Notes under the pieces: model-generated
Told to the model about the DNA's origin: nothing
Database searches by the model: none
Seen by the model: the letters and a program-made list of their open reading frames with translations, nothing else
Shown: positions 1 through 64,000 of the stretch, one piece after another
How the letters are laid out: each line of letters opens with the position of its first letter
Numbering within the stretch: the first letter of the stretch is position 1
NCBI GenBank assembly: GCA_015486015.1
Contig: WFSL01000024.1
Span: 41,780 to 105,779, forward strand
Source of the DNA: Aquificota bacterium
GTDB taxonomy: Bacteria > Thermosulfidibacterota > Thermosulfidibacteria > Thermosulfidibacterales > B14-G1
Length of the DNA stretch: 64,000 bases
Reading direction: 5' to 3'
Program-made: the position numbers and the translations under genes

Positions 1-24
1 CAGTAACCAGGTAGGGGAGTGAGA

Positions 25-585
25 ATGATCAACGCCGGTGCTGTCAGGCCTAACATGAAGCTGGAGATAGAGGGTGATCCTTATATAGTGGTTAATGCAG
101 ATCATGTGAAGCCTGGCAAAGGGCAGGCATTCTCGCGCTTTAAGTTGAAGAACCTCAAGACGGGCTTAGTGGTGGAGAAGACCTACAAGGCCGGGGAGAA
201 GTTGAAGAGGGCGGACTTTCTGGTCAAGAAGGCTCAGTATCTTTACAAGCAGGGGGGTGAGTATTTCTTCATGGACTTGGAAACCTACGAACAGATCCCT
301 ATCTTGGGGGATGTGTTGGGTACGGACAAAGACTTTTTGGCAGAGAATGTGGAGGTGAGGCTTCTGCTCTTCAAAGGTGAACCTGTGGGTGTGGAGCTTC
401 CCACCGCCGTGGACCTTCGAGTAGTGGAGACGGAACCAGGGGTGAAGGGTGATACGGCATCGGGAGGGACCAAGCCTGCAAGGCTGGAAACGGGGGTCGT
501 GGTTCAAGTGCCTTTCTTCATAAGCGAAGGGGACATAGTGAGGGTGGATACCAGAAAGGGGGAGTATGTGGAGAGGGTGAAGTGA
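25..585 (+). CDS. efp: Elongation factor P
   Basis: N-terminus [23 protein letters not shown] and the KPGKGQAF loop are the canonical EF-P signature. A GGGGAG RBS sits upstream of the ATG at 25; a GTG at 19 is in frame. Confidence 0.9.
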
Positions 586-1046
586 TGGACACAAGGGAGC
601 TTTTGGAGCTGGTTAAGGCCCTTGCCGAGATGCCTGTAGATGAGCTGGAATTAGAAGTAGAGGGGGTAAGGCTGAGGATAAAGAAGGCCATCCCTAAACC
701 GGTTTCTGAAAAGGTTGAGGTCCCCTCCGCTTCAGTCTCTGTGCCTTCTGTTGCCCATCGAGTTGCCCAAGATGTGGGCCTTTCTCCCACTTTTCCACCT
801 GATGCAGTGGTTGTCCGATCACCCATTGTGGGCACCTTTTATAGATCACCTTCCCCTGACTCTCCCCCCTACGTTGAGATAGGTGACATTGTGGAAAAGG
901 GGCAGACTCTATGTATCATTGAGGCCATGAAGATCATGAACGAGATAGAGTCGGAGGTTAAGGGGGAGATCCTGGATATCTTGGTGGAGAATGCGGACTC
1001 TGTGGAGTATGGGCAGCCCCTCTTCTTGGTGAAGCCTTTTTCCTAA
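585..1046 (+). CDS. accB: Biotin carboxyl carrier protein of acetyl-CoA carboxylase
   Basis: C-terminal biotinyl domain with the [10 protein letters not shown] motif (biotinylated Lys in AMKM/AMKI) preceded by a Pro/Ala-rich linker. The start overlaps the efp stop. Confidence 0.9.
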
Positions 1047-1059
1047 GTACTTGGCTGTG

Positions 1060-2394
1060 ATGGTGAGGAGGGTTCTTATAGCCAACAGGGGGGAGATTGC
1101 TCTCAGGATACTCAGGGCTTGCAGGGAGTTGGGTTTGGAAACAGTAGTGGTCTATTCTGAAGCGGATTGCGATTCCTTGCCGGTGCAACTGGCGGACAGG
1201 GCCATCTGTATAGGTCCTCCCGAGCCTGTTAATAGCTATCTCAATGTTCAGAGCATCATGAGTGCTGCGGAGATAGCGATGGCCGATGCGGTTCATCCCG
1301 GCTATGGTTTTTTGTCTGAAAACCCAGAGTTTGCTGAGATTTGCATGGCCTGCGATCTGGTGTTTATTGGCCCTCCAGCGCATGTGATGCGCCTCATGGG
1401 GCACAAGGCAGGTGCCAGGGCCAAGGTGGCTTCATGGGGCATTCCGGTGATCCCTGGGAGCGAGGGAGAGATAGAGGCGGAGGAAGAGGCAATAGAGGTG
1501 GCGCGCGAGGTAGGATACCCTGTACTTATGAAGGCGGCGGCAGGTGGTGGTGGTAGGGGGATGCGCTTGGCAAGGGACGAGGATGAGTTGCGCCAGGTCT
1601 TTAATACCGCAAGATCAGAGGCTGGGGCGGCCTTTGGGTATGCCGGCCTGTATGTGGAGAAGCTTATCCATCCTGCCAGACATATAGAGGTCCAAGTTGT
1701 GGCCGATGCCAATGGTAATGTGCTGGTGCTGGGGGAGAGGGACTGCTCTCTACAGAGGAGGCATCAGAAGGTGATGGAGGAGGCGCCAGCCTTTCTGCCT
1801 TCACAGCTTAGGGAGCGGCTTTTCGAGGATGCCCGATTAATAACCGAGAGGCTGGGTTATGTGAATGTGGGCACTGTGGAGTTTCTGGTTGATGAGCGTG
1901 GGGACCACTACTTTATCGAGATGAATACAAGAATTCAGGTGGAGCATCCCGTCACAGAGATGGTGACAGGGGTGGACTTGGTGAAGGAGCAGATAAGGAT
2001 TGCATCTGGTGAGCCCCTTTCTGTCTCTCAGAATGATATTAAGGTGGAGGGATGGGCCATTGAGTGTAGGATAAATGCGGAGGACCCAAAGACCTTTCAA
2101 CCGTCTCCTGGCTTAGTGGAGAGGTGGGTGGTCCCTGGTGGTCCAGGGGTGAGGGTGGATAGCGCCGTTTATCAGGGATATGAGATACCTCCATTTTATG
2201 ATTCCCTTGTGGCGAAACTTATTGCACATGGTCGCGATAGAGATGAGGCCATCCAGAGGTGTAGGAGGGCATTGGAGGAGTTTCAAATTAAGGGCATTAA
2301 GACCACCATCCCATTGAGCATGGCCATTCTGGAGTCTGATGATTACCTCCAATGCCGATGTCATATAGATTGGTTGGAGAGGTTCCTTTGGTAA
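1060..2394 (+). CDS. accC: Biotin carboxylase (acetyl-CoA carboxylase subunit)
   Basis: VLIANRGEIALRILRAC N-terminus, an ATP-grasp domain and the HIEVQV / EMNTRIQVEHPVTE motifs place it in the biotin carboxylase family. It follows accB in the classic efp-accBC arrangement. Confidence 0.92.
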   Translation: MVRRVLIANRGEIALRILRACRELGLETVVVYSEADCDSLPVQLADRAICIGPPEPVNSYLNVQSIMSAAEIAMADAVHPGYGFLSENPEFAEICMACDLVFIGPPAHVMRLMGHKAGARAKVASWGIPVIPGSEGEIEAEEEAIEVAREVGYPVLMKAAAGGGGRGMRLARDEDELRQVFNTARSEAGAAFGYAGLYVEKLIHPARHIEVQVVADANGNVLVLGERDCSLQRRHQKVMEEAPAFLPSQLRERLFEDARLITERLGYVNVGTVEFLVDERGDHYFIEMNTRIQVEHPVTEMVTGVDLVKEQIRIASGEPLSVSQNDIKVEGWAIECRINAEDPKTFQPSPGLVERWVVPGGPGVRVDSAVYQGYEIPPFYDSLVAKLIAHGRDRDEAIQRCRRALEEFQIKGIKTTIPLSMAILESDDYLQCRCHIDWLERFLW

Positions 2395-2395
2395 G

Positions 2396-3394
2396 GTGAA
2401 TGATACGCTACTTGTGGTGTGCCTTTCCTCTTTGGGGGATGTAGTTTACACTATCCCAGCGGTTCGGTATTTGAAGGAACTCTATCCAGACGATAGGATA
2501 GTGTGGGTAGTAAATAGGGGTTATGAGAGCCTCCTGCGTTTCCTCCCCTTCGTGGATAGGGCTGTAGCTATGGCCCCGAAGCGTGAGGGGTTTAAAGCAG
2601 CCCTTTATCAGGTGAAGGCTGAAAAGCCAGCGGTGGCCTATGATTTTCAGGGGAGCTTGAAGAGCATGCTGTTGATCTATCTCTCAGGGGCCAAGAGCAG
2701 GATAGGCCAAATTGCAAGTGGATGGAGGGGGCTCCTTGGGAGTCTGTTTTTGAACAAGAGGGTGAATCCTCCTGCCTTGCTCCATAAGGTGGATGAACGA
2801 ATGGCCCTTGTCTCTCATGAGGGGGTGACCGGTTTATCCTCCTTTGGGCTGGAGATCCCCAGGGATGAGGATCAAAAGGCACGTTCCCTCATTGGACCTC
2901 TGGGTATCAGGGGCCCCTATGTTGCCCTCTTGCCTGGTGCCTGTTGGCCTACAAAGCGGTGGCCTGTGGAGCATTTTGCCTGGTTAGCTGGGATGTTGAA
3001 GAGGTATTATTCTATTCCTTCCCTGGTTCTCTGGAGGCCAGTGGATGAGGAGGTGATAGTTCCGCTGCGCGGTGATACTCGTGTGAAGGTGACTCCTCTC
3101 ATGAGCCTTGGGGAAACAATGGCGCTATTGAAGCGCAGTCTCGTGGTTGTAGGTGGAGACACGGGCCTCCTACATCTGGCGGCTGCCTTGGGGCGACCCA
3201 CTCTGGGTCTCTATGGTCCATCTCATGCCTGGAGGGAGGGTCCTTATGGCGATCATCACCTCGTCTTAGAGGTTTCCTGTGAAGAGAGGGGCTGCTACAG
3301 GAAGAGGTGCAGTCGGGCATGCGTGGCTTCTATCCCTAAGGAGATGGTGTGGGATGCACTAAAGGTGATACTGGATGAGGAGATGGGCAGGTGA
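2396..3394 (+). CDS. Glycosyltransferase family 9 (ADP-heptose:LPS heptosyltransferase-like)
   Basis: N-terminus LLVVCLSSLGDVVYTIPAVRYLKELYPD and the C-terminal GGDTGLLHLAAALGRPTLGLYGPS motif are typical of WaaC/WaaF-type heptosyltransferases. Confidence 0.75.
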   Translation: MNDTLLVVCLSSLGDVVYTIPAVRYLKELYPDDRIVWVVNRGYESLLRFLPFVDRAVAMAPKREGFKAALYQVKAEKPAVAYDFQGSLKSMLLIYLSGAKSRIGQIASGWRGLLGSLFLNKRVNPPALLHKVDERMALVSHEGVTGLSSFGLEIPRDEDQKARSLIGPLGIRGPYVALLPGACWPTKRWPVEHFAWLAGMLKRYYSIPSLVLWRPVDEEVIVPLRGDTRVKVTPLMSLGETMALLKRSLVVVGGDTGLLHLAAALGRPTLGLYGPSHAWREGPYGDHHLVLEVSCEERGCYRKRCSRACVASIPKEMVWDALKVILDEEMGR

Positions 3395-3435
3395 GCTTTT
3401 GAGGGGTTATCTTTGGGGAGTTTTAGGGGGTGGTG

Positions 3436-3711
3436 GGTATGCAGCGTGCCCATATATGGGTTTCAGGAAGGGTTCAGGGTGTGTGGTATCGGGCGTCCAC
3501 TGTGGAGGAGGCTCGGAAGTTAGGTTTGAAGGGCTGGGTGAGAAACCTTCCGGATGGGAGAGTGGAGATCTTGGTCGAGGGTCGTAAGGAGAACTTGGAT
3601 AGGCTCATTGCTTGGTGTCATGAGGGTCCCCCATTGGCCATAGTGGATGAGGTTAGGGTGGTCTGGGAACCTTACATTGGGGATCTCTCCGGCTTTACGT
3701 TGGCCTATTAA
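3436..3711 (+). CDS. acyP: Acylphosphatase
   Basis: About 90 aa with the VSGRVQGVWYRAST and GWVRNLPDGRVEI signature motifs of acylphosphatase. Confidence 0.85.
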   Translation, partial: GMQRAHIWVSGRVQGVWYRASTVEEARKLGLKGWVRNLPDGRVEILVEGRKENLDRLIAWCHEGPPLAIVDEVRVVWEPYIGDLSGFTLAY

Positions 3712-3764
3712 AGGTGGGAGAAAGGTGGGCAGATCATACTTGAACGGGGTGAAGTGTGATTTTC

Positions 3765-4682
3765 TCAGGCGTTATAGAGTTGAAGTGCTAATTGTTCAAT
3801 GTAGGGGCGATTCTCAAGTTTTGAGATCCAAGTAGTGGGAATGGCATCAATTCCAAGATATGCCCCAGAAATAGCCCCTGCCATAGCTCCAAGTGTGTCA
3901 CGGTCACCGCCGTTTAACACTGCGCACATCAGGCAGTTTTTGTAAGAATCAGTATGGCGTAAAAAGGCATAGACCGCAAAAGGCATGGATTCGTGGATAG
4001 CAACGGATCTACCTATCTTGCTGGCGGCATCCGATGGTTGACTCCCTTTTGTGATAAGCTCCTTAATGAAGGCCATCTTGTTGCGGATCTCTCCTGTTTC
4101 TGCTGCCTCTATGAGAGATTCTATGAAGCTGCTGAGAGGAAAAGGCTTAGAGGGGTCCAATTCTAAGGCCTTTGCTATGGCCAAGGCCTGAATTGCTGCC
4201 CCATCTCTCCCTATGGGATGGGCATGGGTTACCTCTGCAGATAGTTTGGCCTTTTCTAAGATATCGGGCTTGCCGTGGAAAAAGATGCCCACTGGCACAA
4301 TGCGCATTGCTGAGCCGTTCCCAAAAGACCCCTGCCCGCCAAAGAGGCTTTGAGCCGCCTCTTTATATGTGATCTTTTGGCGGCTCACCAGATCAAAGAC
4401 CTTTGGGGGGCCAGGGGCATACCCCCGCCACGGTTCTCTAAGGAAGTTGCGCCGGAAGGTCTCTCCTATATGCTCCTGGTCTATGTCCCCTTTTTCCAAG
4501 AGAGATTCGGCAAGGCCAATTGCCATGGCGGTATCGTCCGTGTATCTAAGTACTGTAGTGCGATCTATTATCTGAACAAGGGCATCCTCCCGAGAATAGC
4601 GAAAGGCCAGCTCCCCGATGGCATCACCCAGGGCGCTCCCTATCATCGCTCCCACGAATTTGCTTTTGAGATCAAGGGGCAT
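3765..4682 (-). CDS. ADP-ribosylglycohydrolase family protein (ARH/DraG-like)
   Basis: N-terminus GAMIGSALGDAIGE...YTDDTAMAIGLAESL is the ARH metal-binding signature; C-terminal GGDTDTLGAMAGAISGAYLG is the second conserved Asp cluster. Confidence 0.8.
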   Translation of the reverse strand: MPLDLKSKFVGAMIGSALGDAIGELAFRYSREDALVQIIDRTTVLRYTDDTAMAIGLAESLLEKGDIDQEHIGETFRRNFLREPWRGYAPGPPKVFDLVSRQKITYKEAAQSLFGGQGSFGNGSAMRIVPVGIFFHGKPDILEKAKLSAEVTHAHPIGRDGAAIQALAIAKALELDPSKPFPLSSFIESLIEAAETGEIRNKMAFIKELITKGSQPSDAASKIGRSVAIHESMPFAVYAFLRHTDSYKNCLMCAVLNGGDRDTLGAMAGAISGAYLGIDAIPTTWISKLENRPYIEQLALQLYNA

Positions 4683-4896
4683 GAATCTCGACCTCTGACA
4701 AATCTATGATCACTTCTAATTTAGAATTTATCATGGAGAACTACCAAATTCAAGATCAGTGTAGTTTTTGGACCTTTTAAGATCCCAATATACAGGAGGA
4801 TTATTATTTAATAAATCAATTTGATCTATTGGTTTTTTATATATAAAAGTTTGGCTGGACCGTTAGGTCAGCATGAAATCTTGAGGGGGTGTGGGT

Positions 4897-6360
4897 ATGG
4901 AACAAGTGAAATGCACTGTGCCCAAGGCCCTAACAAAAAGGATAGGCCTTGTCTTGGTAATGTTGGTGTCCTTGGTGCTGATATTGGTAACGCAGAATAT
5001 TTCCTTTGGTGCCGAGGTGGTGTTTGTGAATGCACCCAGGGAGACCTGGCCTAAGGAGAAGCTTACCTTAGGGACTGAGGCAAGACTCAGATACGAAAGC
5101 CTCCATAATTTTAATTTCCTTGGGTATGGTAATTCTGTCCCCGTTGGTAAGAAAAGGGACGATATCCTTCTTGGAAGATTAAGGGTTGGTGTTAATTACA
5201 AGTTTAGTGAAAGGTTAAGGGCCTCTTTATGGGGTTATCAGGCAAATGCCTGGGATTTCTCGATTCCTCTAAAGACCTTTAAAAACCCCATCTTTGGTAT
5301 GGAAGATCAGCCATTCGAGGACAGATTAGAGCTATACAAGGCTTATATTGAGGTGAGGCTTTTGGATAAACTCAAGCTCAAAGTGGGCAGACAACGGCTG
5401 GATTATGGGGATTTTAGAACGTTTGGCCTCTGTAACTGGACCAATACGGGTCCTTATCTTTGGGATGCAGTAAAGCTTTCATATGATTTTAACAGGGGCG
5501 ATTTCATAGATATCTTTTATGGGAGAACCAAGATAAATGATTCAAAGAAATTCAGCTTAAACCACAGGCATGCCTTCAATGGCGTAGGCATGTACAGCAG
5601 CTTCAAGCTTCCCTTTTTAAAGGCAACAATCGAGCCTTTCTTCTCATACAAGGGGGATAATACAGATAAATACAGTGGTGAAAAAGGTGGGGAAGGAAGG
5701 CTGAACGAATACTATATAGGCGCCAGAATCTGGGGCAGAGACTTTTATAACTTCGATTATGATTTCTGGTTCTCTAAGGAGTTTGGAAGGAGAGGTCCAG
5801 ACGGTATAGATGCTTATGCCTATCATTTGCTTGTGGGTTATAATTTCAAAAATCTGTGGGCTAAGCCAAGGCTCAGTTTGGAGTTTACCTACTCCTCAGG
5901 GGATGACGACCCTGACGATGGGGACCATAAGACCTTCGATGTAGGGTATGGTGTGTGGGGTTCTTGGTATGGAAACCAATGGAGTTTCTTCCGTTGGAGG
6001 AACTTTCAAGACCTCCAGACAAACCTTGAGCTGTGGCCTGTTAAAGGGGTACACGTGGTTTTGGGTCTGCATAACTATTGGTTGGCAAAGAGGGAGGACG
6101 CCTGGTACCTGAATCCGCATCTCTATAGAGACCCTAAAGGCGATTCGGGTAGAAAGGTGGGGGAGACCTTCGATGTTACTGTTAATGTGAATTTAAGCAA
6201 GGTATTTCCAAATGCTTCTCTGCTTAAAGGCCACTTTTTGAGTGCTACCTATGGGCACTTCTTCCCCAGCGAGGTTCCACAAAATATGGCGGATGAGGAA
6301 AGTGGAGCAAACTGGTTTTACATCCAATGGGGTTTTAAGCGTTCATGGAAGATTCTCTGA
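4897..6360 (+). CDS. Outer-membrane beta-barrel protein, alginate-export/porin-like family
   Basis: Signal peptide (hydrophobic LVLVMLVSLVLILV then FGA|EV) followed by alternating aromatic/hydrophilic beta-strand patterning rich in Y/W/F/G/D/N. The LRYESL motif near the N-terminus is reminiscent of the AlgE-type export barrel. An AT-rich promoter region lies upstream. Confidence 0.55.
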   Translation: MEQVKCTVPKALTKRIGLVLVMLVSLVLILVTQNISFGAEVVFVNAPRETWPKEKLTLGTEARLRYESLHNFNFLGYGNSVPVGKKRDDILLGRLRVGVNYKFSERLRASLWGYQANAWDFSIPLKTFKNPIFGMEDQPFEDRLELYKAYIEVRLLDKLKLKVGRQRLDYGDFRTFGLCNWTNTGPYLWDAVKLSYDFNRGDFIDIFYGRTKINDSKKFSLNHRHAFNGVGMYSSFKLPFLKATIEPFFSYKGDNTDKYSGEKGGEGRLNEYYIGARIWGRDFYNFDYDFWFSKEFGRRGPDGIDAYAYHLLVGYNFKNLWAKPRLSLEFTYSSGDDDPDDGDHKTFDVGYGVWGSWYGNQWSFFRWRNFQDLQTNLELWPVKGVHVVLGLHNYWLAKREDAWYLNPHLYRDPKGDSGRKVGETFDVTVNVNLSKVFPNASLLKGHFLSATYGHFFPSEVPQNMADEESGANWFYIQWGFKRSWKIL

Positions 6361-6372
6361 GGAGGTAGGATT

Positions 6373-7644
6373 ATGGAAGACTACCATGGAATGTGGGCAG
6401 AGCTTGGTCTTGATTTAGAAAGACACGATGAGTTCTTAAAGGGTCTCGGCCCTGCTTACCAGGAAATATACCTGAGTCAGAGATTCAGGCCCAAGGGCAT
6501 GGAGTACTTTGATTTCATCACCTCTGAGGTTCATGGATTGAGGATTAAAGAGCTATTGGAGCTTAAAGAAAAGGGATGCAGGATTGTGGGTACCTTTTGT
6601 GTCTATGTGCCCGAGGAGATCGTCATGGCTACAAGTGGCGTATGGGTTGGTGTCTGTGGAGGCTCTCAGTTCTCTATTCCCGATGCTGAAACGACGCTAC
6701 CCAGAAACCTGTGCCCCCTTATCAAATCTGCCTTTGGATTCATGAAGGCCAAAGCCTCTCCCTACTATAGGGTCCCTGATCTATTTGTGGGTGAGGCTAC
6801 CTGTGACGGGAAGAAGAAGGTATGGGAGATATTTGGAAACTATGTGCCCTTCTACACCATGGAGATTCCCAATGCCAAAAATTATATGGGCAAAAGGCTA
6901 TGGTTGGAGGAGGTGATAAAGTTCAAGGAGAAGATGGAGATGGAGTCTGGTATTTCCATCACCCCTGAAAGGTTAGAGGAGGGGATCCTGGCAGTAAATA
7001 GGAAAAGGAGGGCTTTGGCCAGGCTCTTCGACCTCAGAAAGGCTGATCCTCCTCCCATTAGCGGGAAGGATGCCCTCTTGGTGTCGCAGATCGCCTATTA
7101 TGATGATCCCGAAAGGTTTGCCACAAAAGTGAATGACCTTTGCGACGAGCTGGAGGAAAGGGTGCAAAAGGGGATGGGTGTTGTAGAAAAAGGGACACCC
7201 AGGATCATGATTTCGGGCTGCCCATTTGCCCTTCCTTTCTGGAAGGTTCACCACATTGTTGAAAGCAGTAAAGCGGTTGTTGTTTGTGAAGAGAGCTGTG
7301 TGGGTACCAGATATTTCACCAACCTGGTAGACGAGGGACTTCCCACATTAGAGGATAAGTTAGAGGCCATAGCCGAGCGCTATCTCAAGATAAACTGTAG
7401 CTGCTTTACTCCTAATGATGAAAGGATCGAAGAAATTGCACAATATGTTAAAGATTTTAAGGTTGATGGGGTCATTCTCTTTACCCTCCAGTTTTGCCTT
7501 ACCTATAGCATAGAGTGTATTAAGGTACAGGAGGCCTTAAAGAAGCTCAGTGTTCCAGTGTTAGAGATAGAGACAGACTATGGGGAGCAAGATGTAGGGC
7601 AGTTGCAAACAAGGATAGAGGCGTTTATAGAGCAAATATTATAG
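6373..7644 (+). CDS. 2-hydroxyacyl-CoA dehydratase family protein (HgdB / D-component-like subunit)
   Basis: The protein has the spaced cysteines (CVYVPEE, C-D-GKKK, CEESCVG, CFTPND, CLTYSIEC) and overall architecture of the 2-hydroxyglutaryl-CoA dehydratase D-component / benzoyl-CoA reductase B/C subunit family. It is immediately followed by the cognate activase. Confidence 0.7.
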   Translation: MEDYHGMWAELGLDLERHDEFLKGLGPAYQEIYLSQRFRPKGMEYFDFITSEVHGLRIKELLELKEKGCRIVGTFCVYVPEEIVMATSGVWVGVCGGSQFSIPDAETTLPRNLCPLIKSAFGFMKAKASPYYRVPDLFVGEATCDGKKKVWEIFGNYVPFYTMEIPNAKNYMGKRLWLEEVIKFKEKMEMESGISITPERLEEGILAVNRKRRALARLFDLRKADPPPISGKDALLVSQIAYYDDPERFATKVNDLCDELEERVQKGMGVVEKGTPRIMISGCPFALPFWKVHHIVESSKAVVVCEESCVGTRYFTNLVDEGLPTLEDKLEAIAERYLKINCSCFTPNDERIEEIAQYVKDFKVDGVILFTLQFCLTYSIECIKVQEALKKLSVPVLEIETDYGEQDVGQLQTRIEAFIEQIL

Positions 7645-7657
7645 GGGTTTTGATGGC

Positions 7658-8401
7658 ATGTTTGGTGGTATTGATATCGGCTCTCGGACAGTGAAGATTG
7701 TGATTATGGAGAATGGACATGTAAGGGATTTTCAGGTGATAAATAGCGGTCATGACCCTTATGCTCAGGCCTTTAAGCTAATAAATACCTATAAACCAAA
7801 AAGATTAGTGGCTACAGGATACGGACGTCATGCCCTGGAGTTGGATCTTGCTCATAAGGTGATTACGGAGATAAAGGCCCATGCCATAGGCGCAAGGCAT
7901 CTTTATCCCAGCTGCAGGACAGTGATTGATGTGGGGGGCCAGGATAGCAAGGTCATGTCCTTGAGTGAGAACGGGAAAGTTATGGATTTTAAGATGAATG
8001 ATCGTTGTGCCGCTGGGACTGGAAGGTTCCTTGAGATTATGGCCAAAACCCTGGGGTTTTCAATAGAAGAGTTTGGTGAAGAGGCGTTATCCGCTCAGGA
8101 GTCGGTAAAGATAAACAGCATGTGTACCGTCTTCGCAGAATCGGAGGTGATCTCTCTCATATCAAGGCGTGTACCTTTGTTGAGCATTGCCTTGGGCGTG
8201 CATGAGGCCATTGCGGATCGCATCTCCTCTTTGGCTCACAGGGTGGAGGTCTTGTCCGATGTAGTCTTTACCGGAGGGGTGGCCAGGAACCCTTGTGTCC
8301 ACAGGTTGTTGGAAGAGAGGCTTAGGCAGAGGATATTAGTGCCTCAACATCCGGAGATAGTGGGGGCTTTGGGTGCAGCTATTGAGGCAGAGACCATTTA
8401 A
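7658..8401 (+). CDS. CoA-substrate-specific enzyme activase (HgdC/BcrAD-BadFG ATPase family)
   Basis: N-terminal GIDIGSRTVKIVIMEN (ASKHA actin-like fold), GYGRH, DVGGQDSK and CAAGTGRFLE motifs are typical of the ATP-dependent [4Fe-4S] activator of 2-hydroxyacyl-CoA dehydratases. Confidence 0.85.
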   Translation: MFGGIDIGSRTVKIVIMENGHVRDFQVINSGHDPYAQAFKLINTYKPKRLVATGYGRHALELDLAHKVITEIKAHAIGARHLYPSCRTVIDVGGQDSKVMSLSENGKVMDFKMNDRCAAGTGRFLEIMAKTLGFSIEEFGEEALSAQESVKINSMCTVFAESEVISLISRRVPLLSIALGVHEAIADRISSLAHRVEVLSDVVFTGGVARNPCVHRLLEERLRQRILVPQHPEIVGALGAAIEAETI

Positions 8402-8484
8402 GGCTGATCTGAGCGCTATGCTCCGGCCTTTGGAGAGTGCCTCGCGGGGCCTAACATCGGATTCATGGGAGTGGCACTTTTGCA

Positions 8485-8560
8485 GGCATTATAGGACACA
8501 TCCGCCTGTAGTGATCCTTATGGCGAGGAATTGCCAAATTCAATGGTAGACCCCAAAACT
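8485..8560. repeat. Copy A of a ~70-nt direct repeat in the 3' flank of the minus-strand ligase gene
   Basis: GGCATTATAGGACACATCCGCCTGTAGTGATCCTTATGGCGAGGAATTGCCAAATTCAATGGTAGACCCC aligns at roughly 80% identity with 10427-10495 (GGCATTGTAGGGTATGTCCGCTTGTAGTGATCTTTGCGGCGAAAATTGCCAAATTCAAGACCTGACCCCC). Confidence 0.7.
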
Positions 8561-8573
8561 GTTAGTCTCGACC

Positions 8574-10247
8574 TTACGTACCAGTCTCAAACAGATCTTT
8601 ATATCTTTCGCGCAGTTCGTATTTCTTTACTTTAGTCCCCACAGAAGTGGGTAACTGATCGAGAAAGACCACCTTTCTTGGTGTCTCAAAACCCGCCAGC
8701 TTTGCGCGGCAAAAATCAATCAGTTCTTGCTCAGTGGCGGTTTCTCCAGGTTTCAACACCACAGCGGCGACGACTGCTTCTCCCCAACGCCTATGTGGCA
8801 CGCCAAACACAGCCGCTCTCTCTACCTTAGGGCACATCATCAACGCATTTTCGACACGAATGGTTGAGATGCTCTCGCCTCGAGATTTGATAATATCTTT
8901 GATCCGGTCTACCATGATTATCAGGCCATTCTCGTCGTATTTACAGGCATCACCGCTGTGTAGCCACCCTCCACTAAAGGCTTTTTCTGTTGCTTCTTCG
9001 TTTTTATAATAGCCAGCCATCATAACTGGGGACCGCATTACCTTTTCCCCCACTACACCTGGAGGGCAGGTATTCATGTCTTCATCGACAATTTTTGTGG
9101 CGTAAAATGGGTGCGTCATGCCAAGATAGTTCACTGTGGGCGAGTTTTTCTCATATTTATCGTAAAATTTATGATGCCATCCTCTGGTATCGTAGACACA
9201 CTCAGTTTGTCCATCATAACTGAGAATCACAAGATCCCTACCAAAGATCTCTCTCAGCCTCTTATCAACGCTAGGGGGTAAAGGGCCCCATCCATACGAA
9301 CACGTTCTGAGGAATCTCGTTTCGTACGTACCAGGATTCTTCTCGTATATCTCTGCTATTTTGGCGAAATCAGCAGGACTTCCAAATACGCTGGTGAGTT
9401 TCTCTCTTGTTATTGTGTCAACTATGTGTTGGGGAGTTGGCAATCGAGTCATCACAGCCGTACCACCTGTTATATGGGCTGACAACATCATACCCTGAGC
9501 TGCAATGTGAAAAATAGGGTAATAGATGCCTATTTTGTAATCTAACTCTGTCAAAACTCCTGCCCCCCGAGAGTGGGTCAAAGCATGACTAATGGCGCAA
9601 AAGTATAAGTATACATGGCTAATCATAGCCCCCCTGGGCCACGCAGTGGTACCAGAAGTATACAATATCTCTGCAATATCATCGCCATGAATTCTTACAT
9701 CTGGCTCATCCTTGGATTGTTTATCAATAAATTCATCAAAAGAGGAGCTCCCAGGAGCAACATCCCCTCCGATGGGAATAGTAACGCCAATATCGATTCC
9801 AGTGTTCTTAAGTGTTTCTTCGATCTTCTGAATAAATCGTGCTTCAACGACAGAAAAAGACGGTTCAGTTTGCTTGATGATGTAGCTTACAACATCGTCT
9901 GCAAGCATCACATTAATCGGTACCAGCACCATTCCAGCCTTAAAGGTTCCAAGCTGAGAAATGTAATGTTCAGCACTGTTCAAAGCAAATGTGACGATTC
10001 TGTCTCCCCTTTTGAGTCCCCTTTCGAGCAAGGCGTTAGCAAACTGGTTTGCCTTTTCGTTGAGTTGTTTGTAAGTCAGCCTTTCGTTGTCCTTGAAAGC
10101 ATATGCTCCTTGCCATGAGACTAATGCTTCCTGATTGGGGCGGCTCCAAGTTATTCTTTCCGGGATGTCGCCTACTGCAATCCTATCCCATGGATGGTCG
10201 GCCCGTCTGTTGATCAGGCTTGTAACGTCAAATTTTATTTTTTTCAT
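8574..10247 (-). CDS. AMP-dependent synthetase/ligase (acyl-CoA synthetase family)
   Basis: The adenylate-forming enzyme motifs (LYTSGTTAWPRGAM, YGQTE, GWLHSGD, C-terminal K) place it in the acyl-CoA synthetase family. The likely start is MKKIKFD, with a GGGGG RBS; the upstream in-frame extension is not used. Confidence 0.85.
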   Translation of the reverse strand: MKKIKFDVTSLINRRADHPWDRIAVGDIPERITWSRPNQEALVSWQGAYAFKDNERLTYKQLNEKANQFANALLERGLKRGDRIVTFALNSAEHYISQLGTFKAGMVLVPINVMLADDVVSYIIKQTEPSFSVVEARFIQKIEETLKNTGIDIGVTIPIGGDVAPGSSSFDEFIDKQSKDEPDVRIHGDDIAEILYTSGTTAWPRGAMISHVYLYFCAISHALTHSRGAGVLTELDYKIGIYYPIFHIAAQGMMLSAHITGGTAVMTRLPTPQHIVDTITREKLTSVFGSPADFAKIAEIYEKNPGTYETRFLRTCSYGWGPLPPSVDKRLREIFGRDLVILSYDGQTECVYDTRGWHHKFYDKYEKNSPTVNYLGMTHPFYATKIVDEDMNTCPPGVVGEKVMRSPVMMAGYYKNEEATEKAFSGGWLHSGDACKYDENGLIIMVDRIKDIIKSRGESISTIRVENALMMCPKVERAAVFGVPHRRWGEAVVAAVVLKPGETATEQELIDFCRAKLAGFETPRKVVFLDQLPTSVGTKVKKYELRERYKDLFETGT

Positions 10248-10396
10248 ATATACCCCCTTTGCACAATTTCCTCCAATCTCCTTTGTCCCCCTCAAAGGCC
10301 CTTCGCAAGTAGCACTTCACAGCTCTAAAACGGATTTCCGATGATCCTATCACCTTTGCCAAATAACTTTTATATATTGTGAGATTTAGATAAATT

Positions 10397-10412
10397 CTTG
10401 ATATTAATCAAG
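10397..10412. promoter_or_regulatory. Perfect inverted repeat CTTGAT-ATTA-ATCAAG (candidate operator) upstream of the ligase gene at 8574-10247
   Basis: Exact 6-bp arms with a 4-bp spacer were read directly from the sequence. The site lies in the AT-rich promoter region. Confidence 0.4.
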
Positions 10413-10426
10413 TCCCCATTCTTGTG

Positions 10427-10495
10427 GGCATTGTAGGGTATGTCCGCTTGTAGTGATCTTTGCGGCGAAAATTGCCAAATTCAAGACCTGACCCC
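10427..10495. repeat. Copy B of the ~70-nt direct repeat, in the 3' flank of the second ligase gene
   Basis: See copy A. Together the two copies bracket the 8574-10247 gene and its promoter region. Confidence 0.7.
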
Positions 10496-10500
10496 CAGAT

Positions 10501-11955
10501 CTAAAGGAGTTCTGCCAGCCTTTTCTTGTCTATCTTTCCTACCGAATTCTTGGGGATCTCTTTTAGAACTATAAATTCTCTCGGGCGCTTGAAATCTGCC
10601 AACTTTTCTTTACAAATAGCCTTGAGTTTTTCAGTAATATCTTCACCACTTTCATCTGTAGGTGAGATGAATGCAACTGGTTGTTGGCCCAGTATCGTGT
10701 CTCTTCCCATTACACATACTTCTTTTAAAAGCCCAGTCTCCATGAGGACTTTTTCAATCTCGATTGGATATACATTTTCACCTTGAACAATTATCATGTC
10801 CCCCATCCTACCAAACAGGGTCAAGAAACCTTCTTTATCTAACTTCCCCAAGTCTCCCATCCTAAGATAATCACCAAAGAATGCACTCTTTGTGTCTGCA
10901 TTAATGTAGCCCTTCATATATCTGGGTCGTGTTACTACCTCTCCTACCTTACCCACTACGAATTTATTTTCATCTAAGATCTTCACTTCGACCCCTTTGA
11001 CCGCCTTGCCAACCGTTTCTGAATGGGAGATGGCGTACTTATCATCTAAAATTGTTATTGTCCCACCTACTTCTGTTGATCCATAGAAATTGAATAATTT
11101 TATGTGAGGGAATCTTTTCTTGAGTGCCCTTATGACCTGAGGTCTCATAGGAGCACCTGCGTACCCGAATATTTTAGTTCCTAAAAGCTTGTACTTTTTT
11201 GATATGCCGGAAAGAATTAAAAGAGCAAAAATGGTTGGAGGGCCTAATAGCACATCTATACTATACTCTTCCAGAAGATGTGCCACATTTTGAGGCGTAG
11301 TATCGTTAGTTAATATGACGGTTTCACCCAGTATTATGGCGGGTATTAATTGATCCTCGCAACCTATCGCATGATATAAAGGTGCAGCTATCAGTTGCTT
11401 CATATCTGACTCGAATCCAAGACCTTCGATCATTACATTTGCATAAAATAGGCTGTTTCTATTCGTATGTAAGACCCCTTTTGGAGTACCTGTTGTACCA
11501 GAAGTGAAGAGTATGAAAGCGTTTTCGCTCTTGGAAACTGGAGTTTCTCCGCTTATATCCAGCTCTTTTGCAATTTTTGCGTTTATCTTTGTAACTCTTT
11601 TTATACTACTTACTTTTCCCCCATAAATGGGATTCAATATAATCGCCTTCGATTGAGAAGCATCTATTATATATTTTATTTCTTCTGAAGTTAGGCGATT
11701 GTTTACAGGGACAGTTACCATACCCAATTTGTTTAGTGACAAAAGAGATATTACAAATTCTACCTGGTTATTTAAGAGTAGGGCTACGCTATCACCTTCG
11801 TTTAAACCGATCTCATTTTTTAGATAGTATGAGAATTTATCGACAAGTTTAGATATCTGGCCAAAGGTGAATCTGCTCTCATTGTCAACAACGAAAAGTT
11901 TGCTTTTATTTAACTGGCTAATCTTATAAAACTGTTGATAGATTGACATATTCAT
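10501..11955 (-). CDS. Adenylate-forming enzyme (AMP-ligase; acyl-ACP / acyl-CoA synthetase-like)
   Basis: ILFTSGTTGTPKGV and YGSTE adenylation motifs and a C-terminal GK. The gene is AT-rich, and its start overlaps the upstream ACP gene stop by 4 nt, implying translational coupling. Confidence 0.85.
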   Translation of the reverse strand: MNMSIYQQFYKISQLNKSKLFVVDNESRFTFGQISKLVDKFSYYLKNEIGLNEGDSVALLLNNQVEFVISLLSLNKLGMVTVPVNNRLTSEEIKYIIDASQSKAIILNPIYGGKVSSIKRVTKINAKIAKELDISGETPVSKSENAFILFTSGTTGTPKGVLHTNRNSLFYANVMIEGLGFESDMKQLIAAPLYHAIGCEDQLIPAIILGETVILTNDTTPQNVAHLLEEYSIDVLLGPPTIFALLILSGISKKYKLLGTKIFGYAGAPMRPQVIRALKKRFPHIKLFNFYGSTEVGGTITILDDKYAISHSETVGKAVKGVEVKILDENKFVVGKVGEVVTRPRYMKGYINADTKSAFFGDYLRMGDLGKLDKEGFLTLFGRMGDMIIVQGENVYPIEIEKVLMETGLLKEVCVMGRDTILGQQPVAFISPTDESGEDITEKLKAICKEKLADFKRPREFIVLKEIPKNSVGKIDKKRLAELL

Positions 11956-12221
11956 CGTGCATCCTCTTGTGTTTTTTTAGAAATGTATCTGCACAAAGAG
12001 CCGAAATTTTCAAATGCATCCATGTCCATAAGTTCATCATCATCTATCTCTATATTAAATTTTTGTTCTAAAATGCTGATAAGCTCTGTTAGCGCTAATG
12101 AGTCAAGACCAAAATCGCTACCGTATATTTCAGTTTCATCAGTAACCTTACTGTACTCTATATTTTGGACGTTATCTACTGCTGTAATTGCTTCATAACA
12201 TAATTTTCTTATGTCTTTCAT
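11952..12221 (-). CDS. Acyl carrier protein
   Basis: 89 aa, acidic, with the phosphopantetheine attachment motif GLDSLALTEL (DSL serine) in a four-helix-sized protein. Confidence 0.8.
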   Translation of the reverse strand: MKDIRKLCYEAITAVDNVQNIEYSKVTDETEIYGSDFGLDSLALTELISILEQKFNIEIDDDELMDMDAFENFGSLCRYISKKTQEDAR

Positions 12222-12230
12222 GATATCCTC

Positions 12231-12815
12231 CTATTCTAAAAACCAGATGTGAAAAGGTTTTCTTTCAAGAGTCTTGATCCTCTGATCCGGTATTCCAATT
12301 GTAATAAGTGCCAAGAGTTCTCCTTTATCCTTATCAATTCCTAATATCTCCTGAGCTTCAGTTCGACTTTTTTCATCTATTCCTATCCAACATGTTCCTA
12401 ATCCTTTATCATAGGCAAGCAACAATATATTTTGGATCACTGCGTAAACAGAGGCCCTTTGGAATTCTATATCTGTATCTCCTATTCTATTGCTTCTCAG
12501 CGCACCAATAAGGTAGGGTGCATTGCCAAAATTCTTCAAGAATTTTTTTATAATAAGTTGAGAAAGATCTTTCTTTTGGGAGATTTTTTCTATTGCCGTT
12601 TTCGCTTTCTCATAGAGAAAATTTCCTATGTGGTCCTTTCTGCTTAGTACATATTCTCTGGAAAGGATTACAAAATTCCAGGGTTGAGAATTGAATGGGG
12701 AAGGTGCCCAGACCGCTGTATTTATGATTTCTCTGATAATCTCCTCGCTTATCTTCTTATCTTTATACTTTCTAATAGATCTTCTATTTGTTATGATGTC
12801 GGAGAGCGGCTTCAT
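12231..12815 (-). CDS. Nitroreductase-family FMN oxidoreductase
   Basis: N-terminus RRSIRKY...AVWAPSPFNSQPWNFVIL and GIDEKSRTEAQEILGI... match the nitroreductase / NADH-oxidase fold. Confidence 0.8.
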   Translation of the reverse strand: MKPLSDIITNRRSIRKYKDKKISEEIIREIINTAVWAPSPFNSQPWNFVILSREYVLSRKDHIGNFLYEKAKTAIEKISQKKDLSQLIIKKFLKNFGNAPYLIGALRSNRIGDTDIEFQRASVYAVIQNILLLAYDKGLGTCWIGIDEKSRTEAQEILGIDKDKGELLALITIGIPDQRIKTLERKPFHIWFLE

Positions 12816-13886
12816 CTAAACCACCTTTACAGCTTTTGTTTTTTTGAGAAAATGGATTCTCTCTTCGTAAAAACGCTTGCAATAATCGCAGCTTCCGCCT
12901 ACTGTGTAACAATCATTGTCACAATCGGGTCTATACTCATAAAAATAATTTAAAAATCCGTCCAGATCTTTGTTCGATATAAATCTTCTGTTGTCTCTCA
13001 AATTTTCAGGTTTCTGTAAAAACATGGGGAAAAGGTGCATCAAATTTCCATCATAGTCGAGGGATGTATAAGCATTCATGAAGAATTTAATTAGTTCTGG
13101 ATGGCTTTCTCTACGAACAATTTTGAAGTATTCAATGCCGAAATTGTCGTGATAAAATGGTACGTCTTCTGGTCTGATGAATCTTGTTTTCAAGATATTT
13201 ACTGGAAACTCACTTAGAAGCTCTTTGTAACAGAATTTATAATAGTAATTGTGCGTCTTATCTTGGGCAAAATCTGGATTGGAACGGTGTAGATAGTGCT
13301 GAGGTAAAAAGGGACAGTCAAATCTACAAATTTCATTACAGAGTATTTCATACTCTAAATCGGGGAATTTTCTTAGCTTTTCTAAAAAGTTGAAGTCTCT
13401 TCCTTTAAAAAGTGAAGGAATAATTCTATGGACCCCCATATCTTTAAAACGTTTTATCTTTTGGAGGCTGTCTGCTTGGCATATAGCACTAACTGAAATT
13501 TCTAAATTGCTACTTTGAGCAGCCAATTCTATGAGGGGAATGGCGGTAAGGATAATACCTTTTACTCCTGTATCTTCTATCCTTTTTAGGAAATCGATGA
13601 TCTTATTCCTATATTTTTCTATAATATCAGGTGTTGCCCTCAAAGTATTTAAATTAAGATGAACATCTATGTTGTATTTTTTGCCCTTTTTCACGAACTC
13701 CACCAGATCCTTCCAGGAAGCATGCTCTCTCCCCTTACCAAAACTAATAGAAGAGAAAGAAAATATATCATCTTCGACTGAACCATAAAATTCTTTAACT
13801 ATGCCTTTCCCCTTCTGGTTACAACGATCAGCATATTCTATAAGCTCGATATTTTTAAAGCTAGTGCCTACGCAAAATTTAATCAT
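12816..13886 (-). CDS. Peptidase U32-family protein (UbiU/RlhA/TrhP-like, probable Fe-S enzyme)
   Basis: FSxxxFG...VHLNLNTL, then GVKGIILTAIPLIELAA, then a LEYEILCNEICRFDCPF cysteine cluster. This parallels the U32 TIM-barrel core and its conserved Cys ligands (compare YhbU/UbiU). An additional C-terminal CDNDCYTVGGSCDYC cluster is present. Confidence 0.55.
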   Translation of the reverse strand: MIKFCVGTSFKNIELIEYADRCNQKGKGIVKEFYGSVEDDIFSFSSISFGKGREHASWKDLVEFVKKGKKYNIDVHLNLNTLRATPDIIEKYRNKIIDFLKRIEDTGVKGIILTAIPLIELAAQSSNLEISVSAICQADSLQKIKRFKDMGVHRIIPSLFKGRDFNFLEKLRKFPDLEYEILCNEICRFDCPFLPQHYLHRSNPDFAQDKTHNYYYKFCYKELLSEFPVNILKTRFIRPEDVPFYHDNFGIEYFKIVRRESHPELIKFFMNAYTSLDYDGNLMHLFPMFLQKPENLRDNRRFISNKDLDGFLNYFYEYRPDCDNDCYTVGGSCDYCKRFYEERIHFLKKTKAVKVV

Positions 13887-14276
13887 TTCTCCCTCCTTCT
13901 CTCTTCTTCGAATCTTCTAGACCTATGCCCAAGAGAACTATAGGGGGAGAGCCCTTTCTCATAGAGTAACAAGCGCCAGCTCCCACTCTTTTGCTTGAGC
14001 CTTTTGATATGCTCCTATCTTTAAGCCTCCTCATCTCTGGGGCTGGATCCCAAGATGCTCCTTTTGGCGTTAGGTATTCCCCCATTCCAGCCTTCCACTT
14101 CAGTGATCCCGAGCTCTTGCTTTTTAGAGCGGCCTCGCTTCTCTCAAAATATGTAATTAATTTATACTCGGTAAGGATGTCAAGACCCCACAGAGGAGTT
14201 TTCGATTGATTTTTGGAGGGTGCTCGGACTATCTTTTGTTCGAGGGTGGTGAGATCGTTTAAGTTGGGGCTTGGCT

Positions 14277-15443
14277 ATGGAACGTGGGATGCATCTCATG
14301 TTGGGGAGCGAGGCCATGGCCTTTGGGGTGAAGCTTTGTCGCCCCCAGGTGATCGCTGCTTACCCCATTACTCCCCAGACCCATATTGTGGAATGTCTTG
14401 CGGATATGGTGGAGGGAGGGAAGTTGACCCCCTGTCGGTTTGTTACTGTGGAGTCAGAGCTCTCCAGTATCTCAGTAGCGTTGGGAGCATCTGGGGCAGG
14501 GGCCAGGGTCTTTACCGCTACCTCTTCACAGGGTTTGGCCCTCATGCATGAAATCCTCCATTGGGTGGCAGGGATGCGCCTTCCAGTGGTCCTTGCCAAT
14601 GCCAATCGCGCCCTGGGTGGGCCCTGGATCCTCTATATGGACCAGACAGATTCCCTTTCCCAGCGGGATACGGGTTGGATACAGGTCTACTGTGCCAGTG
14701 TCCAGGAAGCCCTGGATATGGTGCCCTTGGCCTATAGGGTTGCTGAGAATCATTTGCTGCCTGTGATGGTGGTGATGGATGGCTTTTGGATTTCCCACAC
14801 AATGGAGCCTGTTAGCGTGCCATCTCAGGGGGATATTGATGCCTTTCTCCCCCCCAGGAGCGACAGGCTTTTCATGGATCTTTCTGATCCTCAGGCCCTT
14901 GGGGCCCCAACCTCTTCCACTACCTTCTATGCCATAAAGAGGGAGATTCAGGATGAGATGGAAGGGGTGCTAAGGGGGTTTCTGGATTATGCCAAGGAGT
15001 ATGCCTCCTTTTCTGGGAGGCTTTATAGGATCGTAGAGGCCTGGCACATGGATGATGCAGAGGTGGCATTGGTGGGACTGGGAGGAATTATAGGCACTGC
15101 CCGATACACATGTTCCATCTTAAGGAGTCGTGGGATAAGGGCAGGGGTGGTCTTCCCCCGCTTTTTTAGACCCTTCCCAGTAGAGGGGATGAGGGATGCA
15201 TTGAGGAATGTGAAGGTGGTGGTAGCCATGAACAGGGCCTTCTCTCCTGGAGTGGGGGGACAGCTTACCCAGGAGATAAAGTGGGCCCTCTATTCCCTCG
15301 ACTCTCCGCCTCGTGTGGTGGACTGGATGGCGGGGCTCGGGGGTGTAGATCCCACACCAGAGGCCATAGAGGAGGCAGTTGTAAGGGCCTTACAGGGAGA
15401 AGATGTAATATGGATGGAGAACCCCGTGGGTCCTCAGCGATGA
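14277..15443 (+). CDS. 2-oxoacid:ferredoxin oxidoreductase, alpha subunit (KorA/PorA-like)
   Basis: N-terminus LMLGSEAMAFGVKLCRPQVIAAYPITPQT is the canonical OFOR alpha N-terminus. A TTG at 14271 and an ATG at 14277 are both possible starts. Confidence 0.85.
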   Translation: MERGMHLMLGSEAMAFGVKLCRPQVIAAYPITPQTHIVECLADMVEGGKLTPCRFVTVESELSSISVALGASGAGARVFTATSSQGLALMHEILHWVAGMRLPVVLANANRALGGPWILYMDQTDSLSQRDTGWIQVYCASVQEALDMVPLAYRVAENHLLPVMVVMDGFWISHTMEPVSVPSQGDIDAFLPPRSDRLFMDLSDPQALGAPTSSTTFYAIKREIQDEMEGVLRGFLDYAKEYASFSGRLYRIVEAWHMDDAEVALVGLGGIIGTARYTCSILRSRGIRAGVVFPRFFRPFPVEGMRDALRNVKVVVAMNRAFSPGVGGQLTQEIKWALYSLDSPPRVVDWMAGLGGVDPTPEAIEEAVVRALQGEDVIWMENPVGPQR

Positions 15444-16306
15444 TCCCCAAGGATGAGCTCTTACATCCTGGTCATCCTGCCTGTCCTGGGTGTGGTGCAG
15501 CTCTTTCTATGCGTCTGGCCCTAAAGGCCTTAGGGAAGAGAGTGATGATGGTGATTCCCGCCTCGTGTTGGTCTATCATTGCTGGGGCCCATCCCTTCTT
15601 TTCCCTGGGGGTACCCTTGCTCCATGTTCCCTTCCTTTCCGCTGCTGCGGCAGCGGCAGGGGTGAGGGCTGCTTTGGAGGCCCGGGGTGAGGAGGACGTC
15701 ACCGTGGTGGCGTGGGCAGGAGACGGTGGTACATACGATATAGGCTTTCAGGGTTTCTCAGGCGCGGCCGAGAGGGGCACAGACATGATATACGTCTGTT
15801 ACGATAATGAGGCGTATATGAATACAGGGGGGCAGCGGAGCTCTGCAACCCCAGTGGGTACCTTCACGGGTACTACACCGAAGGGGAAGAGGGAAGGGAA
15901 AAAGGATCTGTTGAGTGTTATAGTGGCCCACGGTGCCTCTTATGTGGCTACTGCGACGATAGCCTATCCCCAGGATATGATAGAAAAGCTTAGGAAAGCC
16001 AAGCAGAAGAAGGGGTTTCGTTTTGTGCATCTGCTTTCACCTTGCCCCACGGGATGGGGTTACCCAGAGGATAGGACTGTAACCATGGCCAGGATGGCCG
16101 TGGAGTCTGGGGCCTATCCCCTTTTGGAGTGGGAGGAAGGGGGATGGCATGTTACCCAAAGGCCTTCATTTAGTGTCAGCGTAGAGGAGTACCTTGAGGC
16201 ACAGGGACGGTTTAAGGGTTGGGAAAGGGAGGAACTCAAGGGATTGGCAAGGAGGGTGCTCTTACAGTGGCATAGGCTGAGAGATTTGGAGGGTATGCCT
16301 CGATGA
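15410..16306 (+). CDS. 2-oxoacid:ferredoxin oxidoreductase, beta subunit (TPP-binding, KorB/PorB-like)
   Basis: PACPGCGAALSMRLA and the GDGGTYDIGF TPP-binding motif. An alternative ATG at 15440 overlaps the alpha stop (ATGA); the ATG at 15410 has the better GGGAGA RBS. Confidence 0.85.
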   Translation: MDGEPRGSSAMIPKDELLHPGHPACPGCGAALSMRLALKALGKRVMMVIPASCWSIIAGAHPFFSLGVPLLHVPFLSAAAAAAGVRAALEARGEEDVTVVAWAGDGGTYDIGFQGFSGAAERGTDMIYVCYDNEAYMNTGGQRSSATPVGTFTGTTPKGKREGKKDLLSVIVAHGASYVATATIAYPQDMIEKLRKAKQKKGFRFVHLLSPCPTGWGYPEDRTVTMARMAVESGAYPLLEWEEGGWHVTQRPSFSVSVEEYLEAQGRFKGWEREELKGLARRVLLQWHRLRDLEGMPR

Positions 16307-17637
16307 TAGAGGAGAGGGACTTTCGAGTATTAGTGGTAGACGATGATAAGGCGTTTTCCCTGTTGCTCTCCAGTATCCTGAAGGATGAGGGATACCAAGT
16401 GGAGGTGGCATATTCTGGGGAGGCTGCTTTAAAGAAGATCAAGGGGTTTGCACCGCATCTGGTTTTGGTGGACTTGAAGATGCCAGGAATGGGTGGCCTG
16501 GAGCTTATGCAGAATGTGAAGGACGGTGGCTCTGATGTTGACTTTGTAGTGATCACTGCCTTTGGTACGGTAGAGACAGCGGTGGAGGCTATGAAGTTGG
16601 GCGCCTTCGATTATCTCACTAAGCCCTTGAAAGATCCGGAGGAACTGCGGCAGTTGGTAGGAAGGATATTTGAGAGACAGCGGCTGGTGCTGGAGAATCA
16701 GCTTCTCAAAGAGCAACTTGGTCGGGACATGCCTCCCGTAGAGCTCATCTTTCTGGGGATGGAGGATGTGAGGCGAGAGGTGGAAGAGGTGGCACCTACC
16801 AACGCCACTGTCATGCTTTATGGGGAGAGTGGAACAGGCAAATCTCTCATAGCAAAAGTGCTCCACCAGTGGAGCGGGAGAAAGGGACCCTTTGTGGAGA
16901 TAAATTGCGCGGCTATTCCAGAGACGCTTTTGGAGGCAGAACTTTTTGGTTACGAGAGGGGGGCCTTTACGGGTGCTGTTTCCAGCAAGAGAGGAAAGTT
17001 CGAATTGGCCCAAAAGGGAACCATTTTTCTGGATGAGGTCTCGGAAATGGGATTCTCCTCACAGGCTAAACTCCTTAGGGTATTGCAGGATGGTGCCTTC
17101 GAGCGTTTGGGGGGACTGGCCACCCTTAAGACCAATGCGAGGGTGGTTGCGGCCACAAATAGGAACCTGAGGGAGGCCATCAGGGAGAAGAGGTTTAGGG
17201 AGGATCTCTATTATCGCCTCAATGTCTTCCCCATAGAAATCCCCCCTTTAAGACAAAGGAAGGGTGTGATACCGGACTTAGTGAGATACTTCGTGGCCTT
17301 ATCAAGCAAGAGGTTAGGGAAGGAGATAAAGGAGGTGCCTGGGGGTGTGATGGATACCTTGCAAGGTTACCCTTGGCCTGGGAATATTCGGGAGTTGCAG
17401 AACGTGATTGAGAGGGCGGTGATTCTGAGCAAGGGAGAGAGGCTTGCTCCACCTCGATTGGAGGTTGAGCAAGGAGAGGATTTCATTCCAGAAGGGAGCC
17501 TTAAGGAGGTGGAGAAAAGGGCCATCGAGAAGGCACTGAAGCGGTTTGGTGGGAACAGGAGGAGGGCCGCAGAGTTCTTAGGCATCTCCCTAAGGGCTCT
17601 TCAATACAAGATCAAGGGTTATGGGATTACCCAGTGA
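16303..17637 (+). CDS. Sigma-54-dependent response regulator (NtrC family: REC + AAA+ + Fis-type HTH)
   Basis: Receiver domain (VLVVDDD...VDLKMPGMGG), Walker A GESGTGKS, an intact GAFTGA motif (ELFGYERGAFTGA) and a C-terminal HTH (AAEFLGISLRALQYKIK). Confidence 0.9.
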   Translation: MIEERDFRVLVVDDDKAFSLLLSSILKDEGYQVEVAYSGEAALKKIKGFAPHLVLVDLKMPGMGGLELMQNVKDGGSDVDFVVITAFGTVETAVEAMKLGAFDYLTKPLKDPEELRQLVGRIFERQRLVLENQLLKEQLGRDMPPVELIFLGMEDVRREVEEVAPTNATVMLYGESGTGKSLIAKVLHQWSGRKGPFVEINCAAIPETLLEAELFGYERGAFTGAVSSKRGKFELAQKGTIFLDEVSEMGFSSQAKLLRVLQDGAFERLGGLATLKTNARVVAATNRNLREAIREKRFREDLYYRLNVFPIEIPPLRQRKGVIPDLVRYFVALSSKRLGKEIKEVPGGVMDTLQGYPWPGNIRELQNVIERAVILSKGERLAPPRLEVEQGEDFIPEGSLKEVEKRAIEKALKRFGGNRRRAAEFLGISLRALQYKIKGYGITQ

Positions 17638-17816
17638 GGACCAGAATTTGCGCAGCGAGAGGAAATTTTTCGTATTATTCTTTACCTTTGTTGGCTTTTG
17701 CTTTAGAAAAAAGGAGGTTGTGCAAGTGGCACGATAGCTTCCATAATAAGATTGAGTAGTTATATGAGGGCTTGAGTGGGTGTTGTGGATTTGGATTGAA
17801 AGATGAGGAGGAGGGC

Positions 17817-18269
17817 ATGAAAAGGTGTTCTTTGAGTATATGTTTGAGCATACTTCTCACTGCCTTTCCGTCTGTGTTATGTGCTCGATCTGCCATCTTT
17901 ATCCTGATGGAGAGGTATGATCCCAACACCGAGCTTGCCCTTGAGGGTCAGGTCTTGAGGGACCTGACGGTAAAGGGGGCTTCTTCTGATAGACCTGTCG
18001 TAATCCCTGTCTCTATGAAGGGGAGGGTAATTTTTGTGATCCTGGGTCCCCATTGGTTTGTGAGGAACATGGGGATCTACCTGAGGAAAGGAGAATTGGT
18101 TCGGGTTGTGGGCTCAAAGGTCTATGGTAGAGATGGTAGGCTTTATATAATTGCCAGGGAGTTGTTCATCTCAGGTGGGAAGAGCTACCGTATCTATATA
18201 TTTAGGAATAAGCGTTATGTGCCTTTCTGGTATAGAACGAAGGAGACAGGCTATCCCATGCGCAGGTGA
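17817..18269 (+). CDS. Hypothetical secreted protein
   Basis: Signal peptide MKRCSLSICLSILLTAFPSVLCA. I recognise no conserved motifs. Its 3' end overlaps the rpoN 3' end in convergent orientation. Confidence 0.4.
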   Translation: MKRCSLSICLSILLTAFPSVLCARSAIFILMERYDPNTELALEGQVLRDLTVKGASSDRPVVIPVSMKGRVIFVILGPHWFVRNMGIYLRKGELVRVVGSKVYGRDGRLYIIARELFISGGKSYRIYIFRNKRYVPFWYRTKETGYPMRR

Positions 18270-19510
18270 GGTCCTCTCCTTTCTCTGCTCGAGGGAATTC
18301 CAAGCTCCATTCGATATTTGGTCACCGTACGCCGGGCCACCTTGTAGCCCCTCTTATTGAGCTCTTGTGCTATTTTTTCATCCCCCATAGGGGAGCGAGG
18401 GTCTTCTGCCTTAATCAGATTGTAGATAATCTCCTTGACTTCTCCTGCTTCCCCTTTGAAGAAGACACGAAGGGGGAAGGTGCCCCTGGGAGTATGGATG
18501 TACTTCCCTGTGAGAAGCCTCTGGACGGTTGATTTGCTCACCCCAAGGATGCGGGCTGCCTCCTCTGTAGATAGGGCTACAGGACTTGACCGTTTTGCGA
18601 GAAAGAATTTCCATTCCTTTTCCCCTATGTAGCGTCCAAGTTTCTTCAGGTACCTCTCTCTTAGCATGAGGCCCCTGATGGTGCCCAGGGCCTTGGCCCT
18701 CTTGTCCCGTAGATAGTGCCGGAGTTCTGGATTCCCAGGTATGGCCTTCACCCTCCTGCTGAGTGCCAGTTTTGGAATTCTATCTTGAGTGAGGGATACG
18801 ATAAGCTCTTCCCCTACATACAGGATCACGATGTCAGCCCGGATCCCGCCTTCCGTGTCTTGTGAGAAAGATGCTCCTGGGAAAGGGGTGAGATGAGAGA
18901 TACGCTCTACTACTTCTTCCAGCTCCTGAGGGGTGATCCTGAGCCTGGTGGCGAGGCGCCTTTTCTTCCCTTGCAAGAGAAGTTCCCAGCCCCTTGTCAG
19001 AAGTTCTTGTACCTTTTTGTCCTGTGGGTAAAGGAGCCTTGCCTGCATGAGGAGGCTCTCTTTCACGTTTCGGGCACCACACCCTATGGGATCTAAGGTA
19101 GAGAGGAGCCTTCTTCCTTCCTCTACATCCTCCAGGGTGGTAGATAACTCTTTTGCAATCTCGATAGGATCCCTTTCCAGGAACCCCTTGGGATTTAGAT
19201 AGGGGATCAGTTGACTGGCAGCCTCTCGGGCCCTTTGGGGGATATTCATGGTATAGAGCTGTTCATTCAAGTGCTCATGGAGGGTTTTCCCCTTATCGGC
19301 CAGCTTTTCCCACCAAGGGGTGGAGTCCTGTTCTTCTTCATCCCATGGAAACTCCCTCACCTCTATGAAGGGGTTTTCTTCTGCCTCTTGCCATATGGTC
19401 TCTTCCAGCTCCACCTGGGGCATGGCAATGAGACGCATGGCTTGGATAAGCACGGGCGTAACCCTGAGTTCAGGGCGTAGGGTGGTCTCTAAGTGTGTTT
19501 CAAGGGCCAT
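18251..19510 (-). CDS. rpoN: RNA polymerase sigma-54 factor
   Basis: N-terminus MALETHLETTLRPELRVTPVLIQAMRLI (region I, Leu/Gln pattern) and the C-terminal RpoN box ARRTVTKYRMELGIPSS with an HTH. Confidence 0.9.
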   Translation of the reverse strand: MALETHLETTLRPELRVTPVLIQAMRLIAMPQVELEETIWQEAEENPFIEVREFPWDEEEQDSTPWWEKLADKGKTLHEHLNEQLYTMNIPQRAREAASQLIPYLNPKGFLERDPIEIAKELSTTLEDVEEGRRLLSTLDPIGCGARNVKESLLMQARLLYPQDKKVQELLTRGWELLLQGKKRRLATRLRITPQELEEVVERISHLTPFPGASFSQDTEGGIRADIVILYVGEELIVSLTQDRIPKLALSRRVKAIPGNPELRHYLRDKRAKALGTIRGLMLRERYLKKLGRYIGEKEWKFFLAKRSSPVALSTEEAARILGVSKSTVQRLLTGKYIHTPRGTFPLRVFFKGEAGEVKEIIYNLIKAEDPRSPMGDEKIAQELNKRGYKVARRTVTKYRMELGIPSSRERRGPHLRMG

Positions 19511-19523
19511 GCCTGGGTGGTCC

Positions 19524-20225
19524 CTATCCTCCATCTTTTTCCCCTTTTTTAAGGCCCGACTTTCCAAAGCGCCTACCCAGCTCCCTGTATATCTCTTCAG
19601 GTGGGATATTGTGGTATCCCATGGCGACCAATGCATGGAAAAACAGGTCCCCCATCTCGTATATGATCCTTTCCTTCTTTCCGTCTTTGCAGGCCATCAC
19701 CACCTCTGTGGCCTCCTCGCCCACCTTCTTTAGGATGGCGTCGTGTCCCTCCCTGAAGAGAGAAGCCACATAGGAGTCTCTCCGCTCCACGTGGTGTCTC
19801 CTATCAAGTATCACTTCGTATATATGCTCCAGGATAGTGCATCCCTCACCGTACACCTCTTCAGGTTTGAATATCTTCTTCTCTGCTTTTCTCCAACCTT
19901 TTGCGCTCATGGTTCTGAAGAAACAGCTCCTGTAACCCATGTGGCAGGCAGCCCCTATCTGGTCTACCTTTACCAGGATGGTGTCGCTGTCGCAGTCAAT
20001 GCGGATCTCCTGCACCTTCTGCACATGCCCTGACTCCTCCCCCTTTTTCCATAAGCGTCCCCTCGAACGGCTCCAGAAGTGAGTATAGCCTGTCTCCAGG
20101 GTTTTCCTCAGGGCCAGCTCATTCATGTATGCCACCATGAGCACCTCACCGCTATGGACATCCTGAATGATCGCGGGTACCAAGCCCCTGTCGTCAAACT
20201 TTATCTCCTTTAGCAGGTGCTCCAT
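19524..20225 (-). CDS. hisIE: Bifunctional phosphoribosyl-AMP cyclohydrolase / phosphoribosyl-ATP pyrophosphatase
   Basis: N-terminal HisI domain (GLVPAIIQD...[17 protein letters not shown]...CD.D) fused to a C-terminal HisE MazG-like domain ([11 protein letters not shown]...EEATEVVMA). Confidence 0.88.
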
Positions 20226-20325
20226 CCACCTTCCTCCTTCAGGTAGTATAAATGCCTATATAACATGAAAAATTCCTTTGCAAAGGTGAAGTGTTCATCT
20301 ATACTTGCAACACAGGGAGAAGGGG

Positions 20326-22080
20326 ATGAATAGGGCCATAAAACATCTGCGTATCGCCTTAGCTCAGGTGAACATCACCGTGGGTGACTTAGATGGAAAC
20401 GTGCAGAAGATCCTTCAATATACTCAAGAGGCTAAGGAGAAAGGGGCCCATATAGTGGCCTTTCCTGAGCTGGCAGTTCCAGGTTATCCTCCTGAGGACT
20501 TGCTTTTAAAACCTCAGTTTATAGAAGAGAACGTGGATGCCCTCTACCACCTGGCTGCCCAGGTGCAGGGTATTACGGTGGTGGTAGGTTACGTGGATGC
20601 CAGCGATGATATCTATAATGCTGCCGCCATCATCCATGATGGGGAGGTGAAGGGGATATACAGGAAGATATTTCTCCCCAACTATGGGGTATTTGATGAA
20701 AATCGCTACTTTCAACAGGGGAGGGAGACCCCTGTGTTTGTCATCAATGGGGCTGTAGTTGGGATAAACATTTGTGAGGACATCTGGTATGCAGAGGGAC
20801 CTGTCTTAGCCCAGTGTCTGGGGGGAGGGGCAGAGGTAATTATCAATATTTCTGGCTCCCCATTCCATGTGGGGAAGAGGGCCTTCCGTGAGAGGATGCT
20901 CTCGGTTAGGGCTTCTGACAATTGCGCCATTGTGGCCTATGCCAACCTGGTAGGGGGGCAGGATGAACTGGTTTTCGATGGGGGCTCCATGGTCTTTGAC
21001 GAAACTGGTCACCTCCTGGCTCAGGCCAAAATCTTCCACGAAGACCTCCTCGTTTTGGACCTGGATGTAGAGGCTGTATTTAGGACCCGGCTTCACGATC
21101 CCAGAAGGAGGAAAGAGAAGCTTTCTTTCCCCACCCAGGTTCCCGTCATTCATATATCAGGGCCTTCTCCTGTTCCTCTCGCGCCCTTGGAAGAGAGGGA
21201 GACCAGAGAGGTGCTTTCCAAGGAAGAGGAGATTACCAGGGCCCTCATAGTGGGAACCCGAGACTATATTCGGAAAAACGGATTCAAAAAGGTTGTGATA
21301 GGCCTCTCGGGGGGCATAGATTCCAGTCTGGTGGCGGCCATTGCTGTTGAAGCCTTGGGCCCTGAGAACGTCATCGGGGTCCTTATGCCTTCCCAGTACA
21401 CCTCCCAGGCCAGCATCACTGATGCCCTGGATCTTGCTAAGAATCTGGGCATCAAGACTTACATCCTTTCGATACAGGAGATTTTCGATAACTATAAGGA
21501 GGAACTCCGAAAGGAGGCCTTCAGAGGTTTGGGGGAAGATGTTACTGAAGAGAACATCCAGGCCAGGATCAGGGGTAACTTTCTTATGGCCCTGTCCAAT
21601 AAGTTTGGCTGGATAGTGCTCACTACAGGGAATAAGAGCGAAATGAGCTGTGGTTACGCTACTCTTTATGGGGATATGGCCGGGGGATTTGCTGTCATCA
21701 AAGATGTTTTCAAGACCACGGTCTATAAAATAGCAGAGCATGTAAATAAAAGGGCCAACAGAGAGATTATTCCTAAGAATATCTTTCTCAAACCCCCTTC
21801 AGCAGAGCTGAAACCTGACCAGACAGACCAAGATACACTTCCCCCTTATGATGTCCTCGATCCTATCTTGGAAGCCTATGTGGAGAAAGACAAGAGCTTT
21901 CAGGAGATTGTAGCCATGGGATTTGATCCTTTCCTGGTGAGGAGGGTGATAAATATGGTGGACAGAAACGAATATAAGCGCCGTCAGGCCCCTCCCGGGA
22001 TTAAGATCACTCCCAGGGCCTTTGGTAGGGACAGGAGGCTCCCCATAACTAACAGATACAAGCCATTCCACAAGGTGTAG
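20326..22080 (+). CDS. nadE: Glutamine-dependent NAD+ synthetase (nitrilase + NadE domains)
   Basis: N-terminal CN-hydrolase domain (LRIALAQVN...VAFPEL, catalytic C in NICED) and a C-terminal PP-loop ATPase (GLSGGIDSS). Confidence 0.9.
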
Positions 22081-22261
22081 GTGGCTGGTTAGTAGGGCGC
22101 TCTCAATTGAAAAGCCGTTAGAAATCTGAGACTTTTGCAGGGTATGGTTAAAGATGTGCACTCTTTGACACATTTTTGAGGGGGTGTGTATGGAACTTTC
22201 CACATTTACAAGGGGTTTGATGCTTATATAATGGGGCGAGAAAAGAGAGAGGAGGAGGCCC

Positions 22262-23122
22262 TTGAGGTATCCATGTGGGAGGCAGAGGACTCTGGCAAGG
22301 GAAGTGGAAATCAGGGGCTATGGGCTTCATACAGGTAGACCATCCAGTATAAGGATCAGACCTGCTCCTGTGGATACGGGGATAGTGTTTGTAAGAGGGG
22401 ACATAGAGATCCCTGCTCACTATCGTTGGGTGGTGGAGGTTTCAAGGGCCACCAATTTGGGGAGGGAAGGTGTAACCATCAGGACCGTGGAGCATCTTCT
22501 CTCTGCCTTTGCTGGCATGGGAATAGACAATGCGTATGTGGAGGTGAGAGGGGGAGAAGAGATTCCAGGTTTGGATGGGAGCTCAAGGGTCTTTGTTCAA
22601 GAGATGACTGATGCAGGTGTGGTGGAGCAGGAAAAGTCGAGGAGGTGCTGTAAGGTAGTGGAGCACTTCAGATTTGAAAGGGAGGATGGGAGTTTCGTAG
22701 AGGTCTCTCCTAATGGTGGAGGCTTCAAGGCCTGCTGTACCATTCAATATAATCACCCATACCTCGACTTTCAAAGTACCGTCTTTGAGTATGATCCGGG
22801 GTATTATTCAGAGGAGGTAGCTCCTGCCAGAACTTACTGCTTCTATGAGGAGATTGCTCACCTCTTAAAGAAGGGGTTGGGTAGGGGGGGAAACATTCAC
22901 AATGCCGTGGTGATTGGCGCAGAGGGGGTCCTCAATGGTCCTGCACGCTTCGAAGATGAGCCTGTGCGCCACAAGCTCCTGGATCTCCTGGGGGACATGA
23001 AACTCCTTGGATCTCCCATAATGGGGGAGGTCAGAGCCTATAAGGCAGGGCACTCTATGCATCTCAGGTTTTTGGAGGCCTTTGTGGGTAGCAGGGCCTA
23101 TCTCTGGGTAGATGGAAAGTAG
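22262..23122 (+). CDS. lpxC: UDP-3-O-acyl-N-acetylglucosamine deacetylase
   Basis: QRTLAREVEIRGYGLHTG N-terminus, HLLSAF, and HKLLDLLGD...KAGHSMH (zinc ligands) are the LpxC signature. It uses a TTG start after a GGAGGAGG RBS, and a candidate -10 TATAAT lies near 22226. Confidence 0.88.
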   Translation: MRYPCGRQRTLAREVEIRGYGLHTGRPSSIRIRPAPVDTGIVFVRGDIEIPAHYRWVVEVSRATNLGREGVTIRTVEHLLSAFAGMGIDNAYVEVRGGEEIPGLDGSSRVFVQEMTDAGVVEQEKSRRCCKVVEHFRFEREDGSFVEVSPNGGGFKACCTIQYNHPYLDFQSTVFEYDPGYYSEEVAPARTYCFYEEIAHLLKKGLGRGGNIHNAVVIGAEGVLNGPARFEDEPVRHKLLDLLGDMKLLGSPIMGEVRAYKAGHSMHLRFLEAFVGSRAYLWVDGK

Positions 23123-23170
23123 TATTAGCTTTGTCCCCTTGGACTACTCGGCGACTGCCATTTTAAGTAT

Positions 23171-24313
23171 TTAGTTTTCTGCCAAAGTGTTCAGCAGTAT
23201 TATGAGATCTTCTTCCTTCGGGGTCTTGGGGAGTGCTTCCATCACACTCCTTCTGGACATGACCAAATGGACCATTGTGTCTTGCCATTCTTCTTTGTAT
23301 CCTACCTCAGCAAGGCTGATAGGTTGACCCAATCCTGAGAGCCAGTTTCTCAACCATGGCAAGAGACTGGGAAGCTCAATTTGAGCCTTCAGTGCGACTT
23401 CTCTCATCTTCTCTTGAATGTGTTCCCCATAGAACTCCAGCACAGGAGCCATAAAAAGGGCCATGGTGGAACCATGGGGTATCCCGGTAAATGCGGCCAA
23501 GGCATGTCCCAGTTGATGGATGAGACCTGCCCCGGCAGATGCGATGGCCATGCCCCCCAGGAGGCTGGCGAGCATCACCCTTTCCCTCGCTTCAATATCC
23601 TCCCCTTTTGACACAGCCTGAGGCAGGTAGGAGAAGATGAGTTCTATGCCCTTTAAGGCGATGGCATCGGATATAGGAGTGGCCCTTTTTGAGAGGAAGG
23701 CCTCCAAACAGTGCGAGAGTGCGTCTATACCTGCTCTTGCTGTCAGGTCAGGTGGACAAGATAGGGTGAGTAGGGGGTCATTTAGTGCAAACCTTGGGAA
23801 GCTCAGCCTACTTACCACGGGGGCCTTCTTAGGTATCTTTGGATCTATTATGACGGAGTAAGGGGTGACCTCTGAGCCCGATCCACTGGTGGTGGGAATG
23901 GCAATGTAAGGGACCCCTGCTCTGGGGAAGGGTTCGTATTCACCAATGATAGCACTGGGGTCTTTGGGGTTCATGAGGAGCATAGAGGTCAGCTTTGCCA
24001 CGTCCAAGGGACTCCCCCCTCCTACGCCTATTATTATGTGGGGACATACCCCTCTGGCAAAGGCAAGGGTATCCAGCACGGCTTCGACCGTTGGCTCTGG
24101 CGGGACCTTGTAATAGAAGGAAACGCTCTTGCGTGCCTCTTCTACCAGTTCCCCGATCCGTTCGCCCAGGCCCGATTCCTTCACGTGATGGCGTCCTGAA
24201 ACAACCAGGACCCTTCGCGCATCTGGATACTCTTGGAGGAGATCCTTCAGCCGTTCTATCGTTCCTATCCCGAATATCACAGTGGTAGGTAAATGATACT
24301 CCCAGGTTCTCAA
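23171..24313 (-). CDS. Iron-containing alcohol dehydrogenase family protein
   Basis: GGGSPLDVAK NAD-binding motif and the His-rich metal site (GLIHQLGHALAAFTGIPHG) are typical of group III Fe-ADH. Confidence 0.8.
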   Translation of the reverse strand: MRTWEYHLPTTVIFGIGTIERLKDLLQEYPDARRVLVVSGRHHVKESGLGERIGELVEEARKSVSFYYKVPPEPTVEAVLDTLAFARGVCPHIIIGVGGGSPLDVAKLTSMLLMNPKDPSAIIGEYEPFPRAGVPYIAIPTTSGSGSEVTPYSVIIDPKIPKKAPVVSRLSFPRFALNDPLLTLSCPPDLTARAGIDALSHCLEAFLSKRATPISDAIALKGIELIFSYLPQAVSKGEDIEARERVMLASLLGGMAIASAGAGLIHQLGHALAAFTGIPHGSTMALFMAPVLEFYGEHIQEKMREVALKAQIELPSLLPWLRNWLSGLGQPISLAEVGYKEEWQDTMVHLVMSRRSVMEALPKTPKEEDLIILLNTLAEN

Positions 24314-25287
24314 TTGAGATAATCCTCCAGCTTCCTGGACTGTGCCATCTTTTTTAGCTTTTCCAGCGCCCTGGTCTCAAGTTGTCGGACCCTCTCTCGG
24401 CTGATACCCATCATTCTGCCCACCTCCTCTAAGGTCATGGACTTCTCTGTGTCTAATCCGAAGCGGCATCGGAGGATGAGGGCCTCACGAGCTGGCAACT
24501 CCTTTAGGAGGTCCTGAACTTGGGCAGAAAGGGACCACTTGAGCATTTGCTCTTCGGTGCTCAGCATCTTCTCTTCCTCCATGAGGTCTAAGAAGGTGGT
24601 ATCCTCATCGTCTTCCCTGTTGATAGGGGATTCCAGAGAAAGGTGGATACGGGCAACCCTCAAGATGTCTTCCATATCTTTGGGGTCCATCTCTAAGGTC
24701 TCCGCCAGTTCCTCAATCCTGGGCTCCCTCCCCAGTTTCTGGGTGAGCTCTTCGAACTTGTTTCTTATGCGCAGAAGTACCCCTGCCTGCTTAAGGGGTA
24801 GCCGTACCGCTCCTGATTGCTCAGCCAGGGCCTGCATAATGGCCTGTTTGATCCACCATACTGCATAAGAGATGAACTTGACGCCCCTGTCGGGGTCGAA
24901 CCGTTTGGCTGCCTGGATGAGTCCCAGGTTCCCCTCATTAATGAGGTCCATGATGGGTATCCCGTACCCCTTATACCTGCTGGCCACAGAGACTACGAAG
25001 CGAAGATTGGACTCTATCAGCTTTCGCAAGGCTTGCCTATCGCCCTCTCTTGCCCTTTTTGCTAGCTCAATCTCCTCTTCCCTGGTGAGTATTGGATAAT
25101 TACTGATCTTCTTTATGTAGCTATTAAACGCCTCCTCGGGAGTTACTTTAAACTCCTCAATAAGCTCCAAAGGCTCCTCTCTATCCTCTGGTTTTTCCTT
25201 CAAGAGGATGTCCGGGGAGGTACGTCGGAGGGCCTCCCCCCTCTTTTCTCGTACCTCTCCCTTTTTGTTCTTTCCTGCTAATGCCAT
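24310..25287 (-). CDS. RNA polymerase sigma factor, sigma-70 family group 2 (RpoS-like)
   Basis: Regions 1.2-2.4 (TREEEIELAKRA...RFVVSVASRYKGYGIPIMDLINEGNLGLIQAAKRFD), region 3 and the region 4 HTH (TLEEVGRMMGISRERVRQLETRALEKL). It is 325 aa, shorter than the RpoD at 35916. Confidence 0.85.
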   Translation of the reverse strand: MALAGKNKKGEVREKRGEALRRTSPDILLKEKPEDREEPLELIEEFKVTPEEAFNSYIKKISNYPILTREEEIELAKRAREGDRQALRKLIESNLRFVVSVASRYKGYGIPIMDLINEGNLGLIQAAKRFDPDRGVKFISYAVWWIKQAIMQALAEQSGAVRLPLKQAGVLLRIRNKFEELTQKLGREPRIEELAETLEMDPKDMEDILRVARIHLSLESPINREDDEDTTFLDLMEEEKMLSTEEQMLKWSLSAQVQDLLKELPAREALILRCRFGLDTEKSMTLEEVGRMMGISRERVRQLETRALEKLKKMAQSRKLEDYLN

Positions 25288-25290
25288 GTT

Positions 25291-27933
25291 TCACACCACC
25301 TCACCCTCCAGCACCTCCTCCACCTCCTCGGGGTGAAAGACGATTTCGTCTCCAATCTTCTTGACATGCACTACCTCTCCGGGCTTCACTTCTCCCTTGA
25401 GTATCGAGCGAGCCAGTGGATTTTCAATATGTTTCTGGATGGCCCTTCTTAAAGGTCTGGCCCCATACTGAGGATCAAACCCTACCTCTACCAAAAATTC
25501 TTTTACCTCTGAATCCAGGTGTATGTCAATCTTTCTGTCAGAGAGGCGCTTTCTGAGCTTATCTATGAGGAGATCCACAATGTGACGCATATGCTCCTTG
25601 TCCAGGGAATGGAACACGATGATCTCGTCAATCCTGTTCAGAAACTCAGGTCTAAAGTGGACGCGAAGTTCCTGGAGCACTTTTCCCTTCATGTGCTGGT
25701 ACTCTATCTCGTGTTCTTCGCTACCATACGGGGCCCTGGGCGCTGTGATAAACTCACTTCCTACGTTGGAGGTCATAATGATCACCGTGTTCTTAAAAGA
25801 GACCAGGTTGCCCTTTGAGTCGGTGAGCCTTCCGTCCTCCAGGATTTGGAGAAGGATGTTGAAGACCTCAGGATGTGCCTTCTCAATCTCATCCAAAAGT
25901 ACTACGGAATACGGCCTTCTGCGGACCGCCTCCGTGAGCTGGCCTCCTTCCTCGTGGCCTACATACCCTGGGGGTGCCCCGATGAGCCTGGCCACAGAGT
26001 GGCGCTCCATATACTCACTCATGTCCAAGCGCACCATAGCGGCTTCATCGTCAAAGAGGAACTCGGCGAGGGCACGTGCCAGTTCCGTCTTTCCCACCCC
26101 CGTAGGTCCCAGGAAGAGGAATGAAGCCAGGGGCCTGTTTGGGTCTGCAAGGCCTGCCCTGGCCCTGCGAATGGCCTCGGACACAGCCCTTACGGCTACA
26201 TCCTGCCCAATAACCCGTTTGTGGATTGCCTCCTCCATGTGAATGAGCTTTTCTGCTTCTTCCTGGAGCAGTTTAGAGACGGGAATGCCTGTCCATTTGG
26301 AGATAATTTCTGCAATATCCTCCTCTGTTACCTCCTCCTTCAACATAGACCCGTGGCTCTGGATTTCCCTTAGACGACTTGTCTCTTCCTCTAAGTTTTT
26401 CTGTAGCTGTACCAGGGTATCGTACTTGAGGCGTGCAGCCTGTTCCAGATCCCCTGTCCTTTCGGCCTTCTCTAAGGCCAGACGGGTGCCATCTATCTCC
26501 TCCTTGATCTGGCGTATCTTCTGGATTACCTCCTTCTCTGCGAGCCACTGGGCCTTGAGCTCTTCGTATTTGTCCTTGAGGTGCCCTATCTCTTCTTCGA
26601 TCTTGCGGAGGCGCTCTCTTGCAGCGGGGTTATCTTCCCGCTTTACTACCTGCCTCTCTATCTCCAACTGCCTTATCTTTCTGTCCAGTTCGTCTAACTC
26701 TGCTGGCATGGAATCGATCTCCATTCTCAGCTTTGCCGCTGCTTCGTCTATGAGGTCGATGGCCTTATCCGGTAGCCTCCGGTCTGTAAGATACCTGTTG
26801 GAGAGGTAAGCCGCCGCCACCAGAGCAGAGTCTGATATCTTCACCCCATGGTGGATCTCGTATTTCTCCTTTACCCCCCTAAGGATAGAGACCGTATCCT
26901 CCACGTTGGGTTCTGTGACCAGTACCGGCTGGAAGCGCCTCTCCAAGGCAGGGTCTTTTTCTATGTACTTCCTGTATTCCTCTATAGTAGTGGCACCAAT
27001 GCAATGGAGCTCTCCCCTTGCCAAGGCAGGCTTCAGAAGGTTTGAGGCATCCATGGCCCCCTCTGCAGCCCCTGCCCCCACCACAGTATGGATCTCGTCT
27101 ATGAACAGGATTATGCGTCCTTCTGATTCTTGAATCTCCTTCAATACGGCCTTGAGGCGATCCTCGAACTCACCTCTGTACTTGGCCCCGGCAATGAGGG
27201 CACCCATATCCAAGGCCAAGAGTGACTTGTCTTGGAGGGTGATGGGTACATCTCCTGCAGAGATCCTCTGGGCAAGGCCCTCTACAATGGCTGTCTTGCC
27301 CACCCCTGCATCTCCTATGAGGCATGGATTGTTCTTACGCCTGCGGCACAGGATATGGATCACCCGCCTGATCTCCTCATCCCTCCCGATCACAGGATCC
27401 AGTTTTCCCTTTCTGGCCAGATCTGTGAGATCCATGCAGTATCTTTTCAGGGCTTGGTACTTCTCTTCAGGCATTTGATCCGTCACCCTGTGGGGGCCCC
27501 TCACCTCTGCGAGGGCCTTCATGAAGCTCTCCCTCTCCACCCCATGGGAGGCCAAAATGTCATGGACATAAGAGTCTTTCTCTCCTAATAGAGCAGCGAG
27601 GATGTGTTCTGTGCTTACATATTCGTCCTTTAGCCCCTCTGCCTCTTTCAATGCCCGATCCAGTACCCTCTTGCACCTCGGGGAGATGTATACCTCTGTT
27701 GCCCCTCCTACCTTTGGGTATTTCTGAAGTGCTTCCCTGGTGAGCTTTCTGATGTGACCTATATCCAGCCCCATCTTTTGAAGGAGGGGGAGTACCACAC
27801 CCTCCTTTTGCTCCAAGAGGGCATAGAAGAGGTGCTCAGGTTCTATCTGCTGGTGTTCAAATTCCTGGGCCAGGCTGTAAGCCCGCCTTATAGCCTCCTG
27901 GGCTTTTATTGTGAATTTCTCTATGTTAATCAT
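25291..27933 (-). CDS. clpB: ATP-dependent chaperone ClpB
   Basis: Two AAA+ modules ([17 protein letters not shown]; [15 protein letters not shown]) separated by a long coiled-coil M-domain, plus a ClpB-type N-domain. Probable ATG start at MINIEKFT after a GGAGG RBS. Confidence 0.92.
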
Positions 27934-28031
27934 TTTGGTCACCTCCTTGCCTATTCTCCTGCATCAGATAATATAATATTTCGCTCATAAAATTTGAATA
28001 TAATATACTAAAATTTCAAGGTCGGCGGAAG

Positions 28032-28427
28032 CTATTTTCCTTTTTCTTGGATCCTTACCTTTACCATATAGGAGGGAGCTACCTTGACCAGGGCAGTAGG
28101 GCTTTCTTCCCTGAGGCGCTCTATCTCAACCTCCATGTACTTTCCCAGGATAGCAGCCAGCCTCTCAATCTCCTGCTGGAGCTCTTCAATCTGCTCCCTG
28201 AGGCGGAGGATCACTTCCACTCCTGCCAAATTGATCCCCATCTCCCTCGTGAGGGTGAGGATGGTGCGGAGGCGATCCACATCATCTTGGGAGTAAAGTC
28301 TCGTATTTCCTTCTGTCCTCGCAGGCTTAATGAGCCCCTCCCTTTCATAGAGGCGGAGGGTTTGGGGATGTATGTTGAACATCTTTGCCACCGTGGATAT
28401 GAGATACAGCGGTCTGTCCCTCTCCAT
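28032..28427 (-). CDS. hspR: MerR-family heat-shock repressor
   Basis: YLISTVAKMFNIHPQTLRLYEREGLI MerR-type HTH. Its position directly downstream of dnaK and cbpA matches the HspR operon organisation known from Streptomyces and Helicobacter. Confidence 0.75.
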   Translation of the reverse strand: MERDRPLYLISTVAKMFNIHPQTLRLYEREGLIKPARTEGNTRLYSQDDVDRLRTILTLTREMGINLAGVEVILRLREQIEELQQEIERLAAILGKYMEVEIERLREESPTALVKVAPSYMVKVRIQEKGK

Positions 28428-28449
28428 TTTTACCTCCCCTCGAAGCTCT

Positions 28450-29418
28450 TCATCTGGAGTACCTCCGCAACACCTCTTCCCTTGGATTTTCTCCCCTTCT
28501 CATTTGGGCCAGTTCCCTTATGAGCTGGATTTCTCTACCATTGAGATTTCTGGGGGTTGTTGTCTTTACCTCTACGTAAAGGTCTCCTCTTCCTCCCTCC
28601 TTTAGACGTGGCATTCCCTTGCCCTTGAGGCGGAACTTTTGGCCGCTCTGTGTCCCCGGGGGGACCCTCATCTTAACCACACCGTTTAGGGTGGGAATCT
28701 CTATTTCCCCTCCGAGGGCTGCTTCCCAGAATGTGATGGGTATTTGACAGTATAGGTTATCCCCCCTCCTCTCGAAGAAGGCATGGGGCTTGACCCGAGT
28801 GATGATGAATAGGTCTCCGTCTTTCCCCCCTTGCAATCCCGGTTGGCCCTTTCCAGCCACCCTCACACGTGTGCCTGTGTCCACCCCTGGTGGAATTTTG
28901 ACCTTTACCCTTTCTATCTTTCCCCCCCTGTTGAGGGAAATCTCGGTGGTCACTCCCTTGTAAGCATCCTCCAGTGAAAGCTCCATGTGATATTCTATGT
29001 TTTTACCCCTACGACCACCTGGGGGTTCTTCCCTCCAGGCCGTTTTCCTTCTCCTTCCAAAGACCTGGGAGAAGAGATCACCTAAGTCAAAGCCTCCCAT
29101 TTCAAAGTGGAAGCCCCTTCCCGTTCCGCCTATGTCTCCAAAGTCGAAATGGAAGTCCTGGAAGTCGAAGCCCGGCCCCTCTCCTGGGCCTGTAAAGGCT
29201 GCATGCCCCATCTGATCATAGGCCCGGCGCTTTTCAGGGTCAGATAAGACCTGATAAGCCTCAGAGATCTCCTTAAATCTCTCTTCTGCCTCTTTGTTCC
29301 CAGGGTTTACGTCGGGGTGGTATTTCCTGGCAAGCCTCCGGTATGCCTTTTTGATCTCCTCTTCGGAGGCGTTCCTGCTCACACCAAGTATTTCATAATA
29401 ATCTTTCTTCTGAACCAT
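28450..29418 (-). CDS. cbpA: DnaJ-class co-chaperone lacking the zinc-finger domain (CbpA-like)
   Basis: J-domain (DYYEILGV...KYHPDVN), a G/F-rich region and C-terminal substrate-binding domains. No CxxCxGxG repeats are present. Confidence 0.8.
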
Positions 29419-29463
29419 GCATCCACCCCGTCTGTCTTGCTGAGGGGCGGATTATCCCGCCCC

Positions 29464-31398
29464 TCACTTCTTCTCTTCGAAGTCTGCGTCTACTACCTCG
29501 CCCTCTTCTACCTTTTCTCCTTGCCCTGATGTCTCTCCACTGGTGCCTCCGGCACTGCTGGCCTGTGCCTGTTGCTGGTAGAGGGCTTGGGCAATCTTGT
29601 GGGAGATGCCGGTGATCTCCTCGGTTGTCCTCCTGAGGTCTGCAAGTACAGCATCTATTTTAGAGGGATCCTGTATGGAGGCACTCTCTTCTAAGGTCTT
29701 CTTCGCCTTGGAAAGCATCTCCTCTGCAGTATGAAGGTCTGAGACTGGAATCTTCTCTCTGTTTTCTTGGATGGTCTTTTCTATGGTGTAAACGAGGCCA
29801 TCTAATTGGTTCCTTGCCTCTATCACCTCTTTGCGCTTTCTGTCTTCTTCTGCGTGCTTTTCGGCCTCTCTCACCATCTGATCTATCTCCTCCTGTGAGA
29901 GGCCGCTGCTGGCTGTTATGGTCACCTTTTGTTCTTTTCCTGTGGCCATATCCTTAGCAGAGACGTGGAGGATGCCGTCGGCGTCTATGTCGAATGTGAC
30001 CTCGATCTTGGGTACACCTCTGGGGGCAGGAGGTATCCCGTCCAAGTGAAACCGGGCCAGGGTCCTATTGTCCCTGGCCATGGGCCGCTCACCCTGAAGC
30101 ACGTGTATCTCTACGCTGGTTTGATTGTCCGTGGCTGTGGTGAAGATCTCAGCCTTCCTTGTGGGGATAGTGGTATTTCTGGGGATGAGTACCGTGCTAA
30201 CACCCCCTAATGTCTCGATGCCTAATGAAAGAGGTGTGACATCGAGTAAGAGGATATCCTTCACCTCCCCAGTGAGAACACCTGCCTGGACCGCTGCCCC
30301 CAGGGCCACAGCTTCATCGGGATTGATATCCTTTCTGGGTTCTTTACCGAATATCTCCTTCACCTTTCGCTGCACTGCGGGTATTCGAGTAGAACCCCCT
30401 ACCAGGATTACCTCGTCGATGTCAGCTGGTGTGAGTTCTGCATCCTTCAGCGCCTGATGACAAGGTTCCACGGTGCGCTCTATGAGGTCTGCCACTAAGG
30501 CCTCAAACTTGGCCCTGGTCAGCTTCATAAGAAGATGTTTTGGGCCGCTGGCATCGGCTGTGATGAAGGGGAGATTGATCTCCGTCTCCATCACTGAAGA
30601 GAGCTCGCACTTGGCTTTCTCTGCCGCCTCTTTGAGCCTTTGCATGGCCATGGGGTCCTTGGAGAGGTCAATACCCTGTTCCTTCTTGAATTCGTCGATA
30701 ATCCAATCAATGATACGTTGATCAAAGTTATCACCCCCAAGGTGGGTATCGCCATTGACGGCCTTCACCTCGAATACACCTTCACCGACCTCAAGGATAG
30801 AGATGTCAAAGGTACCCCCTCCCAGGTCATACACGGCGATTTTCCCACCCTTCTTCTTGTCCAATCCATAGGCCAAGGCGGAGGCAGTGGGTTCGTTGAC
30901 CAACCGGAGCACTTCCAAACCTGCAATCTGACCAGCATCCTTGGTGGCCTTCCTCTGTGAGTCGTTAAAGTATGCAGGGACAGTAATAACGGCCTTCTCT
31001 ACCTTTTCTCCTAAGTAGGCCTCTGCCGCCTCTTTGAGCTTTCTCAAGACCATGGCAGAGATCTCCGGCGGAGAATAGAGCTTTTTAGCTACGTCCACCC
31101 TCACATCACCGTGGGGTCCCTTAGCCACTTTGTAGGGCACCATCTTTATCTCTTCATGCACTTCTTCAAAGCGGCGCCCCATGAACCTTTTTATAGAGAA
31201 CACGGTGTTTTCTGGATTTGTTACCGCCTGCCTCTTGGCCACCTGACCCACCAGGATCTCCCCATCCTTGGTGAAGGCCACTACAGATGGGGTGGTCCTT
31301 CCCCCCTCCTGATTGGGTATCACGCGGGGCTCACTCCCCTCCATTACGGCGACCACAGAGTTGGTGGTACCAAGATCAATACCTATCACCTTGCCCAT
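29464..31398 (-). CDS. dnaK: Molecular chaperone DnaK (Hsp70)
   Basis: [17 protein letters not shown] and [11 protein letters not shown] signatures across a full-length Hsp70 with an acidic C-terminus. Confidence 0.95.
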
Positions 31399-31430
31399 AT
31401 CTCCATCCTCCTGTGGTTTTTCTGGAGGGA

Positions 31431-31459
31431 AATATAATTTTTGAGTCTTTTAATGTCAA
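31431..31459 (-). promoter_or_regulatory. Candidate sigma-70 promoter of the dnaK operon (TTGACA-17-TATATT)
   Basis: On the minus strand, TTGACATTAAAAGACTCAAAAATTATATT ends about 33 nt upstream of the dnaK ATG. The spacer contains ACTCAA, half of a HAIR-like motif. Confidence 0.45.
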
Positions 31460-31606
31460 TATTCTTGATTTTAATTATTGCAACTAAGTGCACTATTTAC
31501 CTGCCGATCCCTTTGATCCCAGATTTCGGCTTGCTGGCCGCCTGTATCCCTGTAGCCCTTTGCCTCGCCTGAGCCACTTAGGGCAGCTCAAGTGAAGCCT
31601 TTCAAT

Positions 31607-32395
31607 TTATTCAGGGGGGTGCCCAGAATCCCCCTTCCCAGATATGAACGCCCTGAAAATCTCCATGGGTATGGGAAGTACCAGGAAGGTGGACCTTTCT
31701 GATGATACCTCCATGAGGGTTTGCAGGAATCTCAGTTGCAGGGCTGTGGGGTGCTTCTCAATAATTTCTGCCGCAGAGGTGAGAGTCTGGGCGGCCTGAT
31801 ATTCTCCTTCGGCGCTGATGATTTTGGCCCTCCTCTCACGCTCTGCCTCAGCCTGACGCGCCATGGCCCGCTGCATATCCGCAGGCAGGTCAATATGTTT
31901 CAGCTCCACAGTGCTTACCTTGATCCCCCACGGGTCCGTATGCTCGTCCAGGATCACCTGGAGTTGACTATTGATCTTTTCTCTCTCTGCTAAGAGCTCG
32001 TCCAATTCGTGTGCACCGAGTACGCTTCTCAGTGTGGTTTGGGCCAATTGTGAGGTGGCACCCATGTAGTCCTCTACCTCTATCACCGCCTTCTCAGGAA
32101 TCACTACCCTGAAGTAGACCACAGCGTTCACCTTTACCGAGACATTGTCCTTTGTGATCACATCTTGGGGCGGTACATCCAGGACTATGGTCCTGAGGCT
32201 CACCTTTACCATCCTGTCTATCACAGGAAGGAGTATGATGAGGCCTGGCCCCTTGGTGGCTATGTACCTCCCCAATCTAAAGATCACCCCTCTTTCATAC
32301 TCCCTTAGGATCTTGATGATAGAGGCAATCACAATGAACGCAAAGATAAGCAGGAGAATAAAAGAGACCCCGTACGGCAAAGACTTCATTACCAT
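31607..32395 (-). CDS. SPFH / band-7 (stomatin-like) membrane protein
   Basis: N-terminal TM helix, then [12 protein letters not shown] and a PHB domain, then a coiled coil ([15 protein letters not shown]). Confidence 0.85.
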
Positions 32396-32447
32396 TGTTC
32401 ACCTCCTAAGAAAAACCTATGGCTTCAAGTGGAATCTATTGTGTTTA

Positions 32448-33017
32448 TCATTGCAATTTTTTTAATAGCCAAGCCATATTTTCTCCCAGTATCTCCAAGG
32501 TCTTCATGCCCTCCTCATCTTTGACCATCTCCCCGGGCTCCCCTCCGAAACAAAAGTTCCAGTAATTGGAGCAGGGGATGATCATCTGATTCAGGGCAAA
32601 CAAGGAGTTGATTTGATTAAATGTGCCTACGGCCCCGTGGCGCCTAACAGTTATCACCGCTGCCCCTACCTTCCTCTTGAGCTTGTAGCCGCTTCCCATG
32701 GAGCATAGGCCTACCCTATCTATAAAGGCCTTCACTTCGGAAGGGACCCCCGCAAAATAGACAGGAGAGCCTATAAGAATGCCCTGGGCCTGGTAGATCT
32801 TTTTTAGCCATGAATTTAGCACATCCTTTTGGGAACAAAACCCTTCTTTCTTTTCAAAGCAGTAAAGACAAGACATACATGGTTTGATTCCTGACCCACC
32901 TAACTGAATAAGCTCAGTCTCAATCCCTTCGCCCTCTAATACATTCATCACCACCCTCAAGGCAGCAGCCGTGTTTCCACCTTGCCTGGGGCTACCATTG
33001 AAGGCCAGCACCTTCAT
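32448..33017 (-). CDS. Iron-sulfur flavoprotein / NADPH-dependent FMN reductase family
   Basis: MKVLAFNGSPR..GNT flavodoxin-like N-terminus plus a compact Cys cluster (CMSCLYCFEKKEGFC) typical of Isf-type proteins. Confidence 0.75.
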   Translation of the reverse strand: MKVLAFNGSPRQGGNTAAALRVVMNVLEGEGIETELIQLGGSGIKPCMSCLYCFEKKEGFCSQKDVLNSWLKKIYQAQGILIGSPVYFAGVPSEVKAFIDRVGLCSMGSGYKLKRKVGAAVITVRRHGAVGTFNQINSLFALNQMIIPCSNYWNFCFGGEPGEMVKDEEGMKTLEILGENMAWLLKKLQ

Positions 33018-33072
33018 ACCGTGTACCCCCTTGGATTTTGAGCATGCTGTATCTTGATAAGGCCTGAAGGCT

Positions 33073-33273
33073 TTAGTCCCTCACCATAGGGGTCCCGCAC
33101 TGGGGGCATTTCACCTGAAAGCAAGGCATCCCTCTCTGATGAGGTACCCTGTTACCACAATTTGGGCATACACAGTAACCGCCGGGTCCCCTGCCCATCC
33201 CTCTTCCACCACCCATACCACGCCCTCCACCTGTACCGCGTCCACCTCCCATGCCTCCACCAGCTTTTTGCAT
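33073..33273 (-). CDS. Small Gly/Arg-rich protein with a C-terminal rubredoxin-like zinc ribbon
   Basis: 66 aa. The N-terminus is GGGMGGGRGTGGGRGMGGGRGMGRG repeats; the C-terminus has two CPxCG knuckles (CPNCGN, CPQCGT) plus two extra Cys. A GGAGGTG RBS lies immediately upstream. Confidence 0.55.
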   Translation of the reverse strand: MQKAGGGMGGGRGTGGGRGMGGGRGMGRGPGGYCVCPNCGNRVPHQRGMPCFQVKCPQCGTPMVRD

Positions 33274-33653
33274 TTTAGCACCTCCATTTGAGTAAAGTCA
33301 CTGAAGATAAGGAAAGGCATGAAACGGTGAAAATCAAGGGGCGAGAAGGGATTTACGTGCAATCCACTTTTGTTAATGGAGAAAATCCTGAAGTCTATAG
33401 GGGCCTTAGGCCTTAAAAGGAGAGGTAGAGTGAAAACTGAACTCGGCCTTTGTGAAACCTCGACGAGAGGCAAGCCTGTTTTAAGTAAGCAGGCATATCT
33501 CAAGGACTCTTTACATGATCTCAGGGTATATTTTGGACCTTGAGAACAAAACTGAAAACAGTGATGTGGTCGTTGACATTGGGATCTTGCTTTTGTATCT
33601 TTAATGAGTGAATGTGAGGGAAAGAACGTATTGACGAAAGGGGGTGAGCAGAT

Positions 33654-34034
33654 ATGAGGAGACTTGTGGCAGTTTTGTTGGGTGCAGTGCTTCTTATGGG
33701 GGCAATAGCGATAGTCACAGCGGCTGAGGTGAATAAGGGGGCCGCAACCTACACCATTGACAAGTGCAAGGAGAGGAAATCTGCCGTTACCTTCCACCAT
33801 TATCAGCATCAGAATATCCAGGGTGTTACCTGTAAGACCTGCCATCATAAGATGGTGGAGGGTAAGACTCCCAGGGCCTGTTTCGAGTGCCACCAGTGCA
33901 AGAAGCAGGGCAAAATTCCCAGTGCAAGGATGGCCTTCCACAAAAACTGCAGGGGTTGTCACCGCACTATGAAGAAAGAAGGGAAAAAGACTGGTCCTAC
34001 AACCTGTTCGGGGTGTCATCCTAAGCAGAAGTGA
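33654..34034 (+). CDS. Tetraheme cytochrome c3 (class III)
   Basis: Signal peptide, then four CxxCH heme motifs (CKTCH, CFECH, CRGCH, CSGCH) with interspersed His in about 100 mature residues. Confidence 0.85.
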   Translation: MRRLVAVLLGAVLLMGAIAIVTAAEVNKGAATYTIDKCKERKSAVTFHHYQHQNIQGVTCKTCHHKMVEGKTPRACFECHQCKKQGKIPSARMAFHKNCRGCHRTMKKEGKKTGPTTCSGCHPKQK

Positions 34035-34051
34035 GGCGGGAAGTGTGTTTA

Positions 34052-34088
34052 GGGGTAAGGTTTAAATGGGCCTTACCCCTTTTGTTGT
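34052..34088 (+). terminator. Rho-independent terminator after the cytochrome c3 gene
   Basis: Perfect 9-bp stem GGGGTAAGG/CCTTACCCC with a 10-nt loop, followed by a TTTTGTTGTT run. Confidence 0.7.
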
Positions 34089-34225
34089 TATACTGCCAAG
34101 GGTAGGTGGATTGGGGATGAAGGCTTGCGGAGATATATAGGGTTTAGGCCGGGTAATCTTACTCTCGAAGGGGTGGTTTGTTTCTCTTGAAAAGCAGAGA
34201 GAATGGTCTATATTGACCACCAATT

Positions 34226-35929
34226 ATGGGGAGGCTCGACCCAGACATTTTAGAGGAGATCAAGGATAGGGTAGACATAGTCCAGTTGATCTCTCGGTAT
34301 GTCCCTTTGAAGAGGGCGGGGAAGAATTTCAAGGCTCTTTGTCCTTTTCATAATGAAAAGACCCCTTCCTTCTCTGTGAGCCCTGAGAAGCAGCTTTTTC
34401 ACTGCTTTGGCTGTGGGGTCAGTGGTGATATCTTTCAGTTCCTTATGAAAATGGAAAATCTCACTTTTACAGAGGCCTTGGAGCTGCTGGCCCAGGAAGC
34501 TGGGGTTAAACTCCCTACTTTGCCTCGGGGCTCTGCAAGGAGGGATCGATTGTACGAGCTTCACGAGGAGGCTACTCGTATATTTCATAGGCATCTCCTC
34601 TCTCCTGAGGGGGTCTTAGCCAGGGAGGTGGCGTTAGCTCGGGGTATGGGCCCTGAGGCGTGGGACCGTTTCTCCATAGGGTATGCCCCTGATGATTGGG
34701 ATCTCCTTAGGGAGGAGCTGAAGGCGAAGGGCTTCTCAAATGAGGAGATGGTTTCCGTGGGCTTCTTAGGAGAAAGGGAGTGGGGAGAGCCGTATGTGAA
34801 GTTTAGGCATCGTCTAATGATCCCTATCTGGGATGCGAAGGGCAGAGTAGTGGCCTTTGGGGGAAGGGCTTTGGATCATGCCCAGGAGCCGAAGTATCTG
34901 AATTCCCCTGAGCATTCCCTTTTTAAGAAGGGGGATGTCCTTTATCCCTATCATCTTGCCAGAAAGAAGATAGGGGAGATGGGGTATCTTCTCCTGGTAG
35001 AGGGTTATATGGATGCCATTACTTGTCACCTGAATGGGTTTCCAAATACTGTTGCTGCCATGGGCACCTCTCTCACCTCTTCGCAGGTCCAAAGGATGGT
35101 TAGGCTTTCCAAGGAGGTGTTTTTGGCTTACGATGGTGATGAGGCGGGGCGTAAGGCTGCTATACGCTCAGCAGCCCTGTGTTTTAAGGTAGGGGTAATC
35201 CCAAGGCTGCTTCTCCTCCCAGATGGGGAAGACCCTGACAGTTTTATAAGGGGTAGCGGTTCGGCGTCCTTTGCGGATTTGGTGGCTCAGGCTGAGGATG
35301 TGATTCTCTGGTTCATGGAAGATAAGGCGAGGATGTATGACCTAACTCATCCCAGGGCCCGTGCCCAGTGGCTCACCGAGGTGGTGGAATTCTTATCACC
35401 CTTGGAGGATCCCCTCCTCTTGGAGTCTTATCTCTCTGAGGCAGCATCGAGGGCTGGGGTTACCCTTGAAGCATTGAAGGCCAAGCTCCATGGCAGGGGA
35501 TCTTCGGCCCCCAGAGGTACTTCTCTTTCAGGTTCCTGGGACATCCTTTATTTGGCCTTGGCCCTTACCCGAAGGGAGTGGTGGTCCAGTTTTGATGGAA
35601 AGGGTCTGAGGGACCCTAAGGCCTTAGAGCTTTGGGAAAAGATGAAGGAGGAGGCAGATCCTTCCCTGGCGCTTTCTTGTTTGGACGACGATGAGAAGGC
35701 CCTGTTGGTGGGCAGGGCTATGGAGGTGCCATGGGAGGATATGGAGGAGGTGTACCAAGGGTGCAGCAAGAGGGCCATGGGGCGCTTAATGGAAGAGGAG
35801 GCTAAGGCACTGAAGAGGAGGATGCGGGAGATTAAGGAGGAGGAGCGGATTGAACTCCTCAGGAGGTACATGACCCTGATGAGGAGTATAAAGGGGTTAA
35901 AGGAGGAAGGCCTTTATGAAACCCATTGA
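34226..35929 (+). CDS. dnaG: DNA primase
   Basis: CHC4 zinc ribbon ([13 protein letters not shown]...CFGCG), TOPRIM domain (EGYMD...DGDEAG). Classic position upstream of rpoD. Confidence 0.92.
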
Positions 35930-37667
35930 GATATCGAGGTTGACCGAGCTCAGGAAGTTGATCGCCATGGGTAAGAAAAAGGGTTTTCTCACCTATGACG
36001 AGATAAATGAGACTCTGCCTGGGGAGCTCAACGTCCCGGAGCACTTAGAGGAGATATTCCATCTCTTAGAGGAGATGGACGTTCAGGTCTTGGATCACCC
36101 ACAGAGCAAGCGCTCCAAAAGTTTGGAAGTTGCTGTAGAGGCTGGTGCTGATGAGGACTCTGGTGAGGTGGGTGTTTCAGCGGATCCAGTGCGCATGTAT
36201 TTGCAGGAGATGGGTTCTATTCCTTTGCTTTCCCGGGAGGAGGAGGTAGAGCTGGCAAAGGAGATAGAGAAGGGGCGGAATCTGGCCATTGAAGCGGTGA
36301 TGTCTATCCCCCTTACAGTGAAGGAGCTGCTGAGACTCAGAGAGAAGCTGGAATCTGAGGAGATCGATATAGAGGAGGTGTTCCTGTTAGAGGATGACCC
36401 TACAGAGGATATGGAGAAGGTGAAGCAAAGGATTATGGAGCACCTGGATGCTTTGAGGGGGGTCTTTGATAGGTACGAAAAGAGGAGGAAAGAGCTGTTT
36501 CTTTACGGGCACGCTATCTCACCTGAGTCCAGGGAGTGCCTTCGGGAAGACATGGAGGCTTATAGGAGGGATATGGTCTCCCTTGCCAAGAGACTCAGCC
36601 TCTCAAGTTCTCAGGTAGAGGCGCTTGTAGACCTGATCAGGGGATACGTGAGGCAGGGAGATGAGGCCCTGTCAAGGATTAGGAGGTGTGAGGAGGTGCT
36701 TCTGATGCCTTCAGACACCTTCATGAGATTTTATGAGGACCTGTTGGCTCTTGAGTCCCCTGATGAGAGGGAAGAGAGGGCCCGCCAAGTGACCACCCTC
36801 TCTTTTGGGACCCTGGGGAGCTACTATCAGGAGATCCTCAATGCCAGAGAAGCGGTTCACGCTATAGAGATGGAGTCTACCCTTTCTCTGGAGGAGATGA
36901 AGGAGATATTGGAGGAGATTGAAAAGGGCCTCTTCAGGGAGAAGGAGGCCAAGAGGCTTCTCGCCGAGGCCAATCTAAGATTGGTGGTGAGCATCGCCAA
37001 AAAGTATACCAATAAGGGACTCCAGCTCCTTGATCTTATTCAGGAGGGGAATATAGGCCTTATGAAGGCGGTGGAGAAGTTTGAGTATAAGAGGGGCTAC
37101 AAGTTCAGTACATATGCTACATGGTGGATTCGTCAGGCTATCACCAGGGCTATAGCGGATCAGGCGAGAACCATTAGGATTCCTGTCCACATGATAGAAA
37201 CTATAAATAAGCTGGTGAGGACCTCCAGGCAGTTGGTTCAGGAACTGGGGAGGGAGCCCACCCCTGAGGAGATTGCACATCGCTTGGAGATGTCGCCAGA
37301 AAAGGTCCGTAGGATAATGAAGATCGCCAAGGAGCCTATCTCCTTAGAGACCCCTATAGGGGAGGAAGAAGACAGTCATTTGGGGGACTTTATAGAGGAT
37401 AAGTCTATCGATTCTCCCATTGATACCGCTATAGACGTGAGTTTGAGGGAGCAGATAGATCGCGCGTTGGAAACGCTGACTGACCGAGAGAAGGCTGTGC
37501 TGAAGATGAGATTTGGATTAGAGATGGATTCTGAACATACCTTAGAGGAGGTGGGGAGGGTCTTCAAGGTGACAAGGGAACGTATTCGCCAGATCGAGGC
37601 TAAGGCATTGAAGAAACTTCGCCATCCTCGCAGAAGCAAGGGCATTAAGAACCTGATGGAGATATAA
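35916..37667 (+). CDS. rpoD: RNA polymerase primary sigma factor (sigma-70)
   Basis: Region 1.1, an acidic non-conserved region, regions 2-4 ([53 protein letters not shown]; [30 protein letters not shown]). It overlaps the dnaG stop. Confidence 0.93.
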
Positions 37668-37695
37668 TGGTGCCATGGATCTCTTATCCCTTCAG

Positions 37696-39135
37696 TTAGC
37701 GGAAGAAGATAAGGGTTACCAATATAAATGACGGGATGAGAAAGACCAGAGAGTACTTCAAGATATACCCAAAGAAACTGGGCATTTTTATTCCTGCTTC
37801 TTCAGCGATGGATCGCACCATAAAGTTAGGGGCATTCCCAATATAGGTGTTTGCTCCCATAAACACGGCCCCTGCTGAAATGGCTCTCAAGTAGATCCCC
37901 TTTTGGGCTATAAGGTGTGCGACGGCTGTTCTCTCAGGTATGCCCACAAAGAATCTCCCCAATGCTGTATTGAGGAAGGTGAGGTATGTGGGAGCATTAT
38001 CTAAGAAGCTGGAGAGGCCCCCTGTGATCCAAAAGAAATGGTAGGGCTCCTTTACGGATGCTATGAGTGCTCTTGCTGCTCCTTCTTCACCTGCCCTCAA
38101 GATGGCCAAGGCGGGTATCATAGTCATAAAGATGCCTGCAAAGAGGATGGCCACCTCTTGAATAGGAAACCAAGTGAATTCGTTTTCTTCCCTGATTCTC
38201 CAGGGAGTGAATCTGAGAGAGAGGAGGCCCATCACTATCATCCCCCCATCCCTAATGAGGGATTCTACACTCCTTTCTACCCCCAGGATCTCTACTTCCC
38301 CAAGATGTACAAGGCCACTGAAGAGGACAGCCAGCACAATGCCAAGGAGAAAGAGAAAATTGATGGATCCTACGATTCGGAGTTTTTCCCTTTCTTCTTC
38401 AAAGGGAAGGGGACCCTCTCTCTTGTAGTTAATAGTGTCCAGTACGAAGTAAATGACGAGCAGAATGCCCACCATTACAAGCATCTGGGGCAAGATCTTG
38501 AAGGTCCAGAAAAAGGGGACGCCGTGGAGGAACCCCAAGAAGAGGGGTGGGTCCCCTAAGGGGGTGAGCGATCCCCCAATATTGCAGATGAGGAATATGA
38601 AAAAGACCACCATGAAGGCCTTTCTTTTACGCAGGGCATTGGCCCTGAGGAATGGCCTTATCAGTAGCATGGCGGCGCCTGTAGTCCCTACCCATGAGGC
38701 CAATGCCGTGCCCACCACAAGCATCCCTGTATTGACCAAGGGGGTACCTCTGAGTTTTCCCCTGAGCAGGATGCCTCCCGCCACAGTATAGAGGGACCAC
38801 AGGAGAATAATGAATGGCACATAGTCTGCAATATACACATGAAGGATCTCGTGGAGGGCTGCCCCCTTGAAAGCCAGCAAGAAGGGAGCAGCCACTATGA
38901 CGCTCCAGAAGATGGAAACCTTTCCGAAGTGGTTATGCCAAAAGTGTGGCGCCAAGAGAGGGAAGAGGGCAATAGATAAGAGGATTCCTGCAAAGGGGAT
39001 GATGCTCCATAAGGGAAGTAGGGCCCCAAGCTCCTTATGCACTTCTGCAGCCCAAAGAGGGGATGGCGTGATAATAGGGATGGCAATGGTAATTGCAAAA
39101 AATAATACATCTCGCAAGAGATTTGCTCTTTTCAT
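37696..39135 (-). CDS. Ion transporter of the ArsB/NhaD permease superfamily (putative Na+/H+ antiporter)
   Basis: About 12 predicted TM helices with the GDPP.FLGFL motif. The start is probably at MKRANLL. Confidence 0.55.
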   Translation of the reverse strand: MKRANLLRDVLFFAITIAIPIITPSPLWAAEVHKELGALLPLWSIIPFAGILLSIALFPLLAPHFWHNHFGKVSIFWSVIVAAPFLLAFKGAALHEILHVYIADYVPFIILLWSLYTVAGGILLRGKLRGTPLVNTGMLVVGTALASWVGTTGAAMLLIRPFLRANALRKRKAFMVVFFIFLICNIGGSLTPLGDPPLFLGFLHGVPFFWTFKILPQMLVMVGILLVIYFVLDTINYKREGPLPFEEEREKLRIVGSINFLFLLGIVLAVLFSGLVHLGEVEILGVERSVESLIRDGGMIVMGLLSLRFTPWRIREENEFTWFPIQEVAILFAGIFMTMIPALAILRAGEEGAARALIASVKEPYHFFWITGGLSSFLDNAPTYLTFLNTALGRFFVGIPERTAVAHLIAQKGIYLRAISAGAVFMGANTYIGNAPNFMVRSIAEEAGIKMPSFFGYILKYSLVFLIPSFILVTLIFFR

Positions 39136-39695
39136 TGTGCAGCTCCTCTTGCATTCTCGAGGCTGCCAATAGCCGGCGCAGATATATAACCAGGTGGATT
39201 TGCTTGTCAAGCCAAGCCTCTATGGTTATTTAACAGAACATAGTTTGTAAAAAGGGAAGATTGATTGGACCTCCACGCGTGGTCTTGGTGAAATAAACGG
39301 GGCTTTCTTCATGAGAGGATAGCATTGTCAATCTGATGGATAGATTGAGGAGGGGCGCTATGACCCGTAAGGGTGAAGAGTATAAAGGTGGAGAGGTATC
39401 CAAAAGATACTTGCCGAGAAGGTGGTCAAGTGCTTAGTTGTGGCTATTGATTTGGGAACTTAGACCATCGATGAGGAATCCAGAGCCTTATGTGTTATGA
39501 TGGAGTAGAGGTGGAGAAGATGTTATGTATAGGGAGAGGGTGAAGGCAGAGAGGATTTGAAGGAGTTTTTTCAGAGAGTGTTTGACATAGGGCTTAAGAA
39601 TATATATTACTTCAAACTATGTGGAAGGATGGGAAAGTGGAAGACGTTTATCCATGTGTTCAGTGGCCTTATTTTGATGCTTAGGAGTTGATTGA

Positions 39696-40289
39696 GTGAG
39701 TAAGCGCGAAATTACAAGGATCAATCTCCTAAGGAGAGAAGCAAGGAGACTTAAGAAGAGAAAGGCGAGGATAGGTTTCTTTGAGAAGGAGTTCCCATTT
39801 GCTCTTGGTCGAGGCGCCATTGTTATAGCTGTTATCATAGCAGTGTTTGTGCTGTGTTTTGTGGGATACTCTTGGCATTTAAGCAGCGTCATCAAATCTA
39901 AGGAGAGAGTTCTCGCTAAGAAAAGGGCAGAGCTTAAGAGGCTGAAGGATGTTTATATGCGGATAAGTAGATTGGAGAACAAGAGGAAGGAGCTGGATAG
40001 TATGGTGAATGTGGTGGAGAAACTTTCTGCTGGAAGGGACTGCATGATTCAGTTTTTCGAGGGATTGGAGTCCACTATTCCCCCTATCTCTTGGCTCTCT
40101 TCCCTGGAATTTAATAGGGGTGCAGTGAGACTTGAGGGGTATGCCCTGGAGGATAAGGGAGTGGCGGACTTTATGGATAACTTGGCGCGCTTCCCCTGGG
40201 TTTCGAGATGCAAGTTGGGATACATAAAGGAAGTGAAGTTCGCCCACATGATGGTAAAGGAGTTTTCTTTTACTGTATCTCTGAGGTGA
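39696..40289 (+). CDS. pilN: Type IV pilus assembly protein PilN
   Basis: INLL motif near the N-terminus, a single TM helix and a coiled coil. GTG start after an AGGAG RBS. Confidence 0.75.
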   Translation: MSKREITRINLLRREARRLKKRKARIGFFEKEFPFALGRGAIVIAVIIAVFVLCFVGYSWHLSSVIKSKERVLAKKRAELKRLKDVYMRISRLENKRKELDSMVNVVEKLSAGRDCMIQFFEGLESTIPPISWLSSLEFNRGAVRLEGYALEDKGVADFMDNLARFPWVSRCKLGYIKEVKFAHMMVKEFSFTVSLR

Positions 40290-40295
40290 AAGAGA

Positions 40296-40886
40296 ATGGA
40301 TAAGGAGCTATTTAAAAAGGTAGTGATAGCTATCCTTGTCATGGTGTGTTTTGGGTATGTTGGGAACATTTATCTTCTGGGATCAAAGAGGCGGCGTGTG
40401 AAATCCTTGGAGGAGGAGATAGTTTCTGTGGTCAGGGAGATTGAGAAGTGCAGGAAGGCCCAAAAAAGGGAGGAGGCCTTAAAGCAGGAGGTAGCGGATC
40501 TGGAGAGGAGGTTCGAGGTAATCAAGGCCGTGTTGCCTAAGGAGGATGAGATCCCAGGGCTCATACGTCAAGTCTCTAAATTGGCATATTATAATAGGGT
40601 CGATTATACCCTCTTCAAGCGTGGGAAGGAGAAGGTGACGAATAAAGGTTATGCGACCCTTGACATCGCCATAGAATTCCGTGGGTCTTACCCCCAGTTG
40701 GTATCCATTGTTAGAGGTGTTTCGGGTATGAAGCGTTTGGTGAAGCCTGTGGTGATGAAAGTGGCGTACGCTCAGAAAAAGGCGGTGTTGGAGAACCCTT
40801 TATTGAAGGTGAAGTGCATGCTGGAGACCTATAGATACGTCCCGGTATCCAAGAGGGAAGGAAAACATGGTAAAGGGAAGAGATAA
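40296..40886 (+). CDS. pilO: Type IV pilus assembly protein PilO
   Basis: N-terminal TM helix, coiled coil, ~195 aa, and its position between pilN and pilP. Confidence 0.65.
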   Translation: MDKELFKKVVIAILVMVCFGYVGNIYLLGSKRRRVKSLEEEIVSVVREIEKCRKAQKREEALKQEVADLERRFEVIKAVLPKEDEIPGLIRQVSKLAYYNRVDYTLFKRGKEKVTNKGYATLDIAIEFRGSYPQLVSIVRGVSGMKRLVKPVVMKVAYAQKKAVLENPLLKVKCMLETYRYVPVSKREGKHGKGKR

Positions 40887-41253
40887 GGCCTGGCTGTTTG
40901 TGGGTCTCTCGCTCCTTTCAAGTGTGATGCCTGGGATGGGTTTTGCTGCCCCAAGGGGCGCCCTGGTTGTTGTGAGGAACCCTTTTCGGCCACCCCCTGC
41001 GGTTACTAGAAGTTTAGTGGTAAAAGGCATTGCACCTGCTTCTCCTCTTCAGAAATATGAGTTGGAGTCCTTTGTGCTGAAAGGAGTGGCGGATAAGGAA
41101 GCAATAGTGCTCTCCCCTGATGGTGATGTGTTTATAGTGAAAAAGGGGACGAAGATAGGGAGAAGGGGAGAAGTGGTTGTAGGTGTATATAGGGACAGGG
41201 TGGCAGTTAAGAGGGGAGATAGAGTGATATACCTCTTGTTCCCCAAGGAATAG
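40867..41253 (+). CDS. pilP: Type IV pilus assembly lipoprotein PilP
   Basis: Signal peptide, the RNPFRPP motif and a C-terminal beta domain. It precedes the secretin gene. Confidence 0.7.
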   Translation: MVKGRDKAWLFVGLSLLSSVMPGMGFAAPRGALVVVRNPFRPPPAVTRSLVVKGIAPASPLQKYELESFVLKGVADKEAIVLSPDGDVFIVKKGTKIGRRGEVVVGVYRDRVAVKRGDRVIYLLFPKE

Positions 41254-41268
41254 AAGAGGAGAGGGGCC

Positions 41269-43356
41269 ATGAGTGGTAGACCTTTGTTTTGGTGTTTAGT
41301 TGGTATTTTGGTGGGGATGTGCGTATCTGCGGTGGCTGAAGGGGCATGGTACTCCTTGCAGGTAGAGGCATTGAAGAACCCTGCCACTGTTCAGTTGATG
41401 AGCAGAAAGGCAAAGGTTCTACATGAGCGTCTTAAACAACCCGTTTTCTTGGTGGAGAAGGGGGACTTCCATGCGTTGCTGGTGGGTAGATTTTCAAAAT
41501 TGGGGGATGCCACAGCATTTAAAAGGCAAGTGGCATCCCTCTATCCTGGTGCTTTCGTAGTACCGTGGAAGGGGTTTAGGATAATGAAGGCAGTAGGCAT
41601 AAAGAAGGAATGTTTGCCTCCCCTCGCAAGGGATTATCATGTACCCCGAGAGTCCCCCTCTAAGAAGAGGGGGATGTATCCAAAGAATGAACTTGTAAGG
41701 GTAAGGAGTGTGGGGGACTGCCTCCTCCTCACAGGCAAGGCTCCCTGGGATTTTGTGGACTTAAAGAGGCTGGATCATCCTATTCGCTATGTGGTTCATC
41801 TTTTTAACACCCGTCCTTCTGTTCCCTTAGACACACTGTATGCCCCCTTAAAGGGTGTGGAGAAGGTCAAGGTGCTCTATGACTATAAAGACAAGAAGAC
41901 GGATGTGGTCCTTTATACTACTTCCCCTGGACCCCTGGCGATGGAGAAAGTGGGGAGAGACATCTCGCTTCACTTCGAGGTTCCTGTGGGGGGAATCTCA
42001 GGCAAGGGGATCCCTCCAGGCTTGGGGAGTGTGGGGGGTGCCAAGAAATATGTGGGTAACAGGATCTCTCTGGAGTTTAAGAAGGCTGACATCAGAGACG
42101 TGATTCGCCTCATTTCTGAGGTGAGCGGTATGAACTTTGTGGTGGATCCCGATGTGAAGGGTACCGTGACAGTAAAGCTGGACAATATCCCCTGGGATCA
42201 GGCCTTGGACATCATCCTTAAGACTAACCACTTGGGCAGGGTGATGGAGGATGGCGTTGTGAGGATAGCCACATTGAAGAGTCTCAGGACCGAGGGGAGT
42301 GAGCAAGAGGCGGCAAGAAAGGCCTTGGAAAAGACCAAACCATTGGTCATGGAGGTGATCCCCCTGAGCTTTACGGATGCGAGTAAGGTGAAGACCCTCA
42401 TTAAGCCCCTCTTGAGTGACTATGGTAAGGTGGATTACTTGGAGAGGATCAATGCCTTAGTGGTAAAGGATAATCCAGACAGGATCGCTAAGATAAAGAG
42501 GTTCGTGAGGCAGATCGATACCCCTACGCTCCAGATCCAGATTGGAGCAAGGATCGTAGAGATTGTAACCACTTACCTTAAGGAACTGGGGATACAGTGG
42601 GGATTCCTTTGGAGGCAGACCAAAACAGAGATGAGCTTTCCTTACTCCTTCGGTGTCGGAGGTGGAGTATCCAGCGCTCCAGCGGCTTCTCAAGCCCTCA
42701 CAACCATGGAAGGGGTGTCGGGCTGGTCTCCTGCATCTATAGCCCCTGGTTTTGTGGTAGATCTCCCTGCAGCGGCAGCGACTGGTTCAGGAGGGGCTAT
42801 TGCTGCCAGCCTCCTCAATGCCAGCGAGACCTTTGGCTTGGACATCAGACTCTCCGCTTTGGAGGAAGAGGGGGTGGCCAGGACCGTCTCTAATCCCAAG
42901 CTGGTCACCTTGAATAATCAGGAGGCAGAGATCAGTCAAGGATACGAGATCCCCTTTGCCACTGTGTCTGAGTCAGGAACACAGACTCAGTTTAAGGAAG
43001 CCAAGCTCAAGCTTTCTGTGAAGCCTCACATCACATCCAGCGGAGACATCGTCATGGATGTGGAAGTATCCAAGGATTCTCCTGATTTTACCCATGTGAC
43101 CCCTGATGGAGTGCCTATCCAGACCAGATCCGTTAAAACCTCGGTCAGGATGAAGAACGGCGATACCTTGATCATTGGCGGCATTTATGAGATGACTAAG
43201 AGCAAGCATAGCAATGAGGTGCCTGGCTTTAGCAGGATTCCCCTCTTGAGCTGGCTCTTCCGCCATAGGACAGAGAACTTGGAAAAACGCGAGCTCCTCG
43301 TATTCATTACCCCTTCTGTGATAGAGGCAGGGATAGCCCAAAATAAAGGGAGATGA
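41269..43356 (+). CDS. pilQ: Type IV pilus secretin PilQ, with N-terminal SPOR-like and AMIN-like domains
   Basis: C-terminal secretin domain ([33 protein letters not shown]... and GGIYEM...[14 protein letters not shown]). The N-terminus ([12 protein letters not shown]...[11 protein letters not shown]) looks like a SPOR domain and is followed by an AMIN-like beta domain. Confidence 0.85.
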
Positions 43357-44486
43357 GGTTTCTTACAGGAGGTGAGTCTCACGGTCCGGCCCTTCTGGCT
43401 GTGGTAGAGGGTGTTCCCGCACATCTCCCCCTCACCGCAGACTATATCGATTTCCAGCTGGCCAGGAGGCAGGTGGGTGTGGGAAGGGGGGGCAGGATGG
43501 CCATAGAGCGGGACACCGTGAAAATCCTGTCCGGTGTGCGAGGGGGAGAGACCTTGGGCTCCCCCATTTCACTACTCATCAGAAATCGGGATTGGGTCAA
43601 TTGGCGTGACGTTATGCCTGTAAAGGGTCCCATTGAAGGAGAGGGGGTGACTAGGCCCAGGCCTGGCCATGCGGATCTGGCTGGGGCCATAAAATATGGG
43701 CATAGGGATATAAGGAATGTAATAGAGAGGGCCAGCGCTCGTGAAACTGCTGTCCGTACCGCAGTGGGGGCGGTAGCTCGCCGGTTTTTAGAGGAGATAG
43801 GGGTAGAGATCCTCTCTCATGTGGTGAGGATAGGCGAAGTGGAGGCTCGAAAGGTGGAGCTTGGCAGGGTGGAGGGATCGCCGGTCCGTTGTGGGGATCC
43901 CGAGGCAGAGGCAAGGATGATAGAGGCCATTGATGGTGCCCGGTGCAAAGGAGATTCCTTGGGAGGCATGTTTGAGGTGAGGGTGAGGGGGGTGTTGCCT
44001 GGGCTTGGTAGCTATGTGCACTGGGAGAAACGATTGGATGCCAAGCTTGCTCAAGCTGTGGTTTCTATCCCTGCAGTTAAGGGGGTGGAGATAGGCGAGG
44101 CGTTTATGGTCAGCCGCTTATCAGGCTCTCAAGCCCACGATCCTATCTATTGGGATGAGACGAGAGGCTTTTACAGGAGGACTAACAGAGCAGGGGGGAT
44201 TGAAGGAGGAATAAGCAATGGGGAAGAGATTGTGGTCCGGGGTCTCATGAAACCCATACCTACCCTGAGCGTCCCTTTGGACTCGGTAGACATAAGGAGC
44301 AAGGAGCCATTCCCTTCCCATAGGGAGCGCTCTGATGTGTGTGCTGTCCCTGCTGCAGGGGTTATAGCTGAGGCTATGGTGGCGTGGGTACTGGCCCAGG
44401 CCGTGTTGGATAAGATGGGTGGGGATACTATGGAAGAAGTGAAGGAGCGATGGGAGAGGCACAAAGAGCGGGTAAGGCGCTTTTGA
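43353..44486 (+). CDS. aroC: Chorismate synthase
   Basis: [15 protein letters not shown]-terminus and GRSSARETA-like motifs ([12 protein letters not shown]). Full length. Confidence 0.92.
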
Positions 44487-44989
44487 GGTCGCCTATTTAC
44501 CTGATAGGGTTCATGGCTGTGGGCAAGAGCACGGTGGGGTTGATGTTGGCTGAAAGGCTTGGCCTTCCCTTTGTGGATCTCGATAAGGTGGTAGAGGAAC
44601 TGAGGGGGCTTTGTATTTCTGAGATTTTTCAAATGGAAGGTGAGGAAGGTTTCAGGGAGTGGGAGACAAGGGCCCTGAGGCAGGTATCCAATGGGCTTGC
44701 CGTGGTTGCTACAGGGGGAGGCGTTGTCACTAAGGAGGAGAACTGGAGATACTTGCAACAGGGCATCACCGTGGCGTTGGTGGCATCTCCTGAGGCCCTC
44801 AAGAGGCGCATAGGCAGCGGAGAAGGGCGACCATTATATGACGCCTCTTCCTGGAAGGCACTCCTCTATGAGCGGGAGCCCCTTTACAGGAGGGCTCAGG
44901 TGGTTATAGATACCACCTGGCTTACCCCTGGAGAGGTAGTGGAAAGTATCTTGGAGGCCTTGGATGAGCTGGAAAGTGTTGGTAGTTAA
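44450..44989 (+). CDS. aroK: Shikimate kinase
   Basis: P-loop [13 protein letters not shown]. The real start is probably a non-ATG codon near 44480, which avoids most of the overlap with aroC. Confidence 0.85.
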
Positions 44990-45401
44990 TGGCCCCAATA
45001 TGAATGTGCTGGGTCAGAGGGAGAAAGGGTTTTATGGAGCGATGACCCTGGGTGATCTGGAGGGTTTAGTGAAGAAAAAGGCCGATGAGCTGGGGATGGA
45101 GGTGGATTTCTTTCAGTCCAATCATGAGGGCGAGTTGGTGGAGGCCATTCAGAGGGCCAGCTCTTATCACTGTATTATTATCAATGCTGCTGCATATACA
45201 CATACAAGCATAGCCATAAGGGATGCCCTCCTCGCTGTGGGCAGACCCTTTATAGAGGTGCACATGTCCAATATTTATGCCAGGGAGCCCTTTCGCCATC
45301 GCTCCCTCCTTTCCGATGTGGCTCGAGGGCAGATTGTGGGGTTTGGCCCAGTGAGCTATACCCTTGCCTTGGAGGCGGCCTACGCAATCCTCAAAGGGTG
45401 A
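44964..45401 (+). CDS. aroQ: 3-dehydroquinate dehydratase, type II
   Basis: [17 protein letters not shown]-terminus and the HMSNIYAREPFRHRS motif. Confidence 0.9.
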   Translation: MSWKVLVVNGPNMNVLGQREKGFYGAMTLGDLEGLVKKKADELGMEVDFFQSNHEGELVEAIQRASSYHCIIINAAAYTHTSIAIRDALLAVGRPFIEVHMSNIYAREPFRHRSLLSDVARGQIVGFGPVSYTLALEAAYAILKG

Positions 45402-45402
45402 A

Positions 45403-46452
45403 ATGGCGCTGGGGTCTATAAGGGAGAAGCTCACCTGCGAGGGTGTGGATGCGTTTCTTGTCACCCATCTTGTGAATGTGAGGTATCTTTCTGGATTTAC
45501 TGGATCATTTGCTGCGGTGGTGATTTCTCCATCGGAGGCCCTGTTTGTAACAGATGCCCGGTATGAGGTGCAGGCGGAAGAGGAAGTGGGTCCGCCGTTT
45601 ACAAGGCTTACCCTTAAGCCAGGGCAAAGGCTCTCTCAGTTAATCATTGAGGGGGGATGGCGCTCCATTGCTGTTGAGGACACCATAACCTTAGCTCAGT
45701 ATAATAGGATAAAAGGCTCACTAAGTGATGTCCAACTACGGACCTGGTCTGGAGTGGTAGAGGGATTTAGAAGGTTCAAGACCCCAGAAGAGGTCTTGAA
45801 GATAAAGAAGGCAGTAGAATTGGCTTGGAAAGCGTTTCGAGAGGTGAAAGGGAAGGTATGCCCAGGTGTAATAGAGAGAGACCTGGCACTCGAACTGGAA
45901 TTTACCATGAGAAAAAGGGGAGCCGAGGCGGGGGCCTTTGACTTCATTGTGGCCTCGGGGCCTCGATCGGCGCTACCTCATGGTGCTGCTTCCTCGAAGG
46001 AGATCCATGGGGGTGATTTGGTCGTCTTCGATTTTGGTGCCAGGTGGGAAGGGTACCACTCTGATATTACCAGAACACTAAAAGTGGGGACGTGGGAAAA
46101 GTGGGAAAAGGAGATATACACCCTCGTGTTGGAAGCGCAAGGAGCTGCATTGGAGGCCTTAAAACCTGGCATCAAGGCGCAAGAGGTGGATGCTATAGCC
46201 AGAAGGGTAATTGAAAAAGGGGGTTATGGGGCCTACTTTGGGCACGGATTGGGGCACGGTGTGGGACTGGAGGTACATGAGGCGCCTTCTTTGTCCCCTG
46301 TCTCGGAGGATACCTTAGAGATAGGAACGATCTTCACCATTGAGCCGGGGATATATATTCCCAATAAGGGGGGGGTGAGGATAGAAGACATGGTATACCT
46401 CAGTCCAGAGGGCCCCAAGATCCTCACAGAGGAGGTGGAGAAGGAGATATGA
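45403..46452 (+). CDS. pepP: Xaa-Pro aminopeptidase (M24 family)
   Basis: Creatinase N-domain, then pita-bread metal ligands (VFDFGA, HGLGHGVGLEVHE, FTIEPGIY, RIED). Confidence 0.85.
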   Translation: MALGSIREKLTCEGVDAFLVTHLVNVRYLSGFTGSFAAVVISPSEALFVTDARYEVQAEEEVGPPFTRLTLKPGQRLSQLIIEGGWRSIAVEDTITLAQYNRIKGSLSDVQLRTWSGVVEGFRRFKTPEEVLKIKKAVELAWKAFREVKGKVCPGVIERDLALELEFTMRKRGAEAGAFDFIVASGPRSALPHGAASSKEIHGGDLVVFDFGARWEGYHSDITRTLKVGTWEKWEKEIYTLVLEAQGAALEALKPGIKAQEVDAIARRVIEKGGYGAYFGHGLGHGVGLEVHEAPSLSPVSEDTLEIGTIFTIEPGIYIPNKGGVRIEDMVYLSPEGPKILTEEVEKEI

Positions 46453-46898
46453 GGAAATCGAGGGCCAGCCTCAGGGTCCGATACGGCGAAACTGATCAGA
46501 TGGGTGGGGTGTATTATGCCAATTATATTGTCTGGTTTGAGATAGGGAGGAGTGCCCTCTTAAGGGAGGCTGGGTGTGCGTATAAGGAGCTCGAAAAGGG
46601 AGGGTGCATTCTCCCCGTGGTGGAGAGCTACTGTAAGTACAGGGCCCCTGCTTATTACGATGAGCACCTGCTTATAGAGACTTGGATAGCAAAACTCACT
46701 AAGAGGGATCTCACATTCTCCTATGCTATCAGTAGGGGAGATAGACTCCTGGCTGAGGGATACACCCGTCACATCCCCATCAACCCCAACGGTAGGCGTA
46801 TATCTCTCCCTCCTCACCTTTTCCCCCTCTTGTCCCCCTATGTGGAGGAGGATCGGGCCAGGCTAAGGCCCTTCCCACCGCCCTCTCGTTTGAGATAA
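46449..46898 (+). CDS. Acyl-CoA thioesterase (YbgC / 4HBT hotdog family)
   Basis: RVRYGETDQMGGVYYANYIVWFEIGRSALL is the 4HBT-family catalytic-Asp N-terminal motif. Confidence 0.8.
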   Translation: MRKSRASLRVRYGETDQMGGVYYANYIVWFEIGRSALLREAGCAYKELEKGGCILPVVESYCKYRAPAYYDEHLLIETWIAKLTKRDLTFSYAISRGDRLLAEGYTRHIPINPNGRRISLPPHLFPLLSPYVEEDRARLRPFPPPSRLR

Positions 46899-47188
46899 TC
46901 GATGATAGTAAAGATTTGACAGGGAATCGGGTTGATGCTAAATAAAACATAGATGATGCCCAGAGGGTTGAAGGGGCTTTGCTTAAGAGGGACTTATAAA
47001 AGACCAGGTAACAGTGGATTGTGGGGGATTCTAACGGAAAAGGGGTAGCGGAGTTACTCAATTTAGGCGATACTCGATTTGTCCTTGCATTTGTGGGGAT
47101 GGATAGAAAAGGGAAGTCTCTTTTGCCCCTTGAGCATTGGGGGATAGGGGCCCTCGAGGATGGCCTTAGCGAATAGAAGGTGTAGGTT

Positions 47189-48475
47189 ATGAGGATTCTT
47201 CGGGTCGGGGAACCCTCCTTTTTGTCCTGGTTGGAGGAGGTGAGGCTCAGGGGCAAATACATCGAGTCTCGCGTGGAATCTGAGGTTGCTGCCATAATTC
47301 AGGATGTTAGGGAGAGGGGGGATGAGGCCTTATTGGAGTATACAGAGAAGTGGGACGGGTTTGCCCCTTCATCTTTGGAGGAATTGATCATCTCCAGTGG
47401 TGAGCTTGAGCGGGCCTTCCACTCCCTCTCCACTGAGCTCCAGGGGGCTCTCCAGGAGGCGGCTCGCAGGATAAGGAGGTTTCATGAGGCCCAATTGGAG
47501 CGCTCTTGGTTTTTGTATGATCTCCAGGGCAGCATTTTGGGACAGAAGGTTACTCCCATTGAGCGGGTGGGTGCCTACGTACCTAGTGGAAGGGCGAGTT
47601 ATCCCTCTTCCCTGTTGATGAACGTGATACCCGCTAAGGTGGCTGGTGTAAAGGAGGTGATCGTTTGTTCTCCTTCACCCTTAGGCTCTGTGAATGAAGC
47701 CCTTATGGGTGCAGCTTATATAGCGGGTGTGGAGAGGATGTTCAGGGTTGGTGGGGCCCAGGCTATTGCTGCTATGGCCTATGGGACTCGCCTTATTCCC
47801 CCTGTAGATAAGATTGTGGGACCTGGGAATGTATATGTTGCTACTGCAAAGCGCATGGTCTTTGGGGTAGTCGATATTGACATGATTGCGGGCCCCACCG
47901 AGATCGTAGTCTTGGCTGATGAGGATGCCTATGCAAGGTATGTGGCTGCCGATCTGTTATCTCAGGCTGAGCATGACGTCTTGGCCTCCTCAGTATTAGT
48001 AACTACCTCGTCCTCCCTTGCCAGGGAGGTGGCGAAGGAGATCGATACTATGCTGGAGGACTTGGCCACTGGCGATACTGCCAGGCAGGCATTGGACAGG
48101 TATGGTGGGATAGTGATCTGCTCTACCCTCAAGGATGGGGTGGACGTGGTGAACCGTATTGCCCCTGAACACTTGGAGATCCTCACCAAGGATCCCTGGA
48201 GTGTATTGCCCCTGATTCACCATGCAGGGGCAATATTTCTTGGACCATATTCTCCCGGACCCATGGGAGACTATGCAGCAGGGCCAAACCACGTGCTGCC
48301 CACAGGGGGGCGGGCCAGGTTTTCCTCTCCTTTGGGGGTGAGGGACTTCCTCAAATACTCGAGCGTCGTCTCCCTCAGCAGGGAGACATTTATGAGTCTC
48401 AGGGATCGTGCGGTCACTTTGGCCTACTGGGAAGGCCTGCCAGCCCATGCCAAGGCGTTGGAGGTTAGGGAATAA
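47189..48475 (+). CDS. hisD: Histidinol dehydrogenase
   Basis: About 430 aa with GGAQAIAAMAYGT, GPGNVYVATAKR, the QAEHD zinc site and GPNHVLPTGG. Confidence 0.92.
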   Translation: MRILRVGEPSFLSWLEEVRLRGKYIESRVESEVAAIIQDVRERGDEALLEYTEKWDGFAPSSLEELIISSGELERAFHSLSTELQGALQEAARRIRRFHEAQLERSWFLYDLQGSILGQKVTPIERVGAYVPSGRASYPSSLLMNVIPAKVAGVKEVIVCSPSPLGSVNEALMGAAYIAGVERMFRVGGAQAIAAMAYGTRLIPPVDKIVGPGNVYVATAKRMVFGVVDIDMIAGPTEIVVLADEDAYARYVAADLLSQAEHDVLASSVLVTTSSSLAREVAKEIDTMLEDLATGDTARQALDRYGGIVICSTLKDGVDVVNRIAPEHLEILTKDPWSVLPLIHHAGAIFLGPYSPGPMGDYAAGPNHVLPTGGRARFSSPLGVRDFLKYSSVVSLSRETFMSLRDRAVTLAYWEGLPAHAKALEVRE

Positions 48476-48500
48476 GTAGAAATTTTCAGGAGGTATACGG

Positions 48501-50942
48501 ATGAGATATATAAAGTGGTTTAGAGAGATCGGCATGGATGATCTACCTCTGGTAGGGGGAAAGAACGCCTCGCTGGGGGAAATGTTTCAGGCCCTTTCGC
48601 CCAAGGGGATTAACATCCCAGGTGGATTCGCTATCACAGTAGATGCGTACTGGGACATCCTTGAGCACAATGAGCTCCGAGAAAGGATAATGGAAATATT
48701 GGAAGGCCTGGATACTTCCGATACTGAGGATCTGGCTGCCAGAGGGAAGAAGGTGAGGGATCTCATCTATTACTCTGACTTCCCCAGGCAACTTACCCAG
48801 GAAATAGAGGAGTCTTACAAGGAGCTATGCCAGGAATACGGACAAGATACGGACGTGGCTGTGAGGTCGTCTGCTACTGCTGAGGATCTTCCGGATGCCT
48901 CTTTCGCTGGGCAGCAGGATACGTATCTCAATATCAAGGGGGTGGAAAAGGTCATAGATGCATGCAAAAAATGTTTTGCTTCCCTATTCACCAATAGGGC
49001 CATATCCTATCGCCATGACAAGGGATTTGATCAGTTTAGTGTAGGGCTCTCTATAGGGATCCAGAAGATGGTTCGCTCTGATCTTGCCTGCAGTGGCGTT
49101 ATGTTCACCATAGATACGGAGAGTGGCTTCAGGGACGTGGTGTACATCACTGCCACTTATGGGTTGGGCGAAGTGTTGGTGCAGGGTGAGGTGAATCCAG
49201 ACGAATACTATGTATTCAAACCTACTCTGGCCCAGGGATATAGGCCTATCATAAGAAAGCAAATGGGAAAGAAACAGGTCAAGATGATCTACTCTGACAA
49301 GGTGGGTACCAAGAGCGTCAAGAAGGTAGCGGTACCGAAGGGAGAGCGGACGCAGTTTGCTTTGAGCGATGAGGAGATCCTTACGCTGGCCAAGTGGGGT
49401 GTGATTATTGAGGAGCATTACTCCCAAAGGGCAGGGACCCCAAGGCCTATGGATGTGGAATGGGCAAAGGACGGTTTACTCAATGAGCTTTTCATCGTGC
49501 AGGCCAGGCCAGAGACGGTCCATTCTCAGAGGAGGATGGACGTGATGGAGACTTACCGGCTAACGGAGACGGGGCGTGTGTTGGTGGAGGGCAAGAGTGT
49601 TGGGGATAAGATCGGCACTGGAAAGGTGAGGGTCATCTCGAGCGTAAAGGAGATGCACAGGTTCCAGCCAGGTGAGATCTTGGTCACAGAGATGACAGAT
49701 CCAGACTGGGAACCCATCATGAAGTTTGCCTCTGCCATTGTGACGGATAAAGGGGGGAGGACCTGCCATGCAGCTATAGTGAGTCGTGAGATGGGGGTTC
49801 CCGCGGTGGTGGGAACAGGGAACGCCACTGAGGTACTCAGCACCGGGCAGGATGTGACAGTTTCTTGTGCAGAGGGTGATGTTGGGCGTGTCTATCAGGG
49901 TATTTTAAAGTACGATGTGGATCGCTTGGATCTTAGGGATATGCCCCGTCCCGATACCCATATTATGATGAACTTAGGCAACCCAGAGGAGGCCTTCAAA
50001 TACTCGTTTATTCCCAATGATGGGGTGGGGCTTGCAAGGTTGGAGTTTATTATCAGTTCCTACATTAAGATCCATCCCTTGGCCCTTGCTTACTTTCACC
50101 GCTTGGAAGAGATTGGGGCCTTGGCAGGGGCCTCCTCTGAGCAGATTGAGGAGCTGAAGAGCACCATAGAGGATCTAACTCAAGGGTATCCCAGGAAGAC
50201 AGAGTACTTTGTGCGCAAGTTGGCGGAGGGTGTAGCCACTATAGCTGCGGGTTTTTATCCCAATGATGTGATCGTGAGGATGAGCGACTTCAAGACTAAT
50301 GAGTACGCCAACCTCATAGGGGGCTTTTTGTTTGAGCCACATGAGCATAATCCTATGCTCGGTTTCCGTGGGGCCAGCCGCTACTATCACCCCAAGTACA
50401 GGGATGGCTTCGCATTGGAGTGCAAGGCCATGAAGGTAGTGAGGGACGAAATGGGGCTTACCAATGTGAAGCTGATGGTCCCTTTCTGCAGGACCCCTGA
50501 AGAGGGTCAAAGGGTGATCAGGGAGATGGAGAAGAACGGTCTGCGTCAGGGTGAGGGGGGTCTTCAGGTGTACGTTATGTGTGAGCTTCCGGTGAACGTG
50601 ATTCTGGCGGATGCCTTTTCTGAGATTTTTGATGGCTTTTCTATAGGGTCTAATGATCTCACCCAGCTGGTTTTGGGGGTAGATAGGGACTCAGAGCTCA
50701 TAGCCGACATATTTGATGAGAGGAATGAGGCGGTAAAGCGTATGATTGCCCAGGTAATCGAGGTGGCACATAAACATAATAGAAAGGTGGGCATCTGCGG
50801 TCAGGCACCCTCTGATTACCCTGAGTTTGCCCAGTTCTTAGTGAAGTGTGGCATTGATAGCATATCTCTGAATCCAGATACGGTACTCAAAGGTACCCTT
50901 ACTATCTTGGAGGCTGAAGGCAAGCTGGTGTTTGAAAAGTGA
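48501..50942 (+). CDS. ppsA: Phosphoenolpyruvate synthase (pyruvate, water dikinase)
   Basis: PPDK N-terminal ATP-grasp, a central phosphohistidine domain (GGRTCHAAIVSREMGVPAVVG) and a C-terminal PEP-utilising TIM barrel (MVPFCRT, GSNDLTQ). Confidence 0.92.
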   Translation: MRYIKWFREIGMDDLPLVGGKNASLGEMFQALSPKGINIPGGFAITVDAYWDILEHNELRERIMEILEGLDTSDTEDLAARGKKVRDLIYYSDFPRQLTQEIEESYKELCQEYGQDTDVAVRSSATAEDLPDASFAGQQDTYLNIKGVEKVIDACKKCFASLFTNRAISYRHDKGFDQFSVGLSIGIQKMVRSDLACSGVMFTIDTESGFRDVVYITATYGLGEVLVQGEVNPDEYYVFKPTLAQGYRPIIRKQMGKKQVKMIYSDKVGTKSVKKVAVPKGERTQFALSDEEILTLAKWGVIIEEHYSQRAGTPRPMDVEWAKDGLLNELFIVQARPETVHSQRRMDVMETYRLTETGRVLVEGKSVGDKIGTGKVRVISSVKEMHRFQPGEILVTEMTDPDWEPIMKFASAIVTDKGGRTCHAAIVSREMGVPAVVGTGNATEVLSTGQDVTVSCAEGDVGRVYQGILKYDVDRLDLRDMPRPDTHIMMNLGNPEEAFKYSFIPNDGVGLARLEFIISSYIKIHPLALAYFHRLEEIGALAGASSEQIEELKSTIEDLTQGYPRKTEYFVRKLAEGVATIAAGFYPNDVIVRMSDFKTNEYANLIGGFLFEPHEHNPMLGFRGASRYYHPKYRDGFALECKAMKVVRDEMGLTNVKLMVPFCRTPEEGQRVIREMEKNGLRQGEGGLQVYVMCELPVNVILADAFSEIFDGFSIGSNDLTQLVLGVDRDSELIADIFDERNEAVKRMIAQVIEVAHKHNRKVGICGQAPSDYPEFAQFLVKCGIDSISLNPDTVLKGTLTILEAEGKLVFEK

Positions 50943-50943
50943 T

Positions 50944-52053
50944 TCAACGTGGTGGTAGCTTCTCTGTCCTTCTCTCTCCTTCGGAAGCGTCTGTGTATTT
51001 CTCCTTGGTAGCGAGAATCTCCTCAAGGGCCTTGAAGAATGCCTTTACCACAAGGGGGTCGAAGTGCTTTCCCTTTGCCTCCTTGATGATGCCGAGTACC
51101 TCTTCTATCTTTATGGCGGGCCTGTAAGCCCGTGGGGAAGTGCATGCGTCGAAAAAGTCGGCTAAGCTACAGATTCTCCCCTCCAGCGGGATCTCTTTAC
51201 CCTTGAGGTTATGGGGATACCCGCTACCATCCCACCGTTCGTGGTGGGTAAGGGCCAATGTTTCTGCCATTTTTAGAACGGGGTGCTCTGAGCCAGAAAG
51301 GATCTTGGCCCCAATGATAGTGTGTTTTTTCATGATTTCGAACTCTTCGGGGCTGAGGGGACCCCTCTTCAGCAGAATGCCATCGGGTATGCCGATCTTT
51401 CCCACATCATGCATAGGGGAGGCATAAAATATCTCCTTCTGTTTTTCTGGAGGTAGCCCTATCTCCCTGGCCAGGATCCTGCAATAGTGGCTCATCCTTT
51501 GGATGTGGGCCCCCGTCTCGTCGTCCCTGAATTCGGCTGCCCTACCAAGGCGATGTATGATCTCTAAATAGGCCTCATCCAATTTCTCATAGGCCCTCTG
51601 GAGTTCCTGGGTCCTCTTTGCCACCTCTGCTTCGAGGATGTTTCTCATACCCTCCAGGTACTCGTTGTATGCCTTTACCTTCAGTAGGTTTTTTAAGCGA
51701 AGGGTGAGCTCAACCCGGTCTATGGGTTTCACCAAGTACTCATCTGCCCCGGCCTCCAAGCCCTTCAGCCTCGATTCCCTGTCCCCCAATGCAGTGACCA
51801 TTACAACAGGGGTGTTAGCCAGTGCTCTTTGTGCCTTCACTGCTTCGCACACCTGGAACCCGCTTATATCCGGGAGCATAACATCTAAGAGGATGATGCT
51901 GGGCTTCTCTTGTTGAGCCTTTTCTATCCCTTCTTTCCCAGTGGAGGCAGTGAGGACGCCGTATCCTAACTGCTTGAGTGTTGCCTCCAATACCATGAGG
52001 TTCATGGGATCATCGTCCACCACGAGTATCTTTGGCTCATGGTTCATCTCCAT
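50944..52053 (-). CDS. Response regulator with HD-GYP phosphodiesterase domain
   Basis: Receiver domain (ILVVDDDPMN...LLDVMLPDISG) plus an HD-GYP domain (HIQRMSHY, MHDVGKIGIPD, HHERWDGSGYP). Confidence 0.88.
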   Translation of the reverse strand: MEMNHEPKILVVDDDPMNLMVLEATLKQLGYGVLTASTGKEGIEKAQQEKPSIILLDVMLPDISGFQVCEAVKAQRALANTPVVMVTALGDRESRLKGLEAGADEYLVKPIDRVELTLRLKNLLKVKAYNEYLEGMRNILEAEVAKRTQELQRAYEKLDEAYLEIIHRLGRAAEFRDDETGAHIQRMSHYCRILAREIGLPPEKQKEIFYASPMHDVGKIGIPDGILLKRGPLSPEEFEIMKKHTIIGAKILSGSEHPVLKMAETLALTHHERWDGSGYPHNLKGKEIPLEGRICSLADFFDACTSPRAYRPAIKIEEVLGIIKEAKGKHFDPLVVKAFFKALEEILATKEKYTDASEGERRTEKLPPR

Positions 52054-52427
52054 CCCCCACTCGTATGAACGATGGGACCTCTCCTTATGCTCCATGGGTT
52101 TCTTTTTAATCTTATCACCTCTTCCCCCTCAATCTGAGCCTCCTTTAATTATTTCAGAGGGCCCTATTCCTTCAACCCAAATCGGGGCGGTGTTCTCCTT
52201 TCTTTCGTAGGGGTCTCAATCGCAGCGGAGGGGACCGGATCTATTTTGACTCATTTTTATATATTAATAACAAAAAGGGAGGTGAGCTTAGTCCGGTCTA
52301 AATAGGATAAATTGAGTGGGAGTGTGAACACAAATTACACATTTTCCCCCAATTGCCAACTGTTGTTTATGTTGTTATAGGAATGAAACCGTTTAAAGGA
52401 TGGAATGGGATTACGTAAGGGGACGTT

Positions 52428-53072
52428 ATGATTAAAGTGATAATAGTAGATGATCACACCTTGTTTAGGGAAGGACTTAGAAGAATGCTTCAGTTGGAGG
52501 ATGACATTGAGGTAGTGGGAGAGGCAGAGGAGGGACTCAAGGCTTTAGGTTTAGCAAAGGTTTATCATCCTGATGTGGCTTTTATAGATATTGCCCTTCC
52601 AGGGCTCAATGGTTTGAAGGTGACCAAGCTTATCAAGGAATCTTTTCCCGATATTAAGGTAATCATCCTTTCTGTTTATGAGCGCATAGATTATATAAGA
52701 GATGCTCAGAAATTTGGGGCCTCTGCTTACCTGGATAAGGATGTTTCTTCTCAGGTGCTTCTGGATGTTTTGAGAAGGGTTGCAAAAGGGGAGACCTACT
52801 TTCCTCAGCTTGGTGAGGCCAGGGGAAAGAGGAAGGGGTTAACGCCGAGGGAGAAGGAAGTGGTGAAGTTTATCGCATTGGGTAAGACCAGTAAGGAGAT
52901 TGCTCAGATATTGGGTCTTAGTGTAAAGACAGTGAACACTCATAGAAACAACATTATGAGGAAGTTGGAGGTGAGGAACGCTGCAGGTCTGGTGAGGTAT
53001 GCGTTGTTCTCCGGGCTGGTTACCCCCTTCGACCTGGGGGACGAGCAAGAATACGAAAGAAGGCGCAAGTAG
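52428..53072 (+). CDS. LuxR/NarL-family response regulator
   Basis: Receiver domain (IIVDDH...FIDIALPGLNG) and a C-terminal LuxR HTH (LTPREKEVVKFIALGKTSKEIAQILGLSVKTVNTHRNNIMRKL). Confidence 0.88.
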   Translation: MIKVIIVDDHTLFREGLRRMLQLEDDIEVVGEAEEGLKALGLAKVYHPDVAFIDIALPGLNGLKVTKLIKESFPDIKVIILSVYERIDYIRDAQKFGASAYLDKDVSSQVLLDVLRRVAKGETYFPQLGEARGKRKGLTPREKEVVKFIALGKTSKEIAQILGLSVKTVNTHRNNIMRKLEVRNAAGLVRYALFSGLVTPFDLGDEQEYERRRK

Positions 53073-53215
53073 CGTTCCTTTTATTTACGCCCTGCATCTG
53101 GTTGCCGGCTATCGTGTTAACTTGAGGAAGTGGAGAACCCTATAGGTTACTCCATTGACACCCTACGATAGTTCCCCTTAGTATAAAGGCACATTTCTGG
53201 CTTTTAGGGGAAGGG

Positions 53216-54556
53216 ATGCTTTTCGGAGAAGAGTTCCAAGAGATCATTGAGTTGATTAGCAACACCTTGAGTGCCTTTACAACAACCTTTTTCTTGGTAA
53301 AGGACCAAAAGCTGGTCCTGGTAGCCCACCACTCCTTAAGCCAATGGATGAGGTCACCTCTGGCAGTGGATATGGCGGATGCAGGGGTTTTGGCACTCGC
53401 CTTGGAGAAAGGGTCTTTTGTTTCAAGTCATGTGGACAGGCAAGCCTATGAAATCCCTTACTATGATAGTGAGGAGGGTATAAAAGCCTTTATGGCTGTT
53501 CAGGTAGATGGGGGAAAGGGTCTGCTGTGTGTGGATTCTAAGCGTAGTTACAGCTTTACAGAGAAGCACCAGAAGCTGCTCCAGCAGTTTTCCTCTTTTT
53601 TGGGCCGCCTCCTTAATAGGGTGCGTTCACTGAGACCTAAGCTATTGGAAAGTGGGAAGTATCTCCTTCTCACTGAGATGGTACAGCGCTTGGTGCCTCC
53701 CCCTTCGGGGTTTGAAGAGCTTCAGGCCGCCTTTTCTCAGATTGTTCAGGAGATGGGCGTTGAGGAGGCGATGGTGCTCTTAGAGAGCAATGGTGCGTTC
53801 ACAGTGGCCTTGAGTCATGGTTCCCTCTCTACAGAGCGTCTCCATTCTGACCTTTCTATCCAGAATACCCCATGGCAGAAGGTGTGGACCACTGGAGACC
53901 CCTTAGTAGTGAGGGACCCGAGGGGTGTTCCTTACATAGTGGGGCTTCGGAAAGATGCATGTTCTTCTCTGCTTGTTGTACCTATGAAAGGCGTCTCTGG
54001 TATGCTTGGGATGGCATCGAAGGACCCAAGGGGGCTCACTGTTGAGGTACTGGATCTGGCCACACTGCTTTCCACCCTTTTGGAGATGGCTGTGAGAGAG
54101 CTGAAGGGCAAACCTCATAGGTCTATGGCCCTCAACTCTTTGGATTTCTTTCGTGGCCTGGAGACGGCACTTGAGGAGGCTACTTTCACAGGCGCATCTG
54201 TGCTATTGGTGGGGTGCAGGGTGAAGAACCTGGAGGATTTAGACAAAAAATGGGGCCTTAAGGAGTCTGAGGAGTTGCTCAGGGAACTCCAGGATGAGTT
54301 TGTTCGAAATCTTGGCGCCCCTGTTTGTCTATTTAGGGGACATGTCCTTATGGGTTACAAGGTTCATAGAGACAGAAAAAGGTTGGAGGCTGAAGGAAAG
54401 GCCATGGAGAAGAATCTGCCACTTAACGGGAGCAAGGCCGTCGTAAGGGTGGTTTGGAGGCTCTCCTCTCCTTCCCGCAGGGTGAAGGGTGAGGATTTGA
54501 TTATGGATATGCTAAGGGAGCTCCACTCCACTAAGGGCATCTTGGGGCTCAGGTGA
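53216..54556 (+). CDS. GAF-domain protein with a C-terminal degenerate GGDEF-like domain
   Basis: Two GAF-like segments (the second is MVLLESNGAFTVALSHG...LVVPMKGVSGMLGMA). The C-terminal region has GGDEF-domain architecture (SLDFFRGLE...LLVGCRVKNLEDLDKKWG...) but the GG(D/E)EF motif is replaced by RGHVLMGY. Confidence 0.5.
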   Translation: MLFGEEFQEIIELISNTLSAFTTTFFLVKDQKLVLVAHHSLSQWMRSPLAVDMADAGVLALALEKGSFVSSHVDRQAYEIPYYDSEEGIKAFMAVQVDGGKGLLCVDSKRSYSFTEKHQKLLQQFSSFLGRLLNRVRSLRPKLLESGKYLLLTEMVQRLVPPPSGFEELQAAFSQIVQEMGVEEAMVLLESNGAFTVALSHGSLSTERLHSDLSIQNTPWQKVWTTGDPLVVRDPRGVPYIVGLRKDACSSLLVVPMKGVSGMLGMASKDPRGLTVEVLDLATLLSTLLEMAVRELKGKPHRSMALNSLDFFRGLETALEEATFTGASVLLVGCRVKNLEDLDKKWGLKESEELLRELQDEFVRNLGAPVCLFRGHVLMGYKVHRDRKRLEAEGKAMEKNLPLNGSKAVVRVVWRLSSPSRRVKGEDLIMDMLRELHSTKGILGLR

Positions 54557-55593
54557 TGGGGTTTTTATCAAGAATTGTGGAGAGGTTTTCTATCCCATCA
54601 TCGAGAGATCTGGCAATGGATCTGGGTACGGCTAATACCCTCATATATGTGAAAGGTGAGGGTATTGTGCTGAATGAACCCTCCTTTATCGCTATCAACA
54701 TCCAGACAGGCTCCATCCATGCGGTGGGAATGGAGGCCAAGGTCATGTGGGGCCGGGCACCTAAGGAGATCAAGATTCACCGTCCCATAAGAGATGGGGT
54801 TATAAATGATATGGAGCCTGCACAGCTTATGATTAAGCACTTTATTAGTAAAAGCCTCTCTCGAGTGAGGATTCTGAAGCCTCGTTTTGCAATTTGTGTC
54901 CCCTCTGGCATCACCCAGGTTGAGATGAAAGCGGTTATAGATGCCGCGCTTCAATGTGGTGCAAGGAAGGTTTACCTCATTGAGGAGCCTATGGCTGCTG
55001 CCATTGGTGCTGGGCTGGAAGTGGAAAGGCCCCAGGGGTTCATGGTGGTGGATATAGGGGGTGGTACCACAGACGTGGCTGTAATATCCATGGGTGCTGT
55101 GGCTAACAGCCAATCAGCAAGGGTGGCTGGGGATGAGATGGACAAGGCCATTGTGCAGTATGTAAAGGAGCATCACCATATGATCATTGGGGATTTGGAG
55201 GCTGAGGAGGTGAAGATCCAGGTGGGCTCTGTCTACCCCCAGGGTGAGGATTCATATCCAGTTAGGGGAAGGGACCTGGTGAGGGGGGTGCCAAGGGAGA
55301 TCCATATCACTGGAAGCCAGGTGGCCGAGGCCATAAAGGAACCCCTCCATCAAATACTGGATATCATCAGGGAGGTCTTTGATGAAACCAGCCCTGAACT
55401 CCAGTCAGATATTCATAGAGGCGGCATCTTTCTTACCGGCGGTGGATCCCTGATTCAAGGGATGGATCGGTACATTGAAGAGTGCATAGGAGTGCCTGTG
55501 AGAAAGGTGGAGGATCCGCTCACCAGTGTGGTGAAGGGGGCTGGCAGGGCATTAGAGGAGTTTAAGCGTTTTAGGAACGCCTTCATTGCTTAG
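54553..55593 (+). CDS. mreB: Rod-shape-determining actin homologue MreB
   Basis: [34 protein letters not shown] and [10 protein letters not shown] signatures. No mreC/mreD follow. Confidence 0.9.
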
Positions 55594-56243
55594 CGATGGC
55601 GATTCACCCCTATCTTGGGGCATATATCCTCCAAAGGGCAGCGGCTGCAGAAGGGCGATAGTGGTCTGCACACATTTTGGCCGAATGCTACTAATAGGTC
55701 ATTGATCCTCTGCCAATACGGGGATGGAAGTTTCTTCCTCAGGGCCATCTCAGTCTCTTCAGGGGAGCAGGTCTTTACATATCCCCATCTATTACAAATC
55801 CTGTGTACATGGGTGTCTACGCATATGCCTTGGCTATTGAAGCCTCGGGTAAGTACCAGGTTGGCTGTCTTCCTCCCTACCCCTGGAAGCCTCAGCAGAT
55901 CCTCTATCTTATGGGGTACCCTTCCCTGGTACTCGCTTAGGAGAATGCGGCATATCTCTTTAATGTTATTCGCCTTGGTTCTGTAGAATCCTACAGGGTA
56001 GATGGCCTGGATGATCTGTTCCTTAGAAAGCTTCATCATCTCTTGAGGGGATGTTGCTAAGCTGTAAAGCCTCTGGGAAGCCTCCTTAGCGGTTTTATCT
56101 TGTGTCCTCAGGCTGAGGATACAGGATATCAGTACTTTGAAGGGGTCCTTTCCCTTTCTGGCCATTTCGGTAACCATGGGCTCCTGCCACTCATGGTACT
56201 TCCCCTCCAAGACTTCTATGGCCCTGTGGATGTCAAAACCCAT
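55590..56243 (-). CDS. nth: Endonuclease III
   Basis: HhH-GPD motif ([16 protein letters not shown]) and a C-terminal [4Fe-4S] cluster ([17 protein letters not shown]). Confidence 0.9.
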
Positions 56244-56249
56244 CGCCCT

Positions 56250-56927
56250 CTATCCCCAGAGCAGCAATGCAGATCCCACTACCGCTGCTGTCTCTGCCCT
56301 TAGGATCCTCGGACCCAGGGTGACGGTCACAAAGCCTTTGGCCTTTAGCAACTCTACTTCCTCCATTTCCCATCCGCCCTCTGGACCTACTACCAGGGCT
56401 TGAGGGCCCTGGGTGAGCCCTCTTGGAAGCCTGCGCCCCTTTTCTCCTTCCCAGAGCATCCATCCTCTTCCCTCGATCAGATTCAGGGCCCTGGGAGGGT
56501 GAATCTGGGGAAGGATAGTCCCACCGCACTGTTTTAGTGCCTCCTTCGCAATGGCTATCCATCTCTCTACCTTTGGGGCCCTGGGTGGTGGGAGGCCTCT
56601 TTTGGTGATCACAGGTACGATCTCGGCTACCCCCAATTCAGTGGCCTTCTGAATCACAAAAGCCATCTTGTCTCTCTTGAGAAGTGCCATGTAGAGGGTA
56701 AGTCTTACAAGGGGTTCTCTCTCTGCTGTCCATCCTACCTCTTGGATCCTCAATGCTCCAGAGGCCATTAGGCAACCCCTTCCTTCCCTACCCTTGCCGT
56801 CTAACACAATTACCTTCTCACCGGGCACCACCCTTCTCACCTTGAGGTGGTGGGATTCCTCCGGAGGGAGAGTTAACTCCTCTCCAGGGGATGGAATATT
56901 CTCTACCATTACCCTAACCACAGACAA
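56250..56927 (-). CDS. rsmE: 16S rRNA (uracil1498-N3)-methyltransferase
   Basis: PUA-like N-domain (HHLKVRRVVPGEKVIVLDGKG) and a SPOUT C-domain (ALVVGPEGGWEMEE...LGPRILRAETAA). Confidence 0.85.
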   Translation of the reverse strand: MSVVRVMVENIPSPGEELTLPPEESHHLKVRRVVPGEKVIVLDGKGREGRGCLMASGALRIQEVGWTAEREPLVRLTLYMALLKRDKMAFVIQKATELGVAEIVPVITKRGLPPPRAPKVERWIAIAKEALKQCGGTILPQIHPPRALNLIEGRGWMLWEGEKGRRLPRGLTQGPQALVVGPEGGWEMEEVELLKAKGFVTVTLGPRILRAETAAVVGSALLLWG

Positions 56928-57031
56928 AATATCCCTTCCACCTCCGCCCTGTTGTGTCTGCTTCGCCTCTCCACTTTCTGGGAAGCCTTTCCAATGCCCC
57001 TTGGCTTTCCTCTCATGGGGTGGATGTCTTG

Positions 57032-57769
57032 CTAATCCTTGGTATCATACATTTTCTCCACCCGGGCCAGGACCAGAAGATGGACCTCCAATGCCCCGCC
57101 CTTTTCCAAGGTTCTCCCTATCTCTGAGGCGGTGGCAAGGGTAGTGGCTACATCGTCGACTATTATGATCCTCTTTCCCCTCACTTCTCCCTTTAAGGCA
57201 AAGGCCCCCTTAATATTCTTCTTCCTCTCCCGGAATGACGACCCTCTCTGGGGAGAGGTATGCCGGATCCTCTTTACTGCCTCCTCCACAGGAACTGAGA
57301 GAAGCTTTCCTGCCAGGCTGCTTAAGAGGGCGGATTGGTTAAACTCCCTTGTCCATTTCCTCCTCCAGTGGAGTGGCACAGGTACCACGAGATGGGGAGA
57401 TATTGCCTCTATCTTTTCCTTTTTAGCCTCCATTGCAGAGATGAAGAGCTCCCTTATCAGCTTCCAAGCGCGATAGCTTCTCCCAAACTTCCAGGAATGA
57501 AGTACCTCCTTCAGGGGCGATCGGTAGGGGTAGAGGGCGATCACCGAATCCAGATGCAGCCTCTTGTCGACGCATGAACCGCAGATGGGCACATCCTGCG
57601 GATATGGTAAGCCACAGCGTTCGCAGCTCCCATCCACAATCTGAATCTTTCTCAAGCATTGGGGGCATAACAGGGATGGAGACGGAACGCCGCACCCCCG
57701 ACACCGGGAGAGGAGGAACCATCCCACTAAGGGGAGCGAGTTGATAAACCCTTTGCCTCTCATGTTCAA
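57032..57769 (-). CDS. comFC: ComF family protein (double zinc ribbon + phosphoribosyltransferase domain)
   Basis: CRGCG...CPQC...CERCG...CGSC zinc ribbons and a C-terminal PRTase motif (RIIIVDDVATTLATASE). Confidence 0.8.
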   Translation of the reverse strand: MNMRGKGFINSLPLVGWFLLSRCRGCGVPSPSLLCPQCLRKIQIVDGSCERCGLPYPQDVPICGSCVDKRLHLDSVIALYPYRSPLKEVLHSWKFGRSYRAWKLIRELFISAMEAKKEKIEAISPHLVVPVPLHWRRKWTREFNQSALLSSLAGKLLSVPVEEAVKRIRHTSPQRGSSFRERKKNIKGAFALKGEVRGKRIIIVDDVATTLATASEIGRTLEKGGALEVHLLVLARVEKMYDTKD

Positions 57770-57813
57770 TAGATTTATAACAAAACCGAGTAGCTCTCCA
57801 AGGGAGGAGGTTT

Positions 57814-58884
57814 ATGAAGATAAAGGATCTCTCTACTTATGACTTGGACAGGAGCTACTATGAGAACTTCCAGAATGGACCAAGGTCTTTGGAGGGGATC
57901 CCTTCTTGGTCTCCAGCGCCTTCATTTTCCTTTTTGGACTTTCGCCTCAACTCCCCCTTGGGGATACCGGCAGGGCTTCTCCTAAACGCTAAGTGGGTAG
58001 AGCTATATGCTTCCTTGGGGTTTGATGTCCTTACCTATAAGACTGTAAGGAGCCGTAGCTATCCTGTCCATCCTTGGCCCAACTGCCTCTTTGTGAAGGT
58101 GGGGATGATGGAACCTCGAGGCCTTCCCCCTTATGTTTTGGCCCCCAGGGACTGGGAGCCCCCATCCCCCAAGCAGGTTACCATCACCAATTCCTTTGGG
58201 ATGCCCAGTCTGGATCCTAAGGGGTGGCAGGAGGATGTGGAACGTGCAAAGGGGGCTCTGAGAGAGGGGCAGCTCCTTATTGTGAGTGTGGCAGGCACCT
58301 TTGAGGATACGCAGAGCAAGCTTGTGGAAGATTTTGTACGGGTAGCCGCTATGGCTATGGAGGCGGGGGCCCCAGCCGTTGAGCTTAACCTCTCCTGTCC
58401 AAATGTGGCTGGTGGGGAAGGGGCCATTTATACTGATGCCGAATTGGCAGGGTGGGTAGTAAGAGAGGTAAAGAGGGTTCTCAATGGGGTTCCCCTGTTC
58501 ATCAAGGTAGGTTTTCTCTTGGGAGAGGAGCTGAGGGAGCTTATGAGATCTGTCGCACCATGGGCAGAAGGGTTAGTGGGCATAAATTCTGTGGCCCTTC
58601 CTGTGTTGGACGATGAGGGAGTGCCCCCGTTGGGACCGGGGAGGGAGGTAAGTGGTGTGTGTGGTTGGGCAATCAGACGGTGTGGCCTTGCCTTTGTACG
58701 GGAGGCTACAGCACTCAAGGAGAGGGAAGGGTATGATTTGGTGATATGCGGTTGCGGAGGGGTGATGGAACCTGCGGATGTTTCAGAGTACATGAATGAG
58801 GGTGTCCAGGTGGTCTTTACCTGTACCGGTGCTATGTTCAATCCCTATCTTGCTCTGGAGTATAAAGGGATAGGGGGCTTATAG
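57814..58884 (+). CDS. Dihydroorotate dehydrogenase-family TIM-barrel flavoprotein (DHOD/DHPD-like)
   Basis: NSPLGIPAG, VELNLSCPN and a C-terminal FMN-binding GGV...VQVVFTCTGAMF. Confidence 0.65.
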   Translation: MKIKDLSTYDLDRSYYENFQNGPRSLEGIPSWSPAPSFSFLDFRLNSPLGIPAGLLLNAKWVELYASLGFDVLTYKTVRSRSYPVHPWPNCLFVKVGMMEPRGLPPYVLAPRDWEPPSPKQVTITNSFGMPSLDPKGWQEDVERAKGALREGQLLIVSVAGTFEDTQSKLVEDFVRVAAMAMEAGAPAVELNLSCPNVAGGEGAIYTDAELAGWVVREVKRVLNGVPLFIKVGFLLGEELRELMRSVAPWAEGLVGINSVALPVLDDEGVPPLGPGREVSGVCGWAIRRCGLAFVREATALKEREGYDLVICGCGGVMEPADVSEYMNEGVQVVFTCTGAMFNPYLALEYKGIGGL

Positions 58885-58889
58885 GTTTA

Positions 58890-59531
58890 TTGGGAAGGTA
58901 CCCATTGTTGAAAGGGAAGCGAGACTCTATTCGGCGCGTGGTGGAAGGGATATTGGATTATTGCCAACCCCGTAGGGTACTGGTGGTTCCCTGTGCGGAG
59001 AGCGGCAAAAAGAGCATCTGGTTTCTGCCTGAAATTTACTCCAAGGGCATTCAAGTAGTTGGTGCTGACATATCCCCATCTATGCTTAGGAAAGAGTGGG
59101 GCTGGTTGATACCAGATGTACCGCTGGTAGTATGTGACATAAGGGCTCTTCCGTTCAGGGAGAACAGCTTTGACCTTGTGATGAATCAGAGGTTCATTTG
59201 CCATTTCCCAAGGGAATTCAGAAGAGGGGCCCTTGCGGAGATGGGGAGGGTAACCTCAGGGTTCCTGTTTATCCATTATGAGAGCAAGCATACCTTTAAA
59301 TACATCTCCCGTAAACTCAGGCAAAAACTGGGCTTAAGGAGGAGATCCCCCAGAACCTTCCATGGAGGGGATTTTGACTGGAAAAGCACTAAACACCCGT
59401 TGGGCCATGTAAAGCTGAGCGATAGGGAGACCAAGAGGGAGTTAGAAGAGGCGGGATTCCAGGTGGTAAAGGTGAAGCCCCTGTTTCCCCTTTTGTCCGA
59501 TAGGTGGTTCTATTTGGCCAGGAAGGGGTGA
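58890..59531 (+). CDS. Putative class I SAM-dependent methyltransferase (degenerate motif I)
   Basis: RVLVVPCAESG (motif I-like), VVGADIS (post-I) and VVCDIRALPF..SFDLVM (motif II/III). TTG start. Confidence 0.45.
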   Translation: MGRYPLLKGKRDSIRRVVEGILDYCQPRRVLVVPCAESGKKSIWFLPEIYSKGIQVVGADISPSMLRKEWGWLIPDVPLVVCDIRALPFRENSFDLVMNQRFICHFPREFRRGALAEMGRVTSGFLFIHYESKHTFKYISRKLRQKLGLRRRSPRTFHGGDFDWKSTKHPLGHVKLSDRETKRELEEAGFQVVKVKPLFPLLSDRWFYLARKG

Positions 59532-59623
59532 TACGATTAGACTTGAGGCATAGATGAGGATAATAAAACCTTCTATAATTGCGGTGAGGATTTGGTGGAT
59601 ACTGTGGGTTTTGGAGAAGAGCC

Positions 59624-60955
59624 GTGGTGAAGGGTAACGCCAGGATCTTGCTGGTAGATGATGAACCCCATTTTTGCAAGGTGATGGCTATACATCTGGC
59701 CGATGAGGGCTACATTGTAGCTACGGCCACCAGCGGGGAAGAGGCCTTGGAGCGTCTTAGGGGTGGGGAGTATCATTTAGTGATCACGGATCTTAAAATG
59801 CCAGGGATGGATGGTTTGGCCTTGTTGGAGCACATCAGGGACCTTTCGGCTACCCTTCCTGTTATTGTGCTTACGGCCTATGGTACTGTGGACACGGCAG
59901 TCCAGGCTATGAAGCTTGGGGCCTTCGATTACATCCTTAAGCCCGTGGATGTGGATGAGCTAAAGATGGTGGTGGCCAGGGCCCTTCGTGTCCAAGAGAT
60001 CACAAGGGAGAATCTGGCCCTGAAGGATTCTCTTAGCGCCTTTTATCGAGATTTTTCTCTGGTAGCAGAGAGCCGAGCTATGCAGAATTTATTGCCCCTT
60101 GTGCTAAGGGCTTCTCAGGTGGATAGCCCCCTTTTACTCAGGGGTGAGACAGGGGTGGGCAAGGAGCTGCTGGCCCGGGTGATTCACGCCAGTGGCACTC
60201 GAAAAGGGGGCCCTTTTACCCTATTGGACTGTGCTTCCTTAGAGCCTTATAAGGTTGAGGAGGTCCTTTTCAGTGGGGAAGGAGGAAAACCCGGCAAGGT
60301 CCAGTTAGCTTGGGGAGGTACCTTGCTTTTGGACCAGGTGGATGAGCTCTCTTCTGGGGCTCAGGCCAAACTTCTGCGATTTCTGGAGGAACAGCGGGTC
60401 CCAAACGAGCCCTATGTGAGGATTATAGCCACCACTACCAGGGATCTGGATAGGCTTGTAAAGGATGGAAAGTTTCGTAGGGATCTCTTCTACCGCCTGA
60501 GGGTTCTGGATCTCTTTATTCCCCCTTTGAGGGAGAGGAAAGAGGACATACCACCTCTGGTGGACCATTTTATCAAGAAGTACAATGCCCGTTTGGGAAC
60601 TTGGGTGGAGCGGGCCTCGGCTGGTGCCTTGGACATTTTGATTTCCCATTCTTGGCCGGGGAATGTGAGGGAGCTGGAGAATGTAGTGGAAAGTGCTTTG
60701 GCCTTTTGCGAAGAAGACGAAAGGGTTATAACGGAGAGGCATCTGCCATCCTGGCTTTGGGATACCAGAGGCTCTGTCGCCCCTTCAGGTTCCCTTATAG
60801 AGGCCGTGGAGGGCCTGGAAAAAGAGATGATCACCAAGGCTTTGAGAGAGTGTGGCGGCAACCAAACTCGGGCGTCACAAAGGCTGGGCATCACCAGGAG
60901 GATGCTTCAGTATAAGATGAAAAAGTATGGCATCAGGCCCCGAAAGGTGGTATAA
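59624..60955 (+). CDS. NtrC-family response regulator with AAA+ domain lacking the GAFTGA motif
   Basis: REC domain (ILLVDDE...ITDLKMPGMDG), Walker A GETGVGKE, an R-finger region (FRRDLFYRL) and a Fis HTH. The GAFTGA position reads EVLFSGEGGKPG. Confidence 0.85.
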   Translation: MVKGNARILLVDDEPHFCKVMAIHLADEGYIVATATSGEEALERLRGGEYHLVITDLKMPGMDGLALLEHIRDLSATLPVIVLTAYGTVDTAVQAMKLGAFDYILKPVDVDELKMVVARALRVQEITRENLALKDSLSAFYRDFSLVAESRAMQNLLPLVLRASQVDSPLLLRGETGVGKELLARVIHASGTRKGGPFTLLDCASLEPYKVEEVLFSGEGGKPGKVQLAWGGTLLLDQVDELSSGAQAKLLRFLEEQRVPNEPYVRIIATTTRDLDRLVKDGKFRRDLFYRLRVLDLFIPPLRERKEDIPPLVDHFIKKYNARLGTWVERASAGALDILISHSWPGNVRELENVVESALAFCEEDERVITERHLPSWLWDTRGSVAPSGSLIEAVEGLEKEMITKALRECGGNQTRASQRLGITRRMLQYKMKKYGIRPRKVV

Positions 60956-60976
60956 AGATTTTGTTTTTTTACCTAA

Positions 60977-62176
60977 TTGAGTTTTCAGATGGAGAGAACG
61001 AGATTATCCCCCAATGTGCTTGCCCTGGGGGTGGTAAGCTTCTTTAATGATGTCTCCAGTGAAATGATCTATCCCCTCTTGCCCCTTTTTATTACAGGGG
61101 TGTTAGGGGCTGGGGCCTCCGCCGTTGGCGCCATAGAGGGTGTGGCGGAAGCGATATTGAGCTTCTCCAACGTTTTGTCAGGCTCCCTTAGTAATGAAGT
61201 TAAGCGTAAGAAACCCTTCATCCTGACAGGCTATTTGATAGCCAATGCAGCTCGGCCTCTTATGGGAATTGCCTGCCATTGGGGACATATCATGGGGCTA
61301 AGGGCCTCCGATAGGCTTGGAAAGGGCCTCAGAACACCCCCAAGGGACGGATTAATTGCCCTTTCAGTCTCCCCAGAGGATAGGGGAGCCGCCTTTGGGT
61401 TTCAGAGAGGTATGGACAATGCGGGTGCTTTTATAGGGCCGCTTGTGGCTTTTTTATTTCTACTCCATTGGCACAGCTTGAGGCACCTTTTTCTGTTGGC
61501 CGCCGTGCCTGGAGTTATTACGGTGTTAGTGGTGGTCTTCTGGGTTAGTGAAGCGGAGCCATTAAAGGCTAATTCGACTCTCCTCCGGGTTGTGGGAGAT
61601 GAAGGGATCTCCTTTGAAGGGGGGAAAGGCCCAGGCAGGGGGGTGCTTTTCTATCTCGGGGCCCTGGGTCTCTTCTCCCTGGGGAACTCATCGGACGCAT
61701 TTCTCATGCTCAGGGCTGGAGAATTGGGCTTTGCCACCTCTGCCATCCCCCTTTTGTGGACGGCCCTTCATGCCTCTCGGGCCTTTTTTTCCTTTCCTGG
61801 TGGACTATTGGCAGATCGTTGGGGGAGGAGAGAGGTGCTCCTGGGAGGCTGGGCGATCTATGGTGGGGTTTATTTGGCTTTGGCTATAAACCGTTCACAC
61901 ACCATTTTTTGGTTCCTTCTTAGCATTTATGGCCTTTACTATGGCCTCACAGAGGGGGCTGAAAGGGCCTTACTCTCGGAGCTGGTTCCCTCCCATGCCA
62001 TGGATAAGGGCTTCGGTTGGTTTCATGGCATCAAGGGCCTGGCCTTGCTTTCCGGCAATCTTCTCTTTGGCTATCTGTGGCAGCGCTGGGGTGCTGGTAC
62101 AGCCTTTGCAGAGGGTGTAGTATGTTCCATGCTTGCAGTTCCCTTGTTGCTGAGGGTGGAAAGAGGCAAAGCATGA
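60977..62176 (+). CDS. MFS transporter
   Basis: About 12 TM helices and the MFS loop motif GRASDRLGKG (G-x-x-x-D-R-x-G-R/K). Confidence 0.8.
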   Translation: MSFQMERTRLSPNVLALGVVSFFNDVSSEMIYPLLPLFITGVLGAGASAVGAIEGVAEAILSFSNVLSGSLSNEVKRKKPFILTGYLIANAARPLMGIACHWGHIMGLRASDRLGKGLRTPPRDGLIALSVSPEDRGAAFGFQRGMDNAGAFIGPLVAFLFLLHWHSLRHLFLLAAVPGVITVLVVVFWVSEAEPLKANSTLLRVVGDEGISFEGGKGPGRGVLFYLGALGLFSLGNSSDAFLMLRAGELGFATSAIPLLWTALHASRAFFSFPGGLLADRWGRREVLLGGWAIYGGVYLALAINRSHTIFWFLLSIYGLYYGLTEGAERALLSELVPSHAMDKGFGWFHGIKGLALLSGNLLFGYLWQRWGAGTAFAEGVVCSMLAVPLLLRVERGKA

Positions 62177-62946
62177 TCGCTTATCCCAAGATCAATCCAG
62201 TTATAGTTAAGTTGGGACCTTTCCAGATCCGGTGGTACGGTGTGATGTACCTCTTGGGCTTCTTTTTTGGGTACTTGCTCCTCAAAAGGGTGGTGAGGGA
62301 AAGGGGGATAGGAATCACGGGCAGGCAACTCGAGGGGCTTTTGGAGGCAGTGGTCCTGGGGGTGATCATAGGAGGCAGATTAGGGTATGTCCTCTTTTAC
62401 AACCTGCCTTATTATCTTCATCATCCTTTGGAGATACCGGCTTTCTGGCATGGTGGCATGTCCTTTCATGGTGGTCTTCTGGGTACCCTGATAGTCGGTT
62501 GGATTTACTGTAAGAGAAAGGGGTTAGATTTCTGGGAGATGGCGGATTCAGTGGTGGTTGTGGTCCCAATAGGGTTAGGCCTTGGAAGGCTGGGGAATTT
62601 CATAAACGGGGAATTATACGGTAGGGTGACTAATCTTCCTTGGGGTATGGTATTTCCTGGGGCAGGCCCCCTTCCCAGACATCCATCCCAGATCTATGAG
62701 TTTTTGTTGGAGGGGGTGGTGCTTTTCAGCATTCTGTGGTCCTTAAGGAAGCGCCTTTGGCCTAAGGGATACCTATTGGCCCTGTTTCTGGTGCTCTATG
62801 GGGTATTTAGGATATTTGTGGAGTGCTTTCGCCAGCCCGATCCCCAATTGGGGTTTATTATAGACCACATCACCATGGGGCAGATCCTGTCTTCAGGTAT
62901 GGTTTTGGCAGGTTTGATTCTCTTTTTCGTCAGACGTTCCTTTTAA
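62173..62946 (+). CDS. lgt: Prolipoprotein diacylglyceryl transferase
   Basis: PVIVKLGPFQIRWYGVMYLLGF N-terminus, the HGGLLG signature and GNFINGELYGR. ATGA overlap with the MFS gene stop. Confidence 0.9.
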   Translation: MIAYPKINPVIVKLGPFQIRWYGVMYLLGFFFGYLLLKRVVRERGIGITGRQLEGLLEAVVLGVIIGGRLGYVLFYNLPYYLHHPLEIPAFWHGGMSFHGGLLGTLIVGWIYCKRKGLDFWEMADSVVVVVPIGLGLGRLGNFINGELYGRVTNLPWGMVFPGAGPLPRHPSQIYEFLLEGVVLFSILWSLRKRLWPKGYLLALFLVLYGVFRIFVECFRQPDPQLGFIIDHITMGQILSSGMVLAGLILFFVRRSF

Positions 62947-62992
62947 TATAAACCATGTGTCCCTTGGGCTTATCTTTGGGGATTTTCCCTTT

Positions 62993-63688
62993 TCATGGGC
63001 TATTCTCTTTCCACGGCCATGGTCCAAACTTTCTTCCGTAAGCCTTTATAGTTCTTTTGATAATCTTGGGAGTGGCACCGTAGTCCCTTAGAAAACGCTC
63101 GACTTCCTTTTTGGAAAGGCGCGATGCCCTGTTCAGGGAGAAAAGGATCTGAGCGAGATTTACAGGAGCCCGAATGGGAAGAAGCTTGCAGCTAAAGTAT
63201 CCCCCATCCAGATCTATAACAAAAAAGCCCTTTTTGTTTTCATTTACCAGGATGTTTCTGGCCCATAGGTCCGAGTGACAGAAGCAGGTAGAGTGTAAAC
63301 GGCTGATAAAACAAGCTAAGTCTTCAAGGAAGGGGCCCCTCTCGGAGTCTTCCATCAAGGGGAAAACCCTGCTCACCCTCTCATACCCCTCCAGGTATTC
63401 TAAGATTAGGATGGATTTTCCATTGCCAGGGAACCATTTTCTCTCTTCTATGGCCGCCAGGGGTTGAGGGACAGGGATGCCCAGAGAAAAGAGCCTCTGG
63501 GCCATGCAGTATTCTATAAGGGCTTTGGAAGGCAGAAACGCATGCAAGAGGCCAAGGCCCCTCCTTTTAGGGGCATAAAGCTTGACGATTCTCTTTCTAT
63601 CGGTGTTTACTGTCATGCTCACCTGACGGCCCCTACTTTTTTTCAAAGTATGGCTGTTTTTTTTCTTTGCTGAGGTGAGGGCAGTCAT
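62993..63688 (-). CDS. Lipopolysaccharide core kinase family protein (Kdo/WaaP/InaA-like)
   Basis: Kinase-like catalytic loop HSDLWARNILV, DLDG, and a Kdo-kinase-like N-lobe (RKRIVKLY). The start is uncertain (63688 or 63616; the longest ORF reaches 63811). Confidence 0.6.
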   Translation of the reverse strand: MTALTSAKKKNSHTLKKSRGRQVSMTVNTDRKRIVKLYAPKRRGLGLLHAFLPSKALIEYCMAQRLFSLGIPVPQPLAAIEERKWFPGNGKSILILEYLEGYERVSRVFPLMEDSERGPFLEDLACFISRLHSTCFCHSDLWARNILVNENKKGFFVIDLDGGYFSCKLLPIRAPVNLAQILFSLNRASRLSKKEVERFLRDYGATPKIIKRTIKAYGRKFGPWPWKENSP

Positions 63689-63842
63689 GAGGGATTCTAT
63701 GTGGCCTTCGTCTTCCTTGTTGGATGATACAAGACGATAACCATTCCAAGCTCTCACCTTGGAATGGCTTCTGCAGGAAATCACATGGGGTATGCAAAAA
63801 ATGAAATTCATTTCTATGCTAATATGTTTAGTATAGCAAATT

Positions 63843-64000
63843 TCCTCTGATTATAGGTAGCTTCACCATGACCAGCCTCTCCTATAACTGTTCGATTTTA
63901 TGGCCCTATTGTGCTCTTCCACGATGCCGTATCTTTTGTTCCCTCCACGCATGTGCCACCTTTGCCCAGCTCCAGCTTTCTCATAGGGTATTAATCGTGT
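63843..64000 (-). mobile_element. Possible ISL3-like transposase fragment (truncated by the window edge, and/or degenerate)
   Basis: The minus-strand reading KRYGIVEEHNRAIKSNSYRRGW resembles the conserved ISL3 transposase motif G-x-V/T-E-G-x-N-N-K-I-K...RR-x-YG, but it ends prematurely. Confidence 0.25.

Follow-up and report, generated by a model that had tools for sequence, protein, structure and literature searches.

The locus is a three-gene operon on the forward strand of the window (the whole 64 kb stretch of DNA analysed). Its host is an uncultured diderm resembling Desulfobacterota/Thermodesulfobacteriota. It encodes a known enzyme system, the [8Fe-9S] protein DCCP with its reductase DCCP-R. 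What is new is a lineage-specific operon variant in which a barrel gene comes first. The features are:

4811..4829, strand not assigned: AT-rich, nearly palindromic element ATAAATCAATTTGATCTAT, within the divergent intergenic region (215 nt) that precedes the barrel gene
4897-6360 (alternative GTG start at 4891), + strand: ORF 1, barrel, 487-489 aa
6361..6372, + strand: barrel/DCCP junction, in which the TGA stop is followed directly by a GGAGG RBS, N7 and the DCCP ATG (read directly from the sequence)
6373-7644, + strand: ORF 2, DCCP, 423 aa
7658-8401, + strand: ORF 3, DCCP-R, 247 aa
8574-10295, - strand: AMP-binding acyl-CoA ligase, convergent, 170 nt downstream of the trio

All three operon genes lie on the same strand, separated by 12 nt (ORF 1 and ORF 2) and 13 nt (ORF 2 and ORF 3). 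These gaps agree with a preliminary description of the locus, whose three domain calls were also correct by Pfam (Alginate_exp, HGD-D and BcrAD_BadFG). The TGA-GGAGG-N7-ATG junction between the barrel and DCCP genes was kept in the related loci L001, L002, L164, L162 and L161, and the second junction (TAG-GGG-N10-ATG, between the DCCP and DCCP-R genes) was likewise kept in relatives. In one narrow clade of uncultured bacteria resembling sulfate reducers, the barrel gene directly precedes dccp and shares its mRNA.

The AT-rich element at 4811..4829 matched itself on both strands, with three matches found against 0.35 expected. It was partly kept upstream of the barrel gene in L161, L164 and L001 and is a candidate operator. 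A riboswitch (such as Moco) or other known RNA in the leader was rejected, as only a chance-level match (E=2.9) fell within 4600-5000; Rfam returned zero matches at gathering score across the whole window. Scans around the operon for consensus sigma-70 promoters and intrinsic terminators gave counts no higher than those of shuffled sequences and were uninformative.

The DCCP and DCCP-R genes

The Fe-S cluster of DCCP is among the few nitrogenase-like clusters of high nuclearity. The protein has been solved and is homodimeric (PMC7317905). It reduces acetylene, hydrazine and azide in vitro, and although its structures are solved it has no known physiological substrate (PMC7317905, PMC9351452). 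Hypotheses on that substrate currently come mainly from gene context.

A domain search of 6373-7644 found one full-length protein of the NCBIfam family NF040772, scoring 482.4 bits against an equivalog cutoff of 350 over profile positions 9-372 of 372, with Pfam HGD-D at E=1.4e-118. Using phmmer, ORF 2 aligned to 6ENO and 7YYL_C over residues 4-422 (E ~1e-150). Its seven-cysteine motif reads C76-X18-C95-X18-C114-X29-C144-X164-C309-X32-C342-X32-C375. Each of these cysteines aligns to a cysteine of 6ENO and is kept in 29-30 of 30 relatives. The spacers are 1-2 residues off the pattern in the literature (CX19...CX166-170); the first three equal those of 6ENO, since the alignment is ungapped there. 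The motif comprises six [8Fe-9S] ligands and a seventh cysteine near the cluster. Residues 4-75 also match the N-terminus of DCCP_Ch in an ungapped alignment (total lengths 423 versus 421 aa), in which the N-terminal extension of class I closes the CoA channel (PMC7317905). At the sequence level, we predict that ORF 2 is a class I DCCP whose N-terminal four-helix extension closes the CoA funnel. By orthology with DCCP, it is predicted to be the homodimeric [8Fe-9S] catalytic component.

ORF 3 matched Pfam BcrAD_BadFG (E=4.7e-51) and TIGR00241 (243.9 bits, cutoff 125.4), and in the PDB both 7YYL_E, which is DCCP-R (E=1.1e-50), and 4EHT (E=9e-57). Its C117 and C156, found within the contexts NDRCAAGTG and SMCTVFAESE, correspond to the cluster ligands C115 and C152 of Carboxydothermus hydrogenoformans (PMC9351452). 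The product is predicted to be DCCP-R, an archerase-type ATP-dependent reductase whose dimer is bridged by a [4Fe-4S] cluster.

Compared with DCCP and DCCP-R of C. hydrogenoformans (CHY_0487/CHY_0488; PDB 6ENO, 7YYL), the window shares the seven motif cysteines, the N-terminal extension, the order dccp then dccpR, and an adjacent archerase-type reductase with both cluster cysteines. The equivalent of N111 is also present, within the stretch LPRNLCPLIKS. C. hydrogenoformans is however a monoderm, whereas the host of the window has an outer membrane and its operon opens with the barrel gene. DCCP-R adjoined DCCP in 61 of 80 other DCCP loci. ARH was considered as a further conserved partner of DCCP and dropped, with only one strong recurrence (L092) and a weak one in L135.

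The preliminary description had pointed to the presence of only one subunit; this is not an anomaly. The window does hold a single HGD-D gene, with no second one anywhere in its 64 kb. ORF 2 is nevertheless a full-length ortholog of DCCP, and because DCCP is homodimeric no A/B partner is expected. The equivalog score for NF040772 and the end-to-end alignment with 6ENO/7YYL rule out ORF 2 as the orphan half of a heterodimer. The heteromeric 2-hydroxyacyl-CoA dehydratases HadBC and HgdAB and the class I benzoyl-CoA reductases Bcr/Bzd have in common with the window protein the HGD-D fold superfamily and an ATP-dependent archerase as electron donor, but they are built from alpha and beta subunits, bind [4Fe-4S] at 3-Cys sites and have a CoA funnel, whereas the window protein is of the single subunit type and carries the 7-Cys double-cubane motif.

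A likeness to E. coli YjiM/YjiL had also been suggested, and this stands in part. YjiM/YjiL, candidates for class II, belong to the same 7-Cys 'cluster IV'/NF040772 family (PMC7317905; 10.1101/2022.07.06.499078) and likewise consist of a single subunit with an activase. The window protein, being class I, is however not of the YjiM type: YjiM has 388 aa and is without the N-terminal channel-closing helices, whereas the 423 aa window protein has them. YjiM might accept a CoA ester (PMC7317905). By contrast, ORF 2 is assigned to class I, whose extension shuts the CoA channel; it therefore most likely reduces small molecules rather than acting as an acyl-CoA radical dehydratase.

The barrel gene

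The ORF 1 product matched Pfam PF13372 (Alginate_exp) at E=6e-36, with 124.5 bits against a cutoff of 25.2. A sequence search of the PDB gave chance-level matches only (E above 0.2) and a fold search was therefore needed. The AF2 model has 18 strands (pLDDT 83, pTM 0.80) preceded by an N-terminal helix (residues 10-32), and Foldseek placed AlgE at all of PDB ranks 1-17 (E ~1e-18, TM 0.63/0.74). The N-terminus has a basic n-region and some 20 residues of hydrophobic sequence that end in ISFG followed by A, which predict a Sec-type signal peptide of about residues 1-38. On the strength of the modelled structure we are confident that ORF 1 encodes an 18-stranded AlgE-fold outer-membrane barrel, in line with the signal-peptide-bearing barrel first described.

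AlgE of Pseudomonas aeruginosa (PDB 3RBH, 4AFK) shares with the window barrel the 18-strand fold, PF13372 and numerous conserved basic residues that would face the lumen. By a crude strand-face heuristic, the polar faces of the barrel carry 23 K/R and 5 H versus 17 D/E, and about 14 conserved basic residues occupy predicted lumen-facing strand positions. The two proteins are however only 12-14% identical in sequence, and alginate genes are missing from the surroundings. No gene for polysaccharide synthesis or a periplasmic scaffold (Alg8, Alg44, AlgK or AlgX type) was found among the annotated genes at coordinates 1-22080, nor do such genes figure among the commonest neighbours in 80 related barrel loci.

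Instead, the commonest neighbours of barrel relatives were binding-protein-dependent importers. ModA/WtpA/ModB-type genes lay within 4 kb of the barrel in 27 of 77 distant loci and some ABC component was nearby in 38; genes flanking distant barrels passed the equivalog cutoffs for both WtpA and ModA. Since distant members of the subfamily adjoin WtpA/ModA and SsuA-like, sulfonate-type ABC importers, TauE and FmdE, unlike AlgE, the window barrel is most likely a small-anion channel rather than an alginate exporter. The WtpA/ModA link of AlgE-like barrels hints at a route by which anaerobes might bring tungstate or molybdate across their outer membrane. A literature search found no report of Alginate_exp barrels in Mo/W/Se uptake, and independent cross-links from DCCP loci to Mo/W ABC parts were sparse.

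Conservation and neighbourhoods of the trio

Co-occurrence of barrel and DCCP was searched from both sides, in 80 barrel loci and 80 DCCP loci. Intact barrel and DCCP genes were found together in the window, L001, L002, L162/163, L164/172 and L174, about six related lineages. Gene order, spacing and RBS junction were kept in these lineages, and the housekeeping flanks differed between contexts on both sides. The trio is thus conserved in relatives, within a narrow clade with DCCP identities of at least 83%. All 80 other DCCP loci sampled (50-67% identity) had no barrel within 6 kb of DCCP, and all 77 barrel loci with identities up to 44% had no DCCP within 8 kb. Barrels at 63-68% identity stood alone in L165/166, L167 and L173. 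The barrel-DCCP linkage is real but narrow and lineage-specific.

The closest DCCP relative found, L161 (93-94% identity), has intact DCCP and DCCP-R genes beside a barrel reduced to a 137-aa stub, indicating that the barrel is dispensable. Its genome is related to that of the window but rearranged, with a DnaK 92% identical yet placed elsewhere relative to DCCP.

A link between DCCP and selenium/sulfur-carrier genes is already known from the literature. Among high-scoring NF040772 proteins, 955 of 970 come from SelD-encoding assemblies (10.1101/2022.07.06.499078), and DCCP is linked to the SAO (selenocysteine-assisted organometallic) and YedE/YedF/DUF3343 selenium clusters (Haft preprint 2022; Lin et al. 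2015). In our sample a Se_S_carrier, Aminotran_5, TusA or AIRS gene lay within four genes of DCCP in 30 of 80 loci; the AIRS-domain gene near some of them is possibly SelD-like. Two sister loci illustrate this tie. In L170, Sulf_transp, TusA, Se_S_carrier, AIRS and DsrE genes precede DCCP. In L007, a member of the trio clade, the order is barrel, DCCP, Se_S_carrier, a Carb_kinase-like gene, two Sulf_transp halves and TusA. In L007 both the barrel and DCCP genes are fragmented and DCCP-R is lacking; decay or misassembly of the locus may account for this. Se/S genes and the barrel family showed sparse independent cross-links (L007; weakly L006 and L016). Searching with the Se/S proteins of L007 and L170 (tblastn) found no such gene in the operon or the 64 kb window, and in contrast to the SAO and YedE/YedF loci no Sao, YedE, TusA, Se_S_carrier or SelD gene was detectable in the window. 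The only transport-related partner here is the outer-membrane barrel, which those studies do not mention.

Interpretation of the operon

With moderate confidence, we read the locus as a DCCP/DCCP-R operon headed by an AlgE-fold, likely small-anion channel that would admit the compound used by DCCP or its precursor. A DCCP-R homodimer with its bridging [4Fe-4S] cluster would take an electron from a low-potential donor, bind MgATP, dock on DCCP and drive the electron uphill into the [8Fe-9S] double-cubane cluster. The cluster would then reduce a small molecule arriving through narrow channels, the CoA-sized funnel of class I being shut by the N-terminal helices. The barrel may admit the same small anionic compound, or a precursor of it, that DCCP finally reduces. 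Our leading guess for this substrate is a Se or S species, given that DCCP genes at other loci, the degraded L007 among them, adjoin Se/S-carrier, TusA and YeeE/YedE-transporter genes, and at some loci an AIRS-domain gene. By analogy with these neighbourhoods a small-anion substrate shared by barrel and DCCP is plausible, and the placement of the barrel before dccp is a weak clue to the enzyme's natural substrate. Like the SAO and YedE/YedF studies, this reading would place DCCP downstream of a dedicated import system.

A model developed from the preliminary description instead takes ORF 2 for a YjiM-like radical enzyme, an acyl-CoA dehydratase or reductase whose CoA thioester the neighbouring ligase would make from a substrate that enters through the barrel. 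HGD-D and BcrAD_BadFG do belong to the dehydratase/benzoyl-CoA reductase superfamily, the ligase is indeed present just downstream, and L103 and L148 have weak ligase-like matches no more than a few kb from DCCP. Against this, ORF 2 scores far below the equivalog cutoffs of HadC (106 versus 700 bits), BzdN (89.6 versus 453.8), BcrC (45.7 versus 421) and BcrB (25.4 versus 486), and its alignment with DCCP_Ch, starting from residue 4, covers the extension that occludes the CoA funnel (PMC7317905). The ligase lies on the opposite strand and is absent beside the trio in every relative examined (L001, L002, L161, L162, L164, L172 and L174); its position is therefore coincidental. With the ligase not conserved and the class I CoA channel closed, a pathway through the ligase was rejected. 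The acyl-CoA model is largely refuted, and we give it almost no weight. Export is also very unlikely, whether as AlgE-like secretion of a polyanionic polymer or as expulsion of the DCCP product. The alginate export porin AlgE provides the best structural and Pfam matches, and TauE-type anion exporter genes flank 14 distant barrel relatives, but the lack of Alg8/Alg44/AlgK/AlgX-type genes among those annotated at 1-22080 and among the commonest neighbours in related loci, and the prevalence of importers, which work inward, both argue against it.

Adventitious or regulatory linkage is a possible but less probable explanation. A general, perhaps anion-preferring porin would have landed upstream of dccp-dccpR in the ancestor of the clade, and would be co-transcribed without a shared substrate. 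The confinement of the linkage to the clade, its absence from all 80 other DCCP loci and all 77 distant barrel loci, the solitary close barrel orthologs and the loss of the barrel in L161 all fit this account. No inner-membrane transporter was found in the operon or elsewhere in the 64 kb window. Together with the clade limit and the deletion in L161, this leaves the earlier proposal of a dedicated uptake and degradation route unsupported. The GC content of the trio and ligase region (46-47% versus ~52%) fits a mosaic history, and a 190 nt stretch of the window is 100% identical to L161 within otherwise diverged DNA. However, about six lineages with different flanks on both sides have kept the trio with its order, spacing and RBS junction, which points to selection for keeping the genes linked. 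Also against this account, the relatives of the barrel and those of DCCP are each associated with the uptake of small anions, whether inorganic or organic. If the linkage were a clade-specific accident, the locus would simply add one more ordinary member to a known enzyme family.

Were the barrel to serve DCCP, the substrate search would narrow to small compounds that are supplied from outside and are probably anionic, and a channel of the outer membrane whose gene is co-translated with that of DCCP in diderms would add to the Se/S-carrier neighbours seen elsewhere. A bolder version is speculative and in our view unlikely. In it the barrel would be a gate in the outer membrane dedicated to the substrate that DCCP uses in nature, an inorganic Se/S anion of small size or a related oxyanion, and the wider subfamily would comprise unrecognised outer-membrane oxyanion channels for tungstate/molybdate and Se/S uptake. 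If true, the operon would be the first genetic handle naming the in vivo compound class of the [8Fe-9S] enzyme.

Acetylene and hydrazine, two of the in vitro substrates, are uncharged and would need no channel, azide being the only anion among the three; we counted this against coupling of barrel and enzyme.

Identity of the DCCP and DCCP-R genes

Three ORFs with short gaps lie on the + strand, and their positions, spacing and Pfam assignments all agreed with the preliminary description. They and their immediate neighbours are:

4897-6360, + strand: barrel gene (alternative GTG start at 4891; Pfam Alginate_exp, E=6e-36)
6373-7644, + strand: DCCP (double-cubane cluster protein) gene (Pfam HGD-D, E=1.4e-118)
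7658-8401, + strand: DCCP-R (ATP-dependent DCCP reductase) gene (Pfam BcrAD_BadFG, E=4.7e-51)
3765-4682, - strand: ADP-ribosylglycohydrolase (ARH; DraG-like family, Pfam), divergent, upstream of the trio
8574-10295: AMP-binding ligase (Pfam), convergent with the trio

The gaps within the trio are 12 nt and 13 nt, with junctions of TGA-GGAGG-N7-ATG (barrel/DCCP) and TAG-GGG-N10-ATG (DCCP/DCCP-R), and the trio is likely a single transcription unit.

The 6373-7644 product scored 482 bits on the NCBIfam equivalog model NF040772, titled "double-cubane-cluster-containing anaerobic reductase" (cutoff 350), and fell far under the cutoffs of all models for subunits of dehydratases or benzoyl-CoA reductases. 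Its residues 4-422 aligned to the Carboxydothermus hydrogenoformans DCCP (6ENO; 7YYL chain C) with E ~1e-150. The 7-Cys motif is complete (C76, C95, C114, C144, C309, C342 and C375), each residue being kept in 29-30 of 30 relatives. DCCP is a homodimer in which six Cys ligands bind a [{Fe4S4(SCys)3}2(u2-S)] cluster (PMC7317905, PMC9351452). An A/B partner is thus not expected, and no second HGD-D gene was found within the window. The lone subunit, previously regarded as an oddity, is accounted for by this full-length match.

In class I proteins such as DCCP_Ch, an N-terminal four-helix extension shuts the CoA funnel and leaves two narrow channels, whilst YjiM is a class II protein without the extension (PMC7317905, PMC9351452). 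The window DCCP carries the extension by alignment, which places it in class I. The 7658-8401 product matched 7YYL chain E, which is DCCP-R, at E=1e-50 and the dehydratase activators at E=9e-57 (4EHT); its cluster cysteines C117 and C156 are present in conserved contexts. The two genes almost certainly specify a DCCP/DCCP-R pair that operates like the Carboxydothermus one. The DCCP-R [4Fe-4S] cluster would deliver an ATP-driven low-potential electron to the double-cubane cluster, where a small substrate would be reduced. Acetylene, hydrazine and azide are substrates in vitro; the physiological function is unknown (PMC7317905, PMC9351452). For acetylene, a turnover of 4 per min is reported.

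The barrel and conservation of the trio

A confident AlphaFold2 model of the barrel protein, built from 37 homologs (pLDDT 83, pTM 0.80), has a helix at residues 10-32, the predicted signal peptide, followed by 18 beta-strands. AlgE, an alginate export porin, likewise has 18 strands. In a Foldseek search of the PDB, AlgE filled the top 17 ranks (E ~1e-18, TM 0.63/0.74), followed by OprD/Occ-type and other outer-membrane channels; a sequence search of the PDB gave no matches. The model and these ranks indicate that the product is a predicted AlgE-fold outer-membrane barrel. No alginate genes were seen near the trio. By a strand-face heuristic on the model, the polar faces carry 23 Lys/Arg and 5 His versus 17 Asp/Glu, with ~14 strongly conserved basic positions.

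Among 80 genomic loci encoding barrel relatives, DCCP lay directly 3' of the barrel only in L001, L002 and L007, at 71-78% barrel identity. For the 77 barrels at ≤44% identity, no DCCP lay within 8 kb. The DCCP family has thousands of members, with a tight clade at 83-94% identity and then a fall to ≤69%. Of 80 metagenome DCCP loci (50-67% identity), 61 had an adjacent DCCP-R and none an adjacent barrel. The linkage of barrel and enzyme genes noted in the preliminary description thus holds in a narrow clade but not among distant barrel or DCCP loci.

Table. Loci related to the trio (identities to the window).
L001: barrel 71%, DCCP 88%; full trio; EF-G, YcaO, DUF4412 upstream
L002: barrel 78%, DCCP 89%; trio, barrel cut by contig start; Mo-oxidoreductase downstream
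L162/L163: barrel 67%, DCCP 83%; barrel, DCCP, contig end; DnaA, IspD upstream
L164/L172: barrel 89% (L164), DCCP 85-86%; full trio; DUF4398, AspRS, HisRS downstream
L174: DCCP 88%; full trio; contig stops right after DCCP-R
L161: barrel a 137-aa stub, DCCP 93-94%; DCCP and DCCP-R intact; RND adaptor, LptE upstream
L007: barrel 74%, DCCP 80-86%, both fragmented; without DCCP-R; Se/S genes downstream
L165/166, L167, L173: barrel 63-68%, by itself without DCCP; lactamase-like, serpin and unknown flanks

The flanks, which in the window are EF-P, AccBC and ARH on the 5' side and the ligase on the 3' side, vary from context to context; the stop-RBS-start junction is kept all the same. The trio is a real module under selective maintenance, in this narrow clade only; DCCP does not in general have the barrel as a partner and can do without it. 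In L161 the stub retains the original stop/RBS junction and barrel residues 1-126 are homologous, indicating a secondary deletion. Its DnaK is 92% identical to that of the window but placed differently relative to DCCP, indicating related, rearranged genomes.

In no other member of the clade was the ligase or ARH found next to the trio. The acyl-CoA ligase is thus not a conserved neighbour, and the acyl-CoA model proposed earlier is essentially excluded, the DCCP also being class I by alignment.

Window positions 4860-5050 and L161 9530-9720 share ~190 nt at 100% identity, spanning the RBS and start of the barrel gene together with its signal peptide, within DNA that is 60-90% identical. This reflects either recent inter-lineage recombination or a chimeric metagenome assembly. 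The 'Zixibacteria' phylum label of the 6.9 kb L002 contig is doubtful, as its DCCP is 89% identical to Desulfobacterota-labelled loci.

Neighbourhoods of the two families and a possible shared substrate

We counted DCCP neighbours over 80 loci (L081-L160), where the following were the most frequent after DCCP-R:

Se_S_carrier (PF11823): 17 loci, mostly directly 3' of DCCP
Aminotran_5 (cysteine desulfurase/Sec-lyase-like): 16 loci, mostly directly 5' of DCCP
TusA: 10 loci
AIRS-type proteins (possibly SelD-like): 4 loci

In 30/80 loci, one or more of the four lay ≤4 genes from DCCP. YeeE/YedE-type Sulf_transp genes were also common neighbours (L081-L160, L170, L007). The next-nearest DCCPs fit this pattern. 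In L170 (DCCP 64%; 1776-9272) the order is Sulf_transp, TusA, Se_S_carrier, Carb_kinase-like, AIRS, TusA-DsrE, Sulf_transp, TusA, then DCCP. The trio-clade locus L007 (10491-13199) has barrel and DCCP, then homologs of the L170 set (Se_S_carrier, Carb_kinase-like, two Sulf_transp halves and TusA), to be read with caution given its fragmented barrel and DCCP genes and its lack of DCCP-R. In L168 (DCCP 65%) a TOBE ATPase and two permeases precede DCCP, with SBP_bac_11 and NMT1 genes close by. No Se/S-trafficking genes were found in the 64-kb window.

The DCCP-selenium connection is already known, and our counts reproduce it. In the Haft 2022 preprint that created NF040772, 955 of 970 high-scoring members came from SelD-encoding assemblies, and double-cubane proteins adjoin the SAO import locus (10.1101/2022.07.06.499078). 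For YedE, YedF and DUF3343, the top STRING partners listed by Lin et al. 2015 include a "dehydratase subunit" and an "activase" (PMC5322559). An outer-membrane component appears in neither paper.

Neighbours of distant barrel relatives (30-44% identity, L003-L080) were clustered and named, counting the loci that hold each type within 4 kb:

ABC ATPase with TOBE_2: 25 loci
ModB/WtpB-type permease: 18 loci
ModA-type binding protein: 16 loci (TIGR01256, 96.7 bits vs cutoff 62.5)
WtpA-type binding protein: 14 loci (NF003196, 403 bits vs cutoff 355)
TauE: 14 loci
SsuA/NMT1-type binding protein: 13 loci
FmdE-like, two clusters: 10 and 7 loci
HTH + PBP_like regulator: 7 loci

The WtpA and ModA neighbours exceed NCBIfam equivalog cutoffs. 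Parts of tungstate/molybdate (Mo/W-type) ABC importers occurred within 4 kb in 27/77 loci (for example L056 8001-11133, L017 6648-9365 and L009 588-3500), and any ABC importer part in 38/77. Together with the strand-face estimate, these neighbours suggest that the family may consist of small-anion channels. These AlgE-like barrels may form an undescribed outer-membrane oxyanion channel family in Desulfobacterota and other anaerobes; our literature search found no paper on such a small-anion or oxyanion family. Cross-links between barrel and DCCP neighbourhoods were sparse beyond the noted loci.

Co-transcription hints, tentatively, at a substrate common to barrel and DCCP. The barrel would admit the compound, or its precursor, that DCCP finally reduces. 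This is the most economical reading, given that small anions probably pass through the barrel and that DCCP is linked elsewhere to Se/S carriers and to the import of Se/S anions. In the main rival, which is nearly as likely, a porin gene was simply captured 5' of dccp in one lineage, as favoured by the narrow distribution of the linkage, the loss of the barrel in L161 and an operon without an inner-membrane transporter. The enzyme pair adds a member to a family that already has a name and solved structures. The operon that begins with the barrel is a variant specific to this lineage, and no description of it was found in the literature searched. Nothing is overturned by it; under the shared-substrate reading it gives a modest and testable hint on the open question of the physiological DCCP substrate.

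In L002, a molybdopterin oxidoreductase (759 aa), a Fer4_11 four-cluster subunit and a TorD/NarJ-like chaperone (3064-6818, - strand) are convergent with the trio. The set belongs to the Psr/Phs/Ttr/Ser type of periplasmic reductases for oxyanions or chalcogens; it agrees with the S/Se oxyanion theme and may be coincidence.

Surroundings of the trio in the window

An AT-rich near-perfect palindrome, ATAAATCAATTTGATCTAT, lies 5' of the barrel gene (4811-4829) and is partly kept in L161, L164 and L001. A 17-nt inverted repeat (4703-4737) adjoins the ARH start. Both are candidate operators of the divergent promoter region. RpoN is encoded at 18251-19636 and sigma-54 activator-type regulators at 16303-17637 and 59624-60955, so sigma-70 consensus scans may overlook relevant promoters. 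No Rfam family, including tRNA, rRNA and riboswitches, reached gathering score across the 64 kb.

An ARH homolog (58% identical) lies on the same strand directly 3' of DCCP-R in the unrelated L092 (8393-9310), and L135 has a weak homolog (26%) ~3 kb from DCCP-R. This invites the thought of DraG-type regulation of a nitrogenase-like, ATP-driven reductase; strong recurrence was seen only once.

A four-gene - strand cluster at 10501-13886 encodes an AMP-binding ligase, a PP-binding carrier protein, a nitroreductase and a U32-peptidase-like protein. GC is 36-40% in this cluster and 46-47% over the trio and first ligase (4.7-10.3 kb), both below the window baseline of ~52%. The cluster looks like a small, horizontally acquired acyl-carrier pathway island.

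Follow-up and report, generated by a model that had tools for sequence, protein, structure and literature searches.

The systems closest to the locus examined here, an acyl-CoA ligase gene bracketed by a short direct repeat in a 64,000-nt stretch of Aquificota DNA (the window), are the attL/attR pairs, the gene cassettes of integrons, including cassette arrays without an integrase (CALIN), and the intergenic repeats of the REP, BIME, ERIC and MITE types. As in attL/attR pairs, short repeats in the same orientation flank an apparently foreign, self-contained insert at a synteny breakpoint, and one of the copies lies directly against a resident gene at its 3' end. The locus differs from such pairs in that there is no integrase or recombinase, no tRNA or tmRNA target and no demonstrable empty site, that the insert consists of a single 1.7-kb gene, and that the two copies are just ~80% identical. 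With integron cassettes and CALIN it shares the tandem arrangement, in one orientation, of an ORF followed by a site of ~60-140 bp. However, R''/R' cores and a palindromic hairpin are missing, only two sites are present, the gene seems to possess a promoter of its own, and one of the sites follows a conserved operon. REP, BIME, ERIC and MITE elements resemble the repeat in being short, non-coding and restricted to intergenic DNA at the 3' ends of genes, but here just two copies, adjacent to each other, are known, without dyad symmetry, terminal inverted repeats or relatives in any database.

Gene layout and the repeat pair

The genes of the locus, as assigned by Pfam, and the features between them were the following:

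4891-6360, plus strand: alginate-export-type porin
6373-7644, plus strand: HGD-D family protein (double-cubane reductase, DCCP)
7658-8401, plus strand: BcrAD/BadFG-type ATPase activator, last gene of the porin/HGD-D/activator operon
8402-10500, no strand: private segment (R_A, ligase557, its promoter and R_B), between two blocks conserved in relatives
8475-8543, no strand: repeat copy R_A, 69 nt, in the tail-to-tail gap that separates the DCCP-activator gene from ligase557
8574-10247, minus strand: ligase557, AMP-forming acyl-CoA ligase (AMP-binding and AMP-binding_C domains), convergent to the DCCP operon
10369-10374, minus strand: -10-like hexamer TATAAA of the putative ligase557 promoter
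10397-10412, no strand: perfect CRP/FNR-type palindrome CTTGAT-ATTA-ATCAAG, upstream of ligase557
10417-10484, no strand: repeat copy R_B, 68 nt, between the stop codon of ligase484 and the ligase557 promoter
10501-11955, minus strand: ligase484, last gene of an AT-rich U32-nitroreductase-ACP-ligase operon

The homologues of the HGD-D protein are named 'double-cubane-cluster-containing anaerobic reductase' by NCBI. The operon that ends with ligase484 encodes a U32 peptidase, a nitroreductase, an ACP and this ligase, and runs on the minus strand from 13886 down to 10501.

The direct repeat is real and statistically solid, it is present in two copies, and it is private to this genome. R_A and R_B were identical in 54 of 69 alignment columns, the remainder consisting of 14 transitions and one indel, without a single transversion. 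Their strict core (8485-8543 and 10427-10484) was identical in 48 of 59 columns (81%), with one indel of 1 nt, as found by MAFFT and by local alignment. The local alignment score was 61, whereas 500 dinucleotide shuffles gave a mean of 16.5 (sd 2.0) and a maximum of 26; the reverse-complement orientation of the pair gave a background score. From the core, the similarity extended leftward to 8475/10417 and, weakly, rightward through a common GACCCC to ~8554/10496. The direct repeat of ~70 nt at ~80% identity that a preliminary description of this DNA had reported was thus borne out, and the identity did not fall to background on formal alignment. Indeed, the two cores named there, TTGCCAAATTCAA and GTAGTGATC, were found in R_A and R_B alike. 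Also confirmed was the position of each copy 3' of the stop codon of a minus-strand AMP-ligase gene, as the core of R_A ends 30 nt from the ligase557 stop codon (8574-8576) and that of R_B ends 16 nt from the ligase484 stop codon (10501-10503), which the weak extension abuts. The succession of R_A, ligase557, promoter-like signals and R_B agrees with the further statement that the copies flank the ligase gene of 8574-10247 together with its promoter. Moreover, ligase557 and ligase484 are only 29% identical (E = 8e-42); being distant paralogues, they are therefore not the outcome of a recent tandem gene duplication, which the same description had already discounted.

Within the 64 kb, only these two copies were retrieved by patterns with up to three mismatches, by an nhmmer profile and by short-word BLAST, and the next-best nhmmer match had an E value of 0.73. 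The search for copies in the own genome spanned the 64-kb window and ~1.4 kb more in contig L003, which belongs to a MAG of the same species and carries the sole other occurrence of the repeat, at 100% identity. When 185,579 species-representative genomes were scanned with a two-core pattern, two matches came up (Chitinophagaceae and Acidobacteria), in which the agreement was confined to the bases specified, and a relaxed pattern returned 37 metagenome and two viral matches (JGI metagenomes and IMG/VR), approximately the number expected by chance. All these genome, metagenome and viral matches were rejected as true copies, as their scores with the repeat profile did not exceed 15 bits, those of R_A and R_B being 95-101 bits. 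A BLAST search of plasmids and phages with the repeat found nothing.

Composition, relatives and promoter-like signals of the ligase557 segment

The third-codon-position GC content (GC3) of ligase557 was 0.444, against 0.581 ± 0.032 (minimum 0.479) for 29 long ORFs outside the region of 4.8-14 kb, which places the gene 4.3 sd below these 29. GC3 amounted to 0.50-0.54 in the neighbouring porin and DCCP genes and to 0.27-0.36 in the ligase484 operon, the overall GC content of the latter being 0.33-0.38. Given these three distinct GC3 levels, the stretch of 4.6-14 kb is therefore a mosaic of three compositional pieces, and R_A and R_B sit on its two internal joints. Two other places were considered as carrying repeat-related sequence, namely 4736-4755 (17 of 20 positions identical to R_B) and the junction region 13887-14270. 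In a window-wide tile control, about five unrelated tiles scored as high as or higher than the candidates, and the junction region was within background; hence, the idea of a repeat at every junction of the low-GC mosaic was dropped.

The best non-self homologue of ligase557 was 73% identical, whereas the closest relatives of the flanking genes reached 89% (ligase484) and 94% (DCCP operon) protein identity. This lack of a close orthologue points to a lineage-specific acquisition. In addition, the homologues of ligase557 lie in unrelated β-oxidation, ABC-transporter or IS-rich neighbourhoods, and the repeat was not found near those of L004-L007. Together with its GC3, this points to ligase557 being a compositionally foreign gene that was probably acquired in the own lineage.

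Comparison with relatives of either flank revealed that the conserved blocks end at the borders of the ligase557 segment. The DCCP operon has relatives in L014 (94% protein and 90.6% DNA identity), L057 (88% and 79.5%) and L056 (86% and 84.9%). DNA homology to all three stops at ~8389-8397 of the window, at the stop codon of the activator gene; the genes downstream of the operon differ between L014 and L056, and in L057 the contig stops at the activator gene. The repeat was absent from these three relatives. A 557-residue ORF beside the DCCP operon of L056 was discarded as an orthologue of ligase557, as it encodes an unrelated protein (E = 1). On the other side, L008 contains a homologue of ligase484 with 89% amino acid identity, and its similarity to the window halts at the stop codon of this gene. 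It is followed in L008 by genes for an 83-aa protein, a GGDEF protein, LeuRS and MiaA, not found in the window. Where the ligase484 homologues are 74-75% identical, the operon runs on with two more genes. No repeat was present in the relatives of the ligase484 operon (L008 and L009-L013). As homology to both flanks ends at stop codons, the segment of 8402-10500 is private to this genome, and the direct repeats, as in att-type pairs, flank DNA that is missing from all relatives of either flank. Neither junction is shared by L008, L009-L013, L014, L056 or L057, and all of these but L057 have another neighbour at that place; for this reason, no single-copy empty site was seen among them.

Hallmarks of mobility were not encountered. 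The annotated ~25 kb (~1-25 kb) held metabolic and housekeeping genes according to Pfam and the gene calls, and no recombinase or transposase; there was no recombinase, transposase or tRNA gene within ~15 kb, genes for tRNA or tmRNA were not detected by ARAGORN anywhere in the window, and inverted repeats were absent from 8402-8573.

The start codon of ligase557 is separated from R_B by promoter-like signals, which make the gene look like a self-contained transcription unit. These are the CRP/FNR-type palindrome, whose TTGAT-N4-ATCAA (10398-10411) is unique in the window, and the -10-like hexamer TATAAA ~30 nt beyond it, the centre of the palindrome being located ~42 nt upstream of the predicted transcription start. 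Such a geometry of palindrome and hexamer is that of a class II CRP/FNR-dependent promoter, as established for FNR of E. coli, and it is from this consensus that we infer the ligase557 promoter. Furthermore, a 13-mer lying over the hexamer, ATATATAAAAGTT, occurs at 4839 (plus strand) and at 10365-10377 (minus strand), with 0.002 occurrences expected, and is thus common to the regions upstream of ligase557 and of the porin-DCCP genes. Within the repeat itself, candidate promoters were rejected. For a sigma-54 promoter (TGGCA...), the GG-to-GC spacing, which the indel makes unequal in the two copies, was 8, 9 or 11 nt where 10 is expected. For a sigma-70 promoter at the TATAAT/TACAAT of the minus-strand 3' end of the repeat, no -35 element was present at 16-18 nt and no extended -10, and a promoter scan of this site found nothing.

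Divergence between the two copies

The copies differ in 15 of 69 columns (~20%), and third-codon-position divergence between the window and L014 amounted to 18.6% and 20.2% in two genes. In coding DNA compared between the window and L014, 145 transitions and 32 transversions were counted (82% transitions; 80% at third positions). As the neutral spectrum of the lineage itself comprises 80-82% transitions, the transitions-only pattern of the repeat is ordinary; 14 transitions out of 14 have a probability of approximately 0.05-0.06 under this spectrum. The substitutions were six C>T, five A>G, two T>C and one G>A. Their placement was random, the probability that the longest run of identical columns reaches 15 or more being 0.24, and their positions modulo 3 (3/5/6) displayed no 3-periodicity, indicating that the repeat is non-coding; a coding or pseudogene remnant was rejected on the same ground. 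Through its neutral-rate divergence, random placement and lack of periodicity, the repeat behaves like unconstrained DNA, and the pair behaves like a duplication that would date to about the split of the own lineage from that of L014. The agreement with a neutral clock is consistent with this dating but not unique to it, since the pair may have been 80% identical from the outset, as donor and recipient site. A template/variable repeat pair of a diversity-generating retroelement was rejected, because the differences were not confined to adenines and there was no reverse transcriptase in the annotated neighbourhood.

Origin of the repeat pair

The repeat is a fairly ordinary kind of feature. With a confidence only slightly above even, it is explained as the decaying scar of a recombination or insertion that placed the acquired ligase557 between convergent operons. 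This explanation is favoured because of the foreign, lineage-specific gene with its own putative promoter, the breaks in homology of the flanks, and the decay at a neutral rate. The insertion event and the crossover mechanism that we infer would be as follows. A ligase557 segment of ~1.9 kb, consisting of the gene, its own promoter and one repeat unit, would have recombined into the junction of two convergent operons, and R_A and R_B would represent the ends of a one-off local duplication made at this insertion. Most economically, an intermediate in circular or looped form would have entered the chromosome by one crossover (Campbell or att type) within a stretch of ~70-85 bp common to both, so that this stretch came to lie as a direct repeat at each side of the insert. 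Alternatively, the duplication may have arisen during repair at the insertion, with the same appearance. Afterwards, the copies would have drifted apart neutrally, without a function of their own. Among the readings proposed in the preliminary description, that of a recombination or att pair marking an insertion fared best, on account of the foreign gene at a synteny breakpoint and the neutral decay. It stood only in part, as a recombinase, a tRNA target and an attC signature were lacking and no single-copy empty site was found in the relatives. If the repeat is indeed such a scar, it serves mainly as a marker, showing when and within what borders an acyl-CoA ligase was acquired beside the operon of a double-cubane-cluster reductase, in a low-GC mosaic of 9 kb, and it illustrates cleanly how a duplicated non-coding sequence decays at the synonymous rate. 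No new mechanism is opened by it; greater importance would attach to it only in the case that an active recombination site became evident from further copies or excision products.

Other origins involving mobile or dispersed DNA carry less weight. A REP- or MITE-like dispersed intergenic family, two members of which recombined and put the ligase beside its present neighbours, is unlikely. The intergenic position of the repeat at synteny breakpoints would suit such a family, and the search of the own genome covered 64 kb of a genome of about Mb size. However, just two copies lie in these 64 kb, side by side and followed by nothing better than the nhmmer match mentioned above, palindromes and terminal inverted repeats are absent from the repeat, and the species genomes, JGI metagenomes, IMG/VR, plasmids and phages yielded no further member; the small repeat family suggested earlier thus found no backing, as the 64 kb contained two copies and the public collections scanned contained none. 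The layout gene-site-gene-site in one orientation, each site just 3' of an ORF, recalls attC-like sites of an integron-type cassette array without integrase (CALIN), an origin that we regard as hardly credible. The core sites RYYYAAC and GTTRRRY are absent from both copies, the single match at 8449 being outside the repeat, there is no imperfect-palindrome hairpin, and with its flanks the repeat folds no better than shuffled sequence. In addition, no intI was found in the annotated neighbourhood, ligase557 has promoter-like signals of its own, and ligase484 ends a conserved operon instead of forming a cassette. Very little weight is likewise given, jointly, to two more unusual possibilities, namely that a minimal gene-capture system of a non-integron kind (a single promoter-bearing gene plus a site, with a recombinase acting in trans) uses the repeat for recombination, or that the repeat encodes a plus-strand structured RNA common to both junctions of a CoA-ligase/double-cubane-reductase locus assembled by horizontal transfer.

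A cis-regulatory role, in which the copies would, for example, be auxiliary sites bound by a protein that regulates ligase557 and/or the DCCP operon in the manner of looping operators, is improbable, albeit with several points in its favour. One copy would lie downstream of the gene, the other upstream of the ligase557 promoter at a distance of ~50-120 nt. The motif ATTTGGCAA occurs three times in the window (0.49 expected), always on the minus strand and always at this locus, namely in both repeats and at 10356-10364, at the inferred transcription start of ligase557. L004, which holds the closest ligase homologue, has GAATTTGGCAAT just past a TAGAAT, 26-37 nt before the ATG. The 13-mer over the -10-like hexamers shared by the ligase557 and porin-DCCP upstream regions fits this role too. 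Against it, a similarity of ~69 nt far exceeds an operator, the differences are random and leave no conserved blocks, the copies have diverged at the neutral rate, R_A precedes no gene on either strand, and the locus is without a regulator gene. Moreover, when the repeat was aligned with gaps to the ligase557 leader or the L004 upstream region, scores were at background level, and a window-wide control found equally strong short matches at unrelated places. The idea that the ligase557 leader contains, at 10330-10368, a third copy in degenerate form was rejected, as 213 of 400 and 394 of 400 shuffles scored as well. Minus-strand 3'-UTR elements or terminators of both ligase mRNAs are highly unlikely, even though both copies have the same orientation and a ligase stop codon at a distance of at most 30 nt. 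In the minus-strand orientation, R_A and R_B folded no better than shuffles (z of +0.46 and +0.14), the consensus energy was -8.5 compared with -8.3 for column shuffles, a terminator scan found no hairpin followed by a T-run in either intergenic region, and no such element was present at the homologues of ligase484 (L008 and L009-L013) or ligase557 (L004-L007). Rfam searches were negative, both for the window at gathering score and for 8350-10560 at E ≤ 1. The conserved 3'-UTR RNA element put forward in the preliminary description could accordingly not be upheld, and the folding and covariation analysis it had recommended in gene orientation revealed no double-sided change. Its 'compensatory' C-to-T change in CGCC...GGCG proved to be a one-sided transition, giving a U·G wobble on the plus strand and a C·A mismatch on the minus strand, that is, in the orientation of the genes. 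CsrA-type GGA sites were not conserved between R_A and R_B either. A structured RNA transcribed from the plus strand, antisense to the ligases, in which case the DCCP operon would have R_A in its 3' UTR, is very unlikely. There are weak signals in its favour: the exact repeat folds with z values of -1.99 (R_A) and -1.60 (R_B), the alifold consensus is -13.7, compared with -9.2 ± 2.6 for column shuffles (P ≈ 0.05; SCI 0.70), all four substitutions in the 12-bp consensus stem retain G·U pairing, and 11 of the 14 changes are C>T or A>G (11:3; P = 0.057). Yet the minimum-energy structures of R_A and R_B differ, the z values are merely -0.75 and -0.56 when flanks are included, and no double (compensatory) change occurs. 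Further, a common promoter or terminator context is lacking, R_B being preceded on the plus strand by antisense ligase557 only, and the element is without an Rfam match and not conserved in any relative. Also, the four loop substitutions share the direction bias of the stem, pointing to a mutational cause. The all-transition pattern was dropped as a sign of RNA pairing once it had been calibrated on the spectrum of the lineage.

Upstream region of the ligase557 gene

The putative promoter of ligase557, an AMP-forming acyl-CoA ligase gene (8574-10247, minus strand), and the sequences recurring around it comprised the following elements:

10397-10412, upstream of ligase557 (minus strand): perfect CRP/FNR-type palindrome CTTGAT-ATTA-ATCAAG
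10369-10374, minus strand: TATAAA, -10-like hexamer of the putative ligase557 promoter
4839-4851 (plus strand) and 10365-10377 (minus strand): 13-mer ATATATAAAAGTT, followed by (ATT)TGGC, upstream of the porin-DCCP operon and of ligase557, respectively
8531-8539, 10356-10364 and 10472-10480, all minus strand: short motif ATTTGGCAA

A scan of the 64-kb window retrieved TTGAT-N4-ATCAA only once, namely as the palindrome upstream of ligase557. The TATAAA hexamer lies approximately 30 nt downstream of the centre of this palindrome, a spacing that would fit FNR/CRP-dependent promoters of class II, when judged by the Escherichia coli FNR consensus. The 13-mer ATATATAAAAGTT, of which 0.002 occurrences were expected in the window, was common to the upstream regions of ligase557 and of the porin-DCCP operon (alginate-export-type porin, HGD-D/double-cubane-cluster protein and BcrAD/BadFG-type ATPase activator), a sharing that was found in 2 of 500 region shuffles. 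In both regions it spans the -10-like hexamer, which hints that the two promoters may be co-regulated or of common origin.

Three copies of the motif ATTTGGCAA were present in the window, against 0.49 expected, all of them confined to the ligase557 locus and one located at the inferred transcription start of ligase557. In L004, the contig carrying the closest ligase557 homologue (73%), GAATTTGGCAAT is present at 5964-5975, directly after a TAGAAT hexamer and upstream of the ATG of this homologue. ATTTGGCAA/GAATTTGGCAAT may represent a short regulatory motif, or may have arisen by chance. The same contig contained several transposase genes around the homologue (DDE_3, DDE_Tnp_1 and DDE_Tnp_1_4; 300-5010); in at least one further genome, the ligase557 subfamily is therefore linked to mobile DNA.

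From R_A (8475-8543) to R_B (10417-10484), the copies of the direct repeat bracketing ligase557, the plus-strand substitutions were six C>T and five A>G versus two T>C and one G>A (asymmetry P = 0.057), with the same directional bias at stem-like and loop-like positions. This asymmetry could reflect strand-biased deamination or a weak plus-strand RNA constraint.

Neighbouring operons in related genomes

The U32 peptidase/nitroreductase/ACP/ligase484 operon (10501-13886) was strongly AT-rich (GC 0.33-0.38, GC3 0.27-0.36; flanks 0.53-0.57). In relatives with 74-75% homologues of this second ligase (L009-L013), a KASIII gene lies ahead of the corresponding genes, and prephenate-dehydrogenase-like and amidohydrolase genes come after them; these additional genes are absent at the ligase484 locus of the window.

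A stretch of approximately 50 nt in the 5' leader of the porin operon (TTTGGCTGGACCGTTAGGTCAGCATGAAATCTTGAGGGGGTGTGGGTATGG; 4849-4899) was 100% identical in the nearest relative, L014 (~9523-9573), despite a neutral divergence of ~19%, which suggests that this leader is constrained. Most of the porin gene itself was lost in L014 (window ~5257-6335 versus L014 9573-9986), leaving a 137-amino-acid N-terminal part, 76% identical, immediately upstream of the DCCP gene.

Other features of the window

An 86-nt direct repeat (16544-16629 and 59862-59947; 76% identical) lies within two NtrC-type response-regulator genes and is ordinary coding paralogy of the receiver domain. A gene coding for sigma-54 (rpoN) was present at 18251-19636.

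Follow-up and report, generated by a model that had tools for sequence, protein, structure and literature searches.

A widespread, uncurated family of small Cys6His proteins with a cationic Gly/Arg tail, associated with iron-sulfur systems of anaerobes

The 66-aa miniprotein described here is one copy of a very widespread family in which a Gly-rich cationic tail precedes a Cys6His knot. The module is repeatedly and strongly associated with Di-Nase/MinD-Fer4 iron-sulfur systems, both by gene neighbourhood and by domain fusion. The gene lies in a 64-kb stretch of DNA, which we call the window when the stretch is meant at its whole length, and the window copy is an orphan that is atypical of the family. 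An initial annotation, made from the sequence alone, had described the product as an unusual miniprotein; in fact it belongs to a common family that has so far not been curated. The fold class (zinc-ribbon knuckles) and the type of tail (IssA/DUF5320-like) are already known. Neither the combination of tail and knot, nor the covarying Cys pair with the His, nor the family as such is curated in Pfam or NCBIfam, and no description of the family was found in the literature within our reach. We tentatively favour, at somewhat less than an even chance, a metal-binding adaptor or carrier that would take part in anaerobic iron and Fe-S handling and that, in this genome, perhaps serves the adjacent Isf-type protein.

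The features of the locus are collected in Table 1. The 66-aa product is MQKAGGGMGGGRGTGGGRGMGGGRGMGRGPGGYCVCPNCGNRVPHQRGMPCFQVKCPQCGTPMVRD. Its residues 1-33 comprise 19 Gly, 4 Arg, 1 Lys and 4 Met with no acidic residue, and the two knuckles are CPNCG (residues 36-40) and CPQCG (residues 56-60), which with the further C34 and C51 give a total of six Cys. The (GGGRG)n tail, the two CPxCG knuckles and the two additional Cys reported in the initial annotation are all found in the 66-aa ORF, and the strong RBS that it mentioned is the GGAGGTG element of Table 1. A signal peptide is absent from the miniprotein.

Table 1. Features of the miniprotein locus, in positions of the window.
Feature	Position	Strand	Support
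SPFH/Band_7 gene, next on the strand after the flavoprotein gene	31607..32395	-	Pfam Band_7 7.6e-41
FMN_red-family flavoprotein, C47-x2-C50-x2-C53-x7-C61	32448..33017	-	Pfam FMN_red 2.2e-32
Spacer between miniprotein and flavoprotein genes, 55 nt, without terminator-like site	33018..33072	-	
Miniprotein ORF including stop codon, 66 aa, Gly/Arg tail and Cys6His module	33073..33273	-	Sequence, purifying selection, homologues
Folded module, codons 34-66, C34-x-C36-P-x-C39-G-x5-H45-x5-C51-x4-C56-P-x-C59-G	33076..33174	-	Alignment, pLDDT 87-91, C34/C51 covariation
Disordered cationic Gly/Arg/Met-rich tail, codons 1-33, GGGRG x3, net charge +5	33175..33273	-	AF2 pLDDT <50
Shine-Dalgarno GGAGGTG, 5 nt 5' of the ATG	33279..33285	-	Sequence
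Divergent intergenic region, 380 nt exactly	33274..33653	.	
Sigma-70-like promoter for cytochrome c3	33573-33601	+	
Four-haem class III cytochrome c	33654-34034	+	Pfam Cytochrom_CIII 9.4e-15, four CxxCH

The gene is real and under selection. A word-indexed protein search returned 275 homologues, all of them small and from anaerobic bacteria and archaea, and a genome scan with a 12-sequence alignment as the query located relatives in 386 or more species-representative genomes. When 1.84 billion representatives of clusters at 50% identity were searched exhaustively with a profile, 999 clusters came out with E<=1e-10, and 2,385 with the looser threshold of E<=1e-3. For 84 distinct core coding sequences of 105 nt each, mean pN was 0.253 compared with a pS of 0.854, with pN<pS in 3,486 of 3,486 pairs, and the entropies of the three codon positions were 0.74, 0.60 and 1.61, the third positions being the most variable. 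A check of homologues and their neighbours had been suggested together with the gene; it yielded the 275 relatives, the 999 clusters and the 81 loci examined below. Since there are homologues in hundreds of genomes and the ORF is conserved under purifying selection, the miniprotein is genuine, as had been proposed.

In an alignment of 121 sequences the only invariant columns are C34, C36, C39, H45, C51, C56 and C59. The family signature is CxCPxCG-x5-H-x5-C-x4-CPxCG, and the window protein has every one of these seven residues. Conservation of all six Cys, another suggested check, is complete in this alignment, and His45, which had been overlooked, makes the signature Cys6His. Module copies were also picked from all fetched proteins by their CxxC...CxxC spacing; of these 321 copies, 313 have both C34 and C51, 6 have neither and 2 have only one of them. 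We read this as a constant Cys4 site (C36, C39, C56, C59) accompanied by an accessory pair, C34/C51, which would act together, either by forming a disulfide or by contributing to a common second site. Fifteen of the 321 copies keep both Cys but have another residue, in most cases Lys or Arg, in place of His45, which argues against an obligatory ligand; the His would be helpful, not obligatory.

With the 121-sequence alignment, AlphaFold2 placed residues 31-66 at pLDDT 87-91, with short strands at 33-35 and 42-44, and left residues 1-30 disordered at pLDDT 48-49. Two parts of the initial annotation agree with this model, namely the disordered Gly/Arg N-terminus and the Cys-rich C-terminal domain, for which a confident fold is predicted around the conserved knuckles and the extra Cys. 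The term rubredoxin-like, on the other hand, was not supported. Pfam and NCBIfam scans of the window protein gave no model at cut-off and only sub-threshold, generic zinc-ribbon hints; the best NCBIfam hint was rubre_like_arch with 15.5 bits against a cut-off of 32, and rubredoxin (PF00301) did not match in Pfam at E<=1. Rubredoxin is a domain of about 50 aa that has a redox-active Fe(Cys)4 centre and an aromatic core, its knuckles being separated by some 29 residues, whereas the 16 residues between C39 and C56 represent a zinc-ribbon-like spacing. The Foldseek matches of the module were all zinc-ribbon or rubredoxin-knuckle proteins, the top ones being weak (E>=0.4) and including the desulfoferrodoxin N-domain, rubrerythrin and rubredoxins. 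Pfam zinc-ribbon models gave sub-threshold matches in 99 of the 121 members at a permissive E<=0.01. When compared with zinc ribbons and rubredoxin-type domains (Zn_ribbon_3, desulforedoxin, rubredoxin), the family has two CPxCG knuckles, probably on short beta-hairpins, in common with them, but adds the conserved C34, H45 and C51 (C34/C51 covarying) and the cationic leader.

As defined by us, the family has in front of its Cys6His module a leader of some 20-60 residues that is cationic, rich in Gly and poor in acidic residues, and the window tail fits this definition. Taking the tail as the 33 residues preceding C34, the family averages 46% Gly, 12.7% Arg and 1.8% Asp+Glu, with a mean net charge of +4.3. 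Many members start with MPRGDGTGPxGxGP, which is the opening motif of DUF5320; PF17253 (DUF5320) is matched by 12 of the 121 members, and hhalign aligned the family with DUF5320 over 21 N-terminal columns (probability 75%, E 2.5e-5). The Gly-rich cationic leader is common to both, with MPRGDGTGPxGxGPxTGRG up to the conserved Cys in many members. The continuation is different: in DUF5320 the leader is followed by a Gly/Arg/aromatic stretch and, at the C-terminus, a coiled coil (the neighbouring DUF5320 proteins end in a coiled-coil-like EQE..LK.QA..L...L..I..RI.ELE), whereas the miniprotein family ends in the Cys6His knot. The window protein starts with MQKAGGGMGGGRG, without the MPxGDxTGP...GRGxGxC motif of DUF5320 and without a PF17253 match, and PRGDGTGP does not predict ORP context (Fisher p=0.12). 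Tails of the GRGW/GMGRG type are also found in neighbouring DUF5320 proteins and in several Di-Nase proteins.

Neighbourhoods were compared at 81 loci, consisting of 80 non-duplicate fetched motif-bearing loci and the window. ORFs were called and then classed by HMMs seeded from Pfam-labelled genes, within five genes of the member. The most frequent neighbours are MinD/ParA ATPases, mostly with ferredoxin inserts (57/81 loci), and NifX-like Nitro_FeMo-Co ('Di-Nase') proteins (48/81), followed by DUF5320 (37/81), MBL-fold (17/81), Zn_ribbon_8 (13/81), FUR (12/81), DUF134 (11/81), NifU_N and Radical SAM (10/81 each) and DtxR/FeoA (4/81). A NifX-like or MinD gene occurs within five genes at 61 of the 81 loci, and the usual one-strand order is NifX, member, MinD, MinD. 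According to the available text of PMC6345978, the ORP cluster of Desulfovibrio contains the MinD-like Orp3 and Orp4 with two [4Fe-4S] motifs and the Di-Nase Orp8, and MrpORP, which joins Mrp and Di-Nase, passes Fe-S clusters to Orp3/4. Judged by domain types, the family's usual neighbour set corresponds to this anaerobe-specific ORP (orange protein) cluster, as both have ferredoxin-motif MinD-like ATPases, single-domain Di-Nase proteins and Mrp+Di-Nase fusions. The five ORP components in the available text of that paper do not include a small Cys6His protein, and within the literature in our reach we found nothing on DUF5320, DUF134 or UPF0251 that is relevant to the family.

The window departs from this pattern, which is frequent in the family but not general to it. 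Locally built HMMs detected no ORP-type cluster family, Di-Nase and MinD-Fer4 included, over the 64 kb, and PadR and DUF134 genes are absent there too. The closest relatives (L001, L017, L002/L060, L040 and L024) also lie outside ORP clusters, where the member stands alone or follows a PadR gene and a gene for a DUF5320-like 103-aa protein. The ORP association is consequently transferred to the window copy from more distant members.

Fusions were counted in the best 149 representatives of the profile search, which comprise 87 stand-alone proteins of <=110 aa, 37 proteins of 111-250 aa and 25 longer ones. A Di-Nase domain is present in 18 of the 149 and DUF134 in 5. The simple architecture of Di-Nase, Gly/Arg linker and module is seen in P0209, P0232 and P0233. 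At the fetched loci, DUF134(HTH)-module fusions occur in L046, L054, L063, L084 and L090 (Pfam DUF134 at 1e-27 in L046 and 3e-19 in L054). Other partners are ferredoxin (L033, Pfam-confirmed), a dicluster ferredoxin (P0160), an RnfB-type FeS domain (P0141), rhodanese with Di-Nase (P0127), PDZ (P0164, P0231), trypsin with PDZ (P0133, P0150) and a phage XkdF-type protease (P0223, P0252). The N-terminus of L045 looks NifX-like but has no Pfam match, which makes this a putative fusion. To judge from these architectures, the module is mobile.

The top-scoring representatives are long proteins with 2-5 modules of the Cys6His or Cys4His form. P0121 (1,430 aa) has an apparent N-terminal membrane helix followed by two PDZ domains, three Di-Nase domains and five modules, and in P0133 (980 aa, from Ca. 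Riflebacteria) a pair of modules precedes the trypsin and PDZ domains. Both lie within magnetosome gene clusters, where their neighbours are MamI (PF26391), LemA, Cation_efflux, trypsin, MreB-like, PDZ+MCR and FeoB; from the Pfam labels we take LemA to be MamQ-like, Cation_efflux MamB/M-like, MreB-like MamK-like and PDZ+MCR MamP-like. In Desulfovibrio magneticus RS-1, FmpB combines magnetochrome, PDZ and NifX/NifB, and its loss lowers the number of magnetite particles (PMC4287615). The large module-bearing relatives have architectures equivalent to FmpB and MamE (PDZ with Di-Nase, or trypsin with PDZ), but they carry Cys-rich modules where FmpB has the CxxCH haem-binding magnetochrome. The window protein differs from them in being soluble and single-module, in a region without magnetosome genes, and its module contains no CxxCH, the haem motif that magnetochrome carries in pairs. 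No paper on the module in magnetosome proteins was found within our limited literature reach.

The single precedent for the tail that has been studied is IssA of P. furiosus, which consists of a Di-Nase domain and a disordered cationic Gly/Arg-rich tail. In the model proposed for it, the tail wraps chains of anionic thioferrate within a particle that stores iron and sulfur (PMC5524996). A disordered, Gly/Arg-rich, high-pI, Cys-containing tail is common to IssA and the miniprotein family, and both are tied to Di-Nase (IPR003731/PF02579), the family by the 48/81 neighbourhoods and 18/149 fusions given above. The differences are that the IssA tail is C-terminal, rich in aromatic residues and Pro, and without a zinc-ribbon knot, and that a Di-Nase domain is absent from the window protein.

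At the window locus, the adjoining gene on the same strand codes for a protein with both features of Isf, an FMN_red/flavodoxin-like fold and a compact Cys motif, the compact [4Fe-4S] motif of ISF being CX2CX2CX5-7C (PMC3164229). No Isf structure was matched by sequence to this product, and its exact look-up gave no record, though the gene list of L094, a locus of the near-identical assembly discussed at the end, has a 189-aa FMN_red gene. The sole terminator-like site within 31300-34300 is at 34051-34080 on the + strand. As the short spacer between the two genes is free of such a site, the miniprotein and the Isf-type flavoprotein are likely co-transcribed, and they are probable operon partners in this genome only: an FMN_red gene is paired with a member at none of the 80 other loci. 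Band_7 is found near a member only in the window and in L001, the closest homologue, among the 81 loci, and dnaK comes next after the SPFH gene.

On the other side, the 380-nt divergent region shared with a tetraheme cytochrome c3 gene was correctly described from the start, in its exact length and in the identity of the cytochrome. Rfam has no element anywhere in the window, this region included, and the Fur-box and sigma-54 matches in it are no better than those of shuffles. The functional tie to cytochrome c3 that had been proposed found no support. A c3-like gene occurs within five genes of a member at only 2 of the 81 loci, the window counted, and the N-terminus of the cytochrome is signal-peptide-like, which that of the miniprotein is not. 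An exported-looking cytochrome with its own promoter is an unlikely direct partner of a cytoplasmic miniprotein, and the position beside it is incidental.

In the adaptor/carrier reading that we favour, the cytoplasmic miniprotein would be composed of a disordered cationic Gly/Arg tail and a zinc-ribbon-type knot of about 33 residues. The knot would bind a metal ion, either Fe or Zn, and may possess a second, partly open Cys2His site, while the tail could contact anionic partners electrostatically, either iron-sulfide species or the acidic surfaces of proteins. The miniprotein would serve as an adaptor or carrier beside Di-Nase (NifX-like) proteins and MinD/Mrp-type Fe-S ATPases, and as a 'tail + Cys module' in a protein of its own it would parallel the IssA-like proteins. 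The window copy appears to have left the ORP-type cluster, and the Isf-type [4Fe-4S] flavoprotein is a plausible local client or partner.

The DUF134 HTH fusions and the adjacency of PadR, FUR and DtxR would fit a regulatory role equally well. As a sensor or co-regulator, the Cys6His module would sense metal, Fe-S or redox and signal to a DUF134 HTH or PadR partner controlling ORP-type genes, and the free-standing protein would correspond to the sensor half of the regulators in which DUF134 and module are fused. The DUF134 fusions, those at the five loci and those in 5 of the 149 representatives, point to this role, as do the loci with DUF134 (11), FUR (12) or DtxR/FeoA (4) near a member and the order of PadR, DUF5320-like 103-aa protein and member in the subclade of the window. 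We nevertheless consider it unlikely, if by no means negligible, in view of the Di-Nase and MinD genes, not regulators, that flank most members; HTH fusions are also fewer than those with Di-Nase, PDZ, protease and ferredoxin, the window lacks PadR and DUF134 genes, and multi-copy modules in membrane-anchored magnetosome proteins are hard to square with a transcription sensor.

Two further explanations start from the two halves of the protein. A rubredoxin-like one-electron carrier, in which the Cys4 site would bind Fe and shuttle electrons with the Isf-type flavoprotein or other redox partners, an idea close to the redox-type metal site of the initial annotation, is distinctly improbable: no rubredoxin model matches, in knuckle spacing and size (about 33 residues) the module is like a zinc ribbon, a simple carrier would have no use for the long cationic disordered tail, neither the Isf nor the cytochrome c3 adjacency is conserved, and the cytochrome is apparently exported whereas the miniprotein has no signal peptide. 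It would account for the two CPxCG knuckles, the weak Foldseek matches to the desulfoferrodoxin N-domain, rubrerythrin and rubredoxins, the ferredoxin and FeS-domain fusions, the adjoining flavoprotein gene, and the modules found at the place of the redox-active magnetochrome in magnetosome proteins. The tail, for its part, had been read in the initial annotation as an RGG type that mediates RNA binding or condensate formation, and its Gly/Arg composition would suit a nucleic-acid-binding or condensate-forming zinc-ribbon protein associated with RNA or the ribosome. Generic resemblance to the zinc ribbons of ribosomal proteins and RNA polymerase and some automatic JGI names ('ribosomal protein S26', 'RNA-binding Zn-ribbon protein') point the same way, but these zinc-ribbon matches are sub-threshold, no translation or RNA-processing genes recur near a member, and the tail motif is specifically common to DUF5320 and the IssA-like Di-Nase-tail proteins of iron-sulfur clusters. 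The comparative data do not favour the RGG explanation, and we hold it to be very improbable.

How strict anaerobes handle Fe-S clusters, with the ORP complex, IssA-type storage and Mrp/MinD carriers, is understood only poorly, and the family adds to this system a very common, uncurated small component with a clear signature. The occurrence of the module beside Di-Nase genes, fused to Di-Nase and in tandem in magnetosome-cluster proteins provides a concrete, testable link between Fe-S cofactor trafficking and iron biomineralisation. The magnetosome and IssA links are the most worth following. A bolder proposal, which we regard as rather unlikely, is that the Cys6His knot is an unrecognised iron-binding or redox domain for iron(-sulfide) handling. 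The free miniprotein and Di-Nase would then nucleate, cap or mobilise thioferrate-like Fe-S stores, and the tandem copies in PDZ/Di-Nase and MamE-like proteins would replace the magnetochrome haems as the magnetosome iron redox module of deep-branching magnetotactic bacteria.

Finally, the gene call in a near-identical assembly was compared. The window DnaK is 100% identical to a protein of GCA_027077485.1, and its nearest named relatives are from Thermosulfidibacter takaii (80%) and Thermosulfidibacteraceae MAGs. The DNA of GCA_027077485.1 equals that of the window across the miniprotein ORF, but the collection's gene call there (L094 4112-4288, corresponding to window 33111..33287 on the - strand) is in the wrong frame. 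It starts at an ATG inside the RBS of the true gene, and its product is without homologue-like features. An exact look-up of the miniprotein gave no record, and we account for this by the wrong-frame call, owing to which the real protein is missing from the collection. Gly-rich (GGN)n miniproteins of such kind can drop out of protein databases. In the window itself, a longer ORF at 33111-34019 on the - strand overlaps the miniprotein gene; it is antisense to the cytochrome gene and was rejected as spurious. The predicted tryptic peptides of the miniprotein are GPGGYCVCPNCGNR, GMPCFQVK and CPQCGTPMVR.

Throughout, the module denotes the Cys/His knot of about 33 residues (CxCPxCG-x5-H-x5-C-x4-CPxCG) found in the miniprotein encoded at 33073-33273, and its residues are numbered on that protein. 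Among 321 module copies, C34 and C51 are both present in 313, both absent in 6, and only one of them is kept in 2. The pattern was noticed in the module copies of the representative proteins P0133, P0150 and P0123; both copies of P0133, for example, have lost the two residues jointly, with Leu and Ser instead. This suggests that C34 and C51 are a functional pair apart from the Cys4 knuckle site. His45 is substituted in 15 copies, mostly by Lys or Arg.

P0133 and P0121 are long proteins with 2-5 module copies, encoded within magnetosome gene clusters next to genes for MamI, LemA, Cation_efflux, trypsin, MreB-like, PDZ+MCR and FeoB proteins. The architectures of such proteins are either PDZ, Di-Nase (the NifX-like domain) and modules, or modules, trypsin and PDZ, and the modules hold the position that is occupied by magnetochrome haems in the characterised FmpB/MamE-type proteins.

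Features at the miniprotein locus and at loci of its relatives (L-numbers)
Feature	Coordinates	Strand	Description
Wrong-frame call	window 33111-33287 = L094 4112-4288	-	58-aa product MEVLKCKKLVEAWEV...
Antisense ORF, 302 aa	window 33111-34019	-	spans cytochrome c3 gene and intergenic region, overlaps miniprotein gene
ATGT-N8-ACAT palindrome	window 33564-33579		perfect; ATGTGGTCGTTGACAT; overlaps -35 hexamer of cytochrome c3 promoter-like site
FMN_red-family gene	window 32448-33017	-	3' of miniprotein gene; C47-x2-C50-x2-C53-x7-C61
E. mobilis relative of miniprotein	L088, L089 7842-8174		C-terminal extension ..MIREELLNEKRQGRS
P0133 gene	L092 10001-12943		multi-module protein, magnetosome gene cluster
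P0121 gene	L093 8175-12467		multi-module protein, magnetosome gene cluster
Di-Nase/(GMGRG)n/coiled-coil genes	L051 6556-7164; L091 722-1351; L043 4291-4935; L073 7322-7882; L071 6999-7631

At five loci, genes neighbouring miniprotein relatives encode proteins in which a Di-Nase domain is combined with a (GMGRG)n tail and with a coiled coil; here an arrangement like that of IssA/'IssX' is joined to the C-terminus of DUF5320. Together with the GRGW repeats abundant in ordinary DUF5320 proteins, this shows that cationic Gly-rich tails are common to proteins of these clusters. Only two of the 80 relatives' loci come from cultured isolates, both strains of Ectothiorhodospira mobilis, in which two MinD genes, a NifX-like gene and a radical SAM gene come, in this order, after the gene for the miniprotein relative. 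Experiments might be tractable in this species.

The gene that the collection calls at the miniprotein locus of the near-identical public assembly GCA_027077485.1 (contig JALTGC010000136.1) is in the wrong frame: its start codon is an ATG within the RBS of the true gene, and the real 66-aa miniprotein is therefore missing from that genome's calls. The wrongly called product is the C-terminal part of the 302-aa antisense ORF, which appears to be spurious. The palindrome upstream of cytochrome c3, a perfect match reached in only 1% of shuffles, resembles PadR-type operators; PadR is a conserved neighbour in the miniprotein's subclade, and no PadR gene lies within the 64-kb window. The cysteine motif of the FMN_red-family protein is the compact motif typical of the [4Fe-4S] site in iron-sulfur flavoproteins (Isf). 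An exact look-up returned no record for this protein sequence, yet a 189-aa FMN_red gene is listed at the same place in the public assembly.

The module also occurs in other proteins. P0223 and P0252 are fusions of the module with the domain of a putative phage serine protease, XkdF (Peptidase_S78_2, about 1e-25), which suggests that phage or prophage proteins occasionally capture it. P0124 and P0135 are small proteins with an apparent N-terminal signal peptide before 2-3 tandem modules, so that some versions of the module appear to be exported.
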